From Felis catus (taxonomy: Eukaryota), in the NCBI RefSeq assembly GCF_018350175.1, contig NC_058368.1, forward strand, positions 26,910,001-26,974,000: a stretch of 64,000 nucleotides of DNA. Direction: 5' to 3'. A program made the position numbers and the translations under genes. The notes beneath the pieces are model-generated. The model was not told where the DNA came from and did not search any database. It was given only the letters and a program-made list of their open reading frames with translations. This document shows, piece by piece, positions 1 to 64,000 of this stretch (the first letter of the stretch is position 1; every line of letters starts with the position of its first letter).

Positions 1-2709
1 ACTTCAAAGTAAGGAAAGTTATTAGAGATTAAGAAGGACATTACATAGTAAGAAAGGGGTCAATTCTTTAAGAAGACATAATAATTCTTAATGTGGATGC
101 ATCTAACAACAGAGCATCAAACTATGTGGGGCAAAAACTGATAGAACTGCCAAGGAAAAATAGATAACTCCACTATCATAGTTGCAGACTTCAACATAAC
201 TCTATCAGAAATGGACAGATTCACCAAAAGAAATTCAGTAAGGACATCGTTGAATTCAACAACACCATCAATCAACTGGATACAACTCACACCAATACAC
301 TACTTCATCCAACAACAGCAGAATACAGATTTTTCTCAAGCTTACATAGAACATTCACCAAAATAGACAATATTCTGGGCCATAAAACATACCTTAACAA
401 ATTTAAAAGAGTAGAAATCATAAAATATTTGCTCTCAGACCATAATGCAATTAAACTAGAAATCAATAACAAAAAATAACTGGAATAATACCCAAATAGG
501 TAGAGATTAAACTACATACTTCCAAATAAATAGATCAAAGAAGAAATCTCAAGAAATTATAAAATATTTTGAACTAAATGAAAATGAAAACACAATTTAT
601 CCAAATTTGTGGAACACAGTAAAAGCAGTGCTTAGATAGAAATTTATGGCATTGAATGCATATATTAGAAAAGAAAAAAAAATCTAAAATTAATCATCTA
701 AACTTCCACATTAGGAAGCTAGAAAAAAAAACAGTAAATTTCATTGAAAGTAAGTAGATGAAAAGAAATAAGAATTAGAGCAGAAATCAATGAAATAAAA
801 TGCAGGATATCAGTAGAGAAAAATCAATGAAACCAAAACCTGGTTCTTTGAAGGAATCGGTAAAATTACTGACCCTCTAGCTACATTAACTAAGACAAAA
901 AGGACAAGTCACAAATTTCTAATATCAGAAATGAAAGAGGAGACATCACTATAGATCTCATGGAAATTAAAAGGATAATAAAGGAATACTATGAATAGCT
1001 CTATGCCCATAAATTTGATACCCTAAATGAAATGGACTAATTCCTTGAATGATATAATCTGCCAAAACTGACACAAGAAAAAACAGATGATCTGAATAGG
1101 CCTATATTTATTTAAGGAATTGAATCAATAATTCATCACATTCCAAAACAGAAAGCCCCAAACCCAGAGGGTTCAGTGGTAAATTCTGCCAAACATTTAA
1201 AAATTACACCCATTCTCTATAATCTCTTTCAGAGGATAGAAGCAAAGGGAATACTTCTTAACTCATTCTATGAGGCCAGCATTAACCTAATACCAAAACC
1301 AGACAAAAAATTACAAGAAAATAAAACTATAAACCAATATCTCTTTTGAACATAAATTTAAAAATCCTCAACAAAATATGAGCAAATCAAATCCAAAAAA
1401 TTATAAAAGAAATTGTATGCCATGATCGAGTGGGAATTGTCATAGGTACACAATTATGGCTCAACATCCAAAAATCAATTAACATAATCCATCACATCAA
1501 CAGACTTAAAAAAGTAAAATCATGTGATTATACCAATAGATACATAAAAATCATTTAACAAATCCAAATCCCATTTATAATAAAAACACTCAGTAAAGTA
1601 ACAATACAGGAGAACTTTCTCAACTTGATAAAAAAATTCTACAGCCAACATCATACTTAATGCTAAGAAACTCAAAGCTTTCCCATTAAGATTAGAACAA
1701 GGCAAGGATACTTTCTCTCACCATTCCTTTTCAACATCACACCGTAAGTCCTTGCTGATGCAATAAGGTGAGAAAAAGAAATAATATGTATACAGATTAG
1801 GGAAGATAAAAACTGTTCATAGATGACATGATAATCTAGGTATAAAACTGAAAATAATTGAAAAAAAGAACAAGCTGCTGGAACCAATAATCAATTATAG
1901 CAAAGTTTCAGGTAATATAACAAAGTCAATGCTTTTATATAACGATAGTGAACAAGTAGAATATGAAATTTAAAACCATACCATTTACTTAGCACCCCTA
2001 AAAATGAAATACTTAGGTACAAATCTAATAAAATATGTGCAAGATCTATGTGAGAAAAACTAAAAAACTCAGATGAAGGTGTTCAAAGAAGAACTACATA
2101 AATGGAGAGATAGTCCATATTCACTGGTAGAAAGACTCATTATAGCCAACATGTCAGTTCTTCCCAAGGTGATCTACAGATTCAATTCAATCCCAACCAA
2201 AATCCCAGTAAGTTATTTTATGGATATTGACAAACTGATTGTAAAGTTTATAGAGGGAGGCAAAAGACTAAAGACTAGCCAGCACAGTATTGAAGAGGAA
2301 AAACAAAGTTGAAGCGCTGACCTTATTTGACATCAAGACATACTATCAAGTTGCAGTAATCAAGATGGTGTTGTACTGGTGAAATAATAGGTAAATGTAA
2401 CAGACAGCCACATAAAGAGACCCACATGAATGTATTAACTGATCTTTGGCAAAGGAGCAAAGGTAATACAGTGGAGCAAAGATAGTCCCATTCAACAAAT
2501 GGTGCTGAAACAATTGGATATCCACATGCAAAACAATGAACCTAGACACAGACCTTACACCCTTCACAAAAATTAACTCAAGGAGTGTCTGGGTGGCTCA
2601 ATTGGTTAAGCAACTGACTCTTGATTTAGTCTCAGGTCATGCTCTCATGATCTGTGAGGTCAAGCCCCCCATTGGGCTCTCTGCTGACAGCACAGAGCCT
2701 GCTTGGGAT

Positions 2710-2760
<51 letters not shown>

Positions 2761-4148
2761 CCCTGCCCCTCCCCCACTCAATCTGCTCGCTCTCTTTCTC
2801 TCAAAATAAATAAATAAATAAGCTTAAAAACAAACAACAACAACAACAAAATTAAAGTGGATCATAGACCTAAACATAAAATGCTAAATTGTAAACTCCT
2901 AGAAGGTAACATAGGAGAAAATCTAGATGATGTTGGGTTTGGTGTTGCCATTTTAGATACAACACCAAAGGCAACCCATGAAATAAATAGTTGATAAGCT
3001 AAACTTCATTAAAATTAAAAGTTTCTATTGTGTAAAAGACACTGTCACAAGAGAATGATAAGACAAGCCACAGACTGGGAGAAAATACTGCAAAAGCTCC
3101 ATTTGATAAAAGACTGTTCTTTAAAATGAAGAACTCTTAAAATTCAATAACAAGAAAACAAACAACTAGATTTTGAAAGTGGACCAAAGACCTTAACAGA
3201 AACCTCACCAAAGAAGACAGATGGCAAATAGCATATGAAAAGGTGTTCCACTTTATATGTCACCAGGGAAGTGTGAATTAAACAATGAGATACACTACAC
3301 ACTTATTAGGAGGGTCAACGTCAGGAACCCTGACAACACCAAAATGCTAATGAGGAGGTGGAGCAACAGGAACTCTCATTCATTTCTGGTGGGAATGCAA
3401 AATATACAGCCATTTTGAAAGACAGTTTGGTGGTTTCTCATAAAACTGAACATATTCTTACCATACAATCCAGCAATTGTGCTGCTTGGTATTTGTCCAA
3501 AGGAGTTAAAGACTGATGTCTACGCCAAAACACAGATGTTTATGGCAGCTTTATCCATAATTGTCAAAGTTTGGAAGCAAGCAAAATGTCCTTCAGTAGG
3601 TGATTAGCTACATAAACTGTGGTATATCCAGACAATGGAACATTATTTAGTCCTAAAAAGAAATGAGTTATTAAGCTATGAAAAGACTTGGAGGAACCTG
3701 AATGAATATTACTAAGTGAAAGAAGCCAATCTGACAATCTGACAATACCGCATGATTCCAACCATATGACATTCTGAAAAGGTATAACGATGGAGATAAT
3801 AAAAAGATCAGTGGCTGCTAGGGTCGGGGGCAGGGTAGGGGAGAGATGCACAGGCAGAGAACATAGGAATTTTAGGGCAGTAGAAATACTCTGTATGATA
3901 TTATAATGATGGATATATATCCTTATACTATTTATCCAAATCCGTACATAGTATAACACCAAGAGTGAACCCTAAGGTAAACAATGGACTTTAAGTGATT
4001 ATGATGTGAAAGTACCATTCTGGTGAGTGAAGTTGATGATGAGGAAAGCTTTGCATGTGTAGGGACAAGGAGTATATGGGAAATCTTGTACTTTCCTCTC
4101 AATTTTGTAGTAAACCTAAAACTGCTCTTAAAAATAGTCTTTTTAAAA
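1..4148 (+). mobile_element. Decayed LINE-1 (L1MC1-like): ORF2 from the endonuclease domain through RT and C-terminus, plus 3' UTR; continues left of the window
   Basis: Start translates as FKVRKVIRD*EGHYIVRKGSI (L1 endonuclease). FYEASI-LIPKPDK at ~1267, RQG-LSP-LFNI at ~1695 and LFIDDMII (YADD box) at 1813-1836 match RT. Many stops and frameshifts. The 3' UTR 'aagagtgaaccctaaggtaaacaatggacttt...aaacctaaaactgctct' is typical of L1MC1. Confidence 0.95.
2581..2848 (+). mobile_element. Can-SINE (older subfamily) inserted in L1 ORF2
   Basis: tRNA-like head 'gtctgggtggctcaattggttaagc', expanded (CT)n and aataaa/A-rich tail; interrupts the L1 sequence 'aaaattaactca...tggatcatagacctaaa'. Confidence 0.93.
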
Positions 4149-5329
4149 AGCACTCAAATGTAGTTAACACTACATCAAGGTCAGTATCAGTAAACATTTT
4201 GCTAAGTGAAGTGAAATCCTGCTTATAAATATTACTTTGGAACCTTTTAAAATTCATATAGGTGACTGCAATGAAAACTCTATGTTCCTGTATCACCTAA
4301 CATTGAATGTGGAATCCATTGCTCATATAAAAATCATTCAGGCCTATATTAATGATATGGAGATTTGAGATCATTTTTTGGCAGAGGAATCAGTAGATTG
4401 AGAAGAGCTTATAGTTTTGCAACTATTTGATTTGTTAGTTGCTTATATTTTCAATATTACACATATTTTTCATTAAGCTAAGGATAACTAAAGCTAATGA
4501 TCAGAATCTAAAAATTATATGCCTTTCAAAAATAATCTGTTATATTTGTTTATTTGAATTTATAATGTATTTCTAAGGAAAGGGTTTTTTTTCCTTTTCT
4601 GATAAATTTGGCAGTGTGAATAATGGGTTTTCGATATCACATTATTTATCATATAATATTCTCCTGAATGTTGCTGAACTATGACCAAAACCAGAAAAAA
4701 TAAATTGAAACAGATACTAATAGCAGGATAGCTTTATTCAATACATAGCTAAGAATGGGATGCTCCAAATTGCTTTTTCTTTTCTGTAATTTTCAATTTA
4801 AACGATGGCTTTGAGATCTAAAACTTTAGAAAAATAAAAATAGTATGTGATTTGGTAATGGCAGAGCTGTTTACATAATCTAGTGAAGAGAGACATGAAG
4901 TAATGAAGTTTAAATCTCTTAATTAATGAGATGATGTATTCAAAAGGAAAATCAGAGTTCATGCAATAAATAGTTTTAAAAGGCTTATTACCCAAAAGTT
5001 CCCTGGCATAACAGTCATGTCCAAATTGGAATAAAACACATAAATAACAGATGTGTTCCAGTATTTCTCAGTCCACACAGCACAAGGTAATTTAGAGACA
5101 GTGATAATACACTAACAATCCAAGATATAGTTTCTGTCCAAAGTGTTTAACTCAAGACATATGATCCCCCTCATCTACTATTATTTGTTACACCCCCTGA
5201 CATTATTTGACATAGTATTTAGACAAATGTAATCACTTTGCTTGTATTGAAGAAGCTTCATCAAGGTGTTCTCAAGACTAGGTATGTCTCCTTGAGTCCA
5301 TAGTGCTGCTTTCTTTGTGTACCTGGCAT

Positions 5330-5332
5330 GAA

Positions 5333-5374
<42 letters not shown>
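5330..5374 (+). repeat. (TAAA)n microsatellite
   Basis: About 11 tandem TAAA units. Confidence 0.95.
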
Positions 5375-5375
<1 letters not shown>

Positions 5376-5643
5376 CTAGCTAGCAAGCCTGCAATCTTCA
5401 TGAGCTGTTTTGTCTTCAGTGACTAATGTTAACTAACTCATGCACGGTGATCCAACCAGATGTCAGCACATCCAATTGGCTGAAAATATCAGTTTTCTCT
5501 TCATCTGCCTGTTCCACAGAGACTGTATAGAGCCATCCTTAAGTGTCTGTCATTCTTTAGAGTGAGACCTCTTTGGAGACACTTCCATCCCTTAGATGTA
5601 ACATTAACTTTGCTGGGCTGTTAGATAATGTTGATATTATTTT

Positions 5644-5853
5644 TTTTTTCCAACGTTTATTTATTTTTGGGACAGAGAGAGACAGAGCATGAACGGGGGA
5701 GGGGCAGAGAGAGAGGGAGACACAGAATCGGAAACAGGCTCCAGGCTCTGAGCCATCAGTCCAGAGCCCGACGCGGGGCTCGAACTCATGGACCGCGAGA
5801 TCGTGACCTGGCTGAAGTCGGACGCTTAACCGACTGCGCCACCCAGGCGCCCC
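5644..5853 (-). mobile_element. Young feline Can-SINE
   Basis: Full length with CpGs intact; perfect TSD ATGTTGATATTATTTT at 5628-5643 and 5854-5869. Confidence 0.97.
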
Positions 5854-6289
5854 ATGTTGATATTATTTTAATTTGTGGTTCATACAGATTTGTATTAAGC
5901 ACTCACCTTGCAGAAAGGTCCAGTCTTTTTCTAATCTTCCAGTAATTTGGGTTGTTCATCTTCTAAGCCTTTCAGTCTCAATCTGTCAATGTAATTTACC
6001 CCTGCACAGTTTTTTAATAACTAGTGTAACTCTCTCATTTTTCTTACATTCCTTTCCGTTAAAAATGCCATGGCTTCATTCAGAGCTCACCTGTTTTCGG
6101 TCTCTGCAGAGCCATAGCTGTGTCATCTTCAGGCTCCAGTTCTCATTTTTGTTGTAACTCCAAAGTTTAATCCATGGCTTAAAGTTAGATCCTGAACATT
6201 GAAAACGATCTCTTCATTTATAACTGGCTTACGCAAGAGAATCTCTTTTTTCTACTTTGAGATGCTTCACAGAGATCAGCTTTCTCAGC

Positions 6290-6580
6290 AACACTGTGCA
6301 GTGGACATGGTCCGGACTCTGCCCAGATCCTCTTTCAGATCTTTTTTTTTTATCCCTTATGAGCATCCTTCTCCCAACTAAGGCATGTTTTTGCCTCCAA
6401 TAGCTCTCACCTAAGACTTCCTGTGGGAGGTTTGCTTCCCTCAAAAAAGACTTTGCCTGAGATTGCCGCCTTGCTTGGCTTTCTCCTTACTAGTCTGGCT
6501 TCCCTTACCAATTTCACCTGGGAGGGCTTCAGTAATAAATCACTTGCTCAGAGTCTGCTTCTGGGAATCCCAAAGTAAGT
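6290..6580 (+). mobile_element. LTR16-like (ERVL) solo LTR remnant
   Basis: 3' end 'aataaatcacttgctcagagtctgcttctgggaatcccaaagtaag' resembles the LTR16 terminus. Confidence 0.6.
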
Positions 6581-7716
6581 CCCCTTGCAAAAATAATCAC
6601 ACACTGAAATCTATTTTTAAGAGATGACAATTATTCTACTCCTGCTGCTCATTCCAGATCAATCCCTCTCCCAGCAGTAGCCGCAGCAGCAGCAGAGAAA
6701 AAAAGAAAAAGAAAAAAATAAAAGAAAGAAACTTACACCTTTGAAATTTAATCACTGTCCCATTTAGTATAATTTTGATATCATTTATTTGCTTTAAATT
6801 TAAAAAGCCAAAGGCACAAACTTTATTCCATATATTTAGTGTGAATATAAAAGTACACTATTAGCCTTCAAATATAGTAAATAAATCACTATGTTGCATT
6901 TATCTTTTTTGATGTTAGTGTTCTTAGGAACTACTATGTTGCTGCATACGATAATTTATTAAATAAATCTTGATTCTGAGATCCCAATTTCAAAGTGTAG
7001 GATATTTTTCCAACTGTGTTAAAGTCACATGACTTTATACAGCTGTATTAGAAGACTCATGCAAGCAGACCAAAAGGGTAATATTTATGGAAAACATCTA
7101 TGTTACTCTCATTCCAACCAGATGACAAGACAGAGACAGGAATAAATCATGTGTGCACATCCACAGACCCTACTTCTTTATATAGTCATTCTGGTTCTCT
7201 CAAGCCATTCTTTCCCATCTTTTCCATTTTTTTTAAATTAGTAATTCTCCTTTCTAATAATTCATTATGCTACCTATAGCTCAAGAACACTGGAATAATA
7301 GTCTGTTGCAGACTAAGAGTAATTAACTCAGAAAACTACCAAGACATATGGATCTATAAGACAGAACATTGTAAATATGAAAGCCACAGCATCTGCCAGC
7401 ATAGTTTTTTAAAATTTGTAACTTTGAGAGTATTTACTGCTAATAATATCTTATATCTTTGTGATATTTTTACCATAGCAACATTCAAAATATAAAGTTA
7501 ATAATTCCCAAAAACAATTATTGCTGTTGTGAAAATTATTTTATCCTAAGCTAAAGTAAATATAATCCTTTTTGCTCTGAACTTCAAAATGCTTTCAAAG
7601 TTAATGTTTCTGGTCCTCAAAACTTCTAGCTGATATATGAATAATTTAAAACTACTGCAAATGCAAGTGAGGCCCAGCAATAGGATCAAAACTTGAATAC
7701 AGACTTTCATTTTTGT

Positions 7717-7958
7717 TTTTTTGTTTTTGTTTTGTTTTGTTTTTTAACTTTTTTATTTTTATTTTTATTTTTGAGACAGAGAGAGACAGAGCATGAATGG
7801 GGAAGGGGCAGAGAGAGAGGGAGACACAGAATTGGAAGCAGGCTCCAGGCTCTGAGCCATCAGCCCAGAGCCCGACGCGGGGCTAGAACTCACGGACTGC
7901 AAGATCGTGACCTGAGCTGAAGTCGGACGCTTAACCGACTGAGCCACCCAGGCGCCCC
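7717..7958 (-). mobile_element. Feline Can-SINE
   Basis: TSD ACAGACTTTCATTTTTGT at 7699-7716 and 7959-7976. Confidence 0.97.
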
Positions 7959-8094
7959 ACAGACTTTCATTTTTGTAACATCGTCTAAAAAAGAAGCTAA
8001 CTAGTACAGGTTATAGCTCAAAACACTGAACTAATTGCAAAGAAACAATTTTCAAGTTATACCTTCTCTGTGTTAGGTAACTGTCAAAATAAAC

Positions 8095-8830
8095 ATGGCA
8101 TGATTCTTTTCATCCAGGAGATCAATTTAGTTGGCAAGAGAGACATATATATAACAGATTCAAATACAATGTACAGCACCCTGCAATAGAAACAATTAAC
8201 CCAACTTTGTGGGAACACAAAATGAGGAGCACTTAATTCCAAATGGAGGCAGGGAGGCTTAAAAGAAGACATGATGTTTGAGGTGAACTGCAAAGCATTA
8301 TAAGTTCTTGTGATTGTTTCCACTCATCAGACCCTGAAAGTTTTTTATTCCTGTTTGCATCTCCACAACCTAGCAGATACTTGGAGTGTATAAATAGTAC
8401 TCTGATGTATGTTGAATGAGTTAGTGAATAAGATAATCAACCAATATTCTTATTGATATCTCCCAACATTCCTATCTTCCGTCTCTCTTAGCTCTAGTAC
8501 TATTGTTAATGCTATTACTTGAGTTCTTTTCTATGAGTAAAAACTGAGCATGTTATGCTTCTCCTAAAAAGAAAGAAAAAAGAAAAACTTTACATGGACA
8601 CAAAATCCATTTCATCACTAAATAGTAAACACTTACAAATCTGTCCCAACCCGCTTGTTCACCCTCATTTTTTCCTGTTCAATCTAACAACCCTATACTC
8701 CAGTCAGAGCAAAATTTTAACTTTCTGTAAGCATGTATTTTCACACATTATTCTCTTTGCCTTGAAGTTCTCGCCTACATTCAGGAATTACCTCTAACTC
8801 AGTCTTCAGCCTCAATTTCTCTGTAATGCC
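8095..8830. mobile_element. Degraded L2 fragments
   Basis: L2-like 'tgtttgcatctccacaacctagcagat...gttgaatgagttagtgaata' and 'catgatgtttgaggtgaactg' segments. Confidence 0.5.
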
Positions 8831-8938
8831 ACGGCTTAGAAATACTAAGAAACCTATATTATGATTTCTGAATCAACACAAATATTTGCTTACAACTTAG
8901 AGAACATATGTACAAATCCTTGTTTAAAATAGGTTAAA

Positions 8939-9143
8939 GAATGCCTGGTTGGCTCTGTCAGTTGAGCATTTGACTCTTGATTTTGGTTCCAGTCATGATC
9001 CCAGGGTCATGGGACTGAGACCTGTGTGGGGCTCTGCGCTGAGTGTGGAGCCTGCTTAAGATCCTCTCTCTCTCTCCGGAGCTCTGCCTCTCTCCCCTGC
9101 TGGTGTTCTCTTGCTCTCTAAAAAATAAATAAATAAATAAAAT
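8939..9143 (+). mobile_element. Older carnivore Can-SINE
   Basis: 'tgcctggttggctctgtcagttgagcatttgactcttgatttt...gagcctgcttaagat', (CT)n and aaat tail. Confidence 0.9.
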
Positions 9144-10664
9144 AATTTTAGACTTCTAAATATTGGGCTTTATTATGAACAGTCTGGCATGGGATTGTTT
9201 GGATAATACCAAATAACAGATAATTTCATTTATCATCTATAAAAGAACATGAGAATTAGTTGTTCCATGACTATTCCAAAATCTACTTTTATGATTTTAA
9301 ATCAAAATGTGAATATTTATGAACACAAACTTTTTTGAATCACTGGGTTCTACTCCTGAAGCCAAGACTACATTGTATGTTAACTAACATGAATTTAAAT
9401 AAAAAAAAAAGACAAACTGTTTTAAAAAATGCCTTTCTAGAAAATGAAATTATGTTTTTAGTTTAGCCCTAATGAAAGTAAACATGCTTAACAAGCCACA
9501 AGAAATATGCTTTTTGTCTTCTTCAATTATAAATACTTTGATTGAACCATGCTTTATAAGAGTTTTATATATTGAAAAATTAGATAAAATGTTCTATCCT
9601 TTAAAAAAGAAAGCTGGTAATAAGCTTTATGAAAATACAACTCAACAAATGAGACTGTATGGGAATAGAAAGAAAATCTGTATTAAAAATGAAAAACAGA
9701 ATATTTCTCTTAATATTGTACATTAATCATAAATTTAATGCGTATTTAGGGTAATTTGGGGAAATTTCACTTTGTTTTTATTGTTTCTCTATGGGTTGTG
9801 CATCATTATGAAGTTTAACTATAATTTTAATGTAATTTTCCCAATGACACACTTTATATCTTTCCTAATTACATTTGTAGCAAAATCATTTTCAGGAAAC
9901 CAGCTTTCTGTGTCTATTCTATTACTCTTTACACCACTGAAAATAGCCTCTCTTTTAATCACTTTCAAATATTCTTTACTTTTTCCCCTTAAATTACAAT
10001 ATTCCATTAGCTGATGGCACAGGGGCTTTGAGTACTTTTCAGAGTTTTGGCATCAGAGGTATCCTTAGCCATGCTGATTAGGCCTTAGAGAGTGCTAATT
10101 TTCTCATACAAAGGGAGTTTTGAGCTTTCATTAGGATGTTTCCCAGATGCTTTAATTTTCAGATACAGTTTAGTACAATTATGGCTGCTTTAACCAAGGT
10201 TATTTGAAAAATAATCTACATAGAGAAATGGAAAAGCACCAAGTGGCTGATAAGCAACCATAGTAACGTGGTTTAAACATCCCATGTACCAAAGAGAAAA
10301 TGTGTATTCTGTGATATTAACTATTGTAATTGCTAATACATCATGATTTAGGCAAATAAGTTCGATATTCTCCTAAGTCCTTGAAATCGTAAGCATTCTT
10401 TGAATCTGAATTAAAATGTAGCACTATTTAAAATGATGGGCACTGGAGAGGAGGGAATAAAAAAGTGAAAGGCCAAATATACCTAATTAAATAATGGAAA
10501 AAAGAGCTTATTAATATGCATATTACCAAGAGTCTGAATTCATTGACTGAGTTAAGACAAAATGTAGATTATAAAATATTATGAATGATATGTTCTAATT
10601 CCATTTTTTAAAAAGTGATAGTGAGTTTTGTCTCAAAAAGCTAGGAATGTTTAGCCCATATCCA

Positions 10665-10910
10665 GCCCAAAGACTGTTTCTCTGGGCTAAATATTCCCAG
10701 TTCTTTTGTAACAACTTATATAAGTTCAAGTCCCTTCAACATCCTAGTCACATCTCTGGTTATATTCTGCCTGGATATTGTCCTGTGAGAGGTACAGACC
10801 AGGATTTGATAATTCAGATATAGTCTCATCAGCTGCTTGTAGAAACATATTTCATCCTATATGAGGCTAGTTTTCTAATAATGCAAACTAAGTTTACAAG
10901 GGCAACTTAG
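10665..10910 (-). mobile_element. L3/CR1 LINE relic
   Basis: 'ttctctgggctaaatattcccagttct...tcccttcaacatcctagtcacatctctgg...cagatatagtctcatcag' resembles the antisense L3 RT region. Confidence 0.65.
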
Positions 10911-11239
10911 GCTGTCATTGTTCCTAGGGTTTTTCAGTAGGTGGAGGTAGGAGATATCAGTATTTTGGACAAAAAAAAAATTGAATTTATACTGTATTTT
11001 AAATTCAAAGATTACATGTAGTTTTCACTCAATTTTACCTTCAATTTCATAGGTGTATGTTTTTTCCCTCTAATGCTGAAAATCTTAGTTGCTGAATCAC
11101 ATTATTATGAATATTTATTTTCAAAATATCATGATGTTATTTTTAATAATATAATTACAAGTTAATTTTTTCTGTAGAATCTAATTTATTTTTTATAGCT
11201 ACATAGCTTTCCATTCTAATGGATGTCCATAGCTTATTC

Positions 11240-11441
11240 TTTTTTCTTAGTGTTTATTTATTTTTGAGAGAGATTGACAGAGAGAGACAGAGCGCAAATG
11301 GGGGAGTGGGAGAGAGAGGGAGACACAGAATCCGAAGCAGCTGTCAGCATAAAGCCCGACGCAGGGTTGAACTCATGGACGGTGAGATCATGACGTAAGC
11401 CACAGTCGAACTCTTAACCAACTGAGCCACTCAGGTGCCCC
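11240..11441 (-). mobile_element. Can-SINE with extra 5' sequence
   Basis: SINE body; flanking repeat ATAGCTTATTC at 11229-11239 and 11477-11487. Confidence 0.93.
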
Positions 11442-12077
11442 TCAATTCTATTTTTTTTAACCCTCCCCTGACCCCTATAGCTTATTCAACTCTTAATGAA
11501 CATTTGAGTTTTTTTCTAATCTTTTGCTACAGTAAATAGTACTGTAATGAATGCCTCCTGTGAAAATGTCATTTTCTATTTTAGCCAGTATGTCTTTGGA
11601 ATAGATTTCTAGAAGTGGAATTGCTAAGTTGAATTTTGTATATACTTTATATATATTTAATAAATATATATATATATTTATATATACTTTATATATATAA
11701 ATATACATAAAGTGTATAATGTGCACACATAATTTTGCTTGATGTTATAAAATTTTTCTCCATTGTGTTGAACCATTTTGTATCCCTGTCAACAGCAATG
11801 TATGAGACTGCTTGCTTCTCCAAAGTCTTGCCATCAGAGTACATTGTCAAGCTTTTGGATTTTTGCCCACATGATAGGAGAGTGAACTTTTATATAAATT
11901 CATTTTAATTCACATTTCTCTAATAATTGAATTTGAGCATCTTTCATATGTTCAAAGGCCATAAACATTTCTTTTTCTGTGAATTCTTTTTAAAATGTTT
12001 ACCCCTTTAAAAAATTAGAGTTGATGGCTCTTCTCAATTCTTTGAGACCTCTTGTATAAGCAATAATAATCCTTTGT

Positions 12078-13643
12078 TGTTGTTGTTTACTGTGGTAAAA
12101 TATATATAACATAAAATTTACCATTTTAGCTATTTTTATGTGTACAGTTCAGTAGCTTTAAGTACATTCACATTGTTGTGCTGTTAACCAGCAACTTCAC
12201 TCCCATCCATATCCAGGACTTATTCATCTTCAACTGAAACTCTGTACTGATTAAACAGTAGCTTTCCATTCTTCCTCCCTCCTGTTTCTGGAAACTACCT
12301 TTCTATTTTACATCTCCATGAATTTGACTTCCCTAGGTACCTCATGTAAGTGAAATTGTGTAACATTTGTCCTTTTGTGTCAGGCTTATTTCACTTAGCA
12401 TAGTGTCATATTGTAGCACGCGCCAGGATTTCCTTCCTTTTTAAGCTGAATAATATTCCATTGAATGTATGTACCACATTTTGTTTATCCATTTACCTCT
12501 CCATAGACATTTGAGGTTTTCCTACTTTTTTGCTGTTATGAGTAATGCTGCTCTGAACGTTCGTGTTTGAGTCCCTGCTTTTAATTCTTTTTGAGTATTT
12601 ACCTAGCAGTGGAACTGCTAGATGATATGGTAATTCTATGTTTATTTGAAAAACCACCCTGCCTTTTCCACAGAAGCTGCACCATTTTATATTCCCACCA
12701 GGAATGCACAAGGTTTTCAATTTCTCAACATCTTTTCAACCGCTTATCTTATTTTATAATAGCCACCCTTATGAATATAAAGTGGTATTTCACTTGGTTT
12801 TTATCTTCATTTCCCTAATTAGTGATATAGAGCATCTTTTCATGTGCTTATTGGCCATTTGTATATTCTTTGGAGAAATGTCTGTTCAAGTCCTTTGTCC
12901 ATTTTTTTTATAAATATTTTTTTAGTGTTTATTCTTGAGAGAGCATGAGCAGAGGAGGGGCAGAGAGAGAGGGGGACAGAGGATCTGAAGCAGGCTTTGT
13001 GCTGAGAGCAGTGAGCCCAATGTGGGGCTCAAACTCATAAGCTGTGAGATCATGACCTGAGCCAAAATTGGGCACTCAACTGACTGAGCCACAATGGTGC
13101 CCCTGTCCATTTTTTTAATTGAGTTATTTTTGTTGGTGGTGGTGAGTTGTAGGAGTTCTTTATATAGTCTAGATTATTAATCCCATATCAGTTATATAAT
13201 TCAAAAATATTTTCTCCCACTTCATGGGTTAACTTTTCACTCTGTCCTTTGATGTGCAGAAATATTCAATTTTGATGAAATCCAATTTATCTATTTTTTT
13301 CATTTTGCTTGTGCTTTTGGTATCATGTCCATGAAATCCTTGCCAAATCCAGTCATGAAGCTTTTCCTCTATGTGTTTTCCTAAGGGTTTTATTGTTTTG
13401 GTTCTTAGATTTAGGTCCTTGATCCATTTTGAGTTAATTTTTATATTTGATGTAAGGTAATAGTCCAACTTCATTCTTTTGCATGGGAAAATCCACTTTC
13501 CAGCCCTATTTGTTGAAAAGACCCTCCTCTCCCCATTGAATGGTCTTCACACACTTGTCAAAAATCATTGTCCATATATGTGAAGGTTTGTTTCCGGGCT
13601 CTGTATTCTACTTCATTAGTCTGTGTGTCTGTCTTGATGCCAG
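12078..13643 (-). mobile_element. L1MA/L1MB-type 3' fragment nested in the older L1
   Basis: 3' end 'tgtggtaaaatatatataacataaaatttaccatttta...agtacattcacattgttgtgc'; ORF2 peptides KINSKWIKDLNLR and IELPYHLAVPLLG. Confidence 0.9.
12909..13103 (-). mobile_element. Can-SINE inside L1
   Basis: TSD TGTCCATTTTTTT at 12896-12908 and 13104-13116. Confidence 0.94.
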
Positions 13644-13825
13644 AATAAAGTTTTGTTTGTCATGCAAGTGGCAGATATTTATTTCAGTTTGTCATTTGTC
13701 TTTTTACTTTGTTTATATACTTATCTTTTCCACACAAAAGTTGTTTAATTTTATGTAGTTAAATTTATCACTGTTTTTATTTATTTCCTTTGTATTTTGT
13801 CTCATAGGAAAATTTCCCTGCACTT

Positions 13826-14741
13826 TTTTATTTTAATTAATTTAATTTTATTATTTTTTTAATTTCATATGTATTTGATGTATTTATGTATTTATTTTTA
13901 ATATCATTTAGTGTCAAGCTAGTTAACATACAGTGTATACAGTGTGCTCTTGGTTTCAGGGGTAGATTCCCGTGATTCATCGCTTACATACAACACCCAC
14001 TGCTCATCCCAACATGAACCCCCCTCAATGGCCATCACCCATTGTCCCTTCTCCCCCCCCACCCCCTGCCATCAACCCTCAGTTTACTCTCTGCATTCAA
14101 GAGTCTCTTATGGGTTTGTTTCCTTCTCTGTTTGAAACTGTTTTTTTCCCCTTCCCTTCCCCCATGGTCTTCTGTCAAGTTTCTCAAATTCCACATATGA
14201 GTGAAAACATATGATATCTGTCTTTCTCTGACTTATTTCACTTAGCATAACACTCTCTAGTTCCATCCACGTTGCTGCAAATGACAAGATTTCGTTCTTT
14301 CTCATTGCCAAGTAGTAGTCCATTGTATATATAAACCACATCTTCTTTATCCATTCATCAGTTGATGGGCATTTGGGCTCTTTCCATAATTTGGCTATTG
14401 TTGAAAGCTCTGCTATAAACATTAGGGTGCATGTGCCCCTATTAATCAGCGCTCCTGTATCCTTTGGATAAATTCCTGGTAGTGATGTTGCTGGGTGGTA
14501 GGGTAGTTCTATTTTTAACTTTTTGAGGAACCTCCACACTGTTTTCCAGAGTGGCTGCACTGGTTTGCATTCCTACCAACAGAGCAAGAGGGTTCCCATT
14601 TCTTCACATCCTCGCCAGCATCTGTTGTTTCCTGAGTTGTTCATTTTACCCACTCTGACTGGTGTGAGGTGGTATCTCAATGTGGTTTTGATTTGTATTT
14701 CCCTGATGATGAGTGACATTGAGCATCTTTTCATGTGTCTG
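13826..14741 (-). mobile_element. Carnivore/felid L1 3' fragment (5'-truncated)
   Basis: Well-preserved ORF2 C-terminus [20 protein letters not shown]...KCPSTDEWIKKMW...WMELESVMLSEISQ, carnivore-type 3' UTR and T-rich tail; imperfect TSD cctgcactt/cctacactt. Confidence 0.94.
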
Positions 14742-14949
14742 CCTACACTTAACTTATAATGGAACATGCCCATGGTTTCATTTGTGCATGAATAACACTG
14801 TAAGGTTTTCAGAGAAAGAGTTGACCCCTTTTGGTAGAAACATGATAACACACCAAATTGATAAAAGACTATACAAAGACTCCTGGTCAAGTTAGAATGT
14901 AATCTTCTGCTTAATAGTAATGGAGATAACCATAATGATGAGGAGGATG

Positions 14950-15465
14950 GTAATGATAATAACTATCGAATGAATGACTTCATATTCTGTACAAGGCACT
15001 GTAGGAAGTCTTTGTATAAAGTATAGGGAAAAAAGAAAAACTCAATTGTTAAGAGCTTTAACTTTGAAGTTATATAAGCCTGAGTTCAAATACATGTTTT
15101 ACTAGATTAGTTCCAAACTATCACTTACAGGTGGTGTAACTTTGGGCAAATATCTTACATTCATTAAGTCTCAATTTTAAATGTGTAGGGTGGGAATAAT
15201 AATAGGATTTACTTCATGGACTTGTTGTAGAATTAAATTAGATAATGTATATAAAGTCTTTAGAGATTAAAATTAAGTATTTAATATATTTGACTACTGT
15301 TAATAAAATTAGTACTAATTATTTCATAAATTTCTCAGTTTATAAATAAGATTACCAAAGCAATGAGAAAGTAGATAAAGTCAAATAACTAATAAGGTCA
15401 GAATTGGGATTTGAACCTAACCTTTGATCTGTTTTTACTCCAAAGCTCCTATCTCTCTATTACAT
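14950..15465. mobile_element. MIR (+, ~15045-15300) nested between two halves of an oppositely oriented MIR
   Basis: Core 'gtgtaactttgggcaaatatcttacattcattaagtctcaatttt...tgggaataataatagg'; outer halves 'caaggcactgtagg' and 'cagaattgggatttgaacct'. Confidence 0.7.
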
Positions 15466-16782
15466 CAATTGAAAGTCATTTTCACATGAATGTTGATTTT
15501 TAGAAAAGCCTACACTAGATGGACTTGGTTATGAAGAGAATTGTCTTCTGATTAGAAACAATGGCAATTACATAAGAAACTTAGTGTATAAAAAGCATAA
15601 TGCCTGAATCCATGATCTTTGCCTCTTTTTCCACAAATTTTAGAGCTGAGAAGTCAGAGAAGATAAGGACTGAAAAGGTGTCACCAGAGTGAGTAATTAA
15701 GATCCTATGGTTGATTTCTGAGGCAGAAATCATGGTATGTAGGGTTTAGGAGTGAGTGTATTTGGCAACAGAAGGGCTGGCATGGTGGCTAAGATTAGAC
15801 AAGCTTTCTGGGGCATAGCAGGAGTTGGGAGAAGCCCCAGCAGGGAGGCAGAAGATGGATGGTGTGGAACATTTATTGCCCGTGACTCATATTTCCATAA
15901 AGGGAAGAGAATGTCCAATCTACTCTCCAGGAATGGAAAATTATGGGAGGAACATTTTTAGCTTATCTCTCATCCCAGTAGATGAGTAACATATTTTTAA
16001 TTAATTTGGAAGAAGGCTTAGCCCCTTTTCCCTGTAAGCTAGCCTGCAAACCCAGTGGAGACAGGGTATATTCTAGGCTGCTATGATAGGACACAATCCC
16101 ATGTAATAAAGCTATTCGCCCAAACAGCTACAGACACATTTCCCAATCAGCTTTATCAATAATGAAGTTAATGTTTTGATGTGTATTTGTCCAAACATGA
16201 AAGGAGGAAAAAAGAGTGTAACAGAGGTCAGCAACAGGCAGAAATTGAAGCTGATAGGTGGTTGGCTTTAGTAAGTTCTAGTAGTAGTGATATAGGCAGA
16301 ATCTAGTTCCAGGTTGGAGCACTTGACATGTTGATTTGAAACTGGGAATCTAAAGAGTGAGAGTTGCTTCCTTATGACTAGATTTAACCTAGAATCTAAG
16401 CACAAGCTCACTCCCATAGGACTGGAATTTGTGGCCTTAGGTGTGAGGACTGGAGAGATTCCATGCATCAAAACAAACAAACAAAAAAAATCAGATAAAT
16501 GGAGATAACATGTTGATTGCATTTTTGAGAAACAAGATACTAAATGAAAAGCCAAACATAAAACAATAATTTATAAAGTAGCCAAAAGGGTTAGGAAGAG
16601 GATTTTCTAGGGTCTGGGAAATCTGACCATACTTGTAGAGCTCTTGAAAAGGGCAATACTGCAGATACAAGATGGTAAGAGAGGAAGAGAAGAAGGGGGT
16701 AGCCTTGAGGAAAAAAATCACATCCAAGAAAGAATGGGGAAAAAAAAGAGAACATAACTAAAGGAAAAGGAAACTTCTCTCT

Positions 16783-17108
16783 TTTTTATTTAAATTCTAG
16801 TTCATTAACATACAGTGTAATGTTAATTTCAGGTGTACAATATAGTGAATCAACAATTCCATACAACAGCCGGTACTCATCACAAGTGCACTCTTTAATC
16901 CCCATCACCGATTTCTCCCATTTTCCCACCCACATCCTTTTGGTAACCATCAGTTTGTTCTCTATAATTAAGAGTATTTTTCTTTGTTTGCCTCTCTCTC
17001 TTCTCATCCCTTTGCTTGTTTTGTTTCTTTAATTCCACATGAGTGAATGCCATTTGCAATGATGTAGATGGAGCTAGAGAGTACTTTGCTAAATGAAAAA
17101 AAGTCAGA
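16783..17108 (-). mobile_element. Short carnivore L1 insertion with inverted 5' segment
   Basis: Antisense L1 3' UTR at 16783-17047 joined to a sense-oriented ORF2 end at 17048-17108 (PFAMM*MELESTLLNE). Confidence 0.88.
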
Positions 17109-17127
17109 TAAGGAAAATAAAATTTTA

Positions 17128-17321
17128 TTTTTTAAAGTTTACTTTTTTATTTTAAGAGAGAGAGAGAGGCAGAGAGAGAGAGGGAGAGAGAGAATCCCAA
17201 GCAGGCTCCATGCTGTCAGTGCAGAGCTCCACATGGGGCTCCATCTCACAAACCGTGAGATCATGACCTGAGCCGAAATCAAGAGTCAGACACTTAATGG
17301 ACTGAGCCATCCAGGTGCCCC
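17128..17321 (-). mobile_element. Can-SINE
   Basis: TSD AGGAAAATWAAATTTTA at 17111-17127 and 17322-17338. Confidence 0.94.
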
Positions 17322-17612
17322 AGGAAAATTAAATTTTAAAGAGAGGAGGGAAATGGAAGGAGTTTTTGTTTAGATGGAGGAAGGATAAGAGCTGAGGGTG
17401 ATGGTGTGGAGTTAGCACATTTGAGCAAATGAAATGGTGTATAAAGCTATGAAAGAGGGATTGGCATTAGTGGTCTAAGTGATACAGATTAGAGTAAATC
17501 CATGGTGAACCTACTAAATTCAGTTTTGCCATTTTTATTTTGGTATGTTCTGTTGTCCAGGATAAGGAAGCACAGCAAAAGATGGGATGGAAATTGGATT
17601 AAATAAATTCAG

Positions 17613-17838
17613 CGGGGCGCCTGGGTGGCGCAGTCGGTTAAGCGTCTGACTTCAGCCAGGTCACGATCTCGCGGTCCGTGAGTTCGAGCCCCGCGTCAGG
17701 CTCTGGGCTGATGGCTCGGAGCCTGGAGCCTGTTTCCGATTCTGTGTCTCCCTCTCTCTCTGCCCCTCCCCCATTCATGCTCTGTCTCTCTCTGTCCCAA
17801 AAATAAATAAAAAACGTTGAAAAAAAATTTTTTTTATA
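17613..17838 (+). mobile_element. Young feline Can-SINE
   Basis: TSD TAAATAAATTCAG at 17600-17612 and 17839-17851. Confidence 0.97.
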
Positions 17839-18013
17839 TAAATAAATTCAGTACATCAAACACATTTTAACTTTTCTTTCTTAATAATTATGGATTTTAA
17901 ATAGCTATTCTCTTAATATGGTAGTATAGCGCTAAATATATAAGTTATAAAAGATAAGGCTGAACTCAAAACATACCTGGGAAGTAGTTTGTTTGGTTTG
18001 TTGGTTTATTTTA

Positions 18014-18245
18014 TTTTATTATTTTATTTTATTATTTTTTAAATGTTTATTTATTTTGAGGGAGAGAAAGAGAGCAAGCAGGGGAGGAGCAGAGAGAGAG
18101 GGAGAGAGAGAGAGAATCCCAAGCAGGCACCATGCTGTCAGCACAGAGCCCAATGTGTGGGACTTGATCCCGTGAACTGTGAGATCATGATCTGAGCTGA
18201 AATCAAGAGTCAGATGCTTAACCAGCTGAGCCACCCAGGCGCCCC
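18014..18245 (-). mobile_element. Can-SINE
   Basis: TSD TGTTGGTWTATTTTA at 17999-18013 and 18246-18260. Confidence 0.94.
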
Positions 18246-18965
18246 TGTTGGTATATTTTAAAACTAAATTCAGTATCTCAGATTACAAGTGGAGTGCTAA
18301 TATTTATTGAACACCTAAGAAATATTAGACATTTGCTTGGGCACCACACAAATATGTAACTTGATTTAATTAAATATTCCAAGGTTCTGGATCATTTATT
18401 TAAAAATTCTGGATCACTTATTCAACAATTGTGCATCTACTAACTGCATACCTCTGGAACATAATATAATGGACAGTACATAGTTCTTTCTCTCCTTTAT
18501 CTTACACCCAGTTGTGCCAGTAATACATGACACAGATTAATCACTTTAGCAACATTGAAAGGGTAAGTACAATGAAGTATCACTATGTTTCACAAAATTT
18601 CAGAGGAATGAAGAGCATGAGATGTTTTTGGAATGATGGACAGGATTTTGATGAAGAGGAGAGGAAAGGCTTGGATATTTCAGACCACAGCTGTTGCGTG
18701 CTAGAATGACCACAGTACATAGGTCTAACTACTTCAGGGAAGTAAAAGAGAAAGTTTGAATCAGATACACTGAGATTCAGAGGCTGGGTGGCAGGTGAGA
18801 GGGCTGCTTGGTGCAAAGAGAGAAGAGAAACATATCCCTGAGAGTCTGCACCATGGGTTCATCTGATAGTTGTAGCTCCTCTAGGTTGTTTTGGACATGA
18901 AATCCTGACTATGCCATGTTTTTTATATAGTGTTCTATGAATATTATTCCATCATAAGGATTTTC

Positions 18966-19171
18966 TTTTTTTAAAGTGTTTATTTATTTTGAAAGAGAGA
19001 GAGAGCATGAGCTGGGGAGGAGCAAAGAGAGAGGGAGAGAGAGAATCCCTAGCAGGCTCCGTGCTATCAACACAGAGCCCAACATGGGGCTCAATCTCAC
19101 GACCATGGCATCATGACCTGAGCCAAAATCAAGAGTTGGATGCTCAACTGACTGAGCCACCAAGGTACCCC
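18966..19171 (-). mobile_element. Can-SINE
   Basis: SINE body; AGGATTTTC on both flanks. Confidence 0.93.
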
Positions 19172-19789
19172 ATCAGGATTTTCAAAACATGAAGTCTGAA
19201 AGAGTCAGTGTTGTCTGTAATCATTAATGTAATTCCCTCTCCCCCAAGCAGTCCTCAGCTGACCTACCCATTAGTGCAAGTTAAACTGGAAACTACTAAC
19301 TTTGGAGCAAGCCACAAGGCCTTCAAGTAACCTAGGATTTTTTTCCTTTTTTAAATATTAAACTATACTAAATAAATATGTAGCAATTTAAGTTTTTAAG
19401 TTTCTCTCCTAGAGCCAAAAACTGAGTTCAGATGTTTTTAGTGTTTATAGCTTTAAAAGTAGCTAAGGGGTTGATACCATTTTATTATGCCTCTTAAAAG
19501 TAAAAAAGAAATAGCCTGGTAAATTTTATTTTGACAAATGGTTGAATAAAACCTTCCAGAATATATCCTATAACCCCCAACCTACACAAGGTCAGATAGA
19601 ACACCATGATGACTGTGAGAGAAAGCCTTGGACAGTTGCACGAGTTGTAAGAGGTCTCAGGAGTCAATGTAGGCCAACTCACCTCCCCAAATCCTTGTAT
19701 CTTCATGCAAGCAAAGCAGCTAGATGGGTAGGCTGGCCCATGCTGTCACACCTCTTGGCCCACCACTTCCCACTACACCTAACATTTCA

Positions 19790-20345
19790 ACAGATTCACT
19801 CATTTAACAAAAATACTTATGAGCAGTCACTCTGTGCAAGCTATTAGGATACAGTGTAAAAAAAAAAAAAATACATGTGCTCTCTGCAGTCATGCAGCTT
19901 ATAACCGAGAAGGGAAAGCAGATGTTAAGTAACTACAAGGTTAATTATTGAACTGTAAAGATGCTAAGTGCTCTAAAAAAGGAATATGTGGAGCTGCTAA
20001 GAGAATGACCTAGTCTGGAGGACTCGAGGAAGTCTTGAGTTGTCCAACTAAGGAATGCTACACATGTAGCAATTTATTGCCCCATAGAGATTCCAGAATG
20101 TAAAGAACAAGAAAAGTATCATCAACAATGTCTCATACACTCTCATGAGCACTTTATGAATCTTAACTCTATCTTCATAACCTCCCTATGAAGCAGATGC
20201 TATTACTATCATCATTCTCATTTCATATGTGGGGAAACTGAGGCACATAGAGGCTAAGGAACTTGTGTATGGTCACAGAATGACATAATGGCTTAGCTAA
20301 GATTTGGATTCAGATGCTCTCAACCACCATGCTGTGATGCTTCTG
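19790..20345 (-). mobile_element. L2 3' end (~19790-20050) and MIR (~20130-20345)
   Basis: 'attcactcatttaacaaaaatacttatgagc' (L2 tail) and 'ggggaaactgaggcacatagaggctaaggaacttg' (MIR core). Confidence 0.75.
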
Positions 20346-21978
20346 TTCCATAGTCCATATAAAGCACAAGGGAAGAAGCAAGCACATCAAGGTATAAAAT
20401 ATGCTAGGATTAGCTTATGTACATTTGTCTTCTGCATCCAGTAGCTAAATTCAATCAAATCTAAGATCACTAAAATCCATCAGAAATCAAAATGGAGCTG
20501 GATAATATTTTGATATATGATTTACATTTTTTTCTCACCTATTTTTTCCTTTACCCTTTCCATATTTAAGCCAATAGCTGGCTCTGTGCTCTTATGCCTC
20601 AGGTATAGGAAGTTGTCCCTGTCCTTTCTGGCTTTTCTTTCTAAAAATAAAACAAAGCCCCTAGAAGAACTTCCAGTGCTTATAGAGGATGCATTAGGGA
20701 GAAAATGTTTGCAGGAGCAAACTTTTGAAAAGAGTAGAAGGAAGGAAAGTGCTTTCCCCAAGGAGGGAGGTCCTGGGGCAGGAGTCAGATGCAGTCTTCT
20801 GGAAATGTCCGGGGAGGCAGAAGAGCCTAGTGTGGAACAGCTTCAAGTCATAGGTATGACTGTCAAGGAAGGAGAGCACGGTAGCATCAGAAGGCCATCA
20901 CACTGGAAAGGACGGAGCATGTGGAACGTGACAATGAGCATGAATTCAGTAGGATCCAATCAGGATCACTGTCTCCATCTGTGTTCTGGTGGGTGTCTCC
21001 TCCCTACCACCTGGCAACATCTCAGAGAGATCCTATAGCATTTCCGGACAATTTCAACCATAGCTACAGTCTCCTAGGTAAGCAATAGGCCTAACTTTAA
21101 TTTCCTGTTTTGACTAAAGCTTTTCTTCTGTCAGGTGAGGTCTGACTCCAGGCTTTAATTAGGTACTAGGAGTAGGACAGGCAGGCTGTCCCTACTGCTG
21201 TCTTCTAAACTTCAACTGCTGACACCACCTTCTCTTCTCCTCACCCCAAGGTGGAGCAGGAGGGCTGAGTAGAAAGAGCAAAGGCCTATTTACTCAGAGG
21301 TCGCTGTTCGTAGTTCTGTCAGATGTAGAGTCTCTCTCTTAGGTTATATTTGCAGATTATTTACATACCCCTCATTCAAGGAACTCTAGTCTGGACCTTT
21401 CCCTACTGGATACCTTCCAAATGACCTCTTACCATCCCCTGCAGCTGTCGCCTTCTAGTGGTGCACACACAGCCTCTTTCTGCTGGGGTCCTTGAGCTGG
21501 CTCAAACCTGGCTCCCCTGTGGAGTTCACTTGCTGATGTACAAAATCCCAGAACAGTGGCACATTTGGGGAAGGGGAAGTTTCCAAGAGAGGTGGACGTT
21601 AAATTTCCTCACAAGCATGAATGATAGAAAGTCCAGAGTCAGAAATTAAGATGACTTATAAAAAATAAATCGATATTCATTGCATTTCTACGTTTACAGT
21701 TTGAGAATCACACCTGCTAAAATGGTAAGTCCCTTATATGAATGTTGCCTCTGGAATTGTGTAACACATGGCTCTAATCATCTATTAGTGTATGCCAAGA
21801 AGTTGTTGCCTATTACAATACATTTCCTTGGACTTTTTCGAAAGTTACATAGGAGAAGTCAATTGCCATTGTCCTAGGCAAAGTACGAGGCTGAAGGAAC
21901 AATTTACTTTCTAACTAATTTTAACCACGGAAATTATGTATACAATGAAGAGTACCTTCTGGTTTCTCATTCAAGATT

Positions 21979-22192
21979 AAAAAAAAATTTTTTTTAATTT
22001 ATGTTTGATAAAGACAGAGAGACAGAGCGTGACTGGGGGAGGGGCCAAGAGAGGGAGACACAGAATCTGAAGCAGGCTCCAGGCTCTGAGCTATCAGCAC
22101 AGGGCCTGATGCAGGGCTCGAACTCATGAACTACAAGATCATGACCTGAGCTGAAGTTGGACGCTTAACCGACTGAGCCACACAGGCACCCC
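21979..22192 (-). mobile_element. Can-SINE
   Basis: TSD CTCAYTCAAGATT at 21966-21978 and 22193-22205. Confidence 0.95.
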
Positions 22193-23137
22193 CTCACTCA
22201 AGATTTTAAAAACTGTCTTCTTTTAAAAAGATATTCATTCGCTAAATGTTTATTCTGCTCCTACTGGATACAAGGGCTACAGGATTCAAAGAAGACTATA
22301 TGGTTTAACAAGTAGAAGAGGATATGACATGTCACAGATACTGAAACAGAAGGGAAAATATGATAAATTCCACCACAGAAGAGGCAGGGACAGAAATCTC
22401 AGTGGTTCCCAACCAGAAACCATTTCAACTCAAAAAAAAAAAAAAAAAAAATGTGTGCTCCTCATAACAAGAGTGAAAAACAGTCTTCTTCAGTAGAGCA
22501 ATATAGAGGAAGAGATTTCTTTCCCTCCTCTCCCCACACTGGCCTCCCTCTTTCCTCTTTTGTCAGTAGTAGCTCAAAATCCTCAAGTCACTGCTAATCA
22601 CTAATTGTCACAAAGTTGACTTCTGTTCACGATCCACTTTCTAGATTTTATCTTGTCCGTATTGTGGCATCAGGGGACCATCATGTTTTGATACTTTTCT
22701 GTTCCATTGATCTTCTCTTATAGTTTTCAAGATACCAAGAAAACCTTGTATTCTGTGCTGGGGAGGAGAAACTGTTAGCTGGGCATTTTTACCCAATATT
22801 AACAGTTCTAAAACAACAAAATTTCATACTTAAAAGTATATGATGCTGTTGTGTCACTAGATTCCTCTTTATCACTAAAGAGGTATTAAATGTTGCTGGG
22901 TCAACTCGGACATGCTTAGTTAACGGGAAAGGGAGAACAAAGTAAATAAACCTACGTAATGGGTCTGCAAATTAAAAGGAAGGCAGCATGGTTGGGAGTC
23001 TCTCAAGAATCACACGTCTATGTGTTCTGCCTCTCACTCTTTCTGACTTGTCAAACCTTTTTGATTTTTCAATTACACATCCCTGAATCCTTAGGAAGGT
23101 AACAAAACCTAAACCTCTCAAATCTGTTAAAATTCTC

Positions 23138-23170
<33 letters not shown>

Positions 23171-24287
23171 AGAAAAAAGAAACAAAAGCAAGGAAGATGG
23201 AACAGAAGCAGAAATGGCTGTTCTCAGCTCCCAGCACATATGTTCTGGGAGAATGACATAGTTTTGCAATAATTTCAGATCAATAGTTCATTCTATTCTT
23301 CCCAGGCTCATCCCTCAATTGGTTACGAGTTCCTTCATAATCATACTCTAAGTTCCCTAGATGTCCATAAACGCTTCTTCAGTGAAATTGGCAGATAAAA
23401 ACTCTCATTCTGTAAATGTGTTTAAAAACACGTTTGATAAACTAATTATGTATTTCAGATATGCTAATTTTTCCTGATGAAGTAAATGTTAGACATGCAG
23501 ATTTTAAGCCATCATCATTTCCATTGATTACTGACAGAAATATTAAGGATCCAATAGTGTAGAATAAAATTAAACGAAACAACTTCAAATGGATGGAGGA
23601 GGGCATTTTGTCCAAATATGAATCATTTTATTTTAGTGAAACCTATTACGCACATATATTTATTAGTCATTCACATATCCCCTGCACACTTATGTGCTAG
23701 GCAAAGCAGAGTGATGGGCTGAGAAATATCCCATGCTATTGTTCTCAATGGTAATTAACATCTAAAATCTTGGAAACAGTGCACTGAGTGGGCACTAAAC
23801 CGGGTTAGATGTGATAGCTGGCAACATCAGCCAGTGTGCAGTACATTTGAGTGGGAGTCCTATTTCTAAATTCCATTCAAAGCAACCCTCTCCTCACAGC
23901 AAATTACATCTCTTGATTCCTTCATTTCTCTGGCATTAAAGATTGGGGAAAATGTTTGGGAAGAGAGTATTGGTGAGGATTCTCAAGATCTCGTTTTACC
24001 AGAGCTTTCCATGTCATGCCACTTTATAATTAATGCATTAACAAAGTAGTTCTTAAACCCATTAGGGCATCCCTTGCCTTGAAACCTTTAAAATACCTGA
24101 GGATTCTAGTATCTCCCTAAGGTGATGAAAGTAGGATAGAGATACTCTATATCACTGCTTACTTTTTGTAAATGTCTATACTTGCATTTATTAATTTTTA
24201 ATAGTTAAACCTGAAGCCAAGAATTTTGACTTAAATTGGAAGAGAAAGGCAAAATACGATCTTCTTAGCTGAGCACAAGAAAAAATG

Positions 24288-24470
24288 GAATGTTCTCGAT
24301 TCTGGCTACATATTAGAATTATCTGAGAGATTTTTTTTTTTTTTTTTTTATACTGAAACCTTGGTCCTATTCCAAACTGATTAAGTCAAACCTGTTTAGG
24401 AGGCTTGGAGATCAGCATTTTACAAAGTTATCCCAATGTTTCTGATGTGTAGCTAGAATTGTGACCACTG
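24288..24470. mobile_element. MER5-like hAT-Charlie DNA transposon remnant
   Basis: 'gttctc...tggctacatattagaattatctgagaga...ttctgatgtgtagctagaattgtgaccactg'. Confidence 0.75.
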
Positions 24471-24859
24471 GAAAAGATAAACCAGCAATGATTGAGAAGC
24501 GGATGTGTCTTACAGCTGTGGAAGACTCTGGGAAATAGGACAAAAGTTCCTCTTGGATAATAATGGAATTGCCTCAGGAGCTGTTCTGTATAAAGGGAGT
24601 AGTGTGGAGAACCAATAAGAGCTGGATCGAATGAAGTACACAGGTTTCTAAAACCACTAAGAAGGGCTTGGTCTGGGACGGGGCTGAATCTGAATAAAAA
24701 GATAATAATGCCCAGAGACTCTCTTAATCTAAGACACACCCTACTCTGACTCTGTAATCACCAATCTGCAGAATAGTCAACAAACCCTACATTCAAAGAG
24801 ACTTTGAATTCCTAAGGAGAGATATGAGAGGAAAAGTCGCATCAAATGAACTATTTATT

Positions 24860-25072
24860 TAAAATTTTTTTGAATGTTTATTTACTTTTGAGAGAGACAG
24901 AGAGAGAGAGAGCAGGGGAGGGGCAGAGAGTCAAGGACATACAGAATCCGAAGCAGGCTCCAGGCTCTGAGCTGTCCGCACAGAGCCCGATGTGGGGCTC
25001 AAACGCACTGTCTGAGAGATCATGACCTGAGCTGAAGTGGACACTTAACCGATTGAGCCACCCCGGCACCCC
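24860..25072 (-). mobile_element. Can-SINE inserted in an L2 tail
   Basis: Degenerate TSD tcaaatgaactatttatt / tcacatgagctatttatt. Confidence 0.94.
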
Positions 25073-26139
25073 TCACATGAGCTATTTATTAAGTACATGG
25101 CCTTTGCGGGATATTGTGGAAGATATAAATAAATATAAGACATGGTCCCTGCCTCCAATGAGCATATTTTCAGTGGGCTGGACAGATCAATTGTGATAAT
25201 ACTCATGTTACTAATCATCGCAAATTTTCACTTTTGAATCATTCTTCTTTATACTCTTCTTCACCACAACTTAAGAGCTATTTAAAAACAGTCTGTAATT
25301 GGTTGTCATGTAGTGGCTCAGACCATAAGGACTCTGCTTTTAGAGAAGGAAGAGGACACTATGGATACGACTCACCTAGGAGAAGGCTTCATAGGGGCTT
25401 AGACCCAAGCTGAGTTTGATGGCTGAATTGGGTGTGGATAAGTGAAAAGAGGCGGTTCTTGGTCTTGGAGATGTCTTCCCTGGTGTCACTGTGGTGTGTG
25501 GGGGTCAGAGACATGAATGGTTTGCTGATGCTCAGGAGGCCTCAATGCCTTCCTGGTGTGCACCAGCATTGCCAGGAGAGGTGATACCTCACATGAGCAA
25601 ACTTCCACAAAGGGATAGGTAATCAAACCTCTGTCCACACTGCCACACCATTCACGGTGTGCTCTGTGATCCATGCACGCCCATCACCATAAAAGCCTCC
25701 ATGTCCTTTTACCAAGTCAAAGTCATTGACGTTTTAACTAAAGGAAGAGCATCAAGTCTGAAAACCTAGTTAGATACAAAATAAATGGTTTATTGTTATC
25801 ATACCAAGCATATGACAAGATAATATTTATGTTTCTAGACTTCATGGCTACCCCGTGTGCATGTAAGTTCATTAAAAGCTAATGCTCTGGGAGAGGTTAG
25901 TTGCCATCAACAAGCTTTATCAAGAATGGGATAACTGAAAGGAATCAGAGTATGGGGACTAAGTGAAACAAGAGCGGCCCACAGGGGAGGCGGGGTGCCA
26001 AGAGGAAGAGGGTGCACTCAAAAGCCAGTGGGGAGACAGCCGGCAAATGCTGTCGGCTCCATGGTTTTCCTGAGAACTGTCTTTGTAGGATTGGTCCGGG
26101 AGTTTCCCTAGAGCAGCAGGATCACTGTGGACAGTGGTG

Positions 26140-26530
26140 GGAGCTACTCTGTGAATCAGAACCACTGACAGGAGACCCAGGAATGTACAACTTTTAAAAG
26201 TACCACCGATGGTGCTAATGTGCAGGCACATCCTGTTCTAGAACAATTCTCCCAAAAGAGGCCTGGAATGGATCACTGGAGGCTCACCCACCTGCAGTTT
26301 GATCTTAGGCACCACAGAAGTTACAGAGTAAAGAATTTCAGGGTTCTAGACAGTGGTCGTCAAACTCCAATGTGCATAAGAAAAGCCTGTTAAGTCAAAA
26401 GTGGGTGCCAGGCCAGAAGTTTAGGATTCAGCATGTCCTAGGACTAGGCTGAGAACATGTGTCTTTCATAAGCTCCTCAGAGGATCTTGATACAGGTGGA
26501 CTGAGGACCACAATTTGAGAAACGCTGCTG
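26140..26530. mobile_element. Two MER5-like remnants (~26140-26240 and ~26348-26530)
   Basis: Termini 'cagtggtcgtcaaact' and 'ggaccacaatttgagaaacgctg'. Confidence 0.7.
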
Positions 26531-27188
26531 GCATGTTGCCAGGGTGTGGCTCACAAGCCATCTTGTGTACGACCGAGGGCACGCTGGCTGGTAGAGAACT
26601 CAGATGACCCAGCACGCTGAGTCCTTCCGGGGAAGTGTTGGGGACGACACCTCCAACCCCTTCTTCTCCACTGTGTGTAGCATGAAATGAACGTTCGTTC
26701 TCTCCTCACTGAACGCTGGCTCTCCTCACTAAGAAAAGTGTTCCCCTTTCCCTCCTTTTCTTTGTAAAGAAGGTAAAAGTTGGCCTCTCAGGTAGATCAG
26801 ATTGAGGATGGACCAGAGAGTTGTCAGCCGAGCAGAGGAGAGGGTTATTTCACAGCCCTGTGGAGGTTTTCCTCAATTCTTATTTGATTATGCTTCCATG
26901 TAAGGTAATTTAACTTTCGTTCCAGAAAGGTTTTTTTTTTTTTTGAATGTCAAAGTAGATTACTGTGAAGGCAATTATTTCTACTGAATATTTTTTTAAA
27001 TACCAATAGTAAAGTGACTTGGAATGTACTAGTAAGAAACAAACACAGCCATTTAAAAAAATCTTGCAATCTTCATGACAAGTAACAAAGGGTTTTTAAA
27101 ATTTATGTCTTATTTATATTGTGTGCACGTATTCAATGTGCATAATTAAGGATCCTCTGAAAAACCTGTAAAAAAGAGAAAATTAAAT

Positions 27189-27205
27189 CCCAGTAGATGG
27201 CACTG
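27189..27205 (+). promoter_or_regulatory. Candidate CTCF site
   Basis: CCCAGTAGATGGCACTG fits the CTCF core CCASYAGRKGGCRS; motif match only. Confidence 0.45.
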
Positions 27206-30200
27206 TTTGCTACTTTTTACAAGTTAATTCAGTAAGGAAACATTCCCCTCACCCCCAAACCTATTTGTTTTTACAATAATATAAATCCAACCTCCATTTT
27301 TAAAAAGCATTACTTACAAGGAGCCCGATCATTATGTCCTTTTCCAGACTCACATTGAGTAACTCTGTCACAATTTATTAAACAGAACAGTACTTAAGGA
27401 TTATTAATCATGTCTGAGAGTAGAAAGCATTTAACTTGCTCCTTTTCTTTCACTTGCTGCCAAGATAGCTGTATTTCTCCTCCCCACTAGTCCTCATATA
27501 CATTGCAGATACTCTGTCTTCAAAAACTATGTAGGTTAAAAATCAATTTCAGGCCAGAACGGCACCTGTGTTTCAATGAAATTATGTTTGTATTAGGATT
27601 ACACCTAGTTCTCTCACTTCATTTTTTTCAAACAGTGTGACACATTACGAACAAATACTTTATCGTATTTTTTGACACGAGAATGAACTAATGTGCAGTT
27701 AATGTAGGTAGGTGACCGGAATCAGAAGGGGCACTGGTATGGCGCCCTAATCCTATGACCTCTAATCCTATGACCCTGGGTGCCCAGTTCAATGCATGAT
27801 CCACAGTAGCTACTCAGACTGTTGTTTATGTTGTTCTATTAAACTTAATCTCCTAGAATCAGGGAGGCCTTATGCAAAACTTTTAGAACTTCAGAAACAT
27901 AAATTCCATTATCTCCATTAGCAATATACTTAGTCTCCACTCTCCCCCCACCACCCCCATCAACCTAAGTGATGCTAATTTACTGTGTTTTCTGATCATC
28001 AGCATCAAACGTATATTTTAAAGCTTCTTGGGCTTTAGAGGCACATAGAGGCAATTCAGCAAGCACCATTTACTGTTGAAGGTTAAAGCAACTGTACCCT
28101 GTAATCTCCTACCCAGCTGCCAATACTAATTTAATACAGAAAGGTGAACACGTGGCTGAAACATTTAGCACAGTATCTACTTTCCCCATCTTGGTTTAAG
28201 ATTATGAAAATTATCTATTATCCACAAAAGCTAGTATTTCCAGTTAGTGATAGTTTCCCAACATCAGGGCACTAAATACATCCAAGTGCCAAGGTATTCT
28301 ATGAATGAAAATTTTATGTCTGTAAGCATTCAATTTGATTAAAATTCAGAAGCAGAGCAGAAAAAGATTAACAAAATGAACAGGAATATTCAGAAGAAAG
28401 AAAAATACCACCCAGAAAAGAGAAAAGGCAGAAAGGAGGGGAATCACCCTAACAACAACTTGAATTTTCTATATTTATCCATGTGTATTTGCTTCACTTG
28501 GTTGTCAATTTTAATTGGTCTGCAACATGCTGTGGTTCTAATGTATTCAGAATTTCAATTGTTGTTTCTGTCATCTATTATAGTATCCCCAAATGCAGTC
28601 TATTCCTAGTGAATAATAAGGGTTTCTCTCATTATAGAAATAAATAGCTTATTAAATCTACTGGTAGTTTTTATACCTGATGCCAGAACTGTTTAAAAGT
28701 GCAGAGAATGGGAAACTATCTCTTCCACAAGTCATATTTATTTTACTAAGAGTAAGGATGATTTATCAAGGTCGGCCCAATGCTAATTAAGATTTTGCAA
28801 AGGTTAAGCCAGGTATATACCAAAATGTCAGAAGTTCACTACTGATACTCCTGTCTTTCCAATGCAATTTGTGTTTTGAATGCCAAGACTATTTTTAAAA
28901 AGGAAAAAGCATCCTGCTGTGTGTGTGTTTGCATGTGTGCAACTACACAGATACATATTAAACCTTGATGGTTTTAAAATTTAACAGCCCACAGGATATA
29001 CTGACAAAGGTATAGACCTTGGAGGAACACAGATCTGGATTCCTGGATACATACTAATCATTATTAGTCTTCTTACCTTGTAAACTTACTTAACCTTTCC
29101 GGAACAGAACTTTGTCATCTATAAAAAATGAGAATAACCATGCATGCCCTACAGAAAGTGTACTTTATCACAATACCTGAAATATAGGAGAGGCTCAATA
29201 CTTGATTAGAAATTAGAACAAAGGTGAGCCCTGAAACAACTTCATATACGAGAATCTGGCTAGACAACAACTAAAAGCAAGTTGTTAATTACTTTTAAAC
29301 ACAACTTTAAGAGAAATAACAATAGAATCACTTTTAAAAGCATGTATTAGTACATTTGAAGTTTAACAAAAAATAATGCTGTACAAAACACATTAAGTAG
29401 AGTGAAATATACTGTAGAATTAACAGAACACCAAAGGGAAAATCACGATTCTGTTGCTCCTAGGCCATTCATTTGTTCATTCCTATTAATAAAAATGAGT
29501 TCCTCATCCTTGAGTAATACCTAGCAAGTATTTTTCTGTTTTACTTTGAATAGGACAGGTTAATAGATATCGAGGTTTGTTAATTTAGCTAATGTCAATA
29601 TGTATGTATGTATATTCTTTTGCGCTGTTCAGAGACATTGCTTAATGTGTGCCTAATCAGTACATGGAAATTAAGGTCAAGCACAATAAACATAAAGAAG
29701 ACTTCCGGGAGTTAGGCCCACTTTCTCCTGTCATTTTCTCTGATGTCTCTCAGATCTCTCACTTGATAGGAAAAGTTGGGTACATACCTAAAATTTCAGG
29801 TTTTATTGAAGGGTTAATGAAATTGAACTAGCACATGTTGATACTGGATTCATTCATGAATCCAGGGGTTGTATATTCTATAATACTCAAAATGTTATTA
29901 GAATATAGTACTATAAGTTATTCATTTTAAATAAGATTTTCTTCTAAGAGAAATAGTTTCATGTTTTGTGGATTTCTCTGGAAAATGAAGAACTGAACTG
30001 AGGACAGACATAAGGTTAGTTGTAATTCAACAATATGTGTGTTTTATAGAGGCTGTGTGGGTGAGAAAGGATTGTTGGTCTGTTGAGTTGGTTTTGATTC
30101 TAAGAAATAAGACTTAGTGAGTTCAACCACTGGCTTCCTTGATGAACCATTTTGAAAAGATAATTAGCCAAAATGCTACTAAAAGACATCTGCAAAATGA

Positions 30201-30962
30201 CAGCATACATAGAAAGGATGTCGAGGATGATGATTTGGTCCCTAAACTAGTGCCCATATCAAATGTGTGCAGTCATTTGATTCTAGCACCACTAAGTAAA
30301 GACACTCTACAACTACTATATGAGCAATGCCTTCGGTTCAAATCTGGTCTAGCTAATTGGATTACTGACTGTTTCCTGCCACATCTAAGAAAAGTAGCCA
30401 CTGTGTCCACAGCCATTCTCACACCCTTCCCTTCATTATTACTGTTCCCCAACTCATTTACTGCCCAATCTAGCTTGTGTGTTTCACACTTTTCCAAAGC
30501 TCAATATAGCACACAAATGTCTTAGACCTTCCATTTGCCATTAGCATAAACAGAGAACATTCATAGCAGACTCTCAATTGTAAGTCTTGTGTGTCCTCGT
30601 ATCAGTTTCTGATTTCTGGACAGCCCTGAAGATTTTAGCAGTCAACATATCACATACTTTTGTAATGAAATGAAAGGTTAGACGTATACTTTTTTAGGCC
30701 CTTCATTTATTGGATTTTTCAGGTTATAGCTGAGTCTATTAGAGAGGTAGTATGTAGGGGAGCTGCTGAACAGAGGTAGCAACCTGGTAGGAGAATGATA
30801 GGATGGAGAGTGGTACTGGAAACTGGCATCACAAGGGTCACTAAATGAAACAGAAAAGTAGCAATACAGAATAGTTTTGTGGGTTGAACAGCGGTCTGGA
30901 CTGCAAGGACATTGGGACTCAGTAATTAACTCTTGAGTCCTGCTGATAGAATAGTCATAATA

Positions 30963-30994
30963 TTAATTAATTAATTAATTAATTAATTAATTAA
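30963..30994. repeat. (TTAA)8 self-complementary microsatellite at an L2 tail
   Basis: Eight perfect TTAA units followed by L2-like 'caactatttatgaagcacttgttgtgggccaggg'. Confidence 0.92.
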
Positions 30995-31757
30995 ACAACT
31001 ATTTATGAAGCACTTGTTGTGGGCCAGGGACAGAGTTAAGTGCTGAGACCCAGAGGGAAGAAAATAGATAAGCTTCTTGATGCTTCTTGACATGCTCACA
31101 GACCCGGCACGGTTACTGCTATGAGGTTCCTGCAGCATCAGTTGAGAAGACCACAGGGCAGAGACTATGCAGGTCTGGATTCCCCTCCAGCTGCGCTGCT
31201 GACTTGCTGAGGGGTCTTGGATAAGGCATTTAACCTCTTTGTCTCACTTTCTGCCTTCATACAAGGAGGCTAACAGTAAAGCTGCCCTCTCTAGCTTCCT
31301 CACAATGTCGGTGCGATAGACAAACGAGATAATCGATATGAGAATGCTTTGAAAATTGTAGAGTACCCATTTTATTTTCACCTTTCTATACACAGAAATA
31401 ATAATTTCCACCTATTCACCTCACATGGATGCTGTCGCTTCTTGGCATTTATTGAACAACAATGCTCTCTCTCTGATTTACAAATAGAATTAGACAGAGT
31501 TCCTGCCCTGTGATTTTAAACTAGGCAGACATGCATGATAAAAAGATGCGAAAACATTCAAGATAGACAATGTTGTGTGATGATCATTAATGTGTTTATA
31601 AAGGGCCAATGTGGTTCTTAGATGGAAAAATGCTATCAGCATTTTTCATAGTCCTTGGGATATTTGCTTACTGCAAAAATATAATCCCAATAATATAAAC
31701 CAAGAGGAAAGGTACGGGAGGATTGAAAAGAAATAAAGTTGTTTTAAAAGAAGGGGA

Positions 31758-31967
31758 GGGGCACCTGGGAGGCTCAGTTGGTTAAGCGGCCGACTTCAGC
31801 TCAGGTCACGATCTCACGGTCTGTGAGTTCGAGGCCCACGTCAGGCTCTGTGCTGACAGCTCAGAGCATGGAGACTCCTTCGGATTCTGTGTCTCCCTCT
31901 CTCTCTACCCCTCCCCCACTCATGCTCTGTCTCTGTCTCAAAAATAAATAAACATTAAAAAAATTTG
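31758..31967 (+). mobile_element. Feline Can-SINE
   Basis: Full-length body; TTTAAAAGAA on both flanks. Confidence 0.95.
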
Positions 31968-32209
31968 TTTAAAAGAAAGAGATAAATAACATGATGTACT
32001 GAACACCTTACTACATGCTTTGTACCAGGCTGAGTCTTAGATGAGTGAATCACTGGTGTGAGATGAACGAACAGCATCTCACTTTGCAAATGCATTCTTT
32101 ATTTTGTTCTAGAAACTATGCCAAGTAAATTAGTTCATGGTTGACTGTGTTACTATATTTAGCTTTGAAAATATTAATATTTTAAAATAGTAACAACTGT
32201 AGTAATACC

Positions 32210-32440
32210 CTCCAAATGTTTTAGCATTTATACGATGCCTTAGATTTTACAAAATTTTTATGTGAAAAATTCAATTTAATCTTCATAATAGCTTTGGGAG
32301 ATGAGCATTACCATTTTCTCTAATTTAGAGATGAAAATACTGAGCAGGAGCTGGTAAAATAATTTACTCAAAGTAAGACAGTAAGTGGGAGACGCATGGC
32401 TTGAACCCAGGCTTTCTGACACAAGGATATATTTTCCATC
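32210..32440 (-). mobile_element. MIR
   Basis: 'tttagagatgaaaatactgag...taatttactcaaagt...ggcttgaacccaggctttctgac'. Confidence 0.75.
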
Positions 32441-32715
32441 TTCACTCCTCATAAATAAATCAACAGTCTACAACAAAGCACCATCATAACAGGCTAGGAA
32501 AAGAAAGACCTGGAAAATAAATTAAAAAGCAAATTCAAAGCATGGATTGAATTTGGAAGCATCGTCCCTTGTACCCCTCATCTTATTCCACTTGTAGAAT
32601 TTATAAGTCAATTGCATTGGTTTCCAGAGTGATGCAGTCATTAGAAGGATTCTGTGAAATGGTAGTTCTGGGCAAACACTGCCTTCTTAAGGAATGTCAA
32701 TTAAACCGTGAAGGT

Positions 32716-32927
32716 TTAAATTTTTTTTTAACGTTTATTTATTTTTGAGAGAAAGAGACAGAGCATGAGTGGGAGAGGGGCAGAGAGAGGGAGACGCAGA
32801 ATGGGAAGCAGGCTCCAGGCTCTGAGCTGTCAGCAAAAAGCCCAACTCGGGGCTCGAACTCACGAGTGGCGAGTTCGTGACCTGAGCTGAAGTTGGACAC
32901 TTAACCGACTGAGTCACCTAGGCGCCC
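32716..32927 (-). mobile_element. Feline Can-SINE
   Basis: TSD AAACYGTGAAGGT at 32703-32715 and 32928-32940. Confidence 0.95.
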
Positions 32928-33370
32928 AAACTGTGAAGGTGTGATTGTGATTATGGTTTTGCATACCTATAGTACATATTTCTTTCATATATTTAAGATG
33001 CTCAAAAAAAGAGCCTTGATGGGAGATTTACCAAAACATTTAAAGCATTTATTTTATTTGCATCCAGCTATAAGTAGTAATGTATAACATGGAATCTGTA
33101 AAGAGAGTAAAAATGGCTTTGAAAAATATAAGACAAACCCAAAGTCATAATTGACATTTCCACTGTAAGAATGAAACAAGGTTCTAGTTAACTGTATTAA
33201 TGACAAAGCTTATACGAGTAAAACACATACACATTCACATAATTATGCATGGTTGTTAGCAAGACGTTAATGATTCCCTGGAAATTCTAACAGTCTTCTA
33301 GTCCAAGAACAGATTACTACATGGCAGTTAAAGTAAAAGACAACAACTACTACATTAACTCTTGGGGTAG

Positions 33371-33730
33371 GGTCTTAGTTCAGGCTATTACAGAATAACA
33401 CTGACTGGGTGGCTAAAACAACCAACATTTATTTCTTGCAGTTCTGAAGGCTAGTCAGTCCAAGATCAGGGTGCTGGCTGATTCTGGGGTTGGTGAAGCC
33501 TCTCTCCCTAGCTTGCAGGTGACCATCTCTTCCATATACCCTCATAAAGTGGAAAGCAAGCTTTTGTATTTCTTCTTGTAAGGACATTAATCCCTTTCTT
33601 GAAGGCTCCACCCTCATGACCTTATTAGATGTATCCTCCCCAAAGTCCCACATCCTAATACCAATAACGTCATTTTAGGGGGTAGGATTTCAACATGTGA
33701 ATTTGGGGGGGACACATTCCATCCATAGCA
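33371..33730 (-). mobile_element. MLT1A-like (ERVL-MaLR) solo LTR
   Basis: 'gtcttagtt...aacatttatttcttgcagttctgaaggct...tgaatttggggggga cacattccatccatagca'; 5-bp TSD GGTAG at 33366-33370 and 33731-33735. Confidence 0.92.
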
Positions 33731-34042
33731 GGTAGACTGGCATATCATATTCCCTCTCTCCCCACCCTCCTACAATAAAAACAAGATCTTTAACACGAGA
33801 TCTTTTACCACGTAAGAACAAAATCTTGTTTCTTCTCGCCCAGACTACTGTCTCCATTCTAGAAATCTAAAATGGAGATTATCTCACTAAAACAGCTGCT
33901 AAAGTCCAACTGCTATTTATTTTCATTTTTCCTTCTATAATTGTCATGGAATAAAATCATTAAAATGTATCACAATAACCTCTTGGTCTGGCTTTTCCTA
34001 TTCTACAGTATCAGAGAATCATCTGAGTAAAAGAGTACTTGA

Positions 34043-34208
34043 GGGGTGCATGAGTGGCTCAGTCGGTTAAATGACTGACTCTTGACTTCAGCTCAGGTCA
34101 TGATCTTGTGGTTTGGGAGTTCAAGCCCCACATGGGGCTCTGTGCTGACAGTGTGAAGTCTGCTTGGGATTCTCTATCTCCCTCTGTCTCTGTCCCTCCC
34201 CTGCTCAC

Positions 34209-34256
<48 letters not shown>

Positions 34257-34278
34257 AAAATAAATAAACATTAAAAAC
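34043..34278 (+). mobile_element. Can-SINE with long (CT)n
   Basis: TSD AAAGAGTACTTGA at 34030-34042 and 34279-34291. Confidence 0.96.
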
Positions 34279-34534
34279 AAAGAGTACTTGATTAATCACT
34301 AATGTCTGGATTTAGTAAGTACTGTATATAAACACTTTTATTTAGACCTGTTTATAAAGAGCTTCATATGGACATATATAAAAGGACAATTCCACTGTCT
34401 TTCTTAACTCAACTTGGATAGAATCACTTTATCAGGAAACTCTTCTTCATACTCTGATTATAAATCCCTTATATGCCCCAGATTAAGAAATATAAATATA
34501 CACATGTTCCATGTGAAAACTCTTGGAGTATCTT

Positions 34535-34763
34535 TTTTTTTTTTTTTTAATTTTTTTTTCAACGTTTATTTATTTTTGGGGACAGAGAGAGACAGAGCAT
34601 GAACGGGGGAGGGGCAGAGAGAGAGGGAGACACAGAATCGGAAACAGGCTCCAGGCTCCGAGCCATCAGCCCAGAGCCTGACGCGGGGCTCGAACTCACG
34701 GACCGCGAGATCGTAACCTGGCTGAAGTCGGACGCTTAACCGACTGCGCCACCCAGGCGCCCC
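34535..34763 (-). mobile_element. Young feline Can-SINE
   Basis: TSD TTGGAGTATCTT at 34523-34534 and 34764-34775. Confidence 0.97.
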
Positions 34764-35358
34764 TTGGAGTATCTTAAATATGAAAAAGAGATTCAGTTCA
34801 TTTATTTCCAAAAACTTGTGATTTTTATGATAGGAAGCACTGAATGTTTCAGGTTGGATCACATAGGACGTAACCCTTAATGAAACCTTCATGGTCTGGG
34901 CTTGGTCCACAGTTTTGCAGTTTCAAACAACGGAGTAGTGGTCTGGCCCTGAGGAACGGATTCGTACTAGCTGAAATCACAAGAAACTGATTCCTTTCAG
35001 GGTGAATATGTGGTATGATGTGAAGGGTGAGCAGAGTTGATCAGGAAGGAGGAAGGTCAGATGTATGCCTTTCTGCTTGGGATGCTCTTTTACGGATGTC
35101 AGTGTATCTGAAAAACTGAATTCCAATAAATACTTTATGTATTCAGAATACAGTCTAGACATGGGAAGTAAGTAAAGCGAGACTATTTGTATTGAAAAAT
35201 AGATGTTCCCAAGTCTGTGAAATGGAATTCTCTTTGGAGCGGAGGAGAAGCTATGATCAGTTGCACTGATAGAAACTAGAAGGGATAACTGACATTTTGA
35301 AGAAATGTAGAGAAAACAGACATGTGAACTCAAAAGTCCATTTGGTGGTGGAGGAAGG

Positions 35359-35776
35359 TATGCTGGTCAGGGTTCTGCAGAGAAGGAGAACCAATATCTA
35401 TATTTAAAGAGATTTATTGTAAGGAATTGGCTCACATGATGATGGAGGCTGAGAAGTCCCACGATCCGCTGTGTGTAAGCTGGAGACCTAGGCAAGCCAG
35501 TGGTGTAGTTCTGGTTGGAGTTCAGAGTCCTGGGAATCAGGAGAACCAATGGTGTCAGAGGGAACAAATTCTCCCTTCTGCCTTTTAGTTCTATTTGGGT
35601 CCTCAACAGATGGGATGATGCCCACCCACTTTGGGGAGGACAATCTGCTTTCCTCTACTGATTCAAATGCTAATCTCATCCAGAAACACTCTCATAGACA
35701 CATCCAGAAATAATGTTTAGCCAAATATCTGGGCACCCTATGGTCCTGTCAAGTTGACACATAAAATTAACCATAA
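35359..35776 (-). mobile_element. MLT2-like (ERVL) solo LTR
   Basis: 'agagatttattgtaaggaattggctcacatgatgatggaggctgagaagtccc...gtcaagttgacacataaaattaaccat'. Confidence 0.9.
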
Positions 35777-35824
35777 AAGAAAGTAAACTCTATATGCCCT
35801 TAGTATCCCCCAGGGGCAGGTCAA

Positions 35825-36005
35825 CATTAGGAAATGCTTAGTGTTGTCTCATTGATCATCACAAAATGTTTTAACAGTTAGGTATTAAACTACCCCTATT
35901 TTCAGATGAAGAAACTGAGGCCTAGAGAGGTTAAGAAACATACTCAAGCTTACTCAGAGAGTGACAGACCTGTGACTTAAATCTAGCTTAATTTGATCTT
36001 AAATT
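35825..36005 (-). mobile_element. MIR
   Basis: 'cctattttcagatgaagaaactgaggcctagagaggttaag'. Confidence 0.8.
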
Positions 36006-37432
36006 GCATATTTTTATTTTTCTATGCTAACTATAAAAAGCATTCTAGTGATTCTAATTTGTGAAGTTTAGGTTAAAGGATACAAAACATACCATATTTT
36101 AGCAGAAAGTAAATTAAAATTATTGTTGCATTTATTTCAATTTTTCTTAGTTCCTCTGGTCAAATGTTTTTATTATAATAATTCAAAGGCTGGTTTTTGA
36201 GAATAGAGTCAAACAAATTTAAAGTGCATAGCATCCATCCCTTGGAGCTTCAACCAAGCCGTGTATCACATTTGAGGATCATTTCATGGCTACTCAACTC
36301 TCAAGGACTTGGTTCTGGAGCACTGGCCTCATCCTGTCTCCCAGTCTCAGATTTTCTGTTTCTGCCCTCACCTTACCTTTCAGATTTAATGGTGTGAACA
36401 TGGCATCTTATGACATCTGGCACAGGAAAGAATCAAGGTAAGTAATCATGTGCAATAAGGGAATACCTTTCTAGTTGCTGAAACTCTCTCATTTGCTAAC
36501 TTTGATGGCTCTCTCCTTTGATTAATGTCAGACACATGCTATCAATTCTTGGAAACTTTTTAATACATATTGTTATTCCCTGTATACAATTTCTAAGACT
36601 ATAGCTTGTCTCATATGTTGCATTTTATTATCTCATTATTTTCTTTTATGAGTTGTACATACAATGTTGTAACTTATTTACTTAAAACTTTCGTAATTCA
36701 CAATGTAGGGCATATATTTCTCAGAGAACTATATGTAATTAATCTCACCTCGTTTTCTTTTTTTCTTTCCTTCTGTCAGTTCTTTAGCGCTCGTTTTAAG
36801 AGGGGTGGCAGAGGGCCTGGTCTCTTGGATTTGTAGGGGGACAGATTGGGTTGTGGTTGTTTTACTTTGGGAACCTGTAGCCTTCTGTACAACTAGCGAA
36901 CCAGCAAAATTATAAACAAACATTGTTATATGTTTCATTAATAATGATAGCTTCTGGGTAAAATAGTGAACATGCTCAATTGTGAAAGTTGGAGATTCTA
37001 CTGGAATTATCGCTGGCACTTGCATTGCGAAGGACTGTTTATAGACTCCTAAAAGCAAAATAAAACAAACTTCCCAAATTTTGCCTGCAGCAATTGACAT
37101 AAAACATGAACTCAAATAATTCACCACTACACAGACCTTCTGTTGAACCAGTAGATGGTCACTCCAGTGCACACTCTGGTTACTTATTGAAATCAAGAAT
37201 CTTTTTTGCTCCATCAGGGAATGCAGTACCAGATCCAAGGTCAGAGCTGGACCTCATCTTGGGGGTGGAGGCTAAGTAATGCAAAGCACCCACAGAATGG
37301 CCAGAGGCCAAGGAGCAGGGCTTGTGACTCCAGATCACGTCAGCTCAAGGTGAGACTAAGTTTTTAAAGGGTCATTAAAAAGGACTCATTGTTAGATGTG
37401 GTGAAAGTGAGGAAATAGGAAGGGAAGTTTTC

Positions 37433-37654
37433 TTTTAAAAAAATTTTTTTTAATGTTTATTTTTGAGACAGAGAGAGACAGAGCATGAGCAGGGGAGGGG
37501 CAGAGAGAGAGGGAGACACAGAATCTGAAGCAGGCTCCAGGCTCTGAGCTGTTAGCACAGAGCCCTACATGGGGCTCAAACCCAGGAATGGTGAGATCAT
37601 GACCCGAGCTGAAGTCAGTCAGAAGCTCAACCGACCGAGCCACCCAGGCGCCCC
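37433..37654 (-). mobile_element. Can-SINE
   Basis: TSD AGGAAGGGAAGTTTTC at 37417-37432 and 37655-37670. Confidence 0.96.
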
Positions 37655-38089
37655 AGGAAGGGAAGTTTTCAAAGATGATTGGCTAAAATCCTGTTTAAGC
37701 TGCGTGATGAACAAAGGGCCCATCTTGGAAGAAAAGTGTATGAAAGGAAAAAACAAAAGAGAACAAAACTGTTGAACTTTTTTGTGAACCGTTTTTACTA
37801 AAATGCTAGTATGCATTTAAATGGCTGAACATTGACTTGAATCACTTTTTAAAGGATGAATCTATGCAAATAAAATGTCTAGAAGGATATATACCAGAAC
37901 AGTAATGGTGATTGGTCCCTGAGAGGTGATGTAACAGCAATTTTTTCTTCCTTATACATTCTGCATTGCCTTTTTTTTTTTTTTTTTTTTAACCCAACGA
38001 ACACATACACCACTTTCACAGTTAAGGGGAGGGGGCAGAAAACAGTGAACTATTCTTGATTTAGAAAATTACTATTGGTATTAATTTTT

Positions 38090-38307
38090 TTTTAATTTTT
38101 TTTCAACGTTTATTTATTTTTTGGGACAGAGAGAGACAGAGCATGAACGGGCGAGGGGCAGAGAGAGAGGGAGACACAGAATCCAAAGCGGGCTCCAGGC
38201 TCTGAGCCATCAGCCCAGAGCCCGACACGGGGCTCGAACTCACGGACCGCGAGATCGTGACCTGGCTGAAGTCGGACGCTTAACCGACTGCGCCACCCAG
38301 GCGCCCC
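38090..38307 (-). mobile_element. Young feline Can-SINE
   Basis: TSD TGGTATTAATTTTT at 38076-38089 and 38308-38321. Confidence 0.97.
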
Positions 38308-40215
38308 TGGTATTAATTTTTAAAATAAATGTTCACATAGGCAAGTTAGCAGGGCAAACCATCACTGGGAAAGGAGAATCCGTGTGACCGAAAAAAACAG
38401 AGACTAATTAAAAACAAATGAACACAAAAGCCTGGGTTTTGCAATAGCAGTAGAATTTATAGAATTACAGCACCTCTAGAATTATGGAACCCACAATATC
38501 CTGCATGTGTCTGTTTCTGCCAACTTTTGGTTGTCTGTGGTTTTCCTAAAATATCCTTGGAAGGGACTCCCAGGAATCATCAAATCATTCAACATTATTT
38601 GAGTTATCTTCTAACAAAAACCTCCAAAATTTCCGCAGGAGCCTCCCATTCATGTACGTGCTCCAATTTTCTGCCACAGACATTTTTTAAAAAATTAGTA
38701 TTTAGATCCAAGATTTCACAGAGTTACTTAGCTCCTACGATGTGAGGGATCCTTTCTCACATTATTTCATGTAATTGTCTTAACCAATGAGTCAGTTATT
38801 ATTATCCGCATTACACAGGAGGGCCACCTGATGCTTCGAAAGTGAGTTGCCCCGGGTCTCACAGTAAGCTGTCGGCCAGAATAGGATTGAACTTAGATCT
38901 TATGACTTGGTGCCCAGTACTATTTTTATATGATGCTAAGATGCCGGAAAAGTAAAAAGATATGATTGATGTTCCTGCTTTCCCCACATGAAAGCCTCTG
39001 GGGTCCTTGGGGAGGCAGGCTGTGTAAAATGTTCAACACGTGGATGGTTGGGCTTTCCACAGTTCTAATTTTGTGACTGGCTTTCTGTCTGTGCCACTGT
39101 ATAAGGGGCAGGGGAATTCATGGTAACACTCTAACCACTGGAAACTTCTTGTTTCCTTATGTTGGTGCTTTTGTACTCTTCATAATTCTGTCATGAATTA
39201 AGTGAAGGAGTTGCAGTTTTAAAAATTATATTAACCAAAAGTAATTCTGTGTCAGCAAGCCAAAAGAAACCGCGAAGACAAAAATTAAGAAGTTTTAAGG
39301 AGAGTCCTTAGTAAAATATTATGTTAATAGTATGTTATGTTAAATAATAAATATTATAATATTTATTTTATATTTATATTCTATTCATTTATAATTTAAA
39401 ATAAAATATTATGTAAAATTCTCCAAGAATAGACTGCTGGGTCTCTGTAGATCTAGGCTTTTCAAAATGCGTGGGTACCCCCCTAATTCTTTGATCAATG
39501 GAAATATTAGCTCTAATATATCCTAATCAATTCCACTTTGCCCGGGGATCCTGTGATAGATAATCCATAGCTGCCATTGCCAACATAGTCCATTTTTTCT
39601 TGCCAGCAATTTTATTCTTATCTCTAATCTAAAATTCAGAATACAGCAATAAACTAGCTTTTTACATTACACATCATGCAACAGTCTAAGTGATTATTAC
39701 TAGGGGTGTATGAATATAAAAACATGCATTTAGACATAGGTCGCTAATAACCAATTTTCAACAGAATGGTTTAACAATTGGTTTAAAAAGTTGTATTAGT
39801 TAATTCAAATTGAGGCTTGTTGTATCTGGTCAAGTGCTAAAGTATGCTTATGTTAGCTTTTTTGTTCCTAAGAATAATGATAGCTAGATGATAGGCTCTT
39901 TAAAGGCAGAAATAGATTGCACTTTATACTTTTTGGTAAAAACCACAGCATAAGGAACAGAATTAATTATGGAGTAGGTACTCAATAAATACTTGCTTGG
40001 TTTCCTGATTTGTTTATGCATCTTCTTGGTGTTGACAATCAACTAAATTATCAGGTTAAAAATAGAAATGAGGATATTAGTAAATCTACCAATTCATCTC
40101 TCTATAGCTGTAAATCTCAATGTGCAAAGGACGTATGTTAGGGGTTCCTTACCTCAGCTTCAGAGTGGATTCCCTTAACTCCTGAAATTTTACTCAAATA
40201 TGTTTTACATCTTCA

Positions 40216-40404
40216 GGGGAGCCTGGGTGGCTCAGTCAGTTGAGCGTCCAATTTCGGCTCAGATCATGATCTCATGGTTCACGGGTTCCTGAGTTTGAGC
40301 CCCATGAGAGCACAGAGCTGACTAAGGATTCTCTGTCTCCCTCTCTCTCTGCCCCTCCGCCACTCACTCCCTCAAAAATAATCATTAAAAAAATTAAAAA
40401 AAAT
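40216..40404 (+). mobile_element. Internally deleted Can-SINE inside a probable old DNA-transposon remnant (~40140-40505)
   Basis: TSD TTTTACATCTTCA at 40203-40215 and 40408-40420. Confidence 0.9.
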
Positions 40405-41527
40405 TGTTTTTACATCTTCATATGTTCACTTTCCTGAGGAGAGGATACATAGCTTTCTTCAGCTTCCAGGAAATCCATAACTCTATCAGAAACTATTAAA
40501 AATGGGTGTTATTTAATATATTCACCTGTACCATAAATGTCAGCACTGATGATGACAGAAACCTATCTACTTTTGCTTGGAATAAAGTATAACTTTTTTT
40601 TTCTCTGGTTTTTGACTTTCTTAAAGATCTTTATTCAGAATTAAGCACAGTAAGTAGTACCTGGAATAAAGCAACGTATAAAAGCACGGATGCAAACAGG
40701 ATAGCTCCTGTCTTCTCCTTGTTCCTGAGTGACACTCTGTACCAAAGTGGCACTTTGTGTCCAGGTGCAGGTCAAGGTTGTTTTTTTTGTTGTTGTTGTT
40801 GTTTTTGTTTTTTTTTTTTTGTTTTTAAATCATATAAAGTTCTAATGGACTAAGTGATCTGGGACCTGATTATGGGGGGAAATTACCTGTCTCCTTATGC
40901 ATGCTCACAACCATTTCAAATCAACAGCAGCACTTCAACTAACGGTTCCTGCCACCTCACTTCAGAGAATGTGAGGCCATATGCTCCCAGCAGCAGAAGT
41001 TGACTTAAGAATCCATGATACATCTCATGCCCAAAATTTATGAGTTCAGAGGTAGAAAGCTTTTTCTTTCTTTTTTTAAATTTAGACCGACAGAATAGAT
41101 TAGTTAGTTGTGGTCAAATCAGGTTAAAGTGTTTCTCTACCTACTCCACCTTTCCCCAGTACTATGTTCTTAAGAAAGTTAATGTTTGACTAGTGTATCG
41201 CATTGTTGCAAATTGAAAAAAAGCAGTTACTGTTAAGGAGCATGCCCTTTTTAGGAAGAAAAATAGGACCTTTATGATTATGCTATTGATTCAGTCCTAC
41301 TTATGATAACATATAACAGCGAATCTCTCAGCAGCACATTTTATTATTATGTAGTGTTTAAGTAGCGTGAGGGCCTATGGTTTATGGCATTTTGATCCTG
41401 GCTGTCCCTCCAAACTTTTATCTTTAAGTGGGTCATAAACACCATATATCTTATGTTGTTATCTTTTCTGTTGTTTATCTTTTAAGTGAACATAAATTAA
41501 GATTGCTATAAGCCTACATGCTTATTT

Positions 41528-41764
41528 AAAAAAAATTTTTAATGTTTATTTATTTTTGAGAGAGAGGGAGAGACAGAGCATGAGCGGGGGGTGGGGGGGG
41601 GGCTGGGCAGAGAGAGGGAGACACAGAATCCGAAGCAGGCTCCAGGTTCTGAGCTGTCAGCACAGAGCCCTACACGGGGCTCGAACTCACAAACTCACAA
41701 ACCGTGAGATCATGACCTGAGCCAAAGTCGCACACTCAGCCGACTAAGCCACCCAGGCGCTCCC
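41528..41764 (-). mobile_element. Can-SINE with expanded G/C run and small internal duplication
   Basis: SINE body; G6-T-G10 at 41586-41602; duplicated 'aactcaca'. Confidence 0.94.
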
Positions 41765-42055
41765 ATTACTATTTTTAAATGTTGGCTTCTTCTCAATGCA
41801 TTTATTTTTACAAAGAGAAGACTGCCCCCTTTGGTGGTCATCAGAGAAGTTAAAACTTGGTTACATTCTGCATCCCAAAGACAAGCACTTGGGAAGCCTA
41901 AAGACATCTCTCTAAGGAAAACAAAGCTTTAAAATTATTTTGCAAGACTTTGACTCATACCTATTTTAGGTTGGCTGTCAGGAACCCATTTGGGGTGTCA
42001 AGAGTTTTTCTGCTCCTCCTGTAAGTTCCAGAGCTTCCTTTCAAGTAGAAGTTTT

Positions 42056-42270
42056 GTTTTTTTGTTTTTTTTTTAACATTTTTATTTTTGGGACAGAGAG
42101 AGAGCATGAACGGGGGAGGGGCAGAGAGAGAGGGAGACACAGAATCGGAAACAGGCTCCAGGCTCTGAGCCATCAGCCCAGAGCCTGACGCGGGGCTCGA
42201 ACTCACGGACCGCGAGATCGTGACCTGGCTGAAGTCGGACGCTTAACCGACTGCGCCACCCAGGCGCCCC
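42056..42270 (-). mobile_element. Young feline Can-SINE
   Basis: TSD CAAGTAGAAGTTTT at 42042-42055 and 42271-42284. Confidence 0.97.
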
Positions 42271-44234
42271 CAAGTAGAAGTTTTAAACATATAGGTGTTC
42301 TACATAACAAAAAAGCACCTGGCTTCTTAAGAAGACTGTAAACTGAGGGACAGAGAAGAAGTTATTTAAAAGGACCCCCACTAGAGAACACACTGGCAGC
42401 ACCCAAATAAATCCATTTTAATTGTCACTTTATTTCAACTACATTTTAAAGCTGTGATATCATGAGTGGAGAGGGAAGCAGCTCATACAAGAGCCTGAGT
42501 TCAAAGAAATTGAAATTTAGCGTGGAATGTAAAACTGAGGGCTTTTACTTCTAAGAGGATGGTTGTGGAAATACCAAGGGTGAAGGACGTGGGTTTGGTG
42601 CTACGGCAGAAATAGTCTGGGGTGACTTTGCATTGGTCAGTGTCCATGAAGTAATGCTCTTTATAAGAGAAAAGCTTGTACCCGACAAGCTAGTAGAAAT
42701 GTGCATTTCTCTTAAAAGTTTTTACTTTTTTCCTGTCCTTCTGTTCTAGAAGGGACATTATAAATTGCTAATGAACAGTGACTTTCACATGTTAAGAGAT
42801 TAGATTCCCCCAGGACTAAAATAAAGTGTGCTTTAGCCTTCTTACACACAGGATATCCCATTGGGTTCCCTGCAGAGTGCTCTCTTCTTGCACCCTTTGG
42901 TAAGGCTGCACAATGGGTCACTATTGTCTGTAGTCTTTTTTTTACATTGGGTCTCTGGCAGCCAGAGGGGAAAATAGTCACACACAGGGAAATGGTGCAA
43001 GTTAAAATCAAGTAAGCCTAGTGGGGTGGTAATGACTTTCCCATCATCCAAGTCTTTGCCTTCAGGATATGTGAAGCTAAAAAACAATGTCACTCATTCA
43101 ACGTTTATAGAAAACACACAATGTACGAGGTACTGTGCGAAGTACTGGAGGGCATGCGAAAGTATGCAAAACACAATCCCTGCGTGGAAGAATCCCGCCA
43201 GGAAGGGTATTTTCAAGTATTACTCAGACCTTATGATCCTTCAAGAAATTCTTGGGTGAATAAAATTGCACTTCTAATTTAAAATAAGCAAGAACTGGAA
43301 AAGCAAGAAATGGAAAAGACGCTATGTCTTTTAGGAAGAAGGTATGTAAATGTGTCTAAAATTTTTATTTCTAAGGTATACACAACGTGGCTTGGATGAA
43401 TGAAGGAGTATGGGAGTTAACAGGCCAAGAGCGGCGCCAGGCTGGCCACAAGGGCCCCTTCTTGGCCGAGCCTGACTTCAAAAAGGCGCTGCTCTGATCC
43501 TGCACAGTTAGCTGAATCCGAACAAAGAGGCGACCGGCACTTTTACCTGGGAAGTGGATTAACTTTGAGGAAAAGTGGCCTCCGAGGAGGAAAAGAGGCA
43601 GCATTCTACCTGGAGTAAGAAGCGCCTTCCCTTCCCCCCGGACCGTGCAAGCTCACCTCCCTCCCGACTGACCTCACCCTTGCTCCCCGCCCCGCATCCC
43701 TACACTGGCGAGGCGGTGGGCCGCGCTCGGTGGGGTTCCACCGCCCACTCCACGCCCGCCGCGCTTGCACACGCCGACTCCCGCCGGTAGTCGGCCACGT
43801 GCGCCCGGGTCTCCGATCGGCCCACTAAGGGGCCGAGCGCCTCCAAGGTGGCAGTGGCAACCGTGGTGTCCCGATTTCTGTCCCTCCGCGCTGAGCCGAG
43901 AAGTCCGGACAGCGGCGGCGGTGGCGGGAGAGAGCGACTCGGCCCCTCCCTAGAGGGGGCCGCGCGACCGAGGGCTACGGGCACCGCCTCTGCTGCATCC
44001 GTGGCTGCGCGCTCCGCTCGGCTCAGACCCGCTCGGATCCGGAGCCCGCGCGCGGCGCTGCCTTCCCTTCCCCCTCTGCCGCCGCCCCGCGGGCAGCTCC
44101 CCCCGGCGAGACGCACGTTCGATCCTCCTTCGCCGGATTTACGGATTTCCGGGGGCAAAGAATTTTGCCTCAGTCCCTACCAGCATCTCTTGGCCTCTCC
44201 CCCCCCCCCTCCTCGCGACTCCCCCACCCCGTGG

Positions 44235-44280
44235 GCGCGCGCGCGCGCACACACACACACACACTCACACACACTCACAC
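44235..44280 (+). repeat. (GC)7(AC)8 plus imperfect CA repeat in the promoter
   Basis: gcgcgcgcgcgcgc acacacacacacacac tcacacacactcacac. Confidence 0.95.
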
Positions 44281-44299
44281 TCGCAGGCGCGCGTGCGCA

Positions 44300-44600
44300 C
44301 GCCCGCGCGCCCCGAGCCGCGGAGTCTCCAGCAGATCCCACTCTCTCGGGCGCCGCTACTCACACAGGCTTCCAGTCGCCACGGGGCGTCCTCTGTCTGC
44401 GGCAGCAGCGGCGGAGGCAGCACAGGGAACCGCAGCTGCAGCCGGGCCGCGTCTTGCAGCTTCGTGTCCGGGACGGAGTCCGGGAGAAGCGGACGAGGAG
44501 GACGACAAGGCGAGGAGGAGCCGCGCCGCGCCCAGCGCCCGGCTCCCGGCTCCCGGCTCCGCGCGGCGGGCTGCCCCCGCTCCCGGTATCGCGGATCCAG
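44300..44600 (+). other. Non-coding first exon (5' UTR); start approximate
   Basis: Strong donor CAG|GTAAGC at 44600/44601 in the island centre; no ATG in 44300-44600; G-rich sequence follows, as is typical of intron 1. Confidence 0.75.
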
Positions 44601-47600
44601 GTAAGCAAGCAGCTCCGGGCCCCGCAGCATCCCTGGGGTGTCCGGGCTCGGTGCCGGGATTCCCCGGTCCCGCCCCCGCCATGGCCCCGGGACGGAGGCT
44701 TGGAGGGGAGTGGGCTCCCGGGAGGGGGAGGGGAATAGAGCTAGAGGTGAGGCTGGTGGGGAGGGGTACGTGGAAGCGTGGAGGCTTCCGCGCAGCTCCC
44801 CGCGCCTTTCCCCGCTCTACACCAGCTCCAGCCCTGTCACTTTTGCGAGCCTGGAGGTGCCCGGCGCTCCAGACAGCTGTGTCCTGCTCTCCCCGCCGCC
44901 GCCGGCCCGTGTTGGCTCTGGGCTCCGAGCCCGCCGTGCGCTTCCCACCTCCCCTGCACCTTGGACAGCGCACCCAGCCGCCCGCCGCCCCCTGCGCGGC
45001 ACCCGGGACGGAGCCCTGCTCGCGCAGCCCTCCCGCTACCCTCTTCTTGTCAGGTTGTCACCCTCTCGCCCTGCACCACTTGTCCTCTCTGTCTTGGCGG
45101 ACTCCGCTGTGGTGCGGGCCGGAAACTTTACTCCCTTTCTCGTCTGCGCTAGGTACTGTTGTTATTTTGTGACTGTCCCCTTACACGGGGAACCCGGACA
45201 CCTTGGACGTGTCTTCTTCGGCGGGAGCAGGTCCTGGCCCGCCGAGTCGAAGGCAAAAGAGGCACTGGGCAGCTGGACTCGGCGGCTGCCAGGGTGCAGA
45301 GTCCGCGCCTCAGGTCCTGGACGCCTGCCGCCTCTCCGCCTCCCTGCCTCTCTGGACTCGACACGTGCGCGCCTCCCACGGACGCGGCCCCTCCCCGACC
45401 ACCCCACGTCCTCCCCCTGCACGGCCACAGCCACCCCATAGGTTGGACACCCGGAGTTCGCGGGTCCTGATTGGCTGAAGGCGTAACCCCGCCTCCTTCC
45501 CGGAGGGGGTGGTTCTGGAGTGTTGTGGTTGTCATCCCGCGGCGCGCACATGGGGAAAGTGGGGTCGACAGGTGGGGAAGCCCGGGTGGGTAGGATCCCC
45601 GTGTCCCACGCTTCTCCTTCCGAATACACTCCTGCTCTTCTCCTTTTCTCTCAACATTTTGGTCCTGTAAGTAAAAAACAAAACAAAAAAACAAAAACAA
45701 AAACTGGCTTGAAACCCTACTTTTATCAGTATTGCATTTGTTTGGTGTAGAGATTTGGAAAGCATATCTAGAAGAATGAGGGAAACAAATGCATGTGGGG
45801 ACGGTTCGTGGCAGACTGGGCTGCGGTTTGAGTCCAGTAGTTTGGAGAAAGTAATGGGAGGCTAAGAGATCTGAAGATGGAGAAAGTGGGAGGGAAATTG
45901 TTTCTTGGATAAAGGAAGACGAAGGTGGGTGAACTTGGGAAGCTAAGGGGAAAAAAAACAACTGGGTCATTTATGGGGTGACATGTGAAGGAGAAACCCA
46001 TACGGGCACTCCCGGGAGGTGAGTGGGTTCTGCTGAAGAAGGCTCCGTTCCAGAAACGGGTAATTTTCGATAATATTTAGTTCATTATTAGCACACTTTG
46101 TTTCTGTTTTGCTGGCGTTGTCCTTTTGATAGGAGACTTTATAGTAATGACGTCAAGCCATGTAATGGATTTTGCTTATTCCCGTTTTGTTGTAATATAT
46201 AGATTTCCAAGTGGCAATGAATTTCAAAAAGTGAACTTAAAAGCTCCTTTAGAGGGATGCACTAAATAGTTAAGGCAAAGTGCTTTTGAAATATTGTGAA
46301 GGAAGACGGATGAGCATTGCATAAAATCCAAAGATTGTTCTGGCGTTATTTAGGTCCTTTGCAGCAATACATACATACATACACACACACATATATATAT
46401 GTATGTATAAATTATGTATAAATGATACTGATTTCTCTTTATTTCAAAACGTGATTGCCTCTAGCATTTTCAAGCTTTGATTCCTTCAGGCCGTTTTGAT
46501 GTTGTGTCTGTACATCTAAGAACATTGTAATTCTTATCTTTAGAAGCCTTGTCAATGCAAAACAAACAGCAACTGATGCAAGTTAATGTTGACAACTTTA
46601 TATTGAGTACACTGTGTGTTATTTTATTTGCAAGCTAGTGAAATATGCAAGAGTAACATAGCATGACTGTTATTCCCCAGGGACCCATATCAAAACAAAG
46701 TGGGGAATCACATGAGGCTATTCCAAGGAGAACAGTTCAATTATTTTTAAAATGAATGTATTTTAAGATTCTTGGGTGTAAGCAGCAACAGTATTTTCCC
46801 ATTTCAATTATTATCTTTGTACGCAGTGGTAGCACATAAAAACTCAGTAAGTCCTACAGCATGTTAAATATGTTAGGTAATTCCAAAGTAGATAGATAGT
46901 GAAGGTTTTCCTTTTGATATTATTTGTATACAAGTAGACAAAATTGATTTTATGATTGTAGGACTTTGTATGGAAGGGACAGATTTGATACATCTGGCAA
47001 ACTGGAAATTATTGCGATTGTTGAAAAAATAGGTCTTACTATGTTTTTGTATCTCTAGGTCATACTTTGATTTGCCTTCAAGGGATTTAGATTCTAGTTT
47101 TTAGCCTATCAAAGTTAGATGGCTTTTGAGGTAGGTAGAAGATGAATGTATATAGTCGCACATATGTATATCTGCAAAATATATGTATGTATAGACCCAC
47201 ACAGCTATATATGTATACACGTCATTTTGGGGTACATTCAGTGTATTTATTTATATATGTGTTATTGTCATTCTTAAATTTTTTCTCATTTCTTCTTGTC
47301 CAAAAGGTGGCCCTGTTTTAAACTGTAGAAAGCATTATTACCAGTAGAATTGGCCAATAGATCATGGAAACAGACAATAGTATTTTGTTGCTTGGCAACC
47401 ACCTACTGTGAATGAAAAACAAAGCAGTGACAGCTGCTTCCACATCCTGATACCCATACTGTAGCTCAAGCATTGAAGCCCTCCAAGTGAGACAGATCTA
47501 AGTTTCATTTGAGTCAGGTGAAGCTCTTTCTTTTGGGGGATGTTTTTAAAAAGAGTATTTACATTTTTTTTTGTCATAAGAATCACATTGTTACTGTGGG

Positions 47601-49425
47601 ATGAAATGAAGCATCTAATTTCAGTTGCCCTCTTAATCCTAGTATAAACTGAAAGATGCAAGATAGGGTGACTTGTTTAGACCCTTCTCATTCTTCCCTT
47701 TATAGTCATTAGACACTGTAAGCACATTTTCTGCTGCTGTCAGATGCTTTTGGGGTTTTACAAAAACTTGAGTTCTCCGTGACACCTAAATAGATAGCTG
47801 GATTTCACTGCTAGCAGGGAATTAGAGATTTGTGCTCTGGCCTCATTCTTTAATTTCATGGGACACTGAGGCACAGTGAGGTCATGTGACTTGACCCTGG
47901 TGACAGAACCATCTCTAGAATGTCTTCCCTTGGGTCACATTTGGAAAGTTTCCCCCATTTCCTCCCTGGAATTATTCTTGTCCTTTAGTTACATAAAGTT
48001 TATAGAAAAAGATTTTTATCCTAATAAAGATACTTAGAAAATACAACAATATTTGGGAGTACAAATTCAGTATTGACACCAGGCTAGATTATGGTGTTAG
48101 AGGCATTGTATATCATGTGTTCTCCCTTCAATATAAAAAGTCCTAGGACTCCTGTCTTTTTCCCCCCAAGTGGGGAAGCCCCATCCCTTGCTTTGGTAAT
48201 TGTTTATACTTTTGGACAATCTTTAATGATCTATTATTCTCTGAGTGAATTTTAAACAGGGATGAGATTGAAGATTGTGTTGGTCAGCTTGTATACCAGC
48301 GAGAGTTTAAACATTACAGCTAATTAATCACTCGTTCTGGTCTTCTGTCTGCAACGTGGTGGAAATACTGTTGGTGTAGTGATTTGGGCTCTTTAAAGTA
48401 CACGGGGCAGACTGTGTCGCTACATAATATTCATTTCAGTCTTTTATCAAAGCTCTCTTGCCAAAGATGCTACCTGAAGCGTGTTGGTGGAGGACAAGTC
48501 GCGTATCTGTGGGAGATGTAATCTTGCCAGTGTTTCTTAACTCTAAGATGATAATGAATAAATTACTGGGTGGCAAACTTGGATCACAGATGCATCATTA
48601 GGCATTTCTTCTAAACTTAGGAAATGTATTGCCTGTGTGATACATTTTGAGGTTCCTTATGCTATTTTAAAGAATCTGTATTTCATTGTTTATTATTTAT
48701 GTCAAAGATAGGCATTTAACTTTAATGTAACAATTGCAGTAGAAAAACTTGAAGTGGTCTGGTTGGAGAAACAATAAAGTGACAGTATTAAGTACCATTG
48801 AAGAACCATTTTCACCAGAAAAGCATGCACTTTAGCAGATTTATAGGGGGGAATAAATTGATTTAGAGCATGTTTAACCTAGTTTTGGAAGCCTGCTATT
48901 AACTTGTTCTAGCTAGGAGAATTTTCAAGCAGAATAATAATTTGGCAGATTCAAGTGAACTTCACTGAATTTTTAAAACTATTTTCCACAGTCTGGTTAT
49001 GGTTTGTCCAGGGCAAATACTTGTTTCAGATCCTCTAGGATTAATCGAAATTTCAAGATTGCTATTATTATTTTTTAAAATTTCTGAGCCATTTTTCTTT
49101 GCAAGGTGGGATGTTAAATATTCTGTCATTCATGCATTTAATTTAACTCACTGGAATTTTGATATTTAACTTCCCTATCCTATCTTCAAGTACAAGATAA
49201 TGTGTGTGTATGTGAATGTGCCAACACACAATACTTAGATTTCCCCCTTTTGTTGTTTTCATCCTTGTAGTAGAACACTAAAAGACTTGATTTATGGTTT
49301 TTTTTCATACAGTAAAGAGAAACTTTAAACAAAAGATATTTATGTTTTCAATTTCCTTATGTCTGTTTCCGCTATTATAACATGTAAACTCTCACCCACA
49401 CTAATAGGATGATTGCTAAAAACAA

Positions 49426-49532
49426 GCATATATATGTGTATATATATATACATATGTATGTATACGTATATATACGTATATACATATATATATGTATATA
49501 TATATGTATATACGTATATATACGTATATATA
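49426..49532. repeat. Complex (TA)/(TG)/(CG) alternating purine-pyrimidine repeat
   Basis: 107 bp of unbroken R/Y alternation. Confidence 0.95.
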
Positions 49533-50109
49533 GGCAGCATCCCATTTGTTACCCTCCAAGCTAGCCAAGAAAGCATATTTTCTTATTTTTAGACAGACAT
49601 ATCCTTCCACACACATACCTACATAGACATTGAGTTTAAGGTCCTATAGACTCTTTTAAGAGTGGACAGGAATAGTGTGTTTATTGGGAGCTCTGTGCAT
49701 GGTAATGCTGGTATATTTAGTAAAGTGTATATATTCAGATTTTCAGAAATATAGTAGCATAGGAAGAATTTCATTGAATTATTCCCTTTGTAAGATTTTC
49801 AAATTATGCTGAGAACATAACCCACAACCCTTACGACAGTTCCCAGTACCTACAATAGAGCCTGGCATGTAGTAGACACACAGTACCTATTTTGTGGAAT
49901 ATTCACCTGCCCTCCTTTTGTATATATAATGTTGCAAACACTTCAGTCGGTGTCTGCATGAATAGTATAAGTTGAGAAGATGGAGAAGATATTACCGTAG
50001 TTTTCTAATTGTTTCTGGCACTATATTAAAAAAATAACTTAGCCAGTGAGATATTGTGGAATATACTTCTTGTCAGTGTAGAAAGTTATACCAGGAGTAT
50101 TGATTTTTC

Positions 50110-50440
50110 ACAAATACAGCCATCCTAAGTACAGAATAGCTCTTTAATAGCCCACAGCAGCAGAACAAAGGTTATGGCAGCTAGTCCAAAGGAATACTTT
50201 ATTTAGTTGGAGCTAGAGGGTGAGGTTTGCTAGCCCCAGTGTAATTATCCAGACTGGAATGTGGCCAAGGGGCTGTGGTTAACATCCCAAACAGTGGGAA
50301 AAAAGCCATGGATGAGGTCTTTAGTGACTGTGAGTGGCCAGACCTCTGCTATGGTCTCATTTGCAAGAGAGCACTTTTAGTAGCTTAAAAACCACAACAA
50401 CTGTTTTGCACTTAAGGGATTGAGCCCAGAGTTACCATTC
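50110..50440 (-). mobile_element. AmnSINE1-like (Deu-domain SINE) relic
   Basis: Minus strand reads 'gtgctctcttgcaaatgagaccatagcagaggtctggccactcacagtcactaaagac...ccatggcttttttccc...gggatgttaaccacagccccttggccacattccagtctggataattaca', colinear with the Deu-domain consensus as I recall it. Confidence 0.8.
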
Positions 50441-51058
50441 TAGATCCCAGGTACCAAATTTCTGGTCATTGGATGAAGTCATAATCCCAAGAGTTCAGTG
50501 ACATTGAAATAAGTCTCTCTTCTTTGTCCTGTGCCATCCTTGTGAAGTAGGTGGAGAGTGATAGTGTCTCTGGGGACAACCATGGCAGGATCACAAGGTA
50601 GGTAAAGTTTAACATGCTTCCAATTAGTCTCAAACATCCTTCAGCTTTCCACCACTACCCAGCTGTTTATCTCCGTTGTGGGGCTTAATTAATAGTTTCG
50701 TATCAGCAAAGCTCCAGCAGACTGCTTCCTGAGTTCCCTTTTTCTGTGAGAGAATTAGTCCTGCTATGTTTTTAAAAACCACCTCTCCCATGGCCGACCT
50801 CGGGTCACTCCAGGTTGGGGAGAGGGAGCTACCACATCTGTTGACCAGGGCCAAGTCATGTCCCCTCTTTGCCCATCTCTATCAAGACTCCCTTTTGGGG
50901 GAAAAATGTGTTAAGGTGTATACTGTTAAAAGGCTATAATACTTTCCTGGAGAGATTCCTGAGTATGTTACATACATTGGGTTCTAAATATAATTATGTA
51001 ATATAACATATATATTAATATAATTATGTGTTTAGTTTCACTAGTAGAATTGTACCTA

Positions 51059-51285
51059 TTTTTTTTTAATTTTTTTTTCAACGTTTTTATTTATTTTTGG
51101 GACAGAGAGAGAGACAGAGCATGAACAGGGTAGGGGCAGAGAGAGAGGGAGATACAGAATCGGAAACAGGCTCCAGGCTCCGAGCCATCAGCCCAGAGCC
51201 CGACGCGGGGCTCGAACTCACGGACCGCGAGATCCTGACCTGGCTGAAGTCGGACGCTTAACCGACTGCGCCACCCAGGCACCCC
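51059..51285 (-). mobile_element. Young feline Can-SINE (the only Can-SINE right of the CpG island)
   Basis: TSD TGTACCTA at 51051-51058 and 51286-51293. Confidence 0.97.
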
Positions 51286-51369
51286 TGTACCTACTGTTTT
51301 GATGCATAGGGAAGGTAGTTTTGTCCAGGGAACACTTAAATAATATCGTATTATTTTATTTTAGGATTA

Positions 51370-52515
51370 TTTCTTTAACAAACATTTATTGAGCATTTAC
51401 TGCATGAATGGTACAGTATTTGGCCCTGGGTATCATAAAGATTCTTAAGGCACAGTTCCTGCTCATAGACGAGAATATGCTGTTTGCAGGGAAGGGCACA
51501 AATGTGACTTTAAAGGTGACTATGCAGGAGGATCAGTAGGTCTGGAGAGCAGGACGGCAGACACACAATGGCGGACCTAGTGAAACCCATACAAGATTTT
51601 GAGCTTCATGATATTAGTTTCACAATCTGCCTCTTGAACACAATTCCATGCAATTCCTGCTATACTACTGATTCCTGGGTCCCACCCCAGACCCACTGTA
51701 CCAAAATCTTTAGGGACATGGCCTGTTGGAGCAGACATGGTCAGTGTCATACTTATTTGCCCAAATGCCCACTGCTCCAGTTCATGTCTGCAGAATGCTT
51801 CTGCAAGTACCTCTTGTTCTCTACGCGAAGGCTGTTTCTCCCACATGTAGGGCAGCGTGGTTGGGCAGTGAAGTTAATGGCCTCAGGACTGGACCTAGGC
51901 CAATGACAGAAGGGAGCTGGGAGGTAATACACTAGCATCTTGGACTTTCTGGTGTGATAACTGACACACGTTCCACACTGTGTCCCCAAATTGCCTAGTG
52001 AAACTGAACCTCAGTTGCCCATAATGGCAATCTGTTAGATATCTGTGCTTTGTTGACTGTCTCTCTTTCCTCTACCAGTGCTTCTAGGATCCTCTGCTAA
52101 ATAAATAACTTGTACTTACATTCTGTCTCAAGATCTGTTTCTGGAGGATCCCAACATAAGATACTGAAGAATCTGCTTTATTTAATTTTATTTTTTATTA
52201 ATGCCCCCACTGGTTTTTATAAAGAGGCAAATTTGGGAGACTTGGTCTCAGGTGATGATGGAGAGCCACTGAAGGATTAAGGCGTAGGCATTGTCATTTT
52301 TCATTTGCTTAGCAAGATCATGCTCGCAGGTGTGCGGCAAGTGGATTCATGGAGGAAGAGTCAGGAGCCTGGAGATCAGTTAGGAGGTGGCATTGCCCAG
52401 GCAAGCAATGGTCAGCACCAAAGTGAAGGTGGCAACTGTGGGGATGGAGGTGGGGGAAGGATGCAGGATGGGTTGTGATGGAAAGCTGTCTGGAAAGGTC
52501 AACAGGACATGGAGG
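51370..52515 (-). mobile_element. L2 interrupted by a MER5-like element, itself split by an LTR16-like LTR
   Basis: L2 tail 'aacaaacatttattgagcatttac'; L2 resumes at 'gatggagagccactgaaggatt'; MER5 halves at ~51640-51725 and ~52165-52245. Confidence 0.7.
51726..52163 (+). mobile_element. LTR16-like (ERVL) solo LTR
   Basis: 'ccaatgacagaagggagctgg...aaataaataacttgtactta...tgtctcaagatctgtttctggaggatcccaacataagata'. Confidence 0.8.
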
Positions 52516-52862
52516 CCTGCATGTGTGTGGTCACCTAGCTGACTGCCGTTCCAAAAATGAGATTTTAATCCTCTCTCTGCCATGCATCGTGGCCCTGCTT
52601 TGTGCATTAAGCTCAGCACCCCTGAAGGGCTGAGACTCCTGTGCCTTGCCTGTAATCTTGGTCAGGCTTTCTAGAGTTAAGGAGCACAAGTCTGGGAATA
52701 AATAAAAGAAGACATGAAGATAAATTGAAGAATATAAATAATTCACTACTAGATCATTAAAGGAAGAAAGTTATATTTTACAGGAAGGATTTGTGGAGTT
52801 ACAGACAAGGAGAGTTGCAGAGATGCTTGTGACGCACGTCCTTTTTCTGATGAATAGTGATT

Positions 52863-52886
52863 CCCCCCCCCCCCCCCCCCGCCCCC
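52863..52886 (+). repeat. Poly-C tract (C18 G C5)
   Basis: Direct observation. Confidence 0.9.
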
Positions 52887-53561
52887 GTGCTCTTGACTAA
52901 GAGGAGATTTTCATCCACCATCAGTTTCTGGAAGTCCTAGCCTGTACTTAGGTCTATTGTTTTTCCTGCTTCTCTGAGACCCTGTATTTTAGCTAAGTGA
53001 ATGAGTGGTAGCTGGGGTTGGGGTTGGTTCTTTTCTCTTGCTCTGTCAAAATGCCAGGCTTTTAGTTGCAGTTTCCCCTGCCAGCTCTTAGGCCACCAAC
53101 TCCCAAAGGAGACCAAAGGGTACAGAGGAGGGCAGGAGAAGGGAAGAGCAAATCCGTAAAAAGAGCTCTTCTGAATTAAATGCTTAATCATGAAATGAAC
53201 AGGTTAAAGCTTGTTAGTTGATATGAAATAAAAGGAGGCAGCCTTCTAATTGTCCCATGTGCAAATACTTACATTCTGGCTCTGTCTGTAGTCAGATATG
53301 CCAAGGCTGAATCGTCAAACAAGAGCAACTTTCCACCATCACCTTTCTGCAAAAGTAGCCTTGAGCCGATGACACGGAGAAGACTGCATTATAAGAAGCT
53401 GTAGAATGGGTCAGCAGAAAGCTTATTGGGCCTTGCTTAACAGGCAGAACAGAGTCAAGGCAGTGGCAATACGGGGCATGTGAGCATAAGGAGGCTGGAG
53501 AGACTGTGTTCAACACAATTCAAGGAGAGCAGCCTTAGAATATTATGAACGTATTTATGAT

Positions 53562-53780
53562 ATTTTTAAATGAAACTTTATTCGGACATCACTGTAGATT
53601 CCCATGCGGTTACAAGAAATAACCCAGAGAGATTCTGCGTACACTCTGCTCATTTCCCCCCAATGATAATATCTGGCAAACCTATAGCACAATATCATAA
53701 CCAGGATATTGGTTGATAGAGTCCGTCATATCTTCTTCATATTTCCCCAGCTTTACTCGTAATCATTCGGGTGTATGTGC
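53562..53780 (-). mobile_element. Old L1 (L1MB7/8-like) 3' end
   Basis: 'aagaaataacccagagagattc...ttccccccaatgataatatctggcaaacctatagcacaatatcataaccaggatattg'. Confidence 0.75.
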
Positions 53781-54131
53781 CAGGTTTTTTCTATTCAGTA
53801 CTCAGGGGATTTTTTTTTTTTTTTTACTTTTCAAGGAGTCTTTTTCATTCTAAAATTTTGAAAAAAATTCGCTTGTTGGACTTGTGCTGGCTTAGCTGTA
53901 ACTGAAGAAAGGGTAATGTAGAATAGATTCCTTAACCCCCTTTCAAGTCTGGGATTCTGCAGAGTGGAATCAAGGGCCACCTAACATGGCAGGAAGGTCA
54001 GTAGGCCATGGTATAGCTTCCACTTTATTACTAGGTAACCACTTTATTACTGGCGCCTTTCTATGGCAATACACAAACCTTTTAAAAGTATGTCTATTGC
54101 AAAAGAAGATCCTATTGTAACTCATCTTTCT

Positions 54132-54632
54132 TGTACCAGAGTTTCTGTCCTTTCCTTCTGGCATTTCTTGCCCTCCCCTTTTCCTCTTTGGGTCGGAGGG
54201 GGCTCACCCCTTCAGGTTGTGCTCCTAGATTCCTGAGTCAGCTGGCCTGCTGGCTTCAGCCTGTGGGAGGCACTGGTAAGAGAGGGCAGGGAGAAGGGCA
54301 AGACCAAGGCATTTTTGTCTTTTCTCTAGCTTCGTGCAGCATCCCTGGCAGTGAGACTCCCTCCTCTGTAGCACCACTCGTGCTTGACACACTGGCTCTG
54401 GTGCTAGCTGCTCACAAGTGACCTTGGCCCATGGACCCCAGAGACATACCCTCCTGCCATTGCCTCTTCAGCCTTAGGGAGGTAGCAGCCTCCTGCTCTG
54501 GCTGATCTCTGGATTGCCTTGCTATCCTGTTAGGTTCTCTGCTCCACCATCACCTGAGTAACCAAGTCCCTATATTAGATTTCCTTTGTAAAAAATGCTT
54601 GAAGAGATTTCTGTTTTCCTAGTTAGATATTC
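54132..54632 (+). mobile_element. LTR33-like (ERVL) solo LTR
   Basis: 'cagcctgtgggaggcactgg...cttcagccttagggaggtagcagcctcctgct...tttctgttttcct'. Confidence 0.7.
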
Positions 54633-56689
54633 TGCAGTTCCTCAAAGCATGGAAATGGCATAAATCTGAAGAGGTTTTCTGTTTCTGACATTCTGGCGTA
54701 TTCCAAGGGAAAAATCTTGCGAACTCTAGTCAGGGCAGAATTTGTAACTTGTAATCTCACCTCTCCCACCTAGAATCCCAGGCTCTTTACTGACTATTCA
54801 CCTGCTTCCAGTCTTTGGTTTTCCAACCTGATTTCCCTTTGTCTAATATATTTGGTAATTTTTCAGCCTCCCCTAGTGTCTTTGTTATTTTGTCCTTGGG
54901 CCGCTCTTTTACTAATCTTCCCTATCTTATTTTCTGCTAGCGGTTCTTACTGACCTCATCTCCATGTGTAATACCCTTATGCCCATGTTAACATATTGGT
55001 CTCATGACTCGCTCCTGAATGTTCTTTGGTTTATGGGGCATACATCTGCTACATTAGGATTTGGTTTTGCTGTCACTTCACTTTCTTGCATGAGGATGCT
55101 GTTTATTTGTATTACAGGGGTCCTCCGCCTCTTCTCCTGTAAAAGTATATGTGACTCTATAACAAAAACAATGGTAAGAATTTGAATAAGAATGTCTTTG
55201 TCAGAAGGTAATAGGACTCCGTAGAATCTTCAGGTATAAAGCATATTTAGAAGCCATGTCATTGAAAGCAAAGCTGGGAACCACCATGATGGCCACACAT
55301 ACTACCTTAAGGAAGGGACATGAAAGAGAAACAGTATGCTTAGGGAAGGTGTTGGGATGGTAAGGTTGACCACTCAGGTTCCTCCCCCGGTTGGAGAGAA
55401 GTCTTATTGGTTGCTACCATATTGGTCTCATAGTTGGTCACATTGAGCAACTTCGTCTTTTCTCCAGGCGGGTCCCCAGGTGAGCACAGGGAACTGGGAG
55501 TTGGAGCAAGGAAAATGCTTTCAAGCTATCTCCAACTAAGATGTGTAAAAGGTCACACAAATAACCCAATTGCAGGTGCCCCATCTTCCAAGGCCAGGAA
55601 TAGTACCCTTAGGCACTGCAGCACACACAGGGGATACTCTTTAAATGGATAGCCATGCAAACCACTACTGGGACTGTGGATTAGGGTCGGGGAAAATCCA
55701 AAGCTTTGGCTGAAGAAGAATTTAAATATTGAAAAGTAGCCTGTGGCACGAGCTCTGGATGTGTTCAGGTCCTGATGTTCTTCTGTCCTTGTGGTGGACA
55801 CAGGGCTGGGGAGTGTTTTGCAGCTAGTGCACACAGTTATGAACAGATGGATCTCTTTGGAAGCTGGAAGGCCACTTGCTTGCCTCTGCTCTCCATAATG
55901 ATCAGAAGTGGTGAGCGTTGGGCAGGAGAATTGTAGATTAGGCGGCTCTGGGCAAGCTGACAATGGAAAAGAAATAAGCTTATTTTAAATGGGCATAAGC
56001 TTTGAAGGCAAGTAATAAAGACATATTTCAGCCTCATGGACAAATTAGGGTTCTAGTTAATACAAGTGCAAGATCGGAAAAAAATAAATCACTTGCTCAT
56101 CTATAATCGCTAAAGAACAGTTTGTTTAGTAACAAAGCACCAATCATGCCTGCTCTTACGCGAGTTTCTCCTCTATTTCTCTTTTTCCTACATCTCTCAG
56201 AACTGGTTGAGTTCAGGGTCCTTTTTCCCCTGGGAGTACTCTATACAGTTTTATTCTGGAAAGTGGAGCCTATGTGAGAGCCGCCAACAGTTTCCCAAGA
56301 CATCCTTCTGAATCCTGGTCTTTACCCACCTCGGTTCCATCTTTCTGTAAATATATAATCCCTGCTTCTTTCCTCATTACTCAGTAATGTGCTGTGGCAT
56401 GAGGAGAGAGTTTTTAAATGGAATTTTCTTGGGCATTAGGAACTTCAATCTATCAAGAAGCACAAAGCAGGCACTGTAGAAGTGAGTTGTTTTCTGTGCA
56501 TTGGTTGTGCACTCTATTATGTTGAGTTGGCCCTGAGTAGTCTCTGATTTTTCTCATCTAGTTATTAAAAGAATAATGTTGGTAGATATATATTTAAATC
56601 TCACATAATATTGTGACCTAGCTTGGTACTCATTCTGTAGTAAAGATTTAATGTTTTTGGAGGAAAGCATGCTGCATATTCCTTCTGCC

Positions 56690-57590
56690 CAATGAATAGG
56701 CACTTACTGTGCCAAGTTCATGCTAGGTGCTGGAAATACAGCAGTGAACAAAAATGATCACTGTTCCTGTCCTTCTGGGAGCCCCCAGTTTACCGGAAAG
56801 GACATTAAGTAACCCCCAAATAATTCTGTAATTGGAACTCTTGACAAGAACTTGGAAAAGACCAGGTTTCTCTGAAAGGGTATAGAGAGGATGAAGTAGT
56901 CAGAGAAGGCTTATAGGGGAAAATAATTTACAAATGAAGATCTGAAGAATGATTGGGGCTATCCAGCTGGGGAGTACCATTTGCGAAGCCCTCACCTGAG
57001 AAAGATCTTGGGTTTTAGAGCCATTGAAAGATACTCGGGTTGGTGCAGTGCATTGAGTGAGGGTGGACTGTACCTGGGGGGGAGGCCGCTGAGATGTGGC
57101 TTAGGGCCTGGTTATGCCACACCTGCTAAGCCATGCTGAGGACTTTGGATTTTATCCTAAGTGCAATGGGAAGCCATTGAGAAGTTTTTGGATTTTTTTT
57201 TGTTTGTTTTTTGTTTTTTTTTTTCTTTTTTAAAGTTGAGATGAAATTCACATAACACAAACTGTGTGAAAGTGAATAACTCAATGGTATTTAGTACATT
57301 CACAATATTGTCCAACTACCATTGGTATGTCTGTTCTAAAACATTTTCATCGCCCCAAATGGAAACGCCATTCCCATTAAGCAGTCATCGAAGAGTTTTA
57401 CAAGGAGTGATGTCGTGTTACCTGTAGTATGTAAGATCTTTCTGGCAAGTTCTGGAGAAGGGATTGGAGAGGGGAAGAGTGGAAGCAAGACAGCAGACTT
57501 GGAAGTAGTGGTCAAGTTCAGAGACAGATGATGGTGATGGCTTCCTGGACGAGGGACAAGATTAGTGAAGAGAAGAGTGGAATGATCCAA
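56690..57590 (-). mobile_element. L2 fragment interrupted by an L1MB-like 3' end (~57200-57388)
   Basis: 'gcacttactgtgccaag...ctaggtgctggaaatacagcagtgaacaaaa' and 'ggactttggattttatcctaagtgcaatgggaagccattga'; L1 part 'gaaattcacataaca...tttagtacattcacaat'. Confidence 0.85.
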
Positions 57591-57657
57591 TATGGAGTTA
57601 TATAATCAAGTTTGATTATCTGTGTAAGTGACTTAGTCACTGTTTAACTATCTACAT

Positions 57658-57812
57658 AACTGTTTCTCAAAGGATAATTCATCCCCTATTCAGATCTAGG
57701 TAGTCTGCTTGTTAAAATTACAGGTACGTAAGCCCACCTCAAGGTACTGATGCACATGGACTAAAGAGGGACTTTAAGGGATTCTTCTCGGAACTGAGGT
57801 TTGAGAACCATT
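57658..57812. mobile_element. MER5-like remnant
   Basis: Termini 'tgtttctcaaag' and 'tgaggtttgagaacca'. Confidence 0.6.
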
Positions 57813-59179
57813 TATTGTTATTTGTCATTCTTTCTCATTCTGATGCCCTTTAAGATTGCAGGCTGTCAACAGTCCATCAAGGTGGGATGAATTAGAATGA
57901 GACACAGAATAAACAAATGGATAACCTAGTGTACGCTTGTAATTTTGAGTGGGATGGATGCTTTTTGGAGATGAATCTTTAACTTGATCTTAAAGACAAG
58001 TATGTAATACAGACAGTTCTATGGGTGGTGTTTATTTTTGATTCTTTTCTTCTTGGAGTATTGTGCCTCTCCCAGAATTAAATGGTGACTGACTGAGAAC
58101 AATGATATTGTTCTCAGTGTAGGTACAGTGTAGGTACAGTGTAGTAATTTATGGTAAGAGACACATACAACTGCTGGAAATTAACATATGAAACCAACCA
58201 TCCTGGTATTTTTTGCGGTTACCTTGTAGCTACAGGATTCCTATTAAAGACATGTTCACTCCAATTAACTGAATTTAGAAGCCAGAGTTTTTTGAGACTT
58301 TATAGTCAGAAAATCCTACAAGCTTTGGTAAAAATCAACCAATCAACAAATCAAGATTTTGTCTTTGACTTCTGGTTTCTGTTTGCCGTCGGTAGGTTTT
58401 TCTAAGCCATTACTACCTTCTTAGAGCTGTTAACTTGCAGCCAGAGTCTACGACATTCAGATGTTACTGTCCCGTTCAAATAATTCCCTCCCCCACCACA
58501 ATTTCGCTAACATGTTTGGTTAAATTATAATTTTAGAACTGAAAGATATTACAGAGAATTTAGTTTTCTGTTGTTGTTGTTGTTGTTGTTGTTGTTGAAA
58601 CTATTACCTTTGGAGATCTTAAAGTAAGTGAAAGAAGACTTCTACTAAGGGAGTGGCGTTGGGTCCTTGGGCATTAGGGTCCCTGAGGAAAGGGTGTGGG
58701 TATCCAGCAGCAGTCAAGGGTTAAGCCCTCTATTTTACCCAGCATAACAGCCCACCAAAGTAGTTGTAAGTGGCCTCAGTGGTACCTGCTCTTCCTGCAA
58801 GTAGCTGGTGTCTCTTGGCATCCTTGCAAGAGATCCCTTCTTCCCTCCCCCACTAGGACTTCCTCTGTTTGAGTATGAAGTGCTCAGCTTCTACAAGATG
58901 TTTCATTTTGATTAATATTATTTCCACTCTTCTGGAAAGACACTTGGGCACCTCTGGCTGTGTTTCTTTTTCAGCATGTACAAATTCGGATCTTAAAGTG
59001 GTTTCATTGCTTCATCCTAGAGTTTTATAATGAAATAATATTTTGAGTGCCTGATGGGTTTTGATCTTTTTCCCTGGACCACTTAGGTTTGGAGAGGGAT
59101 CTGAAGAAAAGCGGTTCATTTATTTTCCACCAAAGATAAACAGAATCGGTAAATAGCCAGCTTTTTTCAAAGCTTAGTT

Positions 59180-60100
59180 TTTCTGTTCCACAAAAATGCA
59201 TGTTGTTGTGTAAGAGCATACACTATAGAAGAATACAAAAAGGAAAGTAAAATTCCTCTGAAATACTAGAGTTAGCCATTGTTGACATTTTTGTAAAATT
59301 CTTCCAAGTATAATTCTCTATCATCTCTATTTATGTGTGTCTGTGTATATTCTATGTACAGATGAAGTTCTCAGTAAATGGGATTTTGCTGTATGTGTTA
59401 TTCTGTAGTCTATGTTTTTCTAATAATGTGTGGTTGGCAACTGTCCATGCCAATAAATATATGTTATCTTTTTAATAATTGAATACTCTTATTGGATGCT
59501 TTTCATGTAAGCAATACAAATCCCAGGGCAAAGTAGCTTAAATAATAAGAACATAGTGAAAATCCAGTGGGTAAGGGCTTCAGGCATAATTTAATCGGGA
59601 CTTAGGATTTCTCTCCTTTATAGTTTTCTTTTGCTTACTCTTTTTCATGCTCCTCATGGTAGCAAAATCGCTGCAGCTCCAGGGGCTCATTATCCAGAGA
59701 AAGAGAGCCTCTGCCAGTCACTGAACTAAAATCCTGGGCTTCTTCTGCCTGGATCATCTTAGGTAATGTGACCAAGGGAATGCCATTATTCTGATTGTTT
59801 CAGATCTGGGTAACAGTTTATGCTAATCCCATCCAAAATTTGTGAATAAGGAACTCAGAGTTCTGCTGGAAAAGAAGGTGAAACAACTTGCAAAGGAGGC
59901 AGCTAATGGTTTCTGTTAGAGTTTACTCTGGGCTTACTGATAGACATTTAAGTTGTTCCCAGTGTTTCAGTCTAAACACTATTGCTGCCCTAAGCTTGCT
60001 TGTATATATACTTTATTCTTTTGCAGTAATCTCATTTGGATAAATTCTTATTAGAGGAATTTCTGGGTCAAAAGATATGCCCATTTTACATTTTTTAATT
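59180..60100 (-). mobile_element. L1ME-like fragment interrupted by an MLT1-like LTR (~59487-59920)
   Basis: L1 'ggataaattcttattagaggaatttctgggtcaaaag'; MLT1 'ctcctcatggtagcaaaatcgctgcagctccagg'. Confidence 0.6.
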
Positions 60101-60859
60101 GACATAAACCATCCAAGCTGGAAAACCATACTCTTGCCAATTATATTTTGAAATCCCTCAACTGCCTGTTGAGAAGCTGTTGTTTGTTTGCTTTTTTTGT
60201 GTGTGGTTTTGTTTTGTGTTGGTTTTTGGTTTTGTTTTGTTTTTTTGTTTTTTGTTTTTAGCTTCTGAACTGAAGCAGAATTTCAGGCGTCACAATTTCT
60301 CCAAGCAAGACAAACTTGACCTGAGATAAGTTGAGGTTAATCAAAGCTTCCGTGTATAAGATGTTTCACCAGGAAGGCAAAGAGGGAAGGATGGAGAGGA
60401 ATACATTCTTCCAGCTGCAGGCCTCGTTTTTGGTGGGCGATGGCTCAGGAATTGACTGGGTGCCCCTGAGTGCCACCCTGTGTCTTCTCAGTGGCATGTG
60501 CTCTCCAGTCACTCTGCATTGTCTACCTCTTCATTCCCGTGTCTGGAAAGTGCTGGCGGATGGTGGCCATTCATGCAGTTAGTCTGCACTTTCTATTGTA
60601 CCTCTGAAGTTCTTGAACTTAGTAGAAAAAGCTAACGCAGAAATCAGTGATCTCTGAGATGGTGGGACCTTGGTCATTGTTTTGAGGAAATGAACGGGGC
60701 AGCTCATGGGTGACACACTTCCAGGGAACCAATGACAGATGTGATTTGTTAGGATGGCCTGTATTCGTGTGAATGAGAAGGACATTTGAGTGGAAACTGA
60801 GCAGGAGATCTCAGAGTTACAGTGAATGTCCCTTTGAGTATTTTCTGGCACAGTTGTAG

Positions 60860-61385
60860 ATGCCATCCTGTTTAATCCTCATAATAACCTTTTTTCTGTC
60901 AACAGTAAGAGGAAACCAAAACCCAGGAAGATTAACCTGTCCACTGTCATAGCTAGTATGCGGAAGAAGCAAGAATTTTGAACCTTTTATCCCACCACAT
61001 TTTGCTCTATAAGGGTCCCTCTCTCCCAAATAGAAATTATTAATAACAACTGGCTTTGTTTTATTTTATGTAAAAGAAGGAATATAGTGGTTAGTTCTAA
61101 AATTATGATGGCATTAAAGAGATTCACCTGAAATTTTTAAATGATGAAAATCAACCCAAAGTGCAAATGAACTAGATGAGACGTGCAACCTAGAAAATAA
61201 GGAATTTGGATCAATAGTGACAAAGGGAACAGGCTCACTTGTGGGCACTGAGAGTTGGGACTTTCTTTCATGAGCTTGAAACTTGAGGAAAGGGGCCAAA
61301 TGGTAAAAATAGATAAGATTAAGTGCATGGTATTATGTGAGCATGTTCTAAAGCTGTGAATATGCTAAAGAAAGAAATTATTATT
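60860..61385. mobile_element. Two MIR remnants (~60860-60985 minus, ~61170-61385 plus)
   Basis: 'tttaatcctcataataacct...gaggaaaccaaaacccagg' and 'aaatggtaaaaatag...tgtgagcatgttctaaagctgt...ttattatt'. Confidence 0.55.
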
Positions 61386-64000
61386 GTTAAATTGGAAAGG
61401 TGTATCACGGAAGCCTATTTACATGACAGAATTTTATTACAAAGTAGAGAAGTGATAGAATTTTAGAGATGTGTGAGCTTGGCTGCTCTGTTTTTTGGGC
61501 TCAGACTGCTAGATGGACATGAATCAATGAAGTCAAACACCATCCTGATCAACAAGAAGAAAAAAAAGGCAACTTATGTTTTTAAAAAGCAAAAATACGT
61601 TTCCACTAAAAAAAACCAAAAGACTGTTAGGGTGTATGCAGCATGTTTAGTAGAGAAAAGCAACAGCTTAAATTCACAGGAATGAAATGTAGCACAGGGT
61701 CAGTTCTTCTGTCACTTCAAAGGAGGAAGAGTTCCTTTTGGGCAGGGGCCAAAAGGAGAGCTCCACCTTGTGCAGTCTCTCACCACCCTCCGCCTCTCTA
61801 ATTGCCAAATGCCAGGGGGAGCTGGAGGGCACTGACAGATTGAGTGGTCTTGGTGAGTCTTGTGTTGCATCTGGCAACAAGTGTATTGGTCTCCTTGGGC
61901 TCCTGGCGGCTGCTATGCACTGCCCGTCGTTTGTGGTGTCTTCCAGTGGACAGCCAATTAAGAGCCATGGGGCAGAGGACCGGGCTTTGGCAAATGGCCA
62001 GCTGTATATGGCAGACCCTGCTCGCTGTAAGTGCTTTGGTGGGAACCGGGCACGTTCTTTCCCACTGATGCTGTAATGAACCGATGACAGAATACCTGCT
62101 ATAGTGTCTCCTTCATCACCTTCCCTGGGAATTGACTCCATTGCCCGATTGCACTGATCATGAAAAACTTAAAGTGTGCAGTCTACACTTCTCTCTCCTT
62201 GGCTCGATGAGATTGCTGCTTGCCCTATTTGGCAGTCTCGAGAGTAGCTGTGAGCACCAGTGAGGTTATTGGCTGATGAGTTAAACAGAAGCTGGATAAA
62301 GTGTGGCTCCCTGCATAGTCAGGGCAGAGCTTCTAGTCCCAGGGTTAAAACAACACGGAGACAGCAACTGAAAATGTCACTGAGCAGTACACCATGAATA
62401 GCCTTTGATGCCCAATGGGGCCATCCATGCCTTGGTGCTGAAGTGCTGCTGCAGACTTCCAAAGCTCCAAATTTGTGCTCAAGTTTCTTTAGTCTCAAAA
62501 TCTTAGCGTGAAATATTTAGTACCCTAGGAAAGCTAAATTAATGGTGAGTCAAAGTAATTAAGGCAAAGTAAATAATCTCCAAGGTTCTCATTCCCCGTG
62601 AAACTAATTTCATATCTTATCCTTCATGTGTTAAAAATAGTTCTCTGCTAATTCAAGATGCCCGTGCTCTGTGTTAGTGAAGTGCACTTCAGTTCTATTG
62701 AAAGGATGCAGATTAGGGAGTTATTTTCAATTGGGCATTTTTTTTTTTTTAAAAAAGAGAGACACTCATTTTGGCACCACGAGAGTGTGAATCTCTTTGG
62801 GTGAACTGAGAGTTGGATACAGCTGTAGCCGGGCGGATGATGGGCCAGCTAGCTTACGATGACTTGCAGCTGGGACAGCCTCTTCATCCTTCTAGTGAGA
62901 ACTCTCAGTTCCCATCCTTCCATTTGATGATGAGATTAGTTTAACTCCTTTGCAGGATTTTGACTGGCCAGAGCTTGTCCTTGTCTGTGACTACACGCGT
63001 AGGAAGTAGATCTGGGTAGGTTTTCTACATGATGGGAACATTGGGTCTTGAACATAATTTGAGAGTTATTTGTCACCTGAAAATAATCAGGACATATAAA
63101 TAAGGGGACGCTTGTGAGCTTATGGGTTTGTAGACTCCAGTGTAACCAAGCTGATCTTTCTACATTTGAGCCATTCCGGTGATAATGCCCCATTGTCCCA
63201 GGGCCTGAGAACACATGGTACTTTGGAGTCAGTGCATGGCTATGATACTGTGGCTTCCTCAAGCTAATGAAACTGCTTCAGAATTTATTATTGTTACAGC
63301 GGCGGTCTTGATCAAATGTGAGAATTCTTTTCTCTACGATCGGAGAGTATTTTGGTTAGAACGAACAGAGGTGGTTGAAGAGATGTTGAGCAAGCAGTCC
63401 TCAGTTACCTACAGCTGAAATATGCCATCGTTATCTTCTTGCTCACCTTCAGAATTCCTCAGTTATCTTTTTGTCTTCAAAGAGATGCCTTAGCTCTTCA
63501 GCACATCATGGGCCTGTTCTTCCAGAGAAATGCAGTTTTGCTTTTAATATGTTTTGAGATGGCAACCTGGGAGTGGAATATGCAGTACTCTGCTTACATC
63601 ACAGAGTGGAGTCTGTATCTCGCCACACATCCATGCGGAAAAATGCGCATAATTAATAGAAGGAGAATCATATGTAAAGTGATTCTCTTATGTTTGATAT
63701 TTGGTTTTAGTGTCATAAGAACATTTCTGTGGACAGTGAAGTGTCCCTTTTGCTAATTTTTTATTTCTCTTTCTGAAAAAAATACCAGAATTAAGTTGAG
63801 CATAGGTGCGTGGCATGTATGGATAATATTTTTACTGTATGTGAAGCCATCATACTATGGACATCATGGCTTTTTAGTATTTTATCATAATCATTCCATT
63901 TATAGAGTACCTAACAAAGTGCAAAGCATCAGCTCATTTTTTTGATCATCATGACTTCTGAATGAGCAGGGTAACCATTTATTATCCCTGTTTTGAAGGT

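Follow-up and report, generated by a model that had tools for sequence, protein, structure and literature searches.

AmnSINE1, the known element closest to the locus reported here, is described as 570 bp long and consists of a 5S head, a tRNA part, a Deu domain and a tail (PMC3234267). The human genome holds roughly 1,500 copies (PMC12015672), and 626 human copies overlap conserved elements (PMC5065162), which gives a conserved base rate of ~40% that is rough, since the two annotations differ. Enhancer and DNase states, above all those of ectoderm and fetal tissue, are enriched among copies of the family (PMC6904449), as are fetal H3K27ac and the binding of Sox2 (PMC13063735) and RELA (PMC12212084), and homeodomain/POU sites cluster in the Deu domain of conserved copies (PMC3234267). 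More than 95% of ancient TE insertions evolve neutrally (PMC3649676), and in Table S1 of PMC13063735 at most 58 entries name AmnSINE1 among TEs bound by Sox2/Brn2. Two of these 58, both Sox2-bound active enhancers, are 34.3% and 26.2% diverged from the consensus, so divergence from consensus decides neither way. AS021 (Satb2), AS071 (Fgf8) and AS3_9 (Wnt5a) are distal, deeply conserved and reporter-tested; in the case of AS3_9, the AmnSINE1 part alone had no reporter activity. The relic presented here probably derives from the same source family and retains a homeodomain core similar in kind to that described for AS021, but it is promoter-proximal and intronic.

The window, i.e. the whole 64,000-nt stretch of cat DNA analysed, consists of non-coding mammalian DNA that contains pieces of L1 as well as 21 copies of a tRNA-SINE, a young one that we take to be of the felid Can-SINE type. 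A preliminary description had reported an AmnSINE1-like relic of ~330 bp on its minus strand on the basis of eleven quoted sequence blocks. Ten of the eleven are present exactly and colinearly over 50360-50112, while the eleventh had been misquoted by one letter: its leading g is absent from the window, and a match to its final 8 letters lies at 50247-50240. Together the blocks cover 249 bp, or ~280 bp when weak edges are included, and the boundaries as first given are too wide. Homology perhaps extends out to ~50378, where 9 of 18 positions are identical by eye to the paper-printed SINE2-2_CM sequence and seven of the nine differences are transitions (both hand counts). A second copy was not found in the window. 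The relic divides into two parts:

50237..50378, minus strand: 5′ half of the Deu-domain relic, the tested part (L004 alignment and by-eye comparison with SINE2-2_CM)
50100..50236, minus strand: putative 3′ half of the relic (exact quoted blocks; presumed family match)

Reference copies were obtained by scanning metagenome contigs with a motif derived from paper-printed Deu sequences (bivalve, hagfish and SINE2-2_CM sequences in PMC4824008 and PMC5786205). Among the nine loci recovered, eight resemble BivaMD-SINE1 and are bivalve-type; L004 alone is 5S-headed. Its 5S-like head (Rfam E=0.037; 22.5 bits, under the gathering score of 38) is followed by 124 nt of the Deu domain, which in full spans ~330 bp in vertebrates, after which the contig ends. 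The best alignment of L004 to the window falls on the relic, with 81 of 116 columns identical over 50360-50237, seed included (z 7.5-10.2), and none of 6363 non-element tiles scored as high under any of the four scoring schemes. As the scan motif and the window have 19 letters in common, the fair test is confined to the 78 nt of L004 past the motif. This seed-free part gave the window's top score on both strands at the predicted place, equalled by 0 of 12742 other tiles; across the four scoring schemes, 0, 0, 0 and 15 of 6367 tiles and 0, 0, 0 and 4 of 1000 shuffles were as good. SINE2-2_CM (positions 137-258, from the supplement of PMC5786205) is likewise colinear with the relic by eye, from 50378 to ~50259. 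With an independent copy and paper-printed DeuSINE sequences agreeing over the 5′ half, sequence homology identifies the relic as a decayed Deu-domain SINE, as had been proposed. For the 3′ half, three of the quoted blocks occur letter for letter (50197-50192, 50159-50138 and 50124-50112), and their presumed agreement with the Deu-domain/AmnSINE1 sequence (50197-50112) serves as a lead. The stretch from 50380 to 50440 found no support as part of the element.

Searches elsewhere added no further reference. Motif scans of viral sequences and prokaryote genomes returned no DeuSINE copy; one viral-scan match (L010), whose flanks do not look Deu-like by eye, was set aside as a chance hit. Similarly, blastn against plasmids and phages gave no match, and Rfam at the gathering threshold gave 0 hits over the whole window.

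The relic lies downstream of a promoter, in an intron with the following landmarks:

43500..45600, no strand assigned: CpG-island promoter of the host gene (GC 0.66-0.75 and CpG o/e 0.77-1.05 over 43501-45500)
44240..44600, plus strand: putative non-coding exon 1, start approximate, with donor GTAAGC at 44601
47812..47979, minus strand: MIR-like CORE-SINE fossil in the same intron (iterative nhmmer, three window seeds)
51068..51286, minus strand: young felid tRNA-SINE, the only one in 44.6-64 kb and ~670 bp from the relic

There is no ATG in 44201-44600, and exon 1 ends in a canonical donor. No coding exon that would name the host gene was recognised in the window, and the gene was placed by its neighbours. 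Cat ATP7B lies on the forward strand at A1:19.54-19.61 Mb (PMC10328163), and the reported A1 gene order is SOHLH2 .. ATP7B .. LACC1, CCDC122, ENOX1, DNAJC15 (PMC10969784). Scaling human coordinates by ~0.89, a factor taken from the SOHLH2-ATP7B gap, puts the promoter at ENOX1. Presumably ENOX1 has a non-coding first exon and, as expected, forward orientation, both of which fit the host gene. On the gene order and the scaled coordinates, the host gene is probably ENOX1. The relic most likely sits antisense to it in a long first intron, 5.5 kb in; the previously claimed ~5.5 kb from the promoter is borne out if measured from the donor of exon 1 at 44601. ENOX1 is ~574 kb in size, and a gene of that size is computed to hold an AmnSINE1 copy by chance in ~24% of cases. 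The naming of human ENOX1 among 1,416 AmnSINE1-containing loci in Table S1 of PMC12015672 is thus moderate support only. In the library searched, no paper was found that links ENOX1 to AmnSINE1 or to a conserved intronic enhancer of TE origin, and the published 124- and 626-locus lists may include the locus.

The intron had also been called SINE-depleted. This holds for young felid SINEs only, with 1 in the 19.4 kb of intron (44601-64000) against 20 in the 43.7 kb upstream (binomial p=0.005); a MIR-like fossil lies in the intron at 47812-47979. The scarcity is regional, running across the whole 19 kb, and is not specific to the relic; it points to constraint on the region or to biased insertion near the promoter, neither of them tied to the relic. 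The three seeds recovered six MIR-like fossils in the window, one of them in the intron of the relic. Their 15 pairs are 54-67% identical (median 63%), corresponding to a JC estimate of ~0.25 substitutions per site per copy. Between the relic and the fish-type copy L004 the total distance amounts to 0.39 if the seed is counted and to 0.49 if it is left out; as this includes the divergence of L004 itself, it is an upper bound on the decay of the relic. Neutrally evolving insertions that predate the therian split (~160 My) are expected to show a distance of ~0.45-0.6. Measured against this expectation, the relic's distance is somewhat low for an insertion of that presumed age. The estimate is nevertheless ambiguous, as the relic was noticed for being well kept.

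The relic had been read as a constrained cis-regulatory element on the grounds that it is still recognisable. This step does not follow, since the six ordinary MIR-like fossils in the window are recognisable as well. Overall, the preliminary description is partly supported: the observation was largely right and the family probably right, with the enhancer role a candidate only. We consider it about an even chance that the relic persists as a passive fossil that decays at the background rate or close to it. In this reading a Deu-domain SINE of great age, most likely AmnSINE1, landed in antisense orientation in the present intron 1, probably of ENOX1, and the copy, headless today, would no longer be capable of Pol III transcription or mobilisation. 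That it can still be recognised may be due to the unusual conservation across animals of the Deu domain used as reference, and to the fact that only better-preserved copies get noticed.

The motif content of the relic, scanned with TF motif consensuses, included two sites of potential interest:

50242..50247, no strand assigned: palindromic TAATTA homeodomain core, in 16% of 296-bp window tiles
50164..50170, plus strand: SOX-type site (AACAAWG class), in 19% of tiles

Single RUNX, TEAD and NFI-half motifs are also present, and each TF motif in the relic occurs in 15-39% of same-sized window tiles. Consensus sites for octamer, NF-kB, FOX, MEF2, AP-1, ETS and GATA are absent from the relic. As RNA, the relic is predicted to fold in an ordinary way (z -0.86, equalled by 23 of 100 shuffles). 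That no motif stands out and that the fold is ordinary speaks for the passive fossil, as do the six fossil SINEs that are recognisable in the window with no functional claim attached, the rough count by which more than half of human copies lie outside the conserved set, the neutral evolution reported for more than 95% of ancient TE insertions (PMC3649676), and the small number of Sox2/Brn2-bound entries naming AmnSINE1. Weighing against it are the length of the copy, ~250-280 bp compared with 61-65 bp for two chr13 AmnSINE1 fragments in Table S3 of PMC5065162, the distance of 0.39-0.49 to the fish-type copy, which is low for an old neutral insertion, the published enrichment of the family in enhancer and DNase states, and the scarcity of young SINEs in the intron. 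If the relic is passive, its identification amounts to routine repeat annotation. Relics of this sort number more than 1,000 in a mammalian genome, and this one has probably been annotated as a repeat already.

Alternatively, and as a tentative second reading, the relic may have been exapted as a cis-regulatory module in which selection kept the TAATTA core (50242) and the SOX site (50164). Homeodomain/POU and SOX factors would bind the retained Deu sites, and the module, together with flanking DNA, would enhance or boost, from within the intron, the host promoter 5.5-6 kb away or a gene lying farther off; embryonic neuro-ectoderm or epithelium would be the most plausible setting. Such a role would accord with the rough ~40% base rate of conserved human copies, with the family's enrichment in enhancer states, fetal H3K27ac and Sox2 and RELA binding, and with the clustering of homeodomain/POU sites in the Deu domain of conserved copies. 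The relic is also long and fairly well kept, and the two active-enhancer copies with divergences of 34.3% and 26.2% make its decay compatible with function. Against this, the motifs are common by chance, and the octamer and NF-kB consensus is gone. The AmnSINE1 part of the Wnt5a enhancer is inactive alone. In the 54-locus multi-TE table of PMC5065162 (54 of the 626 loci), the chr13 rows fall at 73.1 and 94.8 Mb, away from the ENOX1 position. A search of sequencing runs for ATAC libraries listed none, which counts neither for nor against a regulatory role. The version in which the relic is an intronic enhancer of ENOX1, derived from a SINE, under constraint throughout mammals and working through homeodomain and SOX sites, strikes us as rather unlikely. 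Were it true, the three distal AmnSINE1 enhancers would have a counterpart close to a promoter; were the relic functional, it would add one more to the short list of tested AmnSINE1 enhancers and provide a defined control element of ENOX1. Even then the concept would be unchanged, as hundreds of conserved copies and the enhancer enrichment of the family are already published.

Whether passive or exapted, the element carries its family label with some qualification. In common with AmnSINE1, the relic has Deu homology, a fragmentary central portion retained and ~30% decay, and its probable host gene is already listed as AmnSINE1-containing in human; it differs in having no detectable 5S head, tRNA-derived part or L2-type tail. 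At E-value thresholds Rfam gave no 5S match near the relic, whereas L004 gives one, and a search for the L004 head at the expected place was equalled by 473 of 3192 null tiles. A 5S-head remnant at ~50500-50440 was tempting but not significant. For the tRNA-derived segment, ARAGORN reported 0 genes, and the L004 linker, the test that also covers 50380-50440, was matched as well in 2917 of 3196 null tiles. An L2-type tail was sought by proxy, with a decayed CORE-SINE tail from the window, and 2539 of 3192 null tiles were as good. The source of the proxy is a long CORE-SINE fossil at 31143-31375, presumably MIR3-like, that has kept its 3′ tail. No exact repeat of at least 8 nt that could represent a target-site duplication exists between 49900-50115 and 50380-50700, as expected if duplications are erased at such age. 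Since truncation or decay would be expected to remove the 5S head, its absence leaves the AmnSINE1 label unproven and does not exclude it. The Deu-domain part of the original assignment therefore stands on homology, while the AmnSINE1-defining head and tail went undetected and the name is a matter of judgement; AmnSINE1 is very probably the family of the relic.

It is improbable that the relic is a Deu-domain copy of another family, either AmnSINE2 or an LmeSINE1-like element. AmnSINE2 carries a Deu domain, and the head and tail that separate AmnSINE1, AmnSINE2 and LmeSINE1 are the very parts undetected in the relic. Both DeuSINE and LmeSINE1b/c figure in Repbase as human repeats (PMC5753468), and among the old SINEs of mammals AmnSINE2 is an established subfamily (PMC6904449). 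Nevertheless, the relic matches the 5S-headed, vertebrate-type L004 past the seed, where the eight bivalve-type loci gave short chance-level matches (scores of 65-108 as compared to 190 for L004 in the same scheme), and it is AmnSINE1 with which human ENOX1 is listed (PMC12015672). Assignment to another family would alter the label and not the question of function, and its probability overlaps with those of the passive and the exapted relic. More broadly, the relic has 5′ Deu/Nin blocks in common with the SINE3-type L004, SINE2-2_CM, EbuSINE2 and BivaMD-SINE1, although the vertebrate DeuSINEs and BivaMD-SINE1 among these references retain a Pol III head, and bivalve copies have only the first ~60 nt in common with it.

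Chance resemblance, or descent from a module of another repeat such as MER6, is very improbable. In its favour, L004 used with nhmmer returned the relic as the top match, yet with E=0.074; blastn of the nine loci against the window did not report the relic, and profiles built from nine or eight loci missed it, probably because eight of the loci are bivalve-type and have only ~60 nt in common with it. One of the four scoring schemes, moreover, left 15 of 6367 tiles as good. However, the seed-free part ranked top at the predicted position and strand in three of the four schemes, and the relic is colinear with a second, paper-printed reference. MER6/MER6A, a SINE-containing MITE, resembles the relic insofar as a SINE conserved domain persists in mammals. 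It was rejected: its domain is V, not Deu, and it is reported from primates, bats and eulipotyphlans only (PMC6887750), i.e. from other orders, while no terminal inverted repeats surround the relic (49550-51050), where TIRs of 24 bp would be expected.

Least probable of all, with small odds, is that the antisense relic serves as a cassette exon in the 5′ leader of the host mRNA, itself non-coding, where it would tune translation or stability:

50120..50219, plus strand: candidate cryptic exon of 100 nt, with an AG just ahead of 50120, a weak pyrimidine tract and a GTGAGG donor at 50220

The AG and GT(G)AGG boundaries are present in host-gene sense and exon 1 of the host gene is non-coding, but the pyrimidine tract is short and purine-interrupted, and AG/GT site pairs of this type are common in introns.

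Several further observations were made in passing. Three non-repeat intronic stretches (48290-48345, 53160-53460 and 56020-56160) contain homeodomain/FOX/SOX-like words and resemble conserved non-coding blocks by eye; if real, they would be enhancer candidates equal to the relic. At 49426-49534 lies a self-complementary TA-rich repeat with spurious sub-threshold matches to several Rfam miRNA models; near the relic, Rfam at E-value thresholds returned just these low-complexity matches and chance ones. A GC/CA dinucleotide repeat occupies 44237-44280, at the probable transcription start within the CpG island. The region 27000-30500 is repeat-poor and AT-rich, with poly(A)-signal hexamers on both strands, and may mark where a non-coding transcript ends that lies upstream of the promoter or runs divergently from it. 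Decayed L1 ORF2 pieces lie on opposite strands at 1-4200 and 12000-15000, the former interrupted by a younger SINE at 2581-2830.

As to the reference loci, the L004 contig, although from a metagenome, is animal host DNA, as it contains a 5S-headed vertebrate-type DeuSINE. The Deu part of L004 has a perfect NF-kB-type 10-mer by eye, unlike the cat relic. The BivaMD-SINE1-like copies (L001-L003 and L005-L009) point to mollusc host DNA in those metagenome assemblies, and L006 and L009 each hold two copies in opposite orientation.
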